DNA from: Hamiltosporidium tvaerminnensis FI-OER-3-3 | Taxonomy: Eukaryota > Fungi > Microsporidia | Direction of reading: 5' to 3' | Length of the DNA stretch: 64,000 nt | Assembly (NCBI GenBank): GCA_022605425.2 | Contig: JAKIMF020000007.1 | Coordinates: 620,001-684,000 of the forward strand | In this document: positions 1 to 64,000 of the stretch, one piece after another | How positions within the stretch are numbered: position 1 is the stretch's first letter | Layout: the number at the start of each line of letters is the position of its first letter | The notes under the pieces: model-generated | The model's database searches: none | What the model was told of the DNA's origin: nothing | Seen by the model: only the letters and a program-made list of their open reading frames with translations | Translations under genes and position numbers: made by a program

Positions 1-510
1 TGTATCACTACTAACTGAGTCATCTTTAATATCTTCAAATTTTCCAGTATTTAATTTATTTTCATTATCAATATTACCATCAAATATATCTCTATTCAAC
101 CCATTTTCTACACCAATATTATTATCAATTTCCCTAATATTCTCTACACAACTATTATTCTCTACAATATTATTATCTCCTACTTCATCATTACCTTCTA
201 CTTCCCTAATATCCTCTACAATATTATTATCTCCTACATCACTCAACAAACTATCAATACTATCTTCAATACTACTATCACCGACACATTTACTCTTATA
301 AAACAACAACTCTATCTCATCATTATCGATACTCAATAACTTATTTTTAATTCGTTTCTGTGTCTCATTAATTCTCAACTCAGTAAAAATACCATTTCTT
401 ATCTTTTCATAATTACACAAACATAAATCAATATCGTATGATTGTAACGGTTTAGTTAATTCTAAATCTACTGAAGAATATATAAAACTTTTTTGTTTTT
501 CTTTTTTCAT
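1..510 (-). CDS. Hypothetical protein, N-terminal 170 codons (runs off the window edge); acidic/Asn-rich
   Basis: Manual translation from the ATG at 510 (MKKEKQKSFIYSSVDLELTKPLQSYDIDLCLCNYEKIRNG...) is open to position 1. A CCC motif lies 9-11 nt upstream (aaccctataaaaatATG). It is absent from the ORF track because the stop lies outside the window. Confidence 0.75.
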   Translation of the reverse strand, partial: MKKEKQKSFIYSSVDLELTKPLQSYDIDLCLCNYEKIRNGIFTELRINETQKRIKNKLLSIDNDEIELLFYKSKCVGDSSIEDSIDSLLSDVGDNNIVEDIREVEGNDEVGDNNIVENNSCVENIREIDNNIGVENGLNRDIFDGNIDNENKLNTGKFEDIKDDSVSSDT

Positions 511-554
511 ATTTTTATAGGGTTGTCATATAAGATTGGTTTACATATTAAAAT

Positions 555-935
555 TTCTCTTTTTTTAAAGAATTATTTCTCATTTTTTAAAGAATTATTT
601 CTTAGTAAAAACGATTCTTTTTTTTTAAGAATTAATTCTCGTTTTTTACACAATTATTTCTATTTTATAAACGATTCTTTTATTTATGAATTATGTCTCA
701 TTTTTTAAAGAATTATTTCTATTTTTTTAAATATTCTCCGCCATTTTTTTAAATATTCCTCCCATTGTTTTTTTAAATATTCCTCCCTGTTTTTGTAAAT
801 ATTCCTCCCTGTTTTTGTAAATATTCCTCCCAGTTTTTATAAATATTCTACCCATTGTTTTTATAAATATTCTACCCATTGTTTTTTTTAAATATTCCTC
901 CCAGTTTTTTTAAATATTCTCACCATTGTTTTTAA
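555..935. repeat. Degenerate short tandem repeats (ttttttaaagaattattt / ttttaaatattcctccc)
   Basis: Repeated 20-25 bp units are visible directly. Confidence 0.8.
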
Positions 936-1113
936 ATAGATTTCGTTTATTAAACACCCCCTATCCTTTATTTTACCTTTTTTTTAAAATCACTCTCATT
1001 TTAATTTCTCCATATTCTTTTATTTCCTCTAAATTTTTAAAATTACCAATTTTCTATTTTTATTTCCTCTAAATTTTTAAAATTACCAATTTTCTATTTT
1101 TATTTCCCCACAA

Positions 1114-1248
1114 ATGAATCTAAAAAATTATTATTTAGAATCCAGAAAGCATTTTTATGAATGTGAAAGTGAAGAAGAAAGTGATAATTTAGAAGATTTA
1201 GAAGAAATAAAAAAATGGAAAGAAAGAAGTGAAAGAAGGAAATTTTAG
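1114..1248 (+). CDS. Candidate 44-aa charged micro-protein
   Basis: Context is ttcccca caaATG; translation MNLKNYYLESRKHFYECESEEESDNLEDLEEIKKWKERSERRKF*. It is divergent from the ORF ending at 510. Confidence 0.5.
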   Translation: MNLKNYYLESRKHFYECESEEESDNLEDLEEIKKWKERSERRKF

Positions 1249-1319
1249 AATTAAAGAGTTTTAGAGTTAGAATGAAGGTGGTATTAAAGAATTATTATTT
1301 GTATGTAGAAAACCAATAG

Positions 1320-2570
1320 CAAATAAATAAAAATAAATTTCTTTAAAAATTCTCTACAAAATAGAAAATAACTTATCTATGATATTTTATTCAATTCATT
1401 TACTTAAAAAAATGCTCTTAAAAAATAAAAAATAACTTATCTAAAAAATATAAATAATAAAAATAAATTTCTTAAAAAAAATGCTCCAAAAAATAAAAAA
1501 TAACTTATCTAAGATATAAAATATAAATAATAAAAATAAAAATAAATTCCTTTAAAAAAATACTTCCAAAAAATAAAAACTACTAATCTAAAAAAGAAAG
1601 AAGTACTTTATTTAAAAGTATCACATCTTTTTTAAAACAGTGGCAAGTGTTATATTTGTTTTCATGACATTAACGCAGTTCTAGGTTTAACATAAATAAC
1701 TGCTACCCCAAAACTCCATCAGTAACCCCTGCGATACCTACGTCCCAAAGCCTTTCATCTACCAGGTGTGTAGAACCTAATTAATAGGCGAGGCAGTTGC
1801 CCGGAGTTCGTTAATGTCCGTTGCATGGAGTGTGATCGAAGGCCGAAGCCCCCCCTGGGCTCCCCCAAGACTATGCAGCATTCCCACTTACTCTACACTT
1901 TCTGAACCCAATAAACTTCTAGCTAAGATATATTTCAGAGGATTACATGGGGTCCACCTAGATAGTGCAATGTCATACCAACAGGTATAACCTGCTACTT
2001 AGCTCTCCCGGCTTTTAATGGTTTTTTGTTTTATATCTCCCAGGCGCTAAGTCTTCTAACCCGAGTGAGCAAGGCTAGGTTTCCATGCTTTTACATGGCG
2101 ATTACCTACATGTTCAGCTGCGGTCTGCAATCTGGTTACATAAAAAACTACAAATAAATTTGTAGAAAAAGTTTCGCCAGTTCTTAGACCTCTTCTCCAC
2201 ATAACAACTCTCATTGAACAACCGAAGATGTAGTGTGGTTTTATTCCCACTAAAAATCCAAACAATAATCTCACACCAGTTTCACACACTCATTGCCAAG
2301 CAGAAAGTTTTTTATGTGGTTATCCTCCCTCCACTACTAATCTAAAAAATATAAATAATAAAAATAAATTTACTTAAATAATTACTTCGAAAAAATACAA
2401 ACTACTAATCTAAAAAATTATAAAATTATAAATAAATTCCTTTAAATAATTACTTCCAAAAAATACAAACTACTAATCTAAAAAATTATAAAATTATAAA
2501 TAAATTTACTTAAATAATTACTTCGAAAAAATAAAAACTACTAATCTAAAAAATTATAAATAAATTCCTT
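1320..2570. repeat. AT-rich ~55-65 bp tandem array interrupted by the 730-bp retroposon
   Basis: Units containing aaaataaaaactactaatctaaaaaa / aaataacttatcta occur on both sides of 1605-2334. Confidence 0.75.
1605..2334 (-). mobile_element. ~730-bp non-autonomous retroposon (SINE-like), full-length copy A
   Basis: Nearly identical to 25871-26598 and, reverse-complemented, to 52009-52734. It begins GTGGAGGGAGG and ends TAAATAAAGT. ctactaatctaaaaa flanks both sides (possible TSD, but inside a tandem array). Confidence 0.85.
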
Positions 2571-2573
2571 TAT

Positions 2574-2885
2574 TTAAAAATCAGCAAACAAATCCAAATC
2601 CATTTCTTCTTCCTTAGGTGCTTCTGCTTCCTCTTTCTTTTCACTTTCATCAGCAACTTTAACAGCAGAAGGTTGTACAGAAACAGAAGAAAAAGAAGAC
2701 ATTTTTTTAGAACCTTCTTCTTTAATAGAATTATAATCTCTACCTTTGATATTGTTAATAAGTAATTGTACTTGTTCTTTATCACACTCTTTACCAGGAA
2801 CTACTGTAAATAGTTTTGATATAGAATCTTCTGTGACAGGTTTACCAGCAACTGAAAGAATGGCATAAGCGGCAATGTACTCCAT
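2574..2885 (-). CDS. RPP2: 60S acidic ribosomal protein P2
   Basis: MEYIAAYAIL N-terminus, acidic hinge and EEEMDLDLF C-terminus. Start context cccatATG; AATAAA overlaps the stop. Confidence 0.93.
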   Translation of the reverse strand: MEYIAAYAILSVAGKPVTEDSISKLFTVVPGKECDKEQVQLLINNIKGRDYNSIKEEGSKKMSSFSSVSVQPSAVKVADESEKKEEAEAPKEEEMDLDLFADF

Positions 2886-2895
2886 ATGGGTTTAA
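2886..2895 (-). promoter_or_regulatory. Microsporidian CCC motif just upstream of the start codon (example; the same motif precedes the ATGs at 510, 1114, 3452, 10947, 27257, 42299, 45715, 60646 and 61399)
   Basis: An AT-rich stretch, then CCC, lies within about 2-20 nt of the ATG in nearly every host gene. This is an established microsporidian transcription-start signature. Confidence 0.75.
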
Positions 2896-3214
2896 ATAAT
2901 ATTTTTTATAAAATAAAAAAGTGAGAATATTTAGAAAAGGGTTTTAGATATGAAGATGGGGAATATAGGAAAATAGAGAAAAAAATATCATGAATTTAAG
3001 ATATAAATTAAATAAAAAAATTAGTGAAGAAAAATATTTTAAAGAAAGGAAATTGAAAGAAAAATTTGGGAGAAAAAAATTCGGAAAAATATTTAAAGAA
3101 AAAGGAATTGAAATAAAAAAATATTTAAAAACTGATTTTAAAGAAACAAAGGTTAACGAAATAAATAAATAAGAAACAAAGTTTAACGAAATAAATAAAA
3201 AAGAAACAAAGGTT

Positions 3215-3309
3215 TAATAAAATTCTGGGTTAAAACATTTTTACCATTTTTATATGTTTTCTTCTACCTCTTTAACCACTATTGTCTCTTCTTCCAAATC
3301 CGACTCTTC
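3215..3309 (-). mobile_element. 5'-truncated 3'-terminal fragment of the R4-like LINE
   Basis: Near-identical to 7077-7171. Flanked by the direct repeat aacaaaggtt (3205-3214, 3310-3319). Confidence 0.9.
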
Positions 3310-3451
3310 AACAAAGGTTAACGAAATAAATAAAAAAAAATTAAAAAAAAATTAAAAAAAATTAAAGAAAAGAAATGAATTTAGGAAAAAAAATAGGAAA
3401 GAAAATACTGATTATACCGTTATTTATTAACCCTTAGATAATTAAAAGATA

Positions 3452-4186
3452 ATGAAAATATATTTTATAAGTTCAGACATAAAAAAATACAAAGAAATTT
3501 GTAAACTTTTTCCGTTTGAAATATTTCATAAGAAAATGGATATTATTGAGATACAAGGTAGTATGGAAGAGATAGTAAGAGATAAAGCTATTAGAGCATA
3601 TAATAGCATATTAGGTAATAAAAGTAGTAAGAATGTGGGGAATAGTAATAGAGATAATGAGGATGGTAATAGAGATACTGAGAATAATAAAGATAAGAAT
3701 ATTAGAGCTAAGGATATAGATATAGGTAATATAAATACTACAACTAGTATAAAAAATGTGGATAATAGAGATGGTGAGGAAGATTTTGCTGTTTTGGTTG
3801 ATGACGTGTCTTTGGAAATGAAAGGACTAAATGATTTTCCTGGTCCGTATGTTAAATACTTCCTTGGTATTGGTCTCGAAAAAATACAAAAAATTGCATT
3901 TTTTTATGGAACCGAGTGTACAGCTATATGTTCACTTGGTTTGGTATATAAATGTGGTGGTAATGTGTGTGTAATTACATCTGAAGGTAGAACAGAAGGA
4001 AACATAATTGTTTCTGATGACTTGGGTACAAATGAATTTGGATTTGATGGAATATTTCAACCCAAGGGGTATCAAAAGTCGTATGGTGAGATGACAGTTG
4101 AGGAAAAGAATGAAATTAGTCATCGAGCTGTTGCTGTTATGCATATGGTTGAAAAAATTAAGGATTTGGGTATTTTTATGAAATAA
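3452..4186 (+). CDS. HAM1: Inosine triphosphate pyrophosphatase (HAM1/ITPA family) with an Asn-rich insertion
   Basis: EIQG, VLVDD, FPGPYVK, FGFDGIF and SHR motifs; CCC motif upstream of the ATG. Confidence 0.92.
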   Translation: MKIYFISSDIKKYKEICKLFPFEIFHKKMDIIEIQGSMEEIVRDKAIRAYNSILGNKSSKNVGNSNRDNEDGNRDTENNKDKNIRAKDIDIGNINTTTSIKNVDNRDGEEDFAVLVDDVSLEMKGLNDFPGPYVKYFLGIGLEKIQKIAFFYGTECTAICSLGLVYKCGGNVCVITSEGRTEGNIIVSDDLGTNEFGFDGIFQPKGYQKSYGEMTVEEKNEISHRAVAVMHMVEKIKDLGIFMK

Positions 4187-4698
4187 AAGATACTTTTCTT
4201 TTCTATAATTTGTTCTCTATTTTTTCTATAGTTTTTATCTCTTCCTCTTAATATAGTTTGTTCTTTATCTTATTCTTTATCTCTTCTTATTTGTTTTTAT
4301 CTTATTCTTTATCTTTTTCTTTGTCTTCTTCGTTATCTTATTCTTTATATCTTCCTTTAATATCTTTCTTTATTTCTTTAATGTTTTAAAATAACTTTTT
4401 TTTAAAATTAGATATATAATTTGATATCTAAATGATTAAATATAGATTTATTGACTACTGTTTTTTATACTTTAAAATGAGATATATAATTTGTTATTTG
4501 ATTATATTAGAAATATAAAGAGAGTGAGGTATAACTAAAGTAAAAAGAGAGACACTAAATAATTATAACATATTATTTTAAAAAATAAAATTTAAATTGG
4601 TAAAAATATATTTTTTGTCTAGAATTTAGAAATCTTAAATTTAATTTATTTAATATTAAGAAATATTGGATTTTAATAAGGATATTTAGATTAAGAAA

Positions 4699-6821
4699 TG
4701 CTACGGGCCAATAAACTCCCCCCCCCATGTCCAATATAACCCCCGTTGTTTTCTAATGATTTATAAAACACATGTTATTTTCATATATTTTACCCAAGAG
4801 CCATATATTTGAAAAAGGAAGTGATTTTTTCCCTAAATTTAATGGGGCGGGCTGTTTAAAAAATGCTTATATAATTTATAACTTGAAATTCCCGTCAAAA
4901 AAAATATTTCAAGTTTTGCCAGAATAAAAATAAAAACTATAATGATAATACTTAAATAATAAAAAAATGCCTATAACAATTGTAAACTAAATAAAATTAA
5001 ATACATTTTATTACGCCGCTAAAAACTGTTCTTGTCTCACCTTTATTGTTTTTTACTTCAATCATGTTGGTCATCGAAGTAGCGGTAACTTAAAAACCGA
5101 ATTATCGTAAAAAGGGTCAAAGAGCGCTCTTTTACTTTTAGTATTCATATCGAAGTTTTTTTTCATCAAAACTTGATCTCAAATAGATAAATCCATGTTT
5201 AGTCTATTTAAATTGTTGCTTCTTATAATTTTTTCTCTATAATTTTTAAAGGGCTTAGCAACATCCGAACCAATCTTACCATCACTTTCGTGATCATAAG
5301 CTATTATAGTGGTTGTTGTGATTACCGTTTCAGTAACTTCTTCATGTAGATCCGAGGCGATTTCCAGGATCCATTGTGTCGCTGCATTTTCTTCTGCTGA
5401 AACTATATCAGGATCTATATCAATAGCAGGCACTATCTTACCGGCTTCGTTTTCAACTATTATGCTTCTAGAAAGTAGATTGTTTAAACCTGGTTGTTCA
5501 AAGAAAAGCATAAATGGTGATTTGTTTGTTGCCTTGTGTATTGTTCTGTTATATGCACAAACAACATTATTAAGATGTTCAATCCACCCTTTTCCACCTG
5601 TTTCATGCAATTTATTCGCTAGCCATCTGTTTAAGGTCTGATTTACAGGTTCCACTTGACCTTGCGCCTTTAGATTGCGTGGTCTTACAAGTATAATTTT
5701 GACGTTAAGATCTGTTAAAAAGGCTTCAAGTAGTGCATTTTTAAACTCTCGACCATTATCAGATTGTATTGCCACCAGGACACCGAAGTTGTCAAATAAA
5801 AATTATAATGAATCTCTTACTAATTCCGAAGTTTTATAAATCAGCTTAAAGCTAGAGATGTTTTGTGTATGTGTCGATTACATTAAGAATCTAGCTACAT
5901 TGATCATTTTGATCGCTGTATCCCTAAAATCTACACAATCCATCATAAAATGATCATATTTTTTGATAATATGATTTATATATATTGGCTGAATTGTTTT
6001 TAGAGAATTTAATCGACTACATGCTTCACAGTCTTTTACATACTCTTTTATGTATGCCTTGAGAATTCCATAGTATTTTTTTATAATCAAAGCAATCCTT
6101 TTATTTACGCAGATATGTGCAACAGAATGCTCTATTTGAGTAATTTGTTGAATCAAGGCAGTTTCAAATCCAAAAAAGGCTCTTATTAGATGATCGCGTC
6201 TTTTAAAACAAATCTCATCTCTGAACAAAGTAAAATATTCTACCTTCTGCCTCAACAACCTCTTTTCTTCTTTGGAATACATAGCTGGATACTGACAGGT
6301 TTTTAAATATGCAGTAAGAATTTTTTTTTCTTGCCTATTTTTACAACTTACAATCTTTGGCATTTTGGTTACATTATATTTTTATATATTTAGAATGAAT
6401 ACTTAGAAAATAAAAAATTATATGAAAGCTTTAAATAAATGTTTGTACAATTTTATGTTGTTTAGTGCCTGTATCGAATTCTACAACGAAATTTCGCCTT
6501 ATAAATACCAACAAATGCAAATAAGTGAAAAAAAGCAAACAAGGAACGGAAAAGCAAAATATAAATTTTATTGGATATTTTATTCATAATTAACACATCC
6601 TATTGTTTATAGAAAAGAAATGTTAAAAAAGGATGGATAAGAAATATTGGAAAGGAAACTAAAATAAGAGGATGTTTAAAATAAGGGGAATAAATGAGTT
6701 ATAAGGATATAGAAATTAAAAGGCTATATCAAAAAATAAAGGGTGTTATCAAGATTAAAAATGTATAGGAAATAACGGTGGTTCTATTGGGCATGGGAGG
6801 GGGGTTTACTGGCCAGTGACA
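4699..6821 (-). mobile_element. Ginger-like (Ginger2/TDD type) integrase DNA transposon, degenerate
   Basis: Imperfect ~50-bp terminal inverted repeats (tgctacgggccaataaactccccc... vs the reverse complement tgtcactggccagtaaaccccc...). The internal ORFs have an HHCC-like region (H...H...CEAC) and an rve core (IQSDNGREF, QGQVE, YNRTIH..SPF). No RT or gag is present. Confidence 0.8.
5179..6363 (-). pseudogene. DDE integrase/transposase, frameshifted (ORFs 5878-6363 and 5179-5775)
   Basis: The zinc-binding and catalytic halves lie in separate ORFs. Confidence 0.8.
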
Positions 6822-7075
6822 ATAAATATTAGATTGCGATGGTCATTACTTAGAAATATTAGATTTTAATAAAGACATTTAATATTAAGACATATTAGAT
6901 TGCAATGGTAATGACTAGAAATATTTTAATAAATATTTTAATATATGTTTACCGATATAATTTACAGATATAATGGTTGAATAAGATATAATTAAAAAAT
7001 ATATGTTTACAAAATATAATTACTAACTTATAATTTACAAAAATAATTGTTAAATAACTTATAAGAAATTATTAT

Positions 7076-10000
7076 TTAATAAAATTCTGGGTTAAAACAT
7101 TTTTACCATTTTTATATGTTTTCTTCTACCTCTTTAACCACTATTGTCTCTTCTTCCAAATCCGACGCTTCATTTATGTTATTGGTCGGTTCCTCTAAAG
7201 TGGTTCCTCCTTGTGAAATAAGGGGTGCTTTATTTTTTGGTTTAAAATTTTTTTCACCATCTTCCTCTCTCTTCACTTCTTTTAAAGGAGGTATTGGTTC
7301 CTCATGCACCTCTGATCTCATAATAACACTCATTGACGCTCTCTCCCAGCTCTCTTCGGCATTTAGTCCTGATTCAAGTCCTCTTCGTCGATCAAAGGAA
7401 ATTGTTTCGACTGTTTTCTTAAGTACTATAGACTGAATGTATGCCTCTACATTCATGGGTATTTCTAGTCTTTTAAGATGAGATTTATGGTATTTTGTCA
7501 CAATACCGTCCCAGGTCATCACATAAGGGATTATCTCAACACTACACTTATAAATAAGACCCAACTCATTGGCTAACAGGTCATACTTCCTAAGTTTTTC
7601 AGTTTCAACTATTTGAAGTGAATCTTGGGAAGTGATTCCTACTTCAATGAGTGTTATCTTATTCTTCTTCTTATCTAAAATAAATATGTCCGGTCTGTTA
7701 TTCCGAATTTTAACATCAGTTTTTATTCTGGTGTCCACTCTTATCTCTGCGTACTCATTATCAAGAATTTCTTGAACTGAGTGACTCTTTATTCGTTTGG
7801 AAGACTTAAACTTATATCTATTTAGAAGAAGTAGGTGTAGGCATCTAACCACTTCATTATGCCTTCTAGTGTAATCATGGCCTAGCATTTTTTCACATCT
7901 AGTTGCTAGATGATCTACAGTCTTACCAGACTTCCTACAATGTTGACACACACCATCTGCTCCCCAGAATACATTTCTATCCTGGATATAGCAGAACACA
8001 GCTTCATTTCGTGGCCTAATATTTCCTCTCTTTAGCCATCTTGAAGAGTCACTAACACTCACAAGCTCATTTTTCCTTGCATTATATAACTTTGAATGTA
8101 GTTTTCGTTTTTCTATTTCGTTATATAGTTTTGCAAGTTGAGCTTCTTCTAAACTTTTCTTAGTGACTTCTTCTACCAACCTGTACTTTACTTTTAAGAA
8201 GCCTTTTATTAGTGCAAGATGGGATTTATTATTATTCTCCACCTTGAGGATTGCTGCTCGTCTAGTTGATATTTCTTTACTTTTTTCCAGGCAATCCAAG
8301 AGTTGTAGAAGCATATGTTCGCTTCGCAACTCAACACTATGTAGGCCTCTTCCAAGTTCTGCTCTAGGAAGGTATAAACGCTCTTTACATCCTGGGCGGA
8401 GATGTATCTTATTCTTCACCAACACCGCACGCACTGCATCATCTAACTTAGAGAAGTCAGCCGGTTCAAGTCGAAGTACTCCTATGTGGTAGTTGATTAA
8501 CGATATCGCATGTTGATTGATTGCAGAAAATAATTTTTTTGCGTTTAATCTAGTGTGACAAAGTCTTTCAACTCTTACTATCAGTTGCTTTGTACTTCTT
8601 CAAATGATTTACGTGTTGGAATTCCTCTGCTATCTTCTATTATTCCTAAATATTTGTAAACACTAACACCTTCTAGAACAGTAGCAGTATCTTTACAACA
8701 CGTATCATTTGTGGCTGACTTCTCTTTGTTAATCTCTAAGCCAATCACATCTAAAAATTCCTTTGCCTCGTCTGTCATAGCACTCAATGTGGAGCTGTCT
8801 TTTGCAAGGAGCTTAAGATCATCAATAAACAAGAGATGATTAGTAGAATGGGATTCTGCATCTGTTTGTACGGTCACTTTTGTGTATTTTTCATTAAGCT
8901 TTCGGCTTAGTGGATCCATACACAACACAAATAACAATGGTGACAAACTATCTCCTTGTAGAATCCCTCTATCAATCTTCTGCTCATGATTTTTTCAGGC
9001 CCTACTGATATATCAATTTTCCATTTTGATATAATTACCTTAATAAATTTCAGGATCCAATCAGGTAAACTAAGGTTTTCAATGCATTGAGTTAAATAAG
9101 CATGATCTATTGAATCATAAGCTTTTTTAACATCAATCCATGTTGCCTTAAGATTATTTCCATACTCTTTATTTAAGGCAATATTCAGTAGAGCCTGCTC
9201 TTTCGCTCCCTGCACACCTCTTACCGCCCCTAATTGGTTCTCTGCAAGCAACCCTCGCCTTTCCACTTCAATTTGAACGACTTTCGTTACACACTTTGTC
9301 GTTAACTTATAGAGGTTGGACATACAAGTGATTGGCCTGTAGTCAGAGCCTCTTCGTGGAATTCCTTTCGGTATCAAATACGTAAGCCCGCAGTAAAACC
9401 AATCAGCTTGAGTTGTTACTTCTAAACATATAACTTTCACAATATCATAAATATATTTGTGAAGAGTTGTAAGTTTCTTAATGAAAAAATTGTAAATACC
9501 ATCAATTCCAGCAGCTTTCCAATTGGGAAGCCAATTAATGATATTTACAAATTCATCAAGTGAAGGAAACGTGGTCGGATGATTATCTGATACAAATGGA
9601 ATCAAATAATCATCATACGTGACTGTGTCATCATTTTTGTTCCACATTGTAGACCAAAAACTAACAATTTCATCACGACTAACCACATGCTCGGATTCCA
9701 CACGCTCAGATAACCCACGATAAAATCGACCTCGGAAAAGCTCAAACATACGATTCTCTTTTCGGAATTGCTTCCTACTTTCATGCATCGTAATTTTTTT
9801 CTCGTAAACATTCAAAGACTCATTCTTCTTAACTAAAGCCTCAGAAAGATCAGTTACGCTGCTCAAGTTTAAATTAAACTCTCGCATGATTTTCTTAAGG
9901 CTCTTCGTTTCCGAAGTGGAGAGCATTTCCTGCTTACGAGCCTTCTCGAGAAGATCTTTGGAAAGTACTAACTTAGAAATTTTACTTTCTATGTTTTCCT

Positions 10001-10879
10001 TCCAAGCGGATCTAGGCTTCTCTTTACGTGTTGCCTCGTCATAGCATACCTGCGCAGCTTGTATGATATACGCGGCTTCCGTAATTGACTCAGGTACATG
10101 AGCTCCTGCATATTCACCGACTACTCGATTAATGAGATCCAGAACTTTACTATCAACCAATTCATTTGGATGTTTTCTAGTTCGGACCACCACTTTTCCA
10201 ATTTCGTTCTCCGAGATTTCTTTGATTTTACTCAAGAATTTATCTCTCAGGTTTATGTACTCCGTGGTGTCGGTCAAGGTGCATGTATCAGCGAGACAAG
10301 TGGCGATTCTACGTCGCTCTCCATTCTCTTTTGATTTTACATCCTTTCCCATCTCACTTTGTGCCAATTTTTTTAACACTTCGAGAGTTTCAGTGCAGCC
10401 GAATTTCTCATTATAGTACCTGTGAAGCTCTGTCCAGCCATTTCTTGGCATTCTTTCAAACCTTGTCTGTACTGCAAAAAAAACAATTCGAGGCCATTCC
10501 TTCGGGTCGGCTGTTACGGAATCGAATATCGTCCGCAATGCCATTAGCCGGTTACCTTCCGGAATAGCTAGAGTACAGGGGCTTGTCATGTCGTACGATG
10601 GCTCGCACGCAGAGACTTCAACCGAAGAGGGAACTGGTGCATTAGGCGAAGGTAAGGTGTCAAGCCCACTATTTTGCATTTTACTGCATGTTTGGCTTGG
10701 TGGTGGAGGTGTTATTGTTGTGTAGGAGGAGGAAGGTAGGAAAATCGCCGGTGGGTGTAGCTTACATTTTTGTACCTCACTATCACTCTTCTTCACCTCA
10801 TCAGCGTCGTTTGCAGCCTTTATTTTGGTATTATTCGATATTTCGCTGCTAACATTTTTCTTTCTACCCATTTTTATTC
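7076..10879 (-). mobile_element. Full-length non-LTR retrotransposon with RT and restriction-like endonuclease (R4/Dong-like)
   Basis: 12-bp TSD agaaattattat (7064-7075, 10880-10891). RT motifs: KAAGIDGI, YRPITC, DVKKAYDS, QGDSLSP, FIDD. CCHC finger CQHC..H....C. RLE motifs RHN, PDI, IEV and K..KY. Confidence 0.92.
7112..10871 (-). pseudogene. RT-RLE polyprotein (~1250 aa if joined), two single-base frameshifts near 8978 and 8586
   Basis: ORFs 8907-10871, 8581-8946 and 7112-8434 join into one frame if one A is added at each of two short A runs. Confidence 0.85.
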
Positions 10880-10946
10880 AGAAATTATTATAGAATTATT
10901 TCTTATAAACTTAAAAATATCTTATAATATTCTAATATCCCTTCAG

Positions 10947-11555
10947 ATGACAAAAGAACACAATGAATTAATAGATAATACATTTAAACAATTACAAAAA
11001 TATGATAACATTTTAGCTTATGACTCTGAGGATGTTCATATGGAAAAGCTTAGTACATTAGTAAATGGAGAATATATATTGGTAGATTTACGTGTGTCTG
11101 AGATGTTAAAAAATAAATTTTTATCTTTTTACGATGTAAGAGAACTACCGTGTTATATTTCGTATGGAGTGAGAATTTATGATGATGATGATTTTGAGGA
11201 AAATGTGAAAAAATCGTTGGAAAACGAAGATAAATTTTTAGAAAATAAAATTAAAAATATTATTGAGACTGACAAAATTACGATATTTATTAAAGGGACT
11301 CCGCTTAGACCGGAGTGTGGTTTTACGAGACAACTTATTGAAATATTTGATGAGTTTAATTTTATTTGTGGTAAGGATTATGTTTATTTTAATATATTTA
11401 GTGATAATCGGGTTAGGGAAAGATTGAAGGTTGTTAATAAGTGGCCAACTTTTCCACAGATTTATGTTAAAGAGGAGTTTATTGGGGGATTGGATGTTTT
11501 AAAAAAGATGAAAAAAACTGGGGAATTTCAAAGGAAAATAAATTTTAATATTTAA
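10947..11555 (+). CDS. Monothiol glutaredoxin (Grx3/4-like) with an N-terminal extension
   Basis: IFIKGTP..PECGFT, WPTFPQIY and FIGGLD motifs. The start is placed at the ATG at 10947 (atcccttcagATG) rather than the TTG at 10770, which lies inside the LINE. Confidence 0.9.
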   Translation: MTKEHNELIDNTFKQLQKYDNILAYDSEDVHMEKLSTLVNGEYILVDLRVSEMLKNKFLSFYDVRELPCYISYGVRIYDDDDFEENVKKSLENEDKFLENKIKNIIETDKITIFIKGTPLRPECGFTRQLIEIFDEFNFICGKDYVYFNIFSDNRVRERLKVVNKWPTFPQIYVKEEFIGGLDVLKKMKKTGEFQRKINFNI

Positions 11556-11900
11556 AATGAATAGTGTGTAGTGTGTTAAGAAATAATAAATCTGGGAATT
11601 TTAAAGGAATAGTGTGTAGTGTGTTAAGAAATAATAAATTTTAAAATTTAAAAGGAATAGTGTGTTGTGTATTAAGAAATAATCATCTGGGAATTTGGAG
11701 AGGGAAATAAATTTTAAAATTTTAAAAAAATTATTGTCTTAAGAAATAATTTACTTAGTAATTTGGAGAGGGAAATATAAAAATGTTTCAAGGGATTTAT
11801 TGTCTTTAAAAATAATAAATCTGGGAATTTGAAGAGGGAAATAAATTTTAAAATTTAAAAGGAATTATTGTCTTAAAAAATAAAATATCCGTGGAATTTA
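11555..11900. repeat. Degenerate tandem repeats downstream of the glutaredoxin
   Basis: Recurrent gaatagtgtgtagtgtgttaagaaataataaa and ggaaataaattttaaaattt units. Confidence 0.65.
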
Positions 11901-14900
11901 AAAAAATAATTTTATGTTTAAAAGAGTTATACCTGTGGTTTACTTATTTCTTTTCTTAAATAAATATTTACAACTGATTTAAAAATCTTAATTTATATTT
12001 CTTTAAAATTTTCTGTTTTTTTATTTAAATTTTTACAACTGATTTAAAAATCTTGATTTATATTTCTTTAAAAAATTTTCTATTTTTTATTTAAATTTTT
12101 ACTTTATTTAGTAAATTAAATCATAAATATTCGGTATTTTAATTTAAATAAATTATCTAAAATAATAAAAAAATCTTTAAAAATTTACATTTATTTAAAG
12201 TTAAAAAATTTTGAAAAATAAAACTAATAAAGTATAAAGTTAAATATTAAATCAGTTAACAAATAGAGTCATGTATATGGCGTAGAAAAACAATTACTAC
12301 ATATTTATGCAAATAAAAACTAAGGTAAGTTATTGAGAGGTATGTGTTGATGGAAGAATAGAATGAAATAATCATTAATTATAAATAAACTAATGGACAG
12401 GAATTTTTATAGTCGAATTTAAATTTTTCAAAAAAAGGTATCAAAATGTAAAATTTATATATCAGTAAGGTCTGAAAAAATCTTAAGTATTCAAAGTTAG
12501 AATTATACTAAGGAATTCTTTTTATTTTTCATTTATATATTATTAATTCGAAACTACAGTTTCAAAGGAATATTAAAGTGTTGAGAGGTAAGTGAGGGAA
12601 GAAATTTATTTCAAATATTAATTCTTTTTTATTGATGCTTGTATAATTCTAAATACTTTAAATTAGTGAGAAGAACACTGGTCATCCTAAAAAACGAAGT
12701 AACTTGTTTTTTTTGCTTAAATAGCATTTGTACTAATACTAGGAGACTGCTAAGGCTTATAAATTTTTTAAAAAAAACCGCAATTTTTTTAGGCTTATAT
12801 GATTACAATGTGTGAGAATAAATGAAAATATCGAAAAAAAATTATAAACAAGTATATTTGAAGAGATTAAACTAAGTTTCTATTAAGATTTGAAAAACTT
12901 GGTGAATAAAATGCTAGGAAATTTTTTATGAATGAACATTCGATGTTGTTATTAATATTGAATTATGAGAACCTCGTTCTATCCGGCGATTTTTTTAAGT
13001 TTTAAGATTCGATCCGGGTCCGTTTTTAAAAAACTAAACAATCTGTGACTGAAATACGAAAGAGCTTGCACATAATGATGGAATAGTATATGAGATATAT
13101 ATGATATAAATCGAAATACGGACACATTAGTTAAAAATTTTGGAAAGAAACTTTGATAAAATTAATAAAAATGAGTTTATCATAGAAAGAAAGATAGTAC
13201 AAGACTAATCTGGCCCCGATTAAGTACCCTGTTCTGGTAGAACTATTACAAATCAACAGAGGCACATAAAATCTCCTAAAAAGGTTTAGATAGTGCATTT
13301 ATAATTAAAGCAGAAACCGTAAAGTTATAATTGGGGTTGTATAAAGCCAAAATAATGAGATTTTATTCAATTTTCATTTTAAGATTCTCTAGAAGGGCCC
13401 GGGCATTCTACGAGAAGGAGCTTGCCTCATTTAAAGACAAAATAAAGTAAAAATCTTAGTGCATAATATAAAATACAACAAAACGACACTTCTAAAAAAC
13501 GAAAAAATACACGGAAAGATAAGATTTAATAAAATGCCGTTCAAGCCATCATTATAGTTTTAATTTATCCGGTTCAAAGTATTACCGACATATGATTTTT
13601 CCAAAAACAGAAATAATTGAAAGTAGCGCATTCAAATTATATTTTAAAAAGAATATTAATTCAAAATTTACACTTGATCTAATATTTTAAAATATGAATT
13701 TTAATTATTTAATACTATTTGAGGAAATATTAATATAATATGCCCTTTTGTTTTCATGGTAAACGATTTATTGAATATTACTCGTGCTTATATTCCATGT
13801 TTCATGTTTATTTTTGTAAATAATCTATTTGCCATAGTTTATGATTGTAATGTAAAAATATAAATAATATATACCATAAAAGAACTCCTTAATCAGTATA
13901 AAATAGTATAAAGTATTAATTTTATTTTAAGTACATTGTATTTCTCTGTTTGCAGCCAAAGAGATTAATTTTAAAGATCAAACTATGCTTTGAGAGAATT
14001 AAGTACAACGTTCAGAAACTTATACCGATCTACACATTTCTAAGAATACATATTTATCTTGTAGAAGATCCTCATATAATTTTACAACAGAATTTTCACT
14101 TCTATTTTATCAAAAGTCATGGATAAAAATGAAGGAATTATAAGTTTGGTATATTAGTCGAATTAAATAAAAAAGGCAGTGAAATATAAGAAACCTCAAA
14201 AAAATAGGCGAAAAATCTCAAAATCTATATTTATAATTTCTTGGTAATATATCATTATAAGATGTCTGTGTATTTTTTCTTATCAATATATCAAGTATTT
14301 TATAACCGTCACCAAATTTTATCTAAATTTAGTTACTTTTTATTGAGAGTACAATTCAAAGATGATTTTTCTGAAAAAAAATCAATATTGTTTTTTTTAT
14401 AATTTTTAGTATGATTTTTTGAAGAAAATACATTTTCAAATAAAGATTCTTTAATTGTTATTCATATCGTTTAAAATTATAAATCAAAGCAAAATATATT
14501 CTAAAATTAATAATTAAAATTTTACTTCGGTTTTTAATTCATATTTTGTTATAGGCGTATATTAATAATTCAGAAAACTGATTGTAAATCTTATTAGGTT
14601 ATATCAGAATTTCTATATTTACTAGAAAGGTATATTGATGGTTTTTCTGCAAATATTCTCTTCATATCATTTTCTTGACATCTTTTACGATTTATGTAAG
14701 TTACTTTGAATCTTGAGAAAAAGTTAAAGCAAAAAATCAAGAACAAATGTGATTTTTTTATTAGAAAAATGATAGTAGATTAGGTCATATTTTATAATTT
14801 AAGATAAAAAGCAGAATTGAACTTAAAACGATTTTATTCTATAATTTAATCGAAATAAATGCAAAATAAAAAATTAAAGCTATTCCATAACTAAACTTAG

Positions 14901-15149
14901 TTTTTTTCTTGCTTTCTAAGTTCACATTTTTAATTATCAAAGCGTATATCTTGAAAAAAAGTGATTAAAAATGTTTAAAGTATTTATTTTACCTGTAAAT
15001 GTGCAAAGTAAAGTTAAAATTACTTTATAGTCTTTTCAAAACCATATCTAAATTAAAAATATCTAATACCTTAAAAATGACTCATTCAGGTTCGAAAAGA
15101 TATTGAACTTCTAATATCTAAGAATTATTATATCTTAAAATAGCAAAAG

Positions 15150-16300
15150 TCAATATAGAAATTATGGACGGATGAAAGCAGTAAATAAAGTCTTTTTTGC
15201 GATGCTTTGCTTTATTAAATTAAACGAAATATGTAAGGATTCTAAGCTGAATACATATAGAACATACGACTGGTTGTAATGTATGGATCTGAGATTTGTG
15301 TTTTGAAAAAAAAGATAAAATAATTTTAGACATATGGAATGAAGTATAGACTACAAAATAAATGGCTCGCAAACTATGAGCAAAAATGCGACTTAATCAA
15401 GAATTTTATAAGCAATATCTTGACTAACATTTGGTAACTGAAATACAAAGAAGAAAATTAAGATGTCTAAGAAATGTGATACGAGTGTCTGGTAATCGAG
15501 AGACAAGGCAATTTTGTATATATAAACCCAATATGGAAAACAACAAAAGCAAGATCACAGAAATGCTGAGTTTATGCTGTAAAACGATCTTAGAATGCTT
15601 AATGTCATGATTGGAAAAAAAATGCGCAAGATAGGAAGAACGGAGAGAAATTATTAAGGAGTACAAGCTCAATGAAAACTTTAGCGCCACTTAGCTGTAG
15701 AAATCAAGCTTAAAATACATTCGAAAGTATTCTTAAACACATTGAAGCTAAACAATCAAGAATATAAGCCGTATAATTATAATAGCAAATCTTCTGTATT
15801 ATTGCAAAAAAAATTCGATACATGGTTCACATATTCAAAATCTCCACAAGCCGAAGAAGAGAAAAAACCAGTGTACAAAATATCACAGAGCTCGAGTGCT
15901 TTGAAAGATTAAGAATTCTGGTTTAGCAAGATAGTGTAATACATTATGTTGATGAAAATAACGAATATGTGTTCTACTTAGTAATACAAGAAAAGACAAT
16001 AGAGATGATATTCTTAATGAGCGAACACAAATTACAAATTTTGAAGTAGAAATATTAAAAAAGATAATCTATAAAAGGAAAAAATTTTAACCTGACCAAT
16101 AGAAAAATACACATCAAGGCTCATAACAGAAGGAAAGATCCGTGAACGGCTTCAAATCAAAAGCTCGATTGTTACTTCCTGCAATGGACATTTCTATTCC
16201 CGGGAACGATCTGGAATATAAGATTCCTACATCATGATAAATGGACAATCATTTCAATAATCTAAAGCCAATCACAATAATTAAAAATTACAAAAAAATA
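15150..16300 (+). mobile_element. Possible highly degraded LINE (R4-like pre-RT region) relic
   Basis: A-rich coding-like stretch with remnants such as EIIKEYKLNE and EFW resembling the pre-RT region of the element at 7076-10879; many stops. Confidence 0.3.
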
Positions 16301-18329
16301 AAGAAAGCCAATAAAAAGGTTGAAACGAATGAGTAAATATGGCTCGGACTTAATAAATCGAACAATTATTGAATTTTTCTAATGCTTCTGATACAATATT
16401 AATTTCTAATATATTCTTTAAAGTAAAAAATTTTATAGAAAAAAATGAAGAAGTGAAATTGCAATTAGTAAAAATCGGCTTTATGTTTCTAATGAGAATT
16501 AAGCTGAGAAAAATCTCTTGGTGTAGGTTAAAAAACCAAAAATTTTATGCTAAATTGCCTTATAAATAAAACACAAAACACATTTCTAGTTTCCACATAC
16601 AGCCTTTTTACCTACCAAAAATATTTTTAAAGGAGATTTTTCTAGATTTCAAAAATATTCCGAATTTAAAACATTTGCAAGTCGATTATTCTCGTAAAAA
16701 GTTAAAAATAATTCATAAAATAACCTTAAATATATAACTGTCACCCAAAGAAATGTGTTTTATTTATTTTTGTAAAACATTAAGAAATAATCTAAATTTT
16801 CTTTTAAAATAGAACGCAAAGTTATATATTATAACAAGAAATAAACTGTTCTCAATACTCTTGATCAGTTAGGAAAACGTGTGAAAATGGGTGAAAATAT
16901 TATTTTATTAAAAGAGTAACTGAACTTATTTACTCTTGTCCTTAATATATATTTTTCCTAAAAATAGAGTAGGAATATTTATGTAAACATTAAATATTTT
17001 GCCATAAAGAGTGATTGCTTTGTATTATCACTTCAATTTAAATAAAAGCATTATATTATTTGTAAATTTACTTGTTATGTCATACGAACGAAAACTTTTA
17101 GAATAAAAAAAATCAATATTTAACGTATAAATAATTTAAGAATTTTGATTTATTATTAATAACCAAATTAAACTGATATATTTCATATTGTAACAATATA
17201 AATGCTTCACTACATAGAAATAAGAGAAATTATACGCAATTTTATAGATCTTTTTATAAAAAATATCTGAAATAAGGAATAATTTACTAATATAAATTCT
17301 GTGCTTTTATATGTATTAAAGATGACGAAATATAGATTTTGGGCATCATTTAAATTTATAACAACACTTTCCGCCTTTCCTATTATTGAAAGTGACATTT
17401 ATAGAATAAAATTTAGGTTGCAAAAAAATTCTAAATATTATATTTAAAAATCAACTGAATTTTTATGAGATAATACGAATTAATAAGGCACCGTCTAACC
17501 AATAAGGAAATGGTTCATATTAAGATTATATTTTTAGATTTTATTAACAAATGGAAAGTAAAAAGTAAAGGTATGAGACTAATAAAATATAAACAGGTTT
17601 TTTCTTGATTGTTGATACAACATTGATTAGATAATATTAAATGCAATAATAGATTATCTTTAATACTTGTATTTAAGAATGTGAATGTGTAAGCAAAAAT
17701 AATATTCTTTTCTTACAGAATCAGGTACTTAGAGACGATATATGCATTATAAATTTATGAAGCTGTAGAATATTTTTTCTCTGTAGATTTTGCCGTTCTG
17801 AAAACAATATATAAATATATTTTTGTAAATATAATAGCAATTAATCTTGTGTCATCGGCATAAAATGTACATTAATGAATATTTGTTAGAAGAAACCACA
17901 TTTTCTATATTGGATGTTAAGTTCGTTTGATTCAAACTAAAAAAAGTATTTTTTGCGTGTATTAGAAAAACACGATTAGTTGCATTTAAATTAATAACAA
18001 AGACTAGGTAAAATAAAAATAATCGAGATTTAGAATGAAAAAGTGGATATTCACACTTGAATAGAGAAAAGACTTCTAGATTTCACGAAGAAATGAAATG
18101 AAAGGTTTCTATTTAATCGTTTTTCATGTTTTTTTTGGCGTTGCTTATCGTTTTTTCAATCAGCTTTCAGCTCCATTACAAGCCAAAAAATCAAATAACA
18201 TATGGTGTAATGTTTTAAATGATTAAATGATTAAATAATGGTATTAAAAACGCAGATTTAAAAATAACAGGCTTTTCAAAAAATTGTTCTGCGGTTTTTT
18301 AATACACCACACATACGAAGCAAAGCTTA

Positions 18330-18556
18330 CATACCGACTTACATATTCCTGTTCTCTTTTGCCTCTCGGTGTGAATCTGTACAAATGAATATTTTCTATT
18401 TGTTTCTTTTAATTGGTTATAACTCAAGATTATAGAGGATTGGTCCTATAGATCCAGCTTGGTTTAAATTCCACCAACATTTCAACAATGATTTTCAAAC
18501 AATTATAGACATTCATTGCCATGCAGAAGGTTTTTAATGTGGTTATCTCCCTCCAC
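18330..18556 (-). mobile_element. Old 5' fragment of the 730-bp retroposon
   Basis: cattcattgccatgcagaaggtttttaatgtggttatctccctccac aligns with the 5' end of copy A. Confidence 0.75.
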
Positions 18557-18743
18557 ATACGAAGAAAAGTAATTAACAAAGAGAATTTCAAGAATCGAAT
18601 CTAAAAATCTTTCATTTTATCTATATATTCTAAAATTATATAAGATTCAAAAAATGATCTTGTTTATTCTAGATTGTCTTCTGAGATTTTTCTATTTCTT
18701 ATTTGTCAAACATAAGGAGATACTCCTATAATTTATTCAACAG

Positions 18744-20971
18744 ATGCGATTATTATTCTTAATAAAACTTACATTTACATTTTCTCAAGAATTTACATTT
18801 GTGTTTGCAAAAAGAAAATTGAACAACATAAAGTGTTTGAAAATAGAAGAGTCGATCGGTTTATTTGATGGATTGCAAAATTTTAAAGATATTCTGAATA
18901 CTGAGATTAAAACTAATTTTTCGTATATAGATGAAAATTCTTTGAAAAGATTTATATTTCGAAAGTTGATATTCCAAGATATATAATTCTATCATCCGGT
19001 TTTTTTGGTGCGTATCTCGACTCTCCTCTCAATAAAAAACCTATCTATCTCACAAATGTTATATCACTAAAAGGATTTGACGCATTTATATTTTTTATTC
19101 AGTGTCATTCTTTAGAGGTTTATATTCTTACTCAAAATATATTTCATGAAATATTTATATGTTTAGATTATTTGCAGATACATGAGACATTGAAAAATTC
19201 ATATTTCTATGTTAATTTAATACGGTCTCTTGTTGCAAGCAAAATAAATTTTGATACGAGAGAAATTGAAAATCTTTTTCTTTCACTTCCTAATAATTTT
19301 CTCATACAAAATTTTTTGATATTATTTTCTTATCTAATCAGTTCGATCAATGCCTATAATCCAATAAATGATATCGATTGCGAAAACTTTAAATTGAATA
19401 GTATAAAGATTTAAGAAAATCAAAGCACTAAGAACAAAACAATTGTTTTAAAAGATCATGATATAGTTTCTATCATGAAAAACGTGGAAAATATTTGGTA
19501 TAGAAATATATTTAGACAATTTATCTGTCAGCTATTATCTGTACAGATAAAAATTTATATAATGGATTTTCATCTTTATAAAATATCAAAATTAAAATTG
19601 TTTTCTGATTTATTTAAAGTTAAAGAATTGCATATAGAAGGATACTATTCATATATATTTGCTTCATACTTGTTAAATGGACTGTGTAAAAATACTTTAT
19701 CCACGTTTTTTTTATGTGGATCAAGAATAACAGAATGTATATCTTTGAATATTAGCAAGCTCAAAAAATTACGGTGTTTTTTTTAATTTCATGTACTGAA
19801 ATATGTTTGAGTTCAATAATGAGGATTGAAAATCAGAATTCACTTTGTTTAAAACGTCTTGATTTTTCACGTACAAATATCACAGAAAAAGAAATAAGGC
19901 AAATATTTTATTTACACTCAGTTGAAAGAATCGAAATGTGTGGATCAAATATAAACCAAGGAATAATAAGTTTGTTAAGAGATTGTAACTTTAAATCATC
20001 CCTTAGGTATCTTAATTTGGCTAATAATATTTAGAATGGCGAAGATATTTCAGTTATTTTTTCATTTCCAAACTTATATCATTTAGACATTACGGGTTGT
20101 AGATTAACAAATTCTCAGGATTAAACCATATATTATAGATTGTCGAAATTTAAAGGTTTTTTATATGACTTATGTAAACCTCAACAAAAATATTTTGAAA
20201 ACGCTAAATTATTTCCTATCACTTGAAATTTTAAGTATGTATTTGGTGGTTTATAATGGTGTGATTTTTGATGAAGTAAATACTTCTTTAATTGCTCAAA
20301 CCTTAATAGAATTAGATTTTGGTCAAAAATATCTGACATTATCCGACATTCAAAAAATATCACAACTGAAAAATTTGAAAAAATTAAATTTGAAACGTAC
20401 AATATATCATAACTGTAAAAATGAAATGTATGAAAACCTTGATTTACCTGATAATTTGGAAGTTTTAGAGTTAGAAGAAAACGATTTGAAAGATGGAAAA
20501 TTATTCAATTTTCAAAATTTGAAATGTCTCAAGGTGTTGAATATATCATTATGCAATTTAAATTCTTTAGAATTTTTGAAAAAAATCCTTTTTTTATTTG
20601 AAAAGCTAGAAAAGCTATCAGTAGCGAAAAATACCTTGTCGTTAACGGATTTGAATTTACTTGGAAAATTTCAAATATTGAATAACCTTAATTTATCTAA
20701 CACTAGGTTAAAAAATTGTGGAATATCCATTTTAATAAATTCTTTGGTATCGAATACACTCGAACATTTTGATTTCGACGAAAATGAATTGTCCTATAGT
20801 GATTTTCTAGCTCAAAAATCGTTTAAAAGATTGAAATATATTAGATTATTTGGTTGTAAGATGCCATTCCGACATTTTACTGATAACGATATTTTATTTT
20901 TAAAGAATACATGTTCTATTGAGTATAAAAATATATCCTATAAAAATGGTTATATAATTTTTCCAAGGTAA
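18744..20971 (+). pseudogene. Signal-peptide leucine-rich-repeat protein, fragmented by frameshifts and stops
   Basis: Five consecutive same-strand ORFs; hydrophobic N-terminus MRLLFLIKLTFTFS; LxxLxLxxN repeats (LKKLNLKRT, LEVLELEEN, LKVLNISLC, LEKLSVAKN). Confidence 0.75.
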
Positions 20972-21899
20972 AATGATATTATCTAAATAAAAGCAATTGC
21001 CAATTTTATATTTATTTCAAATTTTATTCTGTCTAATCGCACTATATTTAAACCAATTTTCGTTTGATATGTGTAGCTTAAATATTAATTTCTTTATTAT
21101 GTCCACCTTCCGAATTTCCCTTCAATTTAAGCATATAATAATTTTTACGCAAAATTTTAATCAATCTATATTCTAAGGCCTAAAATAGACGAAGTTTTTT
21201 CGGTTTTAGTTATTGAAAAACCAAAATATTTTTACAAAAAAATATTAAATTCTCATAGTTCATTTACGTTGTTATTTTAAACAATTTCCGGATAAATTCA
21301 TTGGAATTATTCTCTTTAATTATTAAAAAAACATATGAAACTCGAAGCTTAAATTTTGCTTATTATCAGAGTAAATCTTTATTTAATTTAAATTATGTGA
21401 TACCGAAAAATTATAAAATTAAAGCAAGAATGTTTCAATGCTTCTTATATAAATTTTTATAAAATTGCTTCAAATTTAAGTCAAAAATAAAACATGGTAT
21501 TAAAAGTATAATGAAATGAAATGGATACAATCGCATGTAAAAATATCAATATGAAAATACATTTAATGTAAGAATTTATTGTAATTTTCTTATTTAGTTT
21601 ATAGTATTTCGGATAATGTACACTAAATACTATGAATTTTTGTAATTTATTCGAAAAAAATTTGTTTTAACATGCTGTTGGACTGTTTTACATATTTTTT
21701 AATATATCTTAAACCAATTTTATTTCTTCTTGTATTTCGACTCTTTAATTAAATTTATTGTTGATTTCTATACTGTGGCTACGCCATCTAAAATTAAACT
21801 TAGTATTTTTTTGTATTAAATTGTATAAAACTATGTTCCTCGTGATTCAAATGCTGTAAAGAAGCTTCATTTGTACTGCATCTCAGTCTCAATAACATT

Positions 21900-23300
21900 T
21901 AATAGGGTCTCTCCTTATCACTCTTCCGCGTTTAGTATAAACCAGCTCCTCTTTATTGATACACAATAAAGTCAAGGATATTCTCCTTAAGTATTAAAAA
22001 TATATGTATTTCCTCTGTTTTTATGGGTATTTAAAGTATTCTGATATATTTCTTGTAGTGATTTGTCCCAAATTCACCTCAAGTATCCAATAAACGATTA
22101 CCTCAAGATTTCTATTAAAATAAGACCCAACTCATTAGCCAATTAGTCATAGTTTCTAATTTTAAGTTTCAATTATTTAAGTGATTCTGTGAGGTGATTC
22201 TTGCTTCAATGATAATTATAATTTTCTTTTGTATAAAATAAATATATCGGGTCTACTATTCTGAATCTTGGCATCAGTGTTTAGTAAGGTGTTCACTCTT
22301 ATCTCTGCATACTCTTGGTAATTATTTTTTAAAATGAGTTGCTCCTCATTTGGTTGTAATGCTTACTCTATATCTATTTAGTAGGGGTAAGTGTATGCAT
22401 CGTATCACTTGATTATTTTGTCTAGTATATTCATGAAAAGGTATTTCTAACATCGAATTGACGAAAATATCTACCGTATTTCCAGACCAATGCTAAGGTG
22501 ACACACTATGTCTTCGTACCAGAATAAATGTATATCCTATATTCTTGTAAAACCACTTTCTTACGAAGGGCCTTGTATTTCTTATATTTAGCTATTCCAG
22601 AATAGCCGTTGACACACGACCACATTTTTTCTTGTATTATATAACTTATAATGTAATTTTATTGTTCTGCTTTGTTATAACGTTTAGCTGAATGATATTT
22701 CTCTAGTTTATTATTATTAAGTTTCTCTGCTACTTCGTATAAAGATTTTAGGAACTTGTTTAATAGTACATAATAAGCTTAATTATTAGTATAAAGTTTT
22801 AAGATTCATGCTTTCCTGATTAATGTTTTTGTAGATGTTTCCAGAATCCAAGAGTTGCGGAATAATACATACGCTTTTGGCCTCAACACTATGCAACTCA
22901 CTCCATAATTCCTTAAAGAATCATATAAAAGTTGTTTACATCATATGCGTAGTTGTTGTTCTTTACAACAGTGCATGCATTTATTAGGTAACATTGAGCA
23001 GTTGCTAACTCTAATTCAAAGTACTCCTAGATGATGATTTTTTTAGAATATTGTATCTTTATTGATTGATATAAATATATTTCTTGCATTGAATCTCGTG
23101 CGACAAAGTCTTTCTACTCGTGCCAAGTGAAGTCTATATGTCCTCAAATGACTTAGGCTTTGCTATTTCTTTGTGATGGTCTATCATTCCAAGGTATTAG
23201 TTCCTTAATTTCTTTAAGAAGAGTAGAAGTATATTTACATCACGAATCATTCTTGGCCATTTCTCTATATATATTTCTAATTACATTTTTACATAAACAT
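21900..23300 (-). mobile_element. Degenerate copy of an R4-like LINE (RT C-terminus to RLE)
   Basis: Colinear nucleotide similarity to ~7400-8750, e.g. taagacccaactcatt, cactcttatctctgc and gacaaagtcttt; no intact ORF. Confidence 0.8.
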
Positions 23301-23321
23301 TTTCACCTCCTACATCTGCAT

Positions 23322-23403
23322 ACTTTATTTAAAAGTATTAGATGTTTTTAAATCAGAGGCAAGTGTTACATTGTTTTCATGAGATCATGGGGTCCTATGT
23401 TTA
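23322..23403 (-). mobile_element. Diverged 3'-terminal fragment of the 730-bp retroposon
   Basis: actttatttaaaagtattagatg...ggcaagtgttacattgttttcatga matches 1605-1690. Confidence 0.75.
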
Positions 23404-24146
23404 CCCTACACTTTCAAAATGAAGGGTAATAAATATAAATTTGTTCTTTTAATGTTTAGATTACTGCTGTATTTTTTTGCAATTAATTTCTCATTTAAGC
23501 CATAGAGACTGTTTTTAATTTGATACCGTATTAAATTCAGAAAAAAAATCACATCTTTTTCGAATGTTCGGGATTTTACGGTAGAATATATGAAATAGCA
23601 TATAATATAACAAGAGCGGTAGAAATCTCTAAAATTCAAGAAATATATGAAATATTGTATAAGAAGCAACAAATGAGAACTAAATGACATAGGAAGAGCA
23701 AGTTCTTTATGAATAGCGAGACTAAGTACAAATTTTCCTGAAGCAATTATCATAATTTAAAGAATAAACACATTAAACAAATTCATATCAAACAATAAAT
23801 ATATTTTTTAAATCTAACCTGAGAAAAAAAATGTCATTCACATATTTCTTAACACATTAGGACAAAAATTACATTAATTTTAGAAAAACACAACTTAACA
23901 AACCCTAAATAATTCAACAACATATTTTTTATACTTCTTTATTTAATCTCAATATTATTCATTACTCTCTCTAATACCGACACATTACCATATAATCACA
24001 CAATCTCAAGAATCTTATAATCGAAAACTATAATGATCTCGTTATATAAATATCAGAATAACACAATTATATTCCATTATCTATATATCTAGTTGATTTA
24101 TCTTATTATCCAAGACAGTTTAAAGGGGATTGCCTAGCCCCAATAC

Positions 24147-24986
24147 TTAGACAACAAAGTCCTTATCATTTTCCAACAAATTATCTTCAATAAAATATTT
24201 TTTAGGATATTTCAATACTAAAATATTTACTTTGTTGTTTAAAATGTAATACCATTCCAGTATATTCATATAAAAATTTATTGCGACATTCTTTAAGGTA
24301 TTTAGCGAGAATATATTTGATAGAATCTTTAATATTTTCGATTTTAATATCACGAATAGAATCTTCTTTAATATTTCCCATTTAAATATCTCTAATAAAG
24401 TCATTAATATTTCTGATCTGCATATCTCAAATAGAGTCTTCTTTATTATTTTCCATGCTAATATCTCTAGTATAATCTTTTTTACTATATTTAAATTGTA
24501 TATCTCTAGTAGAGTCTTCTTCACTGTATTCAAATTGTATATCTCTGATAGTGTCTTTAATATTTTAGATTCGAATATCTCAAACAATGTCTTCTTTAAT
24601 ATTTTCATTGAAATAATGATTAATAAATTATCCAAGATATTCTTCGATACTTTCAACAATAATTTCTCATATAATTCTTTTCTAAACACATTCTCCAATA
24701 TATTCTTCAATATATTCTTATATATAATCTCCAATATATTCTTCAATATTTCATTTGTATTAACAATTCCATTTTTAAAGATCTTCTGTAATGACCTATA
24801 AGTATAATTAAAAGAAATTATAAAAAATACATTTGAAATAATCAATAAAGAATCATTAAGGAAATCAATCACTAGATTATATGATAATCTCATTGTTCTT
24901 GTACCACCTAGAATTGTGTAATAATATATATTGAGTAGAATAGAATATGAAAAGATGAGAAGAAGTATGAATTGTAATGTTTTCAT
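24147..24986 (-). CDS. Hypothetical membrane/secreted protein with ~12-13 aa amphipathic repeats (ILKKTLFEI-like)
   Basis: 279-aa ATG-started ORF with two N-terminal hydrophobic segments and tandem helical repeats. No family recognised. Confidence 0.5.
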   Translation of the reverse strand: MKTLQFILLLIFSYSILLNIYYYTILGGTRTMRLSYNLVIDFLNDSLLIISNVFFIISFNYTYRSLQKIFKNGIVNTNEILKNILEIIYKNILKNILENVFRKELYEKLLLKVSKNILDNLLIIISMKILKKTLFEIFESKILKTLSEIYNLNTVKKTLLEIYNLNIVKKIILEILAWKIIKKTLFEICRSEILMTLLEIFKWEILKKILFVILKSKILKILSNIFSLNTLKNVAINFYMNILEWYYILNNKVNILVLKYPKKYFIEDNLLENDKDFVV

Positions 24987-25749
24987 AACAAATAATATTA
25001 TGTGTTCTTATATAATAAAAATTCAAAACATGTTTCATATTTCCTTATCAAATAAACAAATAATAATTCAGTAAACTATTAATATTTATTGTTTTGATAT
25101 ATTGTTCGAATACTTCTTTGGATATCTATTTTAGATATTTATTTTTATTGTTTGGATTTTTTGGTATTTTTGGTTTAGTGTTTTGAGTAATTTAATTCTT
25201 TTTTGTTTAATTTATTTCATTTTCAATCTTTAATATTTAATTCATTTAATATTCCTTAATTTCATATTTAATTCATTTAATCTTTAATCTACTATCAATT
25301 CATTTAGTTTTTAATTTATTTCATTTTCAATCTTTAATATTTAATTCATTTAATATTTAATTCATTTAATCTTTAATCTACTATCAATTCATTTAGTTTT
25401 TAATTTATATATTGATTTAATTAATCTTTAACTAATATCTAAACCCTTTAAGATATTTAATTTATTTAATTTTCAATTTAATTTATCTTCAAATATTAAA
25501 AATATAAATTAGTATAAATAAAAATACATGAATAATTATAAATCTTAAAGAAAATCTTTAATCTATTTAAAAAATATTAATTTTTTAAAAAAAACCTAAT
25601 ATTTCATTTTTTAATGAATAGCTTTATAGATATCATATATTTAAGTTCTTTCTCTATAACATACTCTATATCCTCTACCTTATATCTTCTACTATATATT
25701 TTATTATATTTATCTTCTTAATAGTTTATAATTTATCTTTTTACATTTT

Positions 25750-26725
25750 AAATAACTAATATAACTAATATAACAAATATAACTAATATAACAAATATAA
25801 CTAATATAATTAATATAACTAATATAACTAATATAATTAATATAATTAATATAATTAATATAACTAATAAACTTTATTTAAAAATATCACATCTTTTTAC
25901 AATAGTGGCAAGTGTTATATTTTTTTCATGACATTAACGCAGTTCTAGGTTTAACATAAATGACTGCTACCCAACACCCCATCGGTAACCCCTGCGATAC
26001 CTACGTCCCAAAGCCGTTCATCTATCAGGTGTGTAGAACCTAATTAATAGGCGAGGCAGTTGCCCGGAGTTCGTTAATGTCCGTTGCATGGAGTGTGATC
26101 GAAGGCCGAAGCCCCCCCTGGGCTCCCCCCAAGACTATGCAGCATTACCACTTACTCTACACTTTCTGAACCCAATAAACTTCTAGCTAAGATATATTTC
26201 AGAGATTTACATGGGGTCCACCTAGACAGTGCAATGTCATACCAACAGGTATAACCTGCTACTTAGCTCTCCTGGCTTTTAATGGGTTTTATTTTTATAT
26301 CTCCCAGGCGCTAAGTCTTCTAACCCGAGTGAGCAAGGCTAGGTTTCCATGCTTTTACATGGCAATTACCTACATATTCAGCTGCGGTCTGCAATCTGGT
26401 TACATAAAAAACTACAAATAAATTTGTAGAAAAAGTTTCTCCGTTTCTTAGACCTCTCCTCCTCATAACAACTCCCATGGAACAACCGAAGATGTAGTGT
26501 GGTTTTATTCCCACCCAAAATCCAAACAATGACCTCACACCAGTTTCACACACTCATTGCCAAGCAGAAAGTTTTTTATGTGGTTATCCTCCCTCCACCA
26601 ACTAATATAACAATTATAACTAATATAACTAATATAACAAATATAACTAATATAATTAATATAACAAATATAACTAATATAATTAATATAATTAATATAA
26701 TTAATATAACTAATAAAAACAATAT
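25750..26725. repeat. (aatataact)n 9-bp microsatellite split by retroposon copy B
   Basis: The same 9-mer array lies at 25750-25870 and 26600-26725. Confidence 0.85.
25871..26598 (-). mobile_element. ~730-bp retroposon, full-length copy B
   Basis: Near-identical to copy A with the same two termini. Confidence 0.88.
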
Positions 26726-26834
26726 AAATAATTTTATACTTTTTTTTAAAAAAACATTTATTCTTAGATTTACTATTTCTTTAGAAAAATATAATATATG
26801 TTAGTTTATAACACACTTTAATAAAAGATACTTA

Positions 26835-27240
26835 TTTAACACCTCTTAATATGTATCTATACAAACAACACCCCTTTAACAAATGACTTATAAATAACAC
26901 CCTCCTATATCACTACTATTATCATTAATAACCTAGTTATACTATTATTATCAACACCCTCCTATATCACTACTATTATTATTAAAACCTTCTAACATAC
27001 TATTATCATTAACACCCTCTAACATACTATTATTATTAACACCCTCTAGCATACTATTATCACTAACACCCTCTAGCATACTATTATTAATAACACCTTC
27101 TAACATACTATTTTATTATTAACACCCTTAATATCACTACTATATTTATTAACACCCTCAAACATACTCTTATTATTATTAACACCCTCTAGCATACTAT
27201 TATCATTAACACCCTAAAACTTACTCTTATTATTCTATAA
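26835..27240. repeat. Array of mostly 27/30-bp aacaccct-core repeats upstream of the GCN1-like gene
   Basis: Units such as aacaccctctagcatactattatcatt are the reverse complement of the intragenic GAGGGTGTT units. Confidence 0.85.
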
Positions 27241-27256
27241 TTTAATACCCCATTAA

Positions 27257-30200
27257 ATGTCAAATATAGATATATCGCTTCTTCTTAAGAAATATAAATA
27301 TTACTCAAAATTATCTAAGACACATCTTAATACTTTGATATCTTCTATTTCTACACAACCAACACATATACAACACACATTGTCATATTTTATCTTAGAA
27401 AATAATACACATAATAACGATTTAAACAGTAAGTATAGAGAATATATAAATCCATGTCATGAGAATGATATAATTCACTGTAATAACACCTCTTGTACTA
27501 ATAGAGATATAATTCATTGTAATAACACCTCTTGTACTGATAGAGATATAATTCATTGTAATAACACCTCTTGTACTGATAGAGATATAATTCATTGTAA
27601 TAACACCTCTTGTACTGATAGAGATATAATTCACTGTAATAACACCTCTTGTACTGATAGAGATATAATTCACTGTAATAACACCTCTTATACTACTGGT
27701 GATATTTTCCAGTGTAATAACACCCCATCATATAACCCTAACCTTAACCTAACCCTAAATAAACGCATAAACATACCAACCAATACCTTATTATTATATA
27801 TATTCAACACAATATCACCTATAAAGATACATAACATAATACATACACATCCCTACTACTTTAAAAACACATGTACGTATGTTTCTAAATACATAGATAT
27901 TAGAAATATATGTCCTTATATTTTAAAATACTCCTCTATTAATTATAAGTGTTATTGTAGGAATATTCTTATAGATTTGTATTTTAAGTTTTCTACAATC
28001 GGTTTACATAATTTTAATCTTGAAAATGAAATACTTTTAGAAATTAAAAATATAATTTATAGTTATATAAAGGGTGTTAGTAACAGTAGGGATATATTAG
28101 AGGGTGTTAGTGATAGTAGGGATATATTAGAGGGTGTTAATAATATGGAGTATGATTATAAGGGTGTTAGTAATAGGGTTAGTAAATTAGAGAGTGTTAG
28201 TAACAGTAGGGATATATTAGAGGGTGTTAATGATAGGTATTGTTATATAAAGGGTGTTAGTAACAGTAGGGATATATTAGAGGGTGTTAGTGATAGTAGG
28301 GATATATTAGAGGGTGTTAATAATATGGAGTATGATTATAAGGGTGTTAGTAATAGGGTTAGTAAATTAGAGAGTGTTAGTAACAGTAGGGATATATTAG
28401 AGGGTGTTAATGATAGGTATTGTTATATAAAGGGTGTTAGTAATAGGGTTAGTAAATTAGAGGGTGTTAGTAATAGGGATAGTAAATTAGAGGGTGTTAG
28501 TAACAGTAGTAACAATCAACAGGGTGTTAATAACAAAGATATACAAGAACCCTTTAACTACAATCTTACTACACAACATCCTCTTAACAACAAAACCCTT
28601 TATTATCATCTTTATACTCTTATTTCTCATAATATAGAAGATAATAACCTTTTTAAATTACTATATAATAACACCTCGATTTATCCACTTATATATTGGC
28701 TTGCTAGTATTGATATGTTATTAACACTAAGTACTAATGAAGAGGTGTTAAATGTAATAAGTAATAAGATTATTAGAAATAAGATAGAAGTATCTAATAT
28801 GGTAAAGGGTGTTAGTGATAGAGAGATGGTAGAGGGTGTTAGTGATAGAGAGATGTTAGAGGGTGTTAGTGATAGTATAGATAATTATAAGGGTATTAGT
28901 GATAGGATAGATAATTATAAGGGTGTTAACATAAGTACTAATAAACAACAGGGTGTTAACATAACTACTAATAGACAGCAGGGTGTTAACATAACTACTA
29001 ATAAACAACAGGGTGTTAATATAAGTACTAATAAACAACAGAGTGTTAACATAAGTACTAATAAACAACAGGGTGTTAATACTAACACCAATACACCTGT
29101 TATCGACTTATATAAGTCTTTTATTTATAATAACCCTTTTACTATAAATAACAGGGGTTTTAAATTACCTATTAATATACTTATATATTCTTCTTTAAGA
29201 ATTTCTACTTATAATGAAAATAACTTACTTTCTTATATTTTTAAAAAGGAAGAATTATATGAAGAGTTTGTAGTGTTGCTTGGTAAATATAGGGGTAGGG
29301 TAATGTATGAAGGTAAAGGGGTGTTAAACAACAGTAATGTAGATAAGGGGGTATTAAATAACAGTAGTATTGATAAAGGGGTGTTAAATACCAGTAGTAT
29401 TGATAAAGGGGTGTTAAATAACAGTGGTTGTGGTTATATTGAAAATAAAGGGGTGTTAGACAACAGTAGTATTGATAAAGGGGTGTTAAACAATTATAAT
29501 AATCATAAGGATTGCATAAACAGAAAAACTATAAATATAGAAAAAAATAAAAAATGCATAAAAATTGAGAAGAACAAAGATTTATTTTACAGATTTAAAC
29601 ACTTCTCTCTACAAAGTATACATTCATTTATAAATGAAAACCTTCTCATATTAGAAGAAGTTGTACCTTTCATACAGCGTATCTCTTCATTTCTACCACC
29701 AGAATTTCCTATTCTCTTCTTTTCCTCTACTTTTAATAATTCTTATAAATTATTTTATAAAGTTTTTAATAAAATGAATGTAATTGATATGAATGACATT
29801 TTATTTGGTAATGAGAATATTAGTCAGTATTTACCTTTTATAAATCTAGATGAAAGTGGTAATAGTTATAGGGGTGTTAATAATAGTGGTATTGATGATA
29901 GAGGTGTTAGTAATACATTCAATAAACAACAGGGTGTTAGTAACAATACTAGTAAACAACAGGGTCTTAGTAATAACAATACGAGCAAACAACAGGGTGT
30001 TAGTAACAATACTAATAAACAACAGGGTCTTAATAACAATACTAGTAAACAACAGGGTGTTAGTAATAACAATAACACCTCTTCTCTACCTAACAATAGC
30101 TTTATTAATATCCCCTTAATCTCTTCTTTGATACATCACCCTTTATTTATACACCTTATGTTAACACACTCTTATTTCAATAAGTATATAAATAACAGTA

Positions 30201-33200
30201 CTTTTATATTAGTATTACCTTTTACGGAAATAAGATACCTTTATTTTACTTATAAATTACCTTTATTAGGTTATTTACAGAATATTAAATGTAAAGAATA
30301 TATGTGTATTATTAAAGGGTGTAATTATAAGTGTAAAGAACATTTGTGTGATAAAATGTATTTTGAACATGACACTGTATGTTATGAAGGATGTAAGTGT
30401 GTATGTAGTTATATGGGTGTTAATGATATGAGTATGTTATGGGGTGTTATTAATAAGGAAATATTAGAGGGTTATAGAGACAAAGATATGTTAAAGGGTA
30501 TAGAGTATGTAACTACCAAATTACAGGGTGTTAATTTAAATTCTCATAAACAAAGGGATGTTAACTATAGTACTAATAAACAAAGGGATGTTAATTTAAA
30601 TACTGATAAACAAAGGGATGTTAACTATAGTACTAATAAACAAAGGGATGTTAATTTAAATACTGATAAACAAAGGGATGTTAACTACAGTACTAATAAA
30701 CAACAGGATTTTAACTACAGTACTAATAAACAACAGGATGTTAACTACAGTACTAATAAACAACGAGGTGTTAACTACAGTACTAATAAACAACAGGATG
30801 TTAACTACAGTACTAATAAACAACAGGATGTTAACTACAGTACTAATAAACAACAGGATGTTAACTACAGTACTAATAAACAACGAGGTGTTAACTACAG
30901 TACCGATAAATATCACCCCTTTAACAACAGAGATAAAGACAACATTATGCTTATAAGGAATATAATACCTCTTATTGATAGTATTAACAATTTACTTAAT
31001 AATAACACCCTTTTATTACACAGTGTTATAGAAAGGTTAGAATGTCTTATTAACAGTCTTAAAAGTAGCACCCCTTTATTTTATTATACAACTAACAGGT
31101 TATTAATAGAACACTTTTTATTACCTTTAATTCTAATACGTGTTATACCACTTATTGTAGATAACAGGTGTTATTCTTACTTACGTTTCTTCTTAGAAAA
31201 TACTTCTTCTTCTTTTATACATTCTATGTGTTATTGTATAGGAATTGAGAATATAGATGTTATGAGTGAATGTATAGTGGTTTTATCATGTGATGTAGAT
31301 AAGGTTTTAAGACATGTTATAGAACATGAAAAGGTATGTGAGTGTCTAAGGGGTGTTAATAATAAGAGTGTGTTAGAGGGTGTTAATAATAAGGGTATAT
31401 TGGAATCTGTTAATGATAAGGATATATTGGTATGTGTTAATGATAAGAGTGTGTTAGAGAGTGTTAATAATAAGGATATATTGGAATCTGTTAATGATAA
31501 GGATATATTAGAGGGTGTTAACAACACTACTAATACACCTAACTTTCTTGACAATAACACACATCCCCTTACAAACACCCCCATAGAAGGTGTTATTCCT
31601 GTAGAAACACTTAAGGAATACCTTGATAGTCCCTTTAGTGATTCTTTTATTTCTTATATATCTAAACATTACCCTTTATCTTCAATACTATTACTAACAC
31701 CCTCTTATTTACACACAGTACTTATACAACACTTAAAGTATTTCCCCAAGAATAACCTAGAAATAATTAAGTATGTTATTAACAATGTAAGTGTTATTAC
31801 TAATAATAATAATTTACTTATAAATTCTTTTTATATACCTTTTAATGAATTAGAAATATTTAAATACCTGTTAAGTATTGGAAATATAGAGTTATTGGAT
31901 ATATTTATAAGACAAAGGGAAATATACTACAGGGATAGAGGTTTAGAGGGAGAGGGTGTGTTAGTGGGAGAGTATGTTAGTAATAGGGATATTGAACAAC
32001 AGGGTCTTAGTAATAGGGATAGTAGTCAACAGGGTCTTAATAATAAGGATAGTGAACAACAGGGTCTTAGTAATAAGGATAGTGAACAACAGGGTCTTAG
32101 TAATAAGGATAGTGAACAACAGGGTCTTAATAATAGGGATATTGAACAACAGGGTCTTAGTAATAGGGATAGTAGTCAACAGGGTCTTAATAATAGGGAT
32201 GGTAAACAACAGGGTCTTAGTAATAGGGATAGCGAACAACAGGGTCTAGGTAATAAGGATAGTGAACAACAGGGTCTTAGTAATAGGGATAGTAGTCAAC
32301 AGGGTCTTAGTAATAAGGATGGTAATCAACAGGGTCTTAGTAATAGGGATGGTAATCAACAGGGTCTTAGTAATAGGGATATTGGTCAACAGGGTCTTAA
32401 TAAAAGTACTATTCAACAACAGGGTCTTAGTAATAGTACTAATACATTACACCCCTCTAACACTACTGATACTATTTATAATTATAAGCTTCTTATACTT
32501 AACACCTTTACTAACCCTACTATAGAAGAAGGTGTTATTCTATATAATATATATAAAAGTATTAACACCACTCCTTCTATTAAAGGTAATCTTATACACC
32601 AAATATGTACAACAAAGTATATAAAGTTAGATATGAGTAATAAGGTGGGTGATAAGGGTAGTAGTGTAGAAGGTAGTAATGAGACTTGTAGTAGAGAGGG
32701 TGTTAATATTAAGGATAGTAAGGATTACAATAAGGATAATAAGGATAGCAATAAGGATAATAAGGATGACAATAAGAATAACATGGATAACATTAAGGAT
32801 AGTAAGAATATTAATAAGAATAACATGGATAACAATAAGGATAATATCTCTACTCTTATATTAACACCCTCTATTTATAATATATATATTATAAGTAAAA
32901 TAAGACCCTCTGATATATCAATATATATAAGTGATATTCTTAATTACTTAGTAAGTAGTTTAGAAGAGACAGATAATAACAGTAACACTTCTATAATTAC
33001 TGGTAGTATTTTAGGTAGTAGTAATAATAGTAACACCCCTTTAGAAAACAGTACTATTAGTAACACCCCATTAGAAAACAGTATTGTTAATAACACCCCT
33101 TCAGACAACAGTACTATTAGTAACACCTCATTAAATAACAGTACTGTTAATAACACCCCTTATAATAATAATACTATGAGTAACACCCCTTTACACACCA

Positions 33201-36200
33201 GTACTCTTAATAACACCCCTTATACTACTAATACTTTTATAAGCTCTATTCTTATGATACACTTCTCTAATGAATTAACACTCTTTACTGTTATAGATAA
33301 AGTACTTTACCTTTTAAAAAATAAGAAAGAAGTAATACGTTATTATATATTAAAGAATATAAATAGTAGTGTTATTCCTATAGAATATATATATAGGTAT
33401 ATTAAAAGGGTTATAATATTACTTAATGATACTTCTTATAGAATAAGTGTTATTAGTAAGGATATATTAAAGGGTGTTAATATAATGACACCTGAGATAA
33501 GAAGTATATGGTATTTGGTAGTTAAGAGTATGTATAGTAGTGGAGGGTTAGGGGGTGTTAGTAGTAATGGAGGATTAGGGGGTGTTAGTAATAAAGGTAG
33601 TAGATTAGAGGGTGTTAACATAAGTAGTAATAAACAACAGGGTGTTAATACCAGTACCTATAAACAACACCCTCTTAACACTACTAGTGACAAACAACAC
33701 CCTCTTAATACTAACAACAACAATATTAACACTCTAATTCATACTCTGTTTAATATAACATATAACCACTACTGGGATTCTGTTTCTGTTACTTGTCTGT
33801 TACATGTGTTATGTACTTATGAAGATAAAAGAGTTTATGATATATTAAAGGGTCTTAAGTATTTATGTGGTTATGATGTATATATTAGTGTAGTAGAGGG
33901 TGTTATTGATATGTTAGTAAGTAGAATAACAAGGATAGGTAAGGAAGAGGTGTTATTATTAGAGAGTATTATAAAGGATTTAAAATGCAATGAAAGTGTG
34001 GTGGGAGGTGTTAGTGATAATAGAAGTATGTTAGAGGGTGTTAATGATAAGAGTATGTTAGAGAAGGGTGTTAATACAAGTATGTTAGAGAGTGTTAATG
34101 ATAATAGTAGTGAGATAAAGGGTGTTAATAATAAGAGTAGTAAAGAAGAGGGTGTTAATAATCTATCTAATATACAAGAGGGTGTTAACATAAGTACTCA
34201 CGAACAACAGGGTGTTAACAAGCCTACTAATGAACAACAGCCTCCTAATAACCTACCTAACAATCTATTTAATGTTAATACTAACAATCTATCTAACAAT
34301 AACACTAACAATCTATCTAACAACAATACAACTAATCTATCTAATGTTAATACTAATACCCCTTTACTTACACTTTCCTATAAATTAACACCCCTGTTAG
34401 ATATACATAATGGTTATAATACTTCTTTACTACTAACACCTATACTTACTATATTATGTAAAAGATGTAAATATAACCTTTTAAATAACATACCACTTAA
34501 CAGTATGTTAATACTATCTTCTAATAGTATAACAATAGAAGAGTGTTATAGTGTTATTATAAGTAATATAAGTGTTCTATATAAGTGGTGTGTTAGCAGT
34601 GATAGGAGGTTAAGAAGTATAGGATGGAAAGGTATAGAGGGTGTTATAGCAAGGGGTAATATGTTAGAGGGTGTTAGTAGAGATATATTGGTGGGTGATA
34701 ATAGTGTTAGTGTTAGATCAGAGGGTGTTAGTAACAGTAGTGTTAGATTAGAGGGTGTTAGTAACAGTAGTGTTATATTAGAGGGTGCTAGTGATAGAAG
34801 TGTTAGATTAAAGGGTGTTAGCAACAGTAGTGTTAGATCAGAGGGTGTTAGTAACAGTAGTGTTAGATCAGAGGGTGTTAGTAACAGTACTAATAAACAA
34901 CAGGGTCTTAATGATAGTACTAATGAACAACAGGGTCTTTGTGATAGTACTAATACCTTACAACCCTTTAATAACAATACTAATACCTTACACCCTGTTA
35001 ATACACCACTATATAATCAACAGGGTGTTATTATATGGTTAGTTGGTGTTACTCTTAGAAGTGATAGTGAAATAAAAAGAGAAGCTATAGAGGTGTTATA
35101 TAGATACATTAGTAGTAATGGGGGTAGTAATAGGGTTATATCTAACAGTAATACCATGTCTGATACTATATCCACTGGTAATACTATATCTAACACTAAT
35201 ACAATATCTAATGTTATTAACACCTCTAACAATACTACCATATCCATTAGTATTAACACCCTCTTTCTCTCTGCTTTGTATGTCTTAAGAAATGATACAC
35301 ACTTACGTGTACGTAAGAGAGTTAACGAGGTGTTATTTACATGTTTAGATAATATAAATACATTTATTAAGAATAACATGTTATATGTCTTTAAGTGTTT
35401 AGAACTGTTAGATTGTAAAGGTGAGTGTGTAGAAGGGTGTGTTAGTGAGGTAGTAGATAAGTATGAGGATATCATATGGGATATAATAAGTAGTAGTGAG
35501 GAGGGAGTATGGGGTTATAGAGATAAGGATAGTAAGGATATGTTAGAGGGTGTTAATTGTACTACTAGTAAATATAAGGGTGTTAATTGTACTACTAGTA
35601 AATATAAGGGTGTTAACATAAATACTATTAAACAACAGGGTGTTACCAACCTTACTAAAGAACAACAGGGTGTTAACATAAATACTATTAAACAACACCC
35701 TCTTAATGCTCATTTGTCTTGTGACTTACTTATTATGATTATAGGGGTGTTATTAAAGAGAAATAGAAAGGTATATGAAATAACAGGGTATTGTTTAAAG
35801 AGTACGAATATTACTCTTATTAAAGGGTTATATAATATAAAGGAGTGTAAAGAAAGGGTGTTAGAGATAATATATAAGATATACAGTGAGATGGTGGGAA
35901 GTGATAGTATAGAGGGTAGTACTGATAGTAGTGATAGTTATAAGGGTGTTAGTATAGAGGGTAGTGATAAGGGTGTTAGTGATAGTAGTGATAATTATAA
36001 GGGTGTTAGTAATACTATAGATGATTATAAGGGTGTTAGTATAGAGGGTAGTCATCAGGGTTTTATTAACAGTACTGATAATTATAAGGGTGTTAGTAAC
36101 AGTAATATGGAACTAACACCCTTTAATTACTACTACTAATGAACAACCCCCTTTAATCACTACTACTAATGAACAACACCCCTTTAACAATAATAACTAC

Positions 36201-36675
36201 TATTATTTATTTGTTAAGGATATATTGTGTTATAAGGGTGTTAGTAAAGAGTTATATAATAAGTATAACAATAAAGGGTTATTAAAGTATATAGAGAATG
36301 ATAGTAACAAGGGTACTAGTAATGAGGGTGTTATCTCAGTGTCTAGTAATGAGGGTGTTAAAGATACTAGTAATGAGGGTGTTAAAAATACTAGTAATGA
36401 GGGTGTTCACTGATACTAGTAATGAGGGTGTTAAAGATACTAGTAATGAGGGTGTCACTGATACTAGTAATGAGGGTGTTATCTTACAGTCTAGTAACAC
36501 CCCTTTATCATTTACTTTAGAACATATACAATGTCTTATGTATAAGGTGTTAGAACAAGGTAATAGAGAAGAGTGTTTAGATACTTTAGAGATATATTGT
36601 AATAATAATACTAATAACACCCTGTTAAATACAATTATTAAGGAGTGTAAAAGAATATACAGGGAGGGTATTTAA
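27257..36675 (+). CDS. GCN1: GCN1-like HEAT-repeat translational activator inflated by many low-complexity insertions; frameshifts near 36115 and 36408
   Basis: Segments resemble GCN1 in the correct order: IILLNDTSYRI...IMTPEIRSI (cf. EVLTDSHVKV...IRNPEILAI), TYNHYWDSVSV (cf. KFVHFIDAPSL), LSALYVLRNDTHLRVRK (cf. LAGLYMGRSDTQLVVRQ). Start context ataccccattaaATG. The frame is open for 2960 codons, and downstream frames continue to the stop at 36675. Confidence 0.7.
27462..27710 (+). repeat. Coding 39-bp tandem repeat (DIIHCNNTSCTDR)
   Basis: About six copies are visible in DNA and protein. Confidence 0.95.
28081..28440 (+). repeat. Exact 180-bp higher-order duplication made of six 30-bp units
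   Basis: 28081-28260 is repeated at 28261-28440. Confidence 0.95.
30540..30900 (+). repeat. Coding 30-bp tandem repeat (STNKQQDVNY)
   Basis: tactaataaacaacaggatgttaactacag, about 12 copies. Confidence 0.95.
31980..32430 (+). repeat. Coding 30-bp tandem repeat (NRDSEQQGLS)
   Basis: taatagggatagtgaacaacagggtcttag, about 15 copies. Confidence 0.95.
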
Positions 36676-37270
36676 TTAAAGGGTTATTGATAGTAGTATT
36701 ATAGAGGTGTTAGTAACAAGGTGTTATAGTATATATTATATGGTTAGTAATTAAAGGGTTATTAATAGTAGTATTATAGAGGTGTTAGTAACAGGGTGTT
36801 ATAGTATATATTATATGGTTAGTAATTAAAGGGTTATTAATAGTAGTATTATAGAGGTGTTAGTAACAAGGTTATAGTATATATTATATGGTTAGTAATT
36901 AAAGGGTTATTAATAGTAGTATTATAGAGGTGTTAGTAACAAGGGTATACAAGTAGTAATAGTAGTATTATAGAGGTGTTAGTAACAAGGGTTATAGTAT
37001 ATATTATATGGTTAGTAATTAAAGGGTTATTGATAGTAGTATTATAGAGGTGTTAGTAACAAGGTGTTATAGTATATATTATATGGTTAGTAATTAAAGG
37101 GTTATTAATAGTAGTATTATAGAGGTGTTAGTAACAAGGTTATACAAGTAGTAATAGTAGTAATTAAAGGGTTATTAACAAGGTGTTATAGTACATACAA
37201 GGAGGATATCTAATTAAAGGGTTGGTATTAGAGTAACAAGGTTATAGTATATATTATATGGTTAGTGTTA
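36673..37270. repeat. ~75-bp tandem repeat with agaggtgttagtaacaagg core
   Basis: Unit starts at 36673, 36748 and onward. Confidence 0.9.
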
Positions 37271-37459
37271 TATCTGTCTTAATGTTATAGAAGGTAGTTA
37301 AGTTTGAAGTACGTCTCTAACAAGAATATTATCTTTCTACTTCCTGTTATTTATTGTTATATTTGTAATAGCTTTTAACATTAAGAGAATTATATTTATA
37401 GGTGTTATTTATCTTGGTATCTATCTTTCTACTTCTTGTTCCTTTATTGTTATATTCTT

Positions 37460-39260
37460 TATAATCTTATAGATTATAGTTATAGAGTAGTTATAGATTA
37501 TAGTTATAGGTTATTATAGAATTATATATCAGTTGTTATAGGTTCTATTATAATAATTGTTATATATCAGTTAATATATTATTAGATATTACAGTCAAGT
37601 ATTGTAATTAAGAAATATAATTCTAAAGTCTTTTAATCTAATAAAGGATAAGAAGTAATAAGTATTAGGTAATAAGTAATAGGTAATATATAAGAATATA
37701 AGGTAATATATAAGAAGTATAAGGTAATATGTAATATGTAATATGTAATAGATAAGAAGTAATATATAAGAATATAAGGTAATAGGTAAGAAGTAATATA
37801 TAAGAATATAAGGTAATATGTAAGAAGTAATATATAAGAATATAAGGTAATATGTAATATATAAGAATATAAGGTAATAGGTAATAGGTATTAGGTAAGT
37901 GTTAATAGGTAATTGGTAATAGGTAATATATAAGAATATAAGGTAATATGTAAGAAGTAATATATAAGAATATAAGGTAATAGGTAATAAGTAATAAGTA
38001 ATAGGTATTACACATAATATTTCTTTTACTATTCTTATAGGTATTTGAAGTATTTAAAGATATAAGAGTATTCATTATACTAATATAATGTTATATTAAT
38101 ATACTTAGAATCTTAGTATGCTAATATACTAATATACTTAGGTTCTTATATAATAATATACTAATATACTAATATACTAATATACTAATTACTTCTTAGA
38201 ACATAAGTATGGTAAGATACATCTTATATTAAGTAAGGAATGTATCTATAAGAATATATTATTAAGTATAACTTAATAAGTGTATTTATAATTATAAAGA
38301 TTTGTTAGAATAATACTTGTATTTATAAGAATATATTATTAAGTATAACTTATCTATAATGTGTATTTAAATGTATTTCTAAGATTTAATAGATTTAATA
38401 GATTTAAGGATTTAATAGATTTTAGGGGATTTACTAGATTTAAGGATTTACTAGATTTAAGGATTTAATATATTTAAGGAGATTTACTAGATTTAATAGA
38501 TTTACTAGATTTAAGGAGATTTACTAGATTTAAGGATTTAAGGATTTTAGGAGATTTACTAGATTTAATAGATTTACTAGTTTTAAGGATTTAATAGATT
38601 TTAGGGGATTTACTAGATTTAAGGATTTAATAGATTTAAGGATTTAATATATTTTAGGAGATTTACTAGATTTAATAGATTTAATAGATTTAAGGAGAAT
38701 TACTAGAATATTAATTTGTATTGAAAACTTTCATACTTCTAAGGATTTAATAGATTTAAGGATTTAAGACTTATATTTATATCTATTTAGTAGGAATAAA
38801 TGTATGTATCGTACCACTTCATTATGTCGTCTAGTATAGTCATGTCTAAGCATTTATTAGAATGAAAGTCTGATTCACTTTTATATTCTATTTGTTTAAA
38901 AGATAATTGAGAAGGGGTTTAAAGAAAGTAAAAATATTTATAAAGAAAATAAAGAGGAAGATAAATTTATAAGGGAATATAAGATTGTGATAGAGTGTAT
39001 AAGGGGGATTATATTAGGTAATTTAGGAGAAATTATGGGGATATAAGGGGGATATGGGATATATAAGGATGTATTAGGTAATATAAGGTAATATAAGGAG
39101 AAATTATGGGGATATATAAGGATGTATTAGGTAATATAAGAATATAAGGTAATATAAGGTGATATAAGAATATAAGAATATAAGAATATAAGAATTTAAG
39201 AATATATGGGTATAAGAATATAAGAATATAAGAATTTAAGAATATATGGGTATTTCTTAT
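37460..39260. repeat. Cluster of AT-rich micro/minisatellites (taagaata, gatttaag and others)
   Basis: Successive simple arrays are seen directly. Confidence 0.85.
38766..38855 (-). mobile_element. Short R4-like LINE relic (RHN motif)
   Basis: The reverse strand reads MLRHDYTRRHNEVVRYIHLFLLNRYKYKS, matching MLGHDYTRRHNEVVRCLHLLLLNRYKFKS of the full element. Confidence 0.85.
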
Positions 39261-39399
39261 ATATTTATAAATCAAAATGCTTATTAGAATTAAGAGAGTG
39301 AGTTAATTCAATTTAAATTATTAGAAATATTATTGTTGTTTGTTGATTGAATATATTTTATAATATTTGTTTTTATTGAGAGTTTATTTATAGAAATAC

Positions 39400-39720
39400 A
39401 ATGTTCTTAGTTTTAGTTTTATTAATTATAATTCATATGTTCTATTGGTATTGAAGATATGTTCTTAGTTTTGGTTTTATTAATTATAATTCATATGTTC
39501 TAGTGGTATTGAAGAGAAGTAAGCAATATGTTCTTAGTTTTGGTTTTATTAATTATAATTCATATGTTCTATTGGTATTGAAGATAAGTAAGCAATATGT
39601 TCTTAGTTTTGGTTTTATTAATTATAATTCATATGTTCTATTGGTATTGAAGATAAGTAAGCAATATGTTCTTAGTTTTAGTTTTATTAATTATAATTCA
39701 TATGTTCTAGTGGTATTGAT
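39400..39720. repeat. ~69-bp tandem repeat
   Basis: atgttcttagttttggttttattaattataattcat..., about 5 copies. Confidence 0.9.
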
Positions 39721-39824
39721 ACGTTAGAATAATGTTTTAATAAAAGTGATAGGTAACAAATATAAAATATAAGTTTTATATTATTGATAGTTGTAATGTA
39801 ATTATTATAGAATAGATGTTTAAA

Positions 39825-40760
39825 AGAAAGTAACAGAAGTATAAACTTTCTGTTTGGAAATAATAGGAGAAATAGGAAATTTGTATGGAAAAATGGTTCA
39901 GATTTTATAGGAAATAACTACTCTATCCTTTCATTTGTTCTATGTAGTTTCTATATGAAGGAGAGGTTGTTTATATTTTATAGGAAATAACTACTCCATC
40001 CTTTCATTTGTTCTATGTAGTTTCTATATGAAGGAGAGGTTGTTTAGAAAATAGTGAAACATATTTTACAGGGAAGTTTTTTATGTATTTAAATTGCAAA
40101 AAAAATATTGAACATGTAGGTAATTACTGTGTAAAGTATGGAAACCTAGTCTTACTTACTCTGTTGGAAGACTTGGCGTTTGAGATATACAAAAATATTT
40201 CTTAAAAATGACAGGAAGGATAAATAGCTTATTATAGCAATATGTAAGGCATAGAAAGGTCTGGATGGACTTTTTCTAAGCTATTGATATACATTTTAAT
40301 TGAAGTTTATCTAATCCATGAGGTATAGACTATGTGAAAATTTAATTGTTCTTGGGTAAATAAAGTCTATTTATATCAACTAACATACCTCAAACAAATA
40401 TATATATTAACAAACTTTAAGCAACTTCTCTGTCTTTGTAATTATGTTTTAAAAACAGTATAGATGAATATCTTTTAGATGTAGATTTTTAGAGGAATAC
40501 TGATATGGATCAGTGCCTGTTATTTATTTACAACCTATAATAGTGTTACGGTTATAAAAATTATATAAAAAATATGTTAATTTATAGAAAGATGTGATAT
40601 TTTACAACCTATAATAGTGTTAAGGTTATACAAGTTATATAAAAAATATGTTAATTTATAGAAAGATGTGATATTTTACAACCTATAATAGTGTTAAGGT
40701 TATACAAGTTATATAAAAAAATATGTTAATTTATAGAAAGATGTGATATTTTGCAAGTAA
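39825..40760 (+). mobile_element. Ancient diverged copy of the 730-bp retroposon with internal tandem duplications
   Basis: Colinear blocks aactttctg, ggagagg, gaacatgtaggtaatt, tggaaacctag, gaagactt.gcg and aaagatgtgata; the 3' segment is triplicated at about 40530-40750. Confidence 0.7.
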
Positions 40761-41093
40761 AATTCTTTCTAAGAATTATGGAAATAATAAAAAGTAATTT
40801 TATTGTTTTTGTAAAAAGTAGAAATAATTTAAAAGAATAATTTTAGAAGAATTCTATGTATGAATGGATATTTAATATTTTGATTAAATGAGAAGAATTA
40901 CATAGGATTCTAACTATGTATTAAATATTTTTATATGTGGTTTATAATAGAACTACATAGGATTCTAATTGGAAAGAAATATTTAGTTAAATGTTTAGAA
41001 GAATAGAACTACATAGGATTCTAATTGGAAAGAAAGATTTATTAAAATAATTAAAAGAATAGAATTGAGAGATAAAACTTTAATAACTTTAAA

Positions 41094-42299
41094 TTAATTC
41101 AATTTACTTTTTTTGTTGGTTTCGTTTTTATTTGGTCTTTTAGTGGATTTAAGATTTTGATCTTTACTTTTATTTTTTTCTGTTTTGATAGATTTTTTAT
41201 TTTCTTTTGATACTTGATTCGTATTTTTACTTTCTTCTGTTTGGTTTTCTTCAGAATCTTCGTTTATATTTTCTTCTGGTTGTTTTTCAGAAGAATGATG
41301 AGATTCTTCATTTATATTTTCTTCTGATTCTTTGCTGCTGTTTTCATCGATTTGATATTCATTTTCTTCTGTATGAACACTTTCATCGTAAATACTAGAC
41401 TCACAGAGACTTTCATCGTTTTCAGACCATTTTATAGTAAATACTGTTTTCAACGGAGGTTCAACAAGTTCAATTTCTATGAGAGTTTTATCTAAAACAT
41501 GATTGTTTATGGATATACGGTTTTCAATGGGTATTTCTTCTGTCTTTGCTTCATCTTTTGGGGAAAGATTTTCTGTTAAAATATCTTTTAAATTGCTTTC
41601 TTCTACTTCACCTGAAATCTCTGGGTTGATGCTTTTTTCGTCTGAGACTAATTTTTCTTCTTTCATTTTTTCAATTACCTCTTCGTTCATATTAGAAATT
41701 TCACTTTGGATTTGTAAATTAGAATTTTTGGTTTCTTCATTTGCATTTTTTATTTCTTCAATAATTTCCGCCAAATTTTCTTCATTTTTCTCTTTTTCTT
41801 CTTCAAAATTATTTTCCTTTTCATCTGCAACCAAATCAGGAATATTCTCTTCTTCTTCTGTTGCTGAACTCTCTTCACTTAATTCTTCCAAATCACTTTC
41901 TTCTTCATTCTCTTCGTAAAAAGTAAGTTCGGAATTTGGTATACCAGGATACTCAACATTTACAAAAAATCCAATCCGAATAAACTGCTGCTCATGATAT
42001 TTACCAATAATAATAACAGAAGTCACTCCAAATAACTGTTCTACAGGTATTTTGTCAACTACTGGTGGTACAGTTTCCAAAGAAAAACCGACTTTTCCCT
42101 TGGGAATAGGACCAACCAATTCGTTACACAGTACTTGATCATATTCTTCTGTTTCTGCATCTCCGTTATATATTACTGTAAATTCCACATCGTCTTGTAT
42201 TTCCCGGTGACAGTCAAATATTAAATCGAATTTTATCGGTTCAGAAATAAGTTGATGCGATTTTTGTATTTTTATATCTTTCAAAGTCAATGATGCCAT
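41094..42299 (-). CDS. ASF1: Histone chaperone ASF1 with acidic insertion and tail
   Basis: IYNGDAETEEYDQVL, LVGPIPKG, LFGVT and FIRIGFFVNVEY motifs; ccctttatATG context. Confidence 0.93.
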   Translation of the reverse strand: MASLTLKDIKIQKSHQLISEPIKFDLIFDCHREIQDDVEFTVIYNGDAETEEYDQVLCNELVGPIPKGKVGFSLETVPPVVDKIPVEQLFGVTSVIIIGKYHEQQFIRIGFFVNVEYPGIPNSELTFYEENEEESDLEELSEESSATEEEENIPDLVADEKENNFEEEKEKNEENLAEIIEEIKNANEETKNSNLQIQSEISNMNEEVIEKMKEEKLVSDEKSINPEISGEVEESNLKDILTENLSPKDEAKTEEIPIENRISINNHVLDKTLIEIELVEPPLKTVFTIKWSENDESLCESSIYDESVHTEENEYQIDENSSKESEENINEESHHSSEKQPEENINEDSEENQTEESKNTNQVSKENKKSIKTEKNKSKDQNLKSTKRPNKNETNKKSKLN

Positions 42300-42346
42300 A
42301 TAAAGGGTATGAATTTATTTTTTTTTATAAAAGATGTATTGCTTTA

Positions 42347-42610
42347 TTAAGTTTGAAACCTAAACAAGTAGAAAGAGAAAATATAAATTTTAAAAAACAG
42401 TAAAAATTATAAAATTAATTTATAAAGTTATAATTAAGTTTGAAACCTAAACAAGTAGAAATAGAAAATATAAATTTTAAAAAACAGTAAAAATTATGAA
42501 ATTAATTTATAAAGTTATAATTAAGTTTGAAACCTAAACAAGTAGAAATAGAAAATATAAATTTTAAAAAACAGTAAAAATTATGAAATTAATTCATAAA
42601 GTTATAGTTA
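42347..42610. repeat. 87-bp tandem repeat x3 upstream of ASF1
   Basis: Units start at 42347, 42434 and 42521. Confidence 0.92.
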
Positions 42611-43589
42611 AGAGGTATTCAATTCAGTGTTAAAAATTTTAAATTACAGTTTAGTTTTGTTTAATTTTACTAATTATGGAATTATAAGAATCAAGAATAA
42701 CTAATTTTCAGTAAAATATTTTGCGATATTAAATACTTAAGACACCACAAACCGTGTATTCAGTTTATAATAATTAGTTTTAATATAATTATTATGAAAA
42801 AAGAAAAACGTTAATGAATAATTTAATTACATAAAGATTTTTTTTCCTCTCATATTGAGTAAAATATAAACAATAACCGATATTAAATTTATTTTTAAAA
42901 TCCAATCTGACTTTAATTAATGGTTTAAGCCAATATTACCATAAAAAATATCTTCACCGTTAAGAAATATTAAAAAAGCATTTTTATGTTTCTTGTGTGA
43001 GATATATGATTTTTTGGAATTGTTGGATGTAAAGTATTTATTTTATATCAAGTCAAAGGTTTCTTATTTCTTTACGATTTTATATTTCTGAAACATAAGT
43101 CACATCTGAAATATTTAAGATTGGCTTCCTTTTTTTCTGTAATATTATAGTGGGTTTAGAATGATTTTTTTTGATATTATATGTTTTAAAACCCTTTTTA
43201 TCACTTTAAATAGACGTAAATCTCGACTCTAATCTCTTAAATTGATAAATAAAATTAGTACTTCTGAAGATTATAGATCCAGAATGTCTGTATTAAAAAT
43301 ATATGAGGAATATCTTAGAACATATTAAGAGAATTTTCTTTACTTTGAGAACTTAATATTATAAAGAATAATATCTACACCAATGTTATAAATTAGGGTA
43401 ATATATTGGTCAATAGATCATACTTCCTTGGTTTTTAAATCCAAACAATAGAATTATAAATTTTCTAATGAACAAACGATTATATTTTCAATTGGTTAGT
43501 TACATATTCCAGTACTTCTTTACCTATTAGTATCAAGGATAAACAAATAGAAGTTTCACATTAGTTTCTTTTAATCTGGTATAACGTAG

Positions 43590-43715
43590 AATTATGAGGA
43601 ATTCGACAAAATATTCGGTGTGTTTATGTCCCACTGATGTAAACAATGATTTTTAAACAATTCTAGACATTTATTGAAAGAAAGAAAGTTTTTAATGTGG
43701 TTATTCTCGCTCAAC
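43590..43715 (-). mobile_element. Old 5' fragment of the 730-bp retroposon
   Basis: aaacaatgat...agaaagtttttaatgtggttattctcgctcaac aligns with the element's 5' end. Confidence 0.6.
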
Positions 43716-45028
43716 ACGTTCAAAAAGTGTAATAGAATTAATTATATTTGCAAAAATAAATATGTTCAATCTATTTATTCGAATTTTGACATCAATTTTT
43801 ATTCTAACATTTATTCTTATTTCCGCATACTCATTTTCAAGAATTTATCGAACAGAATGACACCTAATTCGTTTTGAAGACTTAAACTTAATATTCATTA
43901 ATAATCACCAAGATTTGTAAAGTATCTTTTAATTATAATTCCAATAGATTCATATTAAAAATTATAATTCTAATAGATTCATATTAAAAATTATAATAGC
44001 AGCAAATCTATAAATTCATGATTAATTTTTAAAAATTCAAGGTGATGAAAATAACCTGTTCCTTTAAAAATAATTCTAAAACATAGAAACCCATATTTGA
44101 ATCTAGTTTATTATTTCTAAATCAAATCAATTTAAGACTTTCACACTAACTATTACACTTTTTCTGTTTTATATAACTTTGAATGTAGTTTTCGGTTTCT
44201 ATCTACGAATAAGATATCAAATTTCAAGGTACGTTTTTCGTCTTTAAATTATTTTCTTCGGACCAAACCTATCTTGATTGTTATATTCAAGAATCAATAT
44301 GTTAGTTGCTTCAGTTTGGTTTCTGAAATCACTAGGGTTTAAGATTTATGCTAAATTTTTATTAAATATATTTTTATCAAGTAAAGAGATGATAAAAGGA
44401 AATCTATATTACATATATTTTTATCCAGTAAAGAGATGTTAAAAGGAAATTTATATTACATAAGGATTAATATTGAAATAATAAGTTTAAATTTAATTTG
44501 TTTAAACTCCGTATTCATAAAATTAAATTAGAAATACTTTTCAAGAAATAATGTATAAATATAAAATTTTAAAGAGCCTTCAAATAAAACAAGCATACTA
44601 AAAATAGATTAAAAGTATACTTAGTTTGTAATATAAACATTTAAAATTAATTCTCCAAAAATAAAATAAAATATAAAACATATTTAAATATTAATCACAC
44701 TTGAATTTTAATAAATACATACTCAAATCAAATTCTAAATAAGAAATAAAATTTAAATTATGGAAATCAAGCTATTAATAGAACTAAAAATATAATTGAA
44801 TATAAAAATTGTATGAACAAAAGAAATAAATTTAAATATAAAGTTGATTGGTCTGTAAACTTCTTTAAACTAAGAAACATGGAATCGAGACTTTAAACGT
44901 ATCAGATAAATATTTAATTTCTATATTTTTTTATAGACTATTTTAGAAGCTTTTTAAGATTATATAAACAATATCATAAAATATTAATTAAATTAAAAAA
45001 TAATTTAATTTTTAAAATTTTATATTCA

Positions 45029-45715
45029 CTACTTTTTATCTGGTTTCGTATCCTTTTCTTCAATTCTAAGCCTATCGATATGTTCAACCAACAAATTATC
45101 GTCATTTTGATTTTCATCAAGAATAAGAGGAACCAAAAAGTATGTTTCAATTAAAAGTGTAAGCGAATAAAGTGAATAGATGAGAAAAAAGACATAACAA
45201 ACCTCTTTTCCAATGCTAAAGTACAACAAAAGAAATATCAATCTTTTAAAAATAAATGAAATACTCAATTTAAATGCGTATTTTTCATGGTACAGAAATA
45301 CAAAGGGTCTGAAAACTCGATAAAAAATAGAAAATAAGGCAATAAAAATATAAAATAGCAGAGATCTGAAACCAACCACTCTTTTCTGTTGTTTGTAAAG
45401 CATTACTCGTTTATAAAACAGTGTTTTCATATAAAGTCGTAGCTTGTCTTTACAGAAATTACAAAAATGAACTTTTAAAAAATATTCGTTAAAATTTCTA
45501 CATCGTATAGATTTTTCCAAATCTGTTTCAATACATTTGTCACATATCTGTCTTCTAATAGGAATACAGTTATTTATATCGGTTGTAGGAAGATGACACG
45601 CTTCATAATTATTATTTTTAAATTTGAAATACACCTCACACTCCTCACAATATATTTTTTCTAATAAAAATACTAATTTTTTTGATCTACAGAATCCACA
45701 TTCTTTTATTTTCAT
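45029..45715 (-). CDS. Zinc-finger membrane protein, Ima1/Samp1 (TMEM201)-like
   Basis: Four CxxC pairs (CGFC, CEEC, CDKC, CNFC) followed by several hydrophobic helices; gcccttggtATG context. Confidence 0.55.
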   Translation of the reverse strand: MKIKECGFCRSKKLVFLLEKIYCEECEVYFKFKNNNYEACHLPTTDINNCIPIRRQICDKCIETDLEKSIRCRNFNEYFLKVHFCNFCKDKLRLYMKTLFYKRVMLYKQQKRVVGFRSLLFYIFIALFSIFYRVFRPFVFLYHEKYAFKLSISFIFKRLIFLLLYFSIGKEVCYVFFLIYSLYSLTLLIETYFLVPLILDENQNDDNLLVEHIDRLRIEEKDTKPDKK

Positions 45716-47265
45716 ACCAAGGGCCCCTCAACCTCTAACTTATTATTATATCGTTAGAAATTATAATCAATTTTTTATTTATCGCTAACCAATGGAAAAC
45801 AAAATATTTGTTGTAAAGTTATAAAAATATCAAGAAAATTAAATACAATTTTAATGAAAATAACAAATTTATAAAGCAATTTATTATTACAAAATGAAAT
45901 CTTAAAAGAAAGAAAATAAAGAATAATTCATAAAAAAATATTATAAAATATTAATTTTGGTAGGGAATCGTTTTAACAAAACTACTTAAAAAATACATAA
46001 TACAAATTTTCTTAAAAATCATTTAAATCTCTAAAAAAATAATTTATAAAAATAATACAAATTTTGTTGAAAATCATTTACATTTCTGAAAAAATAATTT
46101 ATAAGTATATTGCAAATACGTAGTGTTTTTTAACGAAATAAAGAATCAGAAATTTCATAAAAAAATCTTAAAAACTTCCTAAATAAATATAAAGTAATTA
46201 TTTATAAATATTTGAATTATTTAATTATAAAAATCGGGTAACAATTTTTCTGTCTTTTAAATATTTTTTTTATCTTTTATCATTTCATTCTCATTATCTT
46301 CCTCTGAATTTTAAATATTCGAATTATTTAATTGACGACTATAAATACGATTAAATTTATAAAATGTATTTTATTTAAAAAAAATAATTTAGTTACTGCT
46401 GATTTGGTAATGGAACATAAAAATTAAACTATTTGATGATTTTTTTTATTAAAATTCAATGAGTGAGAATATATTCTGCTGTTTTATAATATGACTTATA
46501 CTCTACTAATAAATAAATTTAAAATTTTATTAAAATTAATTTCTAAATTGTTTACTTCAACTACTATTTAAAATATAAATTATGATTGAATTTTTATTTT
46601 TCTTGGAAATATTTCTATATTTTTTATAACTTAGTAATATATTCAGTGTATCATATAATCTAACACTTTCATAGATGTTTCACTGTGTATATACTGTTAT
46701 ATATACTTTAATTGACTATTTATATACAAATATTTTTTTTCTATTGATTTGAATGGTGTATTTCTAGCGAGAGAAATATTTTTTTTCTTTTCTAAATTTA
46801 GTAAATTAATAAAAGTTGAAAGTTAAGATAAAATAAATATTTTATTGAAGAAATCTTTACTTAAAAAATTTCTTTTGTGATCTGATAAATTATGAACGAA
46901 CATATTTGAGTTGTAGTTTGTGTTATTTTAAATAATTTTAAATGATGTACTAATTTTTGAAAAATTTATACGATATTTTGCGAAAAATTCAAAGTTGTAC
47001 AAGTTTGTAACTAATATCGAGAGTTGTCGTAAATTCAGTTGTGAGCAACAACATTAAGACCTCAAAATAGTTATATAATAATTATTTCTTTTACACCTAC
47101 GAAGATGTGAAAATAAATCAAAATAATGACCTTCAATCAATAAAAAAGATTCCATTAATACTTCTTCAACGCCAGCACAAGGCAGGAGTGAAAATAATAT
47201 TTATAAGACTAAATAAAATTCTAGTTTAAAAAACCAAACAATAAAAAATATTTACTTAAAATATT

Positions 47266-48552
47266 TTAATCAATAGACTTTGGATTACAAACCAATGCAT
47301 AGGCACATCCTAATAATGAAGCATGTTCATTAAAAGACATAGAAAACTCTACATCTGTAATTTCCATAGATCTCGCAAGTTCATCGAGCATTTCTTTTAA
47401 TTTTTTCCATTCACCACAACCATTAAATGCTGAACCGTTGAGATTAATGCCTATTTTACCTTTAAAATTATTTTTTTCAACAATTCCAATGACTAGACTG
47501 GCAAGAATTGAAATCGATCTTGATTTAAAGTATTCATATATCTTTTTTTTTAATTCCAAATTCTCAATATTACCATTATTTTCATCACTCTGATTTCTTA
47601 TCTGGGCAATTTCTTCTTTTGAAATCGTTTTGTTGGTATTTGTAAAATCTTTGTACATAAGATTTATTATTTCAATAAATTTCACACCACCGATCATATA
47701 ATCAACGTTTTGATACACAGCATTTTCACTTAGAACAGTTTCTTTAATAATATCATCGTATTTGCTTTTCTTAAATGACACGTTATCGAATTTTCCCCAT
47801 TCGGAATTAATTAGTTCGATTTGATCGTTTACCATATCTCCAGTGTAAAATGCACAGTTTGATCCTGTTCCAAGAACTATTCCCATTTTTGTTGAAGAAT
47901 CTGTAAGATATCCTGAAAGAAATGTAGCATTTGCGTCATTTAAGATAATTTTTATCTCCAAATCAATTTTTAGACATTTCAAAGCATTATTCAAAAGCTT
48001 TACTGGATCTTTTGGCTCACTGAGATCGATTGGACGAAATGGAAAATCTTTGCCAAAACTTAAGATTTCTCCATTATGGCAATTATCCTGTTTTATCGGA
48101 TATGAAAATGTCATTGCGCCTTCTTTTATTCCAGTGGTTTCTTCTCCTTTATCAGATAAATATTCATTTAACATTTGAGCAACCCACTCAAACAAATCTA
48201 CTTCCTTCGTTTTTAATTCTCTTTTTATTTCAAATTTTTCATAATTTAAAACATTACTCTCGTTATTAATAAAATGAACAATACATATCTTAAGGTATGT
48301 TCCTCCTATATCGATTGCAAATACCTTTTTATTAATTGACTCATCAAAATTCTTAACTTTCATTTTGGTCTTAAGACACACTTTTTCTTTACTATCTTCA
48401 TAATTCTCAATTAAATAAGAACAATATGCCTCTGCAACTTTCTTCATATCAATTAATGTATAGGCACTCTCTGTAAATAAACATTTGACATCTGGATTTG
48501 ATAAAAAACTTTTTTTCACATATAAAAGAAACAATGACAAAAATATTTTCAT
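47266..48552 (-). CDS. HK: Hexokinase with N-terminal signal peptide
   Basis: AIDIGGTYLK, MTFSYP, ILNDA, IVLGTGSN and INSEWG motifs. The first ATG at 48552 gives MKIFLSLFLLYVKKSFLS. Confidence 0.93.
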   Translation of the reverse strand: MKIFLSLFLLYVKKSFLSNPDVKCLFTESAYTLIDMKKVAEAYCSYLIENYEDSKEKVCLKTKMKVKNFDESINKKVFAIDIGGTYLKICIVHFINNESNVLNYEKFEIKRELKTKEVDLFEWVAQMLNEYLSDKGEETTGIKEGAMTFSYPIKQDNCHNGEILSFGKDFPFRPIDLSEPKDPVKLLNNALKCLKIDLEIKIILNDANATFLSGYLTDSSTKMGIVLGTGSNCAFYTGDMVNDQIELINSEWGKFDNVSFKKSKYDDIIKETVLSENAVYQNVDYMIGGVKFIEIINLMYKDFTNTNKTISKEEIAQIRNQSDENNGNIENLELKKKIYEYFKSRSISILASLVIGIVEKNNFKGKIGINLNGSAFNGCGEWKKLKEMLDELARSMEITDVEFSMSFNEHASLLGCAYALVCNPKSID

Positions 48553-49565
48553 AGGTATAAATTTATAAATTATTTTATAAAATAAAATTTTAATTAAAAA
48601 TAGAATTTTAGAACAATTTATTCTTTTAAGATTCAAATTTCGCAAAAATTTATTTAACCTTTTTAGGTAAAATTTAAATATTCAATTTAAAAAATATATA
48701 AAATATTTCAATTAAAATCAAAAATTTGGAACAATTTTCTCTTTTTGGATTAATTTGGATCAAAAAATACCAATTAAAAGATTTTTTTTGTTCCATTTTT
48801 TTATTTCTTAAAAATTTCTTTTGTTTTTTTGTTAAATATTTTGTAAATTAAAAATTAAAAAAAATAGGAATATCTCTAAACCAGTGTAAAAGTAAGATTT
48901 CACATATATTTTCTTCTTTTTTGTATCTTTTTGATTTTAAATCAGAAAAAATGAATATTTTTTGGTAAAATCTTTCTGCCAGAGATTATCATTATAGATT
49001 AACTTTATATTTATTTAAAATAATACATTTGTCAATGCTATAGACATATCATATACAATTGGTTGTCTTATTCTTCTTTATTTAAATTAATATTCAGATA
49101 TTAGATAGAGATTTACTAAACTAATATCTTATTGAAATACCTCTTTTGGGCTTTTCATAGAAAGCAAACTATTTTTGAAATATTTTACTTGGAATTAGAA
49201 AGGTTTTTACTAGTGCTATTTTAATATATGAATACATTTTTTGAATATTTTAATTCAATTTGAATAAAGAAGAAATTAATATGTAAAATATTATTGTATG
49301 TGAGGCAGCAAAATATTCTTATATTTTAGCTATAACGACGTTGAACTAATTCAATATAGATATATTTTGTACAAAAATATCTATAGAATGACAAGATGGA
49401 TCAAAATATTTGGAACTTTCTAAAAAATACTATAATTTCAGTTTAATTTAAAGAAAAAATAAATTCTGAAAGCTTTTATAAGGCTATGTTAACAACGATG
49501 TTAATAATTGATAGTTTTTTTACACATGAAACAATTAAATTTTTTTAAGTAATTTTAAGAAACAA

Positions 49566-49913
49566 CTCTGAAATATATCTTAGCTAGAAGTTTATTGGGT
49601 TCCGAAAGTGTAGAGTAAGTGGGAATGCTGCATAGTCTTGGGGGAGCCCAGGGGGGGCTTCGGCCTTCGATCACACTCCATGCAACGGACATTAACGAAC
49701 TCCGGGCAACTGCCTCGCCTATTAATTAGGTTCTACACACCTGGTAGATGAAAGGCTTTGGGACGTAGGTATCGCAGGGGTTACCGATGGAGTGTTGGGG
49801 TAGCAGTTATTTATGTTAAACCTAGAACTGCGTTAATGTCATAAAAACAAATATAACACTTGCCACTGTTTTAAAAAAGATGTGTTACTTTTAAATAAAG
49901 TATTAAAAAGAAC
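49566..49913 (+). mobile_element. 5'-truncated copy D of the 730-bp retroposon with an 11-bp TSD
   Basis: Matches the 3' ~335 bp of copy C; ttaagaaacaa lies at 49555-49565 and 49914-49924. Confidence 0.9.
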
Positions 49914-52008
49914 TTAAGAAACAAAAAATACTTTCTGCAATATTTTATAACTTCATTTTTAGTAATTTTAAAACAAATCATGATTTGATTGTTGAAAATT
50001 TAATCTGCCTATCTTTTTTTAGGTTTGCTAGTTTCATATCCAATATCTACAGACTTATCTATTTTACCCGTGAAAAATGCCATTTTTGATTCTTTTATAG
50101 CTTCAACAAAATTCTAATTTCAATCTAAAGATCTAGGTAGCTCAAATTTTAACTTACAAAATCTTGCGCAATGTAATTATTTTTAAAATTTGTTAAATGC
50201 GTATTGCTGCAATATATTATTGGTTTATTTAAGTTATTTATGACGATTCGGTGATATATAGTGAATATTAGCTTGTAGATGTAAGACAATAAAATTTCCT
50301 CTAATTCAATTCACTCAACTTTTCAATATTCAAATACGGGTAGATAAGAAACGAAATTTTTTTTCTATCATTTACAAACGACGAAATTCGAGCTTCAAAA
50401 AAGTTATGTTGCTTTTTTTAACTTTCTTTTAAGATGGATGCTAAATTTAGATTGGCTATATAAAGTTTTCAATCATTTTTGAAATATAGTCTTTGTGTAA
50501 ATTCTATTCGATATCTAAAATCTGCTTCATAGACAGGTATAACAATTACATTGGCGTAGGCATAAATATTTGCATCCATTTGTACCTTCATTTTTTTCAA
50601 AAAATGTTTGGATGACAAAGCGGAGTATTAATCGTTTAACTTATGTCAATACTAAACAAAAAAGCTTGAGTTATGATTTTAAAGGATATCTTAAGACATT
50701 GATGTAAATTATCTATTTTGTGCCGTCACTTTATCATAGTCATTTGTGTACCTTTAACATGATAGGCCTTCAATATCAATGGATGAATCCGATATGCACT
50801 TTATTCATTAGAAGCTTTAGAAATAGTATATCAAGTTGTTTTATATTAAAAGTATTTTGATATTTAAATGTATAAAAAATTCGATCGGTATTACATCCCC
50901 ATTTTCCAATTGTTTTTTCCTTTTTAGACATTATTACTCCACATTTGATTGTTTCTAGTGTATTTGAATCTTTTCGAAGTTAAAAGGTGATTATGAAAAC
51001 TGCAATTAAATCGGTATCATGATGATTTGGTTTTTAAATCTTAAATGCTCCGATTTAGTTCTATTTTTTCTTCAAAAAATATATTTCGGAATTATTGTCC
51101 CTATTTTAACCTTTTGATCGATCTTCTTGAAAAAAATCGTATCGTCGTTATTACACATACCAAACAACGTTTTTAGAGCCATAAAACACAACTTTGTTGA
51201 TAAGATATTGATCCTTCTAAAACTTCTCCTTGTATTTAAATTTCTGTTTGAATAAACGCAATTTCTATACTTGTGTTTCTTATCCTTCTAAATGAACGGC
51301 GCCTCTTTAAACCTGAGAATATGTTTCTGCACGTTAATGAAAAACTCTTTCGATTTTTTTGCAAATTTGTTCTTCAGTTAAAAAAAATCCAATTTTTTAT
51401 ATCACATACATAGAAATATTTTATATATAAATATCTAGACTGTCCTTGCTTATTTAGTATAATATTTGTGAAGCGAGCCTTTTTATGAAACAGAAACTTG
51501 TATGTCAACACTTGCATGTGAGCGATTTCTCGTTTTAAATATTATGTGCAAAAGTGTCAAAAATCCATAAAAACAGAAAATTTGTGACAAAAGGTAGAAG
51601 TAACTGCAATTCTTCGTTTTCCAAAACCAAATAATGTTTTGATTGTATATACCATTATGGGTTTAATTCAATTGCTCGAATTCCATTTGAATATGTTCAG
51701 TGCTTCACGTTTCTAAATGATGATTTTTTTAATCACTATCATCATACAAATTTAGGTTGTATGGAAATGGATTGGTATCCATCTTTACTTTTGGTAATAT
51801 TTTAATTAGAAAAATATCTGTTGAGTGTGTCGCTCAGTGATTTAAAATGATTGTGTAATAACCGGCATAATTGTATTTCTTCATTTTTTTAAAATTTTAA
51901 CAAGAAAACAAATCTTTAAGAGGTTTTAATTCAAACTAGATTATAAATTTCTAATTTTCGAATGAATAAAATTTATTTTTATTTAACTATTATATTTGTA
52001 CTGAATTT

Positions 52009-52734
52009 GTGGAGGGAGGATAACCACATAAAAAACTTTCTGCTTGGCAATGAGTGTATGAAACTGGTGTGAGATCATTGTTTGGATTTTTGGTGGGAAT
52101 AAAACCACACTGCATCTTCGGTTGTTCCATGGGAGTTTGTATGAGGAGGAGAGGTCTAAGAAATGGAGAAACTTTTCCTACAAATTTATTTGTAGTTTTT
52201 TATGTAACCAGATTGCAGACCGCAGCTCAACATGTAGGTAATTGCCATGTAAAAGCATGGAAACCTAGCCTTGCTCACTCGGGTTAGAAGACTTAGCGCC
52301 TGGGAGATATAAAACAAAAAACCATTAAAAGCCGGGAGAGCTAAGTAGCAGGTTATACCTGTTGGTATGACATTGCACTGTCTAGGTGGACCCCATGTAA
52401 TTCTCTGAAATATATCTTAGCTAGAAGTTTATTGGGTTCAGAAAGTGTAGAGTAAGTGGGAATGCTGCATAGTCTTGGGGGAGCCCAGGGGGGGCTTCGG
52501 CCTTCGATCACACTCCATGCAACGGACATTAAGAACTCCGGGCAACCCTCGCCTAGTAATTAGGTTCTACACACCTGGTAGATGAAAGGCTTTGGGACGT
52601 AGGTATCGCAGGGGTTACTGATGGAGTTTTGGGGTAGCAGTTATTTATGTTAAACCTAAAACTGCGTTAATGTCATGAAAACAAATATAACACTTGCCAC
52701 TATTTTAAAAAGATGTGATACTTTTAAATAAAGT
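52009..52734 (+). mobile_element. ~730-bp retroposon, full-length copy C
   Basis: Reverse complement of copies A and B with the same termini. Confidence 0.88.
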
Positions 52735-54839
52735 TCTTTAAATTGTACAAAAAATGGCCGGTTTTTTAAGCAATAAATATATATCCTAAGGAGCTAGTAT
52801 TAAAATGATTTTCTTAGTCTCAAAATCTTTTACTCAATCACAGTTTCAACTAGTCAGTAACTAAACAATTTTTTAACATAATTCGAATCCAGCTACGTAT
52901 GCGTCTTTTGAAGCACCATCTTATTCTGGTATGATATAAAAGCAGCGATAGGTAGCGCCAAAAACGTTATAAAAGACACGAAAAATGAAAATGATAAGAC
53001 ACACCTTAACAGATATATTTTAATACGTTCATTGCTGTAATTTAGGTATCCTATAAAGTTTCTAGCAAAAATATGAAGCAATTACAAAGCGATGCAACAC
53101 ACAATGTATTATTTTGACTTTCAATAATTCTCGTTTCATGTGTGAAAGAAACCTAGATTTTAATCTATCCTCGCCAAAGCCAAATCCAAAAATATTGATT
53201 CAATTTCATTATATAGTATGTGATACTTAAAAAAATTGATCGATTGAAAAGAACAATTCTTGAAAGTAAGCCTCAGTGTCTCCAAAATAAAAATCAATCT
53301 ATAGTTTCTTCTTATTTAAATATCCACAGATACCCAAAGCCGGCTCAAATTATCGGCATCAGCTGGCACATCTAATTATACTTATACTTTAATAGACTTG
53401 CTTTTATGCCTTCTATTATCCGCAGTAAAATATCTTTACTGAGATCTTTAATACGTGAGCGAATTAATCCTTCGATAACGAACTCTGCTGAGTTTTTTTG
53501 AGTGTTTTGGAATTTCATACTGTTTTTGCAATTATCAATGCGCAGAACCATATTAATTTTTACGCGATTAAGTGTGTTTTTTTCATTTGCACACAGATAT
53601 ACCAGTTGATAGAATACTTCTAATAAGAACTTCGAAATTAAACCCACACAGCGATTAAAAGTAAAACCGGGTTCGAATCGAACAGTTTCTACTTTAAGCC
53701 GTTGATTCTATGCTACCTTAACGGCCATGCAGATTTTTAAAATACTCTTCTAACTTTGATGGTTTTTGATTGCAGTTTGAAAATTTCTTAGATGTTAAAA
53801 TGCCTTGAGTTCGTTCCTTATCCTTTTTCAGTTTGTGGGAATCCATCTGCAGCATGTTTTTAGTTCCATTGGCGTCTTTTTGACATATCTACGTCCCCTA
53901 TAATTACTTCAATTATTTGCTTGCTATCTTATTTTATTCCTGTTTTATCTTTCAGTTTCAAGGATGAACAGCCGAAAAATTTCCAATTACTTCTTTTAAT
54001 CTGCTGTAACTTGCCATCATAGGGGGATCATCCTATGAATGCAATGCGCGATATCTTCCATTAAAATGCCAACAATAATTATACACACTCATCGACAACC
54101 AGATAAGTTTTTAATTTGGTTATCTTCTCTCTACTTAAAAATATTTAGAAATAACATAAAAAATAGGTATCAAAATATTATTTGCAAATAATGGGGAAAT
54201 TAATTGCTTTTGAACTGTCAATATATTTCTTAGCATTATTCCTAGACAAATTAAACATGTATAAGATATAGGTATTGTTCACAATCACTTGTTTAAATGC
54301 GTACACGTATTCGTCTCGATGAGATTTTCTGACTAAAACCGAAGGCGCGCAATAGTAGAATCAGACAGAGAGGAAGAAAAAGGTTGTTCTCGTCGCGAAC
54401 ATGAACAGCTTGTTTCACTGATACTCACCTGAGTAAAAATACGATATACAATATATGTGGTCGGTGTTCTAAGGTGGAACAAAGAAAAATCCTATTCGTT
54501 TACTTTTTGTGCTTTATTCTTAGTCGCAACGCATTTGAATTTTGTTAAAAAAACCCCACAATCATAGCTTCTAGTTGAGATTAAGCTTTTGCAGAGGCGC
54601 TTTCCATCTCTGCTTAAGAATGACTTCTCTGGGTATACCTCTAATTACCAATTCAATTTTATGTAAGAGCTTTTAAATAGCATATTTATTCCAAAAACAA
54701 TAATCAAGCATATTTCGCAATCTCTATAAATTGCATGACCAGATGAACTATCTATATTCTGAATTCAATGTATAATACATCATCCTATGCTATATAAATT
54801 TTTAATCATGATCATTAGTATTTCATTTTGGGAACTTGG

Positions 54840-55075
54840 TATCATCATCCTCCTTGACACTACACCCCTGCACGGATCTTGGCCGCACTCAGTAATTCCG
54901 CCTACCGGTCTTTTTCCACTGGGTTTGTTTACCTATTCGGGTTTTGTAACGAGGTGGTTTTTAAGAAATGGTGTTTAGCCCTAGGCTCAGCCTATACCTA
55001 ACGAACCAGACACCTTTGGTCACCTCTTACGACAAGCAGAGAATACTCCAAGCCGATTCTGCACCTGGCATAGTG
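54840..55075 (-). mobile_element. Short internally deleted RTE-derived element
   Basis: The minus strand has an RTE-type 5' motif (gcagaat...tctgcttgtcgtaagaggtgac) joined to an RTE-type 3' end (ggccaagatcc...gtgtagtgtc) with a (gat)n tail. Confidence 0.6.
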
Positions 55076-55612
55076 AATCACCTAGGAAAATGGATATAAA
55101 ACCATACTTTTAAAAACCAGATATTCTTAATGTAATCCATTTATACTACAAAAAGCTTTATTTGTTTTTTTGCTGAAAATTCGTATTTTGTGTTTAAATA
55201 AAGGTACCAAGGAAGTACATATGGTTTTATGATGTAAAAAAAGCATCGAATATTTTAATACATGACTGATAAATCCATATATTTAATAATAGGTAATATA
55301 AGCTTATTGTATAATCGTGGTTAGTTATCCTCTCTGTTTGTACGACTTGAAATACCTAAAACATAGTCATTTAATATTTTTTTTCATCTTTTGATATCGA
55401 AAAGTTATTTATAAATGCTTCAATAGATCACTCTTTTAAGATTTGCCGTAACTTAGTTGGTGGGTTTTCTTTTGTTTAAAATAGAATACTTATATCCTTT
55501 TATTTTATGAAAAACGTGGGTTTTTATGATTATTTCCATACGCACAGCTTTAATAATAAATTATGAGCCATATGCACAAAAATTTAAATATTCCTATTTT
55601 TCTTAAGATCAG

Positions 55613-56338
55613 GGTGCAGCCAGATAACCAGATAAAAAACTTTCTGCTTGTCAATGAATAGGTATAATAATGTATGAAATCATTGTTTGAATTTTTCGTT
55701 GAAATAAAAACACATTACCTTTTCAGTTGTTCCACGCGAGTTTTTATAAGGAAGAGGAAATCTAGGAAATGGCAAAACTTTATATAAAATATATTTTGTA
55801 GCTTTTTGTGTAACTAAATCGAAGACAGCAGCTAAAATTGTATCCGATTGCTATGTAAAAGCATCGAAATTAGCCTTGCTCACTCGGGTTAGAAGACTTT
55901 GCGCCTGAGAGATATAGAAAATAAAAACATGAAAACAAGGAGAGCTAAGTAGCGGGTTATACCTGTTAATATTACATTTCACTTCCGGTTGAAACTGATG
56001 TAGGTCACTGAAACAAATCTTAGTTAGAAGTTTATGTGGGTCGGTAAGTGTAGAGTAAGTTGGAATACTGTATAGTTTTCGGGGAAACTAGGATGGGCTT
56101 TAGCCTTCGATCACACTCCATGCAAAGAACATAAAGGAAATCCAGGCAACTACTTCGCCTATTAAATAGGTTCTGCTCAAATTTTAGATGAAAGTATTTG
56201 AAACTTAGGTATCGCGAGAAGCAACAATAAAGTATTAGGATTGCAGTTATTTATGTTAAACCTAGAACAAGTTAATGTCATGAAATCGATATAACATTAG
56301 CTACTGTTATAAAAAGATGTGATATTTTTTAAATAAAA
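55613..56338 (+). mobile_element. Diverged full-length copy E of the 730-bp retroposon
   Basis: Colinear end to end with copy C (aaaaactttctgcttg, tagccttgctcactcgggttagaagactt, gccttcgatcacactccatgcaa, aaaagatgtgata). Confidence 0.85.
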
Positions 56339-58221
56339 TCTTAAACTTAGAAATCGACTTATCTTTGCTTGTTGCTTGAAAATAAGATATCTGATGCTTT
56401 ATTTTGATTTGAGATTTTCTTTCAACAGTATACTAAATAGAAACCAACATTTCTAAGGTTACCAGATATTCCGTTCTAGAAATTTATTCAACCTATTATT
56501 CACATAAAAATTTTATATGCCCTATACATTCTTTTCAAATCTTCTTACCAGAAACTCTTTAGTTTTTAAAAACAAATTTCTAACGATTACATAAAAGCAA
56601 TATAAATCAAGAAATATAATTCAAGTAGCAGTTAATTATTCTATTCAATTTTCGTAGTCTTATGTTTCAAACGCACCATCAGATCATATATAATATAATA
56701 GTTTTTTTATACATTTTAAATTCGTTGCTAGCCTTTTAAGGCCTATTACATGAGCTTTTTTATACAGCAAATATCTAAGAAAAAGAAATTTCCTTTTACA
56801 AGCTTTTATCAATGTTTGATTTTGAAACCATTGTAAGGCTTACATAAAGATTAGGGTAAAAATTTTTATGTCTTACAACATTTTGTGTTTCATGCTAGAG
56901 AATGAAAGCCGATCAATTTTTAAGCCTCCATAATATTCAAAACCCATGAAGATGGCATATTTATTTTATTTTTCTATCTTCGAAGCATATATTTTAACCA
57001 TAAATCAGACATTATATACGTTTCTATAGTCTATTCATCTAATATATAATTCTTTGTTGCACAAATTATGGTACGTTGGGTTTTAATGCGTAACTTCATT
57101 TCTTTTGAAAATTACTTTACCTGGGAAATTAAAGTTTGATTTCGAATTTTTCTTTTATCTAATTCTAATATTTATTTTTTTAAAAAAACTTGTAAAAATT
57201 AATTAATTATTTTAACCGTTGTATAATTATGGTTGGAAATTCAGAAAAAGCAACTAAAATACTTAAAAGCGGAAAAATACCAAATAAACCTGGTTTGTTT
57301 CCTAAAATTGACCAGAAATATATGGCACAAACAACATCTTACAAAAATAATTCTAAAAAGTTTCTAGATATCAACGAAAACTGTTTTTTAAATTCCAATA
57401 AAAAAATCCCAAATTTATGCTTTTTTTTACCTTCTTGAAGCTTTTTCTTTGATTACTATAATAACATTAATGACAATTAATTATATTTATTTGAAATATA
57501 TATGTATTTTTTATCAATGTTGTGTTGAAATGTTTATACTGGTAAGTGTAATATTAATGAAATATAGTGATAAGAATAGAAAACTATATATTCGAGCTAA
57601 TATTTTTATATTTTTTCTTATTTGTTTTTCAAATATTCATTTCTTGATAAAACTTAATAATAAAGACAAATTTACTCTTATTTTATTTTTTTATTTAAAT
57701 ATTCTATTTTTTTATTAATCATAGCTTGTTTATATTATTTTTAATTCCCTTTTCTTTAGTAAATTTAAATGTTCTGATTTATGTAAAACATAGTTTAAAT
57801 CCAAACATTTTGTAAAAATTCATGTTTTGAACAGTTTAGCGGATTAAATAAAATTAAGAAAAGTAAATTTTAATCAAAAATTAGAAAATTTCTTGAATTT
57901 TTCAGAGACAAGAAAATATAAGGTTGTTGTAAAGTCCTTGATAAAAACAAATGAGTGCTTTTCTCTAAAATATGATGGCATTCCATCTTTGCTTTTTTAT
58001 GGTATTATCATCCTAATTATGTAACTAGTTTAGCAAATATTTGTTTATATCTTTGTTCACTTGAACCACAATATATATTTATGAAAACTGTCAAACTAGT
58101 TTTTGGGAAACTTCAATCAATTCAAACTTGGAAATTAGATGAATCAGCATAGTATTACACAAAATTTGTCAATTATTAATACAAAATATGTTTATAATAC
58201 TAATAAACCATTACATGGTAA

Positions 58222-60163
58222 AAGAACGATAAAAACATTGAAAACAATTTGCTTGGCAATGGGAATGCACAACTGATGCGAAAATCCTTGTTTGAATTTT
58301 GAAAAGATGAAAACAACACTATGTTTTTGGCTATTTCCTGTGAATAGCTAGAATACCAATAAGGTCTACAAAATGTTAAAATTTTTATAAATTTAGTTAG
58401 TGTTTTTTATGTATTGGGAATTATCATTGTGGATTCAGAAGAAACCGATCAACAAACGATCAAATCTTTGCTATGAGAATGATGCTTGAAAAATGCTATG
58501 AATACAAAATCACAACACATCATCTTTTTGTAGACTACAAGCAAGCATTTAACAGCATTCGTCGAGAATTTTTGTTAGCACACTCAGAAATTTTCAAATT
58601 CCTATGAAAATTATTTGTTTAATCAAAATGACTCTGATACAAACAAAAGGAAAGATATTTTTAACTGATAAGATGTCCAGTGATTTTAGCATAAATATGG
58701 GACTAATATAAGGGGATATATTATCTTGCGGACTGTTTAATCTAACACTAGAGGGAATAATCAGAAAGTTAGCGAAGCAGACTGATAGTACAATATTTAA
58801 TGGAATTACACAATACATAGCATATGCAGATAATTTAGCCATCGTGGGAAGAAAACAAGAAGATATAGGATTCACTTTAAGAATATTAGCACCGAAATCA
58901 GGAAAATCAGGACTGAAAATGAATGAAAGTAAAACAAAATATATGATCAGCTCCCAGTAATGAATATTCGAGGAACTCTTTAAAATTGATTCATATATAT
59001 TTGAAAGAGGATCAAACTTCAAATACCCGGGATCCCTTTTAAACGAGAATAACAGAAATTCTCTTTAGATTAAGGAAAAAATAAAAGCAGGCAACATGAC
59101 CTACATACATTTCTCTGCAACGCTTTCTGAAGTCAAACATGTTAAATCGAAATACATAAAGGAAATACATAGGACAGTTATTAGATCTGTTGTACTGTGG
59201 CCTCGGAAACACTGGTGGGGACAAAAAGAGATGAGGCACTCCTTGAAATACGGGAAAGAAAGATACTTAGAAGAATATACAGTCAAATATTTAAATAACA
59301 AGTGGAGGATTAGAACAATCTAGAAGTCTACGAGCTTTATGAAAAACAAATTTGGTCAGTATTATGAAGCAGAGAAGACTTGGATGGTTAGGATACGTAT
59401 AAAGAATTCCGAAGGAGAGAACTTTTAGCCGAATTCTTAGATCTGCACCTGAGGGCAAAAGAAGACGAAATAGACCGAAAAAAGGATGGCTAGACGAGGT
59501 AGAAAAATATGTTAGGAAACTTAATGTATTGCAATGGGAAGGAAAACTTGGTGCACAATAGAGAAGAATGGAGGAGAATCGTTAAGAAGGCCTGAACTCT
59601 ACAGGGTTGTGGCGCCAGAGATTTAGTTAGTTGGTTTTTTATGTAACAATTTTAAATATTGGACCGAATGTTAGGTAATTACCATTTGAAATCATGAAAA
59701 TCAACCTTCGCCACCTTTGGTAGAAGACTTGGCGCCTGTGTGATACAAAAAAACATGTCTTTTAAACTGCAAATATAACTAAAATAAAAGAAATACCTAC
59801 TAAAAAGGCATTTAAAGTCTGAATGCTTGAATTTAAGAACCAATATTTATATAATCCGTTTTAAATTTAGTTGAAAACAGTTGATCAAGTGAAAAGGCCG
59901 CTAATATCGATCGTGCCTATAAGTGGGTTTATCTCTTCTATAAAATCCCAGGTAACGTACATTAACCAATCTCGTACAATTCATTTCATTAAAATAGCTT
60001 CCAAACATCTTTTAGATGGGAAGATTTGAATGTAGGTATTGTAGAAGTACCGATGTTCTATTGAAGAGCAGTTTTCGATTTTCAATTCAAACTACGATAA
60101 TTTCATGAAAGCAGTATTAAATATGCCACTGTTGTAAAAACATGTTATATCTTTCAAATAAAA
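58222..60163 (+). mobile_element. Ancient copy G of the 730-bp retroposon, split by an RTE insertion
   Basis: The 5' part is at ~58222-58413 (tgcttggcaatg) and the remainder at ~59621-60163 (taggtaattacc, tagaagacttggcgcctg, tgccactgttgtaaaaa, aaataaaa). Confidence 0.65.
58414..59620 (+). mobile_element. 5'-truncated, degraded RTE-clade LINE (RT domain and 3' end)
   Basis: Reads GNYHCGFRRNRSTNDQIF...LFVDYKQAFNSI, GDILSCGLFNL and AYADNLAI. The 3' end is ggcctgaactctacagggttgtggcgcc. A ~23-bp near-duplication atttagttagt..ttttttatgta lies at 58391-58413 and 59621-59645. Confidence 0.88.
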
Positions 60164-60645
60164 ACCTTTGTTCTATTTAAATAGAATTCATAATTAAACT
60201 TTGAAAATTATTTTTTTAAATCTTTATTTTGATTTTACAACCGAAAACAGTTCTTGGATTTATTAAATATACGTTTTAAAAATTCATTCAGCTATTAATT
60301 TGTTATTTTAGTAGTTAAATATAATTCATTTAAATTTGTTTGTTTCATAAAATATAAATTTATTGGTTTCTTCATTTTAATACGAAAATTTTAATAAATT
60401 TTTTTTTAATATTTACAAATTTACTTAAAAAAAGCTTTTGTAATGAACATATCGAATATGATTACCATTATTATGTTATAATTTTATACTAAAATTTATA
60501 CTAAAAATAAAATTCGAATTAATTATAAAAAATTTGATTACCCGTTTACAAACTATTAATATAAATTCTTATTGACTTTTCATAATATCTTTAATATATT
60601 TATTGATTTAACCATCTATATTGTATATTCATAATCAACCCTTGA

Positions 60646-60795
60646 ATGACTTCACCTGCTTCTAGAAGTATTAAAGAAGATAAAGATCATTTACATTTAA
60701 TAGAATTTGTAGATAATCAAGAAATAAATTGGATGTTTGATGAGATAATAAATTTATTTGTAGAAGATGAAATTCGAGAAAATATAGATGAATAA
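60646..60795 (+). CDS. Candidate 49-aa acidic micro-protein
   Basis: Context aacccttgaATG; translation MTSPASRSIKEDKDHLHLIEFVDNQEINWMFDEIINLFVEDEIRENIDE*. Confidence 0.55.
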   Translation: MTSPASRSIKEDKDHLHLIEFVDNQEINWMFDEIINLFVEDEIRENIDE

Positions 60796-61398
60796 GAAAT
60801 TTATAAATTGTATTTTTAAATATAAAATTCCTATTATTTTATTTTTTAGTTCAAAGCTATTAAATAAATATTTTCTTATTTATAGGTAATTTTATTTTAT
60901 TTTATTGTTTTTTAATTTTTGGAAATTTTAGGCAAAGTAAGAAAATTCTAAAGTCACAACAAGTAATCTTAAAGTTAATTACTCCTTAAGAGTGAGAATG
61001 CATTTATACTTCGATCATAAAATATTAAAAAACGTTTGATCTTAATATTTCATTCTAATTTAAACTTATGATATATTGTTAGGTTTAATGAATGAACAAG
61101 GAAAATAACTTAACCATTTCATTATTAATTGATTTAGTTTGGAAAATTTTGAATCATAAAATATAAAAATGAGAAATCACTTTTAATTTAATTCTCTATT
61201 ATACTGAATTACTATGATGGATAAAAATATGTTAAAAATCTCTATTATACGAATTATTATGGTGGATAAAAATATTTTAAAAATATATTTTGGTTGAATT
61301 TAATAGTAGAAATGGTTAGAAATTTTTGTAAAAAATCGCAAAATATTTTTTTAAAAAAAACTGTTTGAATAAAAAAAATGAACCAAAAAAACACCCAT

Positions 61399-62688
61399 AT
61401 GAGTACAGAGGATCTAAAAAGAATATCGACGCATAGTCATATAAAATCACTTGGTCTTAATTCTGTTGGAGAACCTATAGATATAGAATGTGGTGTGGTA
61501 GGCCAATATAATGCACGAGAAGCTTGTGGAATTGTTGTTGAATTAGTTAAAAATAAAAAAATGGCTGGTCGTTCAGTCCTTTTTGTAGGACCTATGGGTA
61601 GTGGAAAGACGGCTCTTGCCTTGGCATTAAGTAAAGATATAGGGAGTAAAACCCCTTTCTATACTATAAGTGGTTCAGAAGTATTTTCAACGGAAGTTAA
61701 AAAAACGGAAATTCTTCAAGAAGCTTTAAGAAAGTCAATTTTAATAAGATTTAAAGAAATAAAAGAAATTTACGAAGGAGAAGTTGTTGATTTAAATGTA
61801 ATAGAATTTGAAGATCCAATAAAATTTTATAAAAAAACCATTAAAGAAATTATAATTACTTTAAAGACAAACAAAGGATCTAAAAAAATAAAACTTTCTC
61901 CATCTTTATATGAAACGATTGAAAAACAAAGAATTTCTTTAGGTGACATTGTTTATATAGAATCGAATAGCGGAATAATAAAAAGGCTTGGTAAATGCGA
62001 AACTCATAAGAGAAACTATGATATAGAAGCAGAATGTTTTATTCCATTACCGAAAGGAGAAGTTTTAAGAAGAAAGGAAATAATTCAAGAAGTTACTTTA
62101 CATGATTTAGATATTTCTACTTCTAAACCGAACGGAAATGATGTTGTTTCGATTCTTTCACAAATTTTTAATCCTAAAAAAAGTGAAATAACAGAAAAAT
62201 TACGTAACGAAGTAAATTTAAATGTTAATAGATATTTAGAATGTGGCAATGCAGATGTGATACCAGGAGTACTTTTTATAGATGAAGCACATATGATGGA
62301 TTTAGAATGTTTTACATTTTTACACAAAGCGATTGAATCACCTTTTAGTCCACTTATAGTTTTTTCTAGCAACAAATTAAAATCCAAAATACGAGGATCT
62401 AAAAATATTGAAAATCATTTTGGAATGCCAAAAGAGTTGCTAGATAGACTTGTTATAATTCCATTGCAAAAGAATACAACAGAAATCAATAAGAAAATAC
62501 TTCAGATTCGAATTAATGAGGAATGTATTAATGTATCTTCAGAAGCACTTACATTTCTATCTGATATTGCTGAATCGAAAGGATTAAGATATGTTTTATG
62601 TATTCTTCCAGTTTTAAAAGTTTTCAAAACTAAAATTGAAAGGAATCATGTTGAAGAAGTTACTTCACTTTTTATTGGTTTGAAATGA
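61399..62688 (+). CDS. RVB1: RuvB-like AAA+ helicase 1 (pontin)
   Basis: HSHIKSLGL, GQYNAREACG, KKMAGR, Walker A GPMGSGKT and Walker B FIDEAH. The second ATG (cccatATG, 61399) is preferred over 61378. Confidence 0.93.
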   Translation: MSTEDLKRISTHSHIKSLGLNSVGEPIDIECGVVGQYNAREACGIVVELVKNKKMAGRSVLFVGPMGSGKTALALALSKDIGSKTPFYTISGSEVFSTEVKKTEILQEALRKSILIRFKEIKEIYEGEVVDLNVIEFEDPIKFYKKTIKEIIITLKTNKGSKKIKLSPSLYETIEKQRISLGDIVYIESNSGIIKRLGKCETHKRNYDIEAECFIPLPKGEVLRRKEIIQEVTLHDLDISTSKPNGNDVVSILSQIFNPKKSEITEKLRNEVNLNVNRYLECGNADVIPGVLFIDEAHMMDLECFTFLHKAIESPFSPLIVFSSNKLKSKIRGSKNIENHFGMPKELLDRLVIIPLQKNTTEINKKILQIRINEECINVSSEALTFLSDIAESKGLRYVLCILPVLKVFKTKIERNHVEEVTSLFIGLK

Positions 62689-64000
62689 AATTTTAGGTAA
62701 ATTTTGTTGTTTTTTTTCAATCTTAAAATTTAAATTAAATATTTACATACCAAATATGTTAAATCAAATTTAGGCCAATCTTTTGTTTTTTTAAATTTTA
62801 ATTCGGGTCATTTAGTTTTTAAAATCGAGTATTATGGTTTTTTCATAATATTTTACTAACATATTTAAATCTAAATAGCTGTTATAAATAGTTTCGTCTC
62901 TTTTAACCTTAAAACAAATAGTTCTGGTTATGTTTATCAGATCAGATTAAACAATCTTTTTTCGGTTTAATTTATTTTTATTTCCCATTTTTTTTATCGT
63001 TTTTAAAATTTTATAGTTTCAATTTATTTTCAAACTATTTAGAAGTAGCAAAGAAATCGTTGTATTCGTTTTTAAGCACATGGTAAGTTTGGTAGCTTAT
63101 GTTAAGTATAAATATACATTCTAAATATTCATTCTAAACATTCATATTTTACAGATAGTAATTTTTTTTGTAAATCAATTCAAATGCGTGAAAATATATG
63201 TTATAAGCAATCTAAATAAATGGAAAATCTATGAATATTTAGATTCATACTTTATCACATACAAAAATATGAGATATTTTTGTCAGTAATATGTATGAAA
63301 AAATATATGCTTAACTAAAAAACATGAAAATAGTTTCAAAAAAAACAAGAGGCACTAAAATTCTAAATTTCAAGATATTAATAACAGTAATTTCAAATTT
63401 TTTTGTAGTAAACAATGAGTATAATGTTGTATATACACATTTATTTGGTAGACTATTATAATCTGTAGCTATAAATTTGTATTTTAACCTTTTATATGTC
63501 AAAATAGATCCCAACACCTTAAAAAAATTAAATATTTTACGTCATAGATCAGTAAATGATATATCTTTTATCTTTTAAATATCCCATCAATAGCTATCCA
63601 TTTAGCTGGAAAAAAAGCGCTAGTGTGAATTATAAATTAAAGAGTTTTTCAATAGAAAATTTTTCGGAATAGCTTCCTGTAACTAGGTCTACAATCCATG
63701 ACATTTTACAGAAGTATATAAATAATAGGGATTCGAATCGTAACATGGACCTAGACGACCTCCGTTTATATAAATCATTATGGCCAATAGAATTGCGATT
63801 TTTTTGAATAACTCGCTTTTCCCTACAAATGGAACACAATCCAAGAATAGATCATAGCTTACCATATTACAAGCGTTCCAAAGAAAAATTGCTTTTGATT
63901 GGTTAGGTTGTCAGCAAACGTAAAATTTCTTGTACGAATGCTAAATAGTGCACTTACTAGAAATCGAATCTGACCTTCGGAAATGAATTCGGATATCCTG

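Follow-up and report, generated by a model that had tools for sequence, protein, structure and literature searches.

The window analyzed here, a 64,000-nucleotide stretch of a contig of Hamiltosporidium tvaerminnensis FI-OER-3-3, a microsporidian parasite of Daphnia, contains in its 27% G+C DNA an open reading frame of 2960 codons without stops (27257..36139, plus strand). Low-complexity blocks of similar design recur throughout this frame, which raises the question of what the blocks are and how they came to lie inside a gene. The original prediction had called the gene GCN1-like and the sequence between the blocks HEAT-like, but these terms are labels rather than observations. No Pfam family was found with the whole host protein at E<=1 or with its 10 module-free segments at E<=10, the PDB sequence search returned nothing outside a single block (M7, described below), and the ESM Atlas search gave unrelated leads only, all below 0.9. 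An all-against-all representative search and a word-indexed search retrieved exclusively Hamiltosporidium proteins, all but one of them via the blocks; the sole relative outside the blocks is one hypothetical protein, a fragment, from the same species. Thus, a GCN1 identity is unsupported by the Pfam, PDB, Atlas or orthologue searches, and the product of the reading frame is a helix-rich orphan protein. The Rfam search of the window identified no family.

Analysis with Tandem Repeats Finder confirmed arrays with periods of 27, 30 or 33 bp, and multiples thereof, at all of the block positions that had been named. We delimited 16 repeat modules (M0 to M14 and M12b, all on the plus strand), which occupy 4762 of 8880 nt (54%) and more than double the length of the host reading frame. 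Their units of 27, 30 or 33 bp carry the common core GGGTGTTA, read in the frame GGT-GTT. The motif GGGT[GC]TTA is present in 88 copies in the reading frame, nearly all of them in the GGT-GTT frame, and is nearly missing from the remaining 50 kb of the window. Units are referred to below by their peptides as E units (EGV), K units (KGV) and Q units (QQGV), all of the G type, and as H units (QHPLN type), in which the core is the reverse complement.

The cleanest module is M10 (33530..33725), with the succession GGV, GGV, LEGV, QQGV, QHPLN, QHPLN; it is spanned by a gap-free 859-nt contig in each of two sequencing runs. M13 (35520..35715) reads LEGV, YKGV, YKGV, QQGV, QQGV, QHPLN. M1 (28058..28600) contains 13 intermixed E/K units and one Q unit followed by QEPFN and QHPLN, and M2 (28800..29100) contains K, E, E, K and K units, then five Q units and a terminal NTNTP. 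Two RGV units precede five Q units (QQGV/QQGL) in M4 (29850..30095). M5 (30405..30935) is composed of MGV, WGV, EGY, KGI, LQGV and 12 KQ(R/Q)DV units and ends in YHPFN, whereas 27-bp RGV/EGV/ESV units precede NTPNF, THPLT and NTPI in M6 (31345..31600). M7 (31960..32475) consists of 15 QQGL units with LHPSN at the end, and resembles the DotG decapeptide repeats. In M11 (34000..34400), a G arm (GGV to QQGV) is followed by a C arm of QQPPN and 24-bp CTAACAAT units; run X4 has a 3-nt AAC insertion after position 34333. M12 (34630..35030), with eight E/K units, two QQGL units and then LQPFN and LHPVN, could be aligned unit by unit to modules in 21 other proteins (22 proteins in total). M0 (27467..27730) is of a non-GV type, with a 39-bp unit repeated 6.6 times (13-aa repeat). 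M3 (29305..29500) has KGVLNN units and no C arm, and its core variant GGGGTG shifts the register by one base (GGG-GTG) while still encoding G-V. M8 (32690..32850) is made of purine-rich KDNKD repeats, and M12b (35105..35265) of repeats rich in S/N/T. M9 (33010..33225) contains exclusively C-type units, in which TAACACCCC is read as N-T-P, the inverted core thus lying in the sense strand.

The last module, M14 (35920..36190), has YKGV/DKGV units followed by C-type units and contains the annotated stop. The reference carries one extra base at 36114..36115 (plus strand), which is lacking in read runs X1 and X4 at full depth. Removal of this base restores a canonical EQHPL unit and keeps the frame open past the annotated stop. 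The gene probably continues through more modules in 36140..36675 (plus strand), which requires this correction and a second frame change outside the read coverage. For annotation, this means that false stops arise where assembly indels fall within modules; 36114/36115 is one such site.

The units follow an order within the modules, from E/K to Q to H. The mean relative position in the module is 0.32–0.34 for A/GAGGGTG, 0.52–0.64 for CAGGGT[GC] and 0.82–0.90 for CACCCT[CG]. A Q unit precedes an E/K unit in none of the modules of the window, and a G-type unit follows an H-type unit only once, where QQGV at 35023 closes M12. By our own arithmetic, the chance of this order under random arrangement within blocks is approximately 4e-11. 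The GC skew is lower in the last third than in the first in 16 of 16 modules, including M12b and, despite its different unit, M0, in agreement with the G-to-C gradient proposed for the blocks. E and K units are mixed together without mutual order. The core had also been described as a dyad that is self-complementary at the S/W level; only six of the 32 possible heptamers are present, which reduces this feature to GGGTG and its reverse complement.

The modules belong to a family that extends over the genome. A scan of the 21.6-Mb genome identified 1451 adjacent core pairs (796+655), as compared to none in the reversed control, and the E, K, Q and H unit types, spacers included, were found at hundreds of loci spread over all contigs. 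Of 511 cores, 285 lie in sense and in the GGT-GTT frame where the reading frame stays open for 150 codons or more; the core was also found antisense and out of frame. In-frame copies are present in a DEAD-box helicase, two PI4K paralogues, isoleucyl-tRNA synthetase (IleRS) and PRP8, and module matches are confined to proteins of H. tvaerminnensis and H. magnivora (including Sec7, dynein, USP7, phospholipase and IKI3). Many conserved genes with no relation to one another thus carry the same element in frame, as in insertions of the Rickettsia palindromic element (RPE) kind. IleRS has 1570 aa here, as compared to approximately 1000–1130 aa in named microsporidian IleRS proteins (1194 aa in Dictyocoela). 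The roughly 500 added residues are inserted in variable loops, and no module was found in microsporidian IleRS outside Hamiltosporidium. The literature searched contained no account of the family. Other insert types (KSEDLN, NTNT and ELNK) were observed as well, and these also proceed from purine-rich to C-containing sequence.

At the genome scale, the polarity of the units is a bias of 2–3:1 rather than a rule. EK-to-Q pairs outnumber the reverse order by 141 to 77 and Q-to-H pairs by 41 to 22, and G-to-C junctions outnumber C-to-G junctions by 58 to 19. A strand-neutral sample contained 24 mixed blocks, 18 of them G-first, with 381 ordered pairs versus 67. Clear exceptions exist, such as alternating K/Q higher-order arrays. 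The random order of cores that would have spoken against the original prediction was not what we observed; its fixed order holds in the window for the E/K-to-Q-to-H succession, but not between E and K units, nor as more than a bias elsewhere in the genome.

The non-coding copies display the architecture most fully. In these, a G arm leads into a C arm; the arms are 0.3–1.3 kb long, the skew is about +0.9 and then about -0.9, and the arm units are up to 90–96% complementary (loci L023/L034, L035, L036 and L037). Long inverted repeats of tandem subrepeats, which characterize foldback elements, are thus present in these copies, whereas the coding copies have a short C arm only. The array periods are 28–42 nt outside genes and multiples of three in reading frames. 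Further arrays flank the host gene. An inverted array of E-type units (26866..27240, minus strand) lies just 5' of the start codon, holds only a 51-aa ORF and has spacings that are not all multiples of three. G-type arrays downstream (36236..37200, plus strand) have periods of 24, 49, 75 and 195 bp and, past approximately 36675, are not within any long frame. Arm complementarity was clearly above that of shuffles at only 4–6 of 20 G-to-C junctions, and at many junctions it is limited to the core. Neither a target-site duplication nor a conserved terminal motif was evident at the IleRS insert, the borders of which were set by orthologues; the array borders elsewhere are degenerate. Presence/absence polymorphism indicative of mobility was not found, the module sites being the same in both species, in the isolates and in the paralogues.

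The arrays change in length by whole units among paralogues, isolates and species. The PI4K paralogues are 98.7% identical and their sole differences are unit indels of 60 and 57 nt. The phospholipase orthologues of H. tvaerminnensis and H. magnivora have modules at the same sites, with unit differences of 10 or 20 aa. The comparison of isolates that had been suggested for the host gene revealed such changes, since the copy in another isolate shows no difference outside the modules but departs from this one in M7–M9, by one unit in M7 and in the length of M8. The modules thus show the features of a coding minisatellite or low-complexity insertion, with tandem in-frame units in multiples of three that are missing in orthologues and polymorphic in number.

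We consider it probable, at roughly 0.6, that the blocks are gene-internal copies of a Hamiltosporidium-specific compound minisatellite family that is built like a foldback element and may have been dispersed as one. In this design, a G arm of tandem 27–33-bp units carrying the core GGGTGTTA precedes a C arm of inverted units with TAACACCC or CAACACCC, and the unit variants are arranged by position along the arms. Because an inverted repeat reads G-rich-first on both strands, the same polarity would appear in every block for either gene direction, and therefore no directional process is needed to explain it. A copy within a gene would survive only if it left the frame open. The G unit offers a single stop-free hydrophilic frame, in which GGT-GTT gives EGV, KGV and QQGV, so that the sense strand would hold mostly G units with one frame dominant and the C arm would be reduced to a short stretch of particular open variants (QHPLN, NTPL). 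We infer that selection of this kind caused the asymmetry of the sense strand in the reading frame, which has 88 G cores versus 17 C cores. The number of units would later drift by slippage or unequal exchange. Among the explanations originally offered, a dispersed hairpin-capable coding insertion element fits best, the non-coding copies being true foldback arrays. Healing of telomeres was considered as an origin, because an end-to-end telomere fusion would likewise yield a G-then-C order, but it seems unlikely, as a match between the telomere motif TTAGGG and GGGTGTTA requires several indels.

The modules are most likely translated, as judged from their reading frames, and would add hydrophilic, possibly beta-rich segments to variable loops of the host proteins. 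The reading frame that they use is open, with a mean hydropathy of -1.1, whereas the other five contain stops or encode hydrophobic peptides at approximately +1.3. The openness of the frame, the single usable frame and the restriction of triplet-multiple periods to ORFs favor translation, as had been argued from the lack of stops, and the modules are contained in GenBank CDSs. Poly(A) RNA runs X10 and X13 gave no reads on 33200–36300, parasite reads being absent from both runs altogether. That the blocks are instead removed from the RNA as long introns or exitrons, or skipped by ribosomes, guided by fold-back of the G end on the C end, is highly improbable. It could draw on M10, in which the RNA folds into nested 10-bp stems far better than its shuffles (z = -4.35), and on ab initio gene finders, which earlier predicted 890–5708 introns of 195–310 bp in Hamiltosporidium. 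However, the z-scores of two other modules were -2.40 and -0.83, and M13 folds no better than its own shuffles, so a general RNA hairpin is rejected. By eye, a branch-like ACTAAC was seen at the end of M10 without a following AG. The blocks lie within 2960 stop-free codons of a single frame, and the published Iso-Seq annotation of H. tvaerminnensis lists only 98 introns as predicted and 17 as confirmed, 28 bp long on average (PMC10542269). The module family may itself explain the hundreds to thousands of 'introns' of 200–300 bp that were predicted ab initio.

The remaining explanations place the cause in the protein, in a DNA signal or in local mutation. The modules could be a true protein domain, such as a beta-solenoid of the decapeptide or pentapeptide type in which distinct units cap the N terminus, form the body and cap the C terminus. 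Protein-level selection would then hold the E/K-to-Q-to-H order, and the DNA symmetry would be secondary. M7 matches the Legionella DotG decapeptide repeats among PDB sequences (E = 1.6e-9) as well as designed pentapeptide solenoids, the Pfam Decapeptide family gives a weak match (15 bits against a cut-off of 45), and module positions and order are kept between species. AlphaFold placed regular strands of 6–8 residues at a 10-residue period in a 22-module alignment, although confidence was low both there (pLDDT 55) and for M5 as a single sequence (pLDDT 47). We regard a domain as unlikely. Outside genes, the core of the units builds long foldback arrays whose periods are not multiples of three, and it is also found antisense and in other frames; in the GGGG variant of M3, it persists although it is read in a different frame. 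The unit number, moreover, is free to vary among isolates. It is less plausible still that the core chiefly serves at the DNA level, by positioning nucleosomes or by binding a transposase or a protein of chromatin or centromeres, with the coding copies as by-products. The invariance of the 8-nt core between variable spacers and the 30-bp period of many arrays would suit a phased signal, but periods range from 24 to 42 nt and helical phase is not maintained. The proposed strict phasing at about three helical turns is rejected because of this range, which is 28–42 nt in the non-coding arrays, and we know of no protein that binds the core. A comparably small chance is given to local birth of each block by slippage, with convergence through mutation bias and no common origin. 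All observed length changes are indels of units, and the KSEDLN, NTNT and ELNK inserts share the purine-rich to C-containing course. Nevertheless, hundreds of loci share whole 30-nt unit types including the spacers, and the modules of 22 proteins can be aligned one unit after another, in line with the earlier view that slippage alone is insufficient. The unit lists also suggest that units cluster by type instead of by locus.

Microsporidia are the standard example of shrinking genomes and proteins, and the Hamiltosporidium family, with 54% of one reading frame and approximately 500 residues in IleRS, runs in the opposite direction. It may help explain the unusually long genes of H. tvaerminnensis, for which a mean length of 1,391 bp has been reported without an explanation (PMC12449221). 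The family also provides a tractable system for studying how selfish repeats can invade coding sequence while the gene stays functional.

Several known systems resemble the foldback-like minisatellite family in part. Low-complexity insertions in Plasmodium falciparum proteins, reportedly described by Pizzi and Frontali in 2001 and by Zilversmit et al. in 2010, are similar in that hydrophilic repeats lie between conserved blocks of housekeeping proteins in an AT-rich parasite genome, change rapidly in unit number and are missing from orthologues. The Plasmodium inserts are mostly simple Asn-rich runs, and we know of no common 8-nt core, cross-gene unit types or inverted-repeat polarity among them, all of which the Hamiltosporidium modules have. 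The compound minisatellites and megasatellites of Candida glabrata are coding tandem repeats with more than one unit type in several genes (PMC2566889); they are limited to cell-wall and adhesin genes and, unlike the modules studied here, are not known to enter conserved enzymes or to have a G-arm/C-arm design. The 10-residue period and the pattern G-[LF]-S-x-[KR]-[DE] are shared with the DotG/IcmE decapeptide repeats and with pentapeptide-repeat solenoids, a likeness that is driven by periodicity and modeled with low confidence.

In foldback (FB) transposons, the unit type shifts along the arm and arm lengths vary between copies, and we know of no habit of these elements to reside in frame in conserved genes. 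FB elements, such as Drosophila FB and Tetris (PMC4079207), have long inverted arms of tandem subrepeats of approximately 10–31 bp and are linked to satellite arrays. The non-coding Hamiltosporidium copies have such arms, but differ from FB elements in that neither a target-site duplication (at the IleRS insert) nor insertion polymorphism was found, and in that hundreds of copies are in frame inside conserved genes. This last property is shared with the RPE, which Ogata et al. reportedly found in 2000 to be dispersed in frame in many unrelated housekeeping genes. The RPE are single bacterial elements of 100–150 bp without internal tandem arrays, read through as an extra peptide at sites tolerated by the fold, whereas the Hamiltosporidium elements are eukaryotic, tandem, variable in length and up to 0.5 kb. 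More tentatively, the GGGTGTTA modules might represent a present or recent foldback mobile element that settles in frame in essential genes via the one open hydrophilic frame of its arm, a eukaryotic counterpart of the RPE. Such an element would have re-inflated the proteome of a lineage otherwise noted for the shrinkage of its proteins, and its peptide might adopt a novel beta-solenoid fold of the decapeptide kind.

The open reading frame at 27257..36139 (+) contains 2960 codons without a stop in DNA of 27% G+C. Analysis with Tandem Repeats Finder recovered arrays with periods of 27, 30 and 33 bp, and multiples thereof, at all sites where the original prediction had placed repeat blocks. We delimited 16 modules, which cover 4762 of the 8880 nt (54%) of the ORF and are separated by non-repetitive, helix-looking spacers of 24–135 residues. 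The core GGGT[GC]TTA was found 88 times in the ORF, nearly always read as GGT-GTT (Gly-Val), and is nearly missing from the other 50 kb of the window. The gene is flanked by an upstream array of C-type, i.e. inverted, units (26866-27240) and a downstream array of G-type units (36236-37200). At 36673-37197, and not within any long frame, lies a 75/195-bp satellite whose G-type units (AGAGGTGTTA, ACAGGGTGTTA) are degenerate.

The terms "GCN1-like" and "HEAT-like" applied to this gene were labels rather than observations. A GCN1 identity found no support in Pfam, the PDB sequences, the ESM Atlas or two protein searches. The protein searches identified no relatives beyond Hamiltosporidium, and the host protein is an orphan outside this genus. 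Elsewhere in the window, a 654-aa ORF at 8907-10871 (-) with a reverse-transcriptase domain (RVT_1, E = 2e-9) is probably a retroelement, and further genes encode Ham1, ASF1 with a long tail, a C4 zinc-finger ribonucleoprotein, hexokinase and the RuvB-like TIP49.

The units, named by their encoded peptides, are ordered within the modules. The heptamers A/GAGGGTG of the K and E units (..KGV.., ..EGV..) had a mean relative position of 0.32–0.34, as compared to 0.52–0.64 for CAGGGT[GC] of the Q units (..QQGV/L..) and 0.82–0.90 for CACCCT[CG] of the H units (..QHPLN..). No Q unit precedes an E/K unit in any window module, and the sole G-type unit located after an H-type unit is the QQGV that closes module M12 (35023). 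By our own arithmetic, the chance of the observed order, if random within blocks, is approximately 4e-11. As predicted, the GC skew falls along every cluster of the gene, with the last third below the first in 16 of 16 modules, including those without a canonical core. The fixed order proposed for each block thus holds as E/K, then Q, then H, although E and K are intermixed. The proposed core, self-complementary at the S/W level, does not hold: merely 6 of the 32 possible heptamers are present, and the dyad consists of GGGTG and its reverse complement. The observation of G-to-C blocks stands, with three corrections.

The modules are a genome-wide family rather than a peculiarity of this gene. 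We scanned 21,638,905 bases in 17 contigs of H. tvaerminnensis, a microsporidium parasitizing Daphnia magna (PMC10542269), and this assembly encodes a TLC family nucleotide transporter as a single open frame. Core pairs spaced 15–24 nt apart were found 796+655 times, as compared to 0 in the reversed control. The same blocks were located within long open frames at 13 sampled contig 1 loci, for which two G cores were the sole criterion, and Pfam analysis of module-bearing frames identified a DEAD-box helicase, two PI4-kinase paralogues, isoleucyl-tRNA synthetase (IleRS) and PRP8. A 1200-residue query from the window protein gave 99 matches among 1.84 billion representative proteins, the best being a partial sequence of this gene and the remainder mostly aligned via modules; a second protein search was in agreement. 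Eight of the ten matches looked up were from H. tvaerminnensis or H. magnivora (Sec7, dynein heavy chain, AAA ATPase, USP7, phospholipase and IKI3). Modules of 22 different proteins, chosen by similarity to M12, aligned unit by unit in a single architecture. The H. tvaerminnensis IleRS has 1570 residues, as compared to approximately 1000–1130 in species-named microsporidian IleRS (1194 in one Dictyocoela entry), and the excess consists of five inserts in variable loops, one of which is a typical ILEG..QQGV..(YHPLN)n module.

Inserts at 3067-4227 and 6190-6405 of the IleRS locus (L011) lack the GGGTGTTA core (KSEDLN, KEIN..NTNT, ELNK..NNKPNTT). At least two of these core-less inserts also run from purine-rich to Asn/Thr/Pro codons, and the G-to-C trend may therefore be wider than the core-bearing family. 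PRP8 (L004 470-5562; G000:C1:860469-865561) is split between the open frames 470-3157 and 3142-5562, which overlap and each contain modules; this represents either a frameshift or another in-repeat assembly indel.

The non-coding copies consist of long G-unit arrays, a short centre and then inverted-unit arrays, with a skew of about +0.9 followed by about -0.9 across 0.3–1.3 kb and single units up to 90–96% complementary between the arms. We conclude that they are the native form of the family, a foldback design, which explains why G precedes C on both strands. On sequence reading, C-arm units are inverted G-arm cores: QHPLN corresponds to the E/K type, QHPVN to the Q type and NTPL to the GGGG variant. 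Such a design would give blocks a uniform polarity irrespective of the strand of the gene, and would also account for the C array upstream and the G array downstream of the window gene, which are candidate arms of intergenic foldback elements. The same polarity had been claimed for every block; the skew falls in all 16 window modules, but genome-wide the order is a 2–3:1 bias and not a rule. In agreement with the foldback design, close junctions are G-to-C in 58 cases versus C-to-G in 19, and unit transitions are E/K-to-Q in 141 versus 77 in reverse and Q-to-H in 41 versus 22. Mixed blocks read on the plus strand irrespective of genes were G-first in 18 of 24 (381 versus 67 ordered pairs). Some arrays show K/Q alternation with 60-bp higher-order repeats; the long, strictly alternating array at G000:C12:244763-245630 is the chief source of "wrong-order" Q-to-K transitions.

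Strong indirect evidence, from the open frame, frame use, periods, coding sequences and Iso-Seq annotation, predicts that the modules are translated; two RNA runs (X10 and X13) yielded no parasite reads. Translation is indicated by the 2960 stop-free codons in AT-rich DNA, and by the single usable frame and the confinement of triplet periods to genes. For the G units of the window gene, the in-use frame alone lacks stops and is hydrophilic (mean hydropathy -1.1); two other frames always contain stops, and the remaining three contain stops in 27–45% of units and, where open, give hydrophobic peptides (about +1.3 to +1.4). This explains the single dominant frame, the 5–6-fold excess of sense over antisense cores at the 13 sampled loci, and the short C arm of special open variants in genes. 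In module M3, the register is shifted by an extra G and the peptide is still K-G-V, so the conserved entity is the DNA core. Unit periods are multiples of three in open frames versus 28–42 nt in non-coding arrays, which opposes a strictly phased signal of about three helical turns. Of the modules folded, M10 had an exceptional RNA fold z-score of -4.35, unlike M12 (-2.4) and M13 (-0.83); a module-free control gave +0.17. GenBank coding sequences among the Hamiltosporidium matches take in modules. The Iso-Seq-based annotation contains just 98 predicted and 17 confirmed introns, with a mean of 28 bp (PMC10542269). Earlier ab initio gene prediction in Hamiltosporidium gave 890–5708 introns of 195–310 bp, and these "introns" may well be modules.

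At 36114/36115, one reference base is missing at all depth from the contigs of two DNA read runs, X1 and X4. Its removal restores a canonical ..EQHPL.. unit and the frame continues beyond the annotated stop (36137-36139), which lies inside a repeat unit and is thus probably an assembly indel, or else a strain difference. The gene end originally placed at 36675 is partly upheld: the gene probably extends towards it, but a second frame change intervenes downstream, outside the read-covered stretch. At 35086-35260, a second X4 contig at about half depth (190 versus about 380) with 11 differences in 175 nt suggests two haplotypes in that sample.

Isolates differ in array length, as anticipated: a window-gene fragment from another H. 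tvaerminnensis assembly was identical outside the modules, whereas M7, M8 and M9 differed. The PI4-kinase paralogues (98.7% identical) are distinguished by just two whole-unit indels (60 and 57 nt); these copies (L006 and L007; G000:C1, ~1.17 Mb and ~1.27 Mb), inverted and ~100 kb apart, are a recent segmental inverted duplication. Phospholipase orthologues from the two Hamiltosporidium species and several isolates have modules at shared sites, with length differences of one or two 10-residue units, so the family predates the species split. No gain or loss of a whole module was seen among the PI4-kinase paralogues, the phospholipase orthologues or the isolate copy of the window gene.

The M7 peptide is similar to Legionella DotG decapeptide repeats (E = 1.6e-9) and to designed pentapeptide solenoids. 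AlphaFold modelled short, regular strands repeating every 10 residues, but at pLDDT 47 from the single sequence and 55 with the 22-module alignment, and a solenoid-like fold is only a possible lead.

No prior description of the family was found in the literature searched, and it is relevant to microsporidian genome evolution and to selfish DNA in coding sequence. Foldback transposons are nearest in architecture: they too have inverted arms built of tandem subrepeats, with unit type depending on position. No target-site duplication was evident at the IleRS insert, and we do not assign the family to these transposons because duplications and mobility were not found. The modules behave similarly to Rickettsia palindromic elements and to low-complexity inserts in Plasmodium proteins, but differ from both in their shared core, shared unit types and inverted-repeat polarity.
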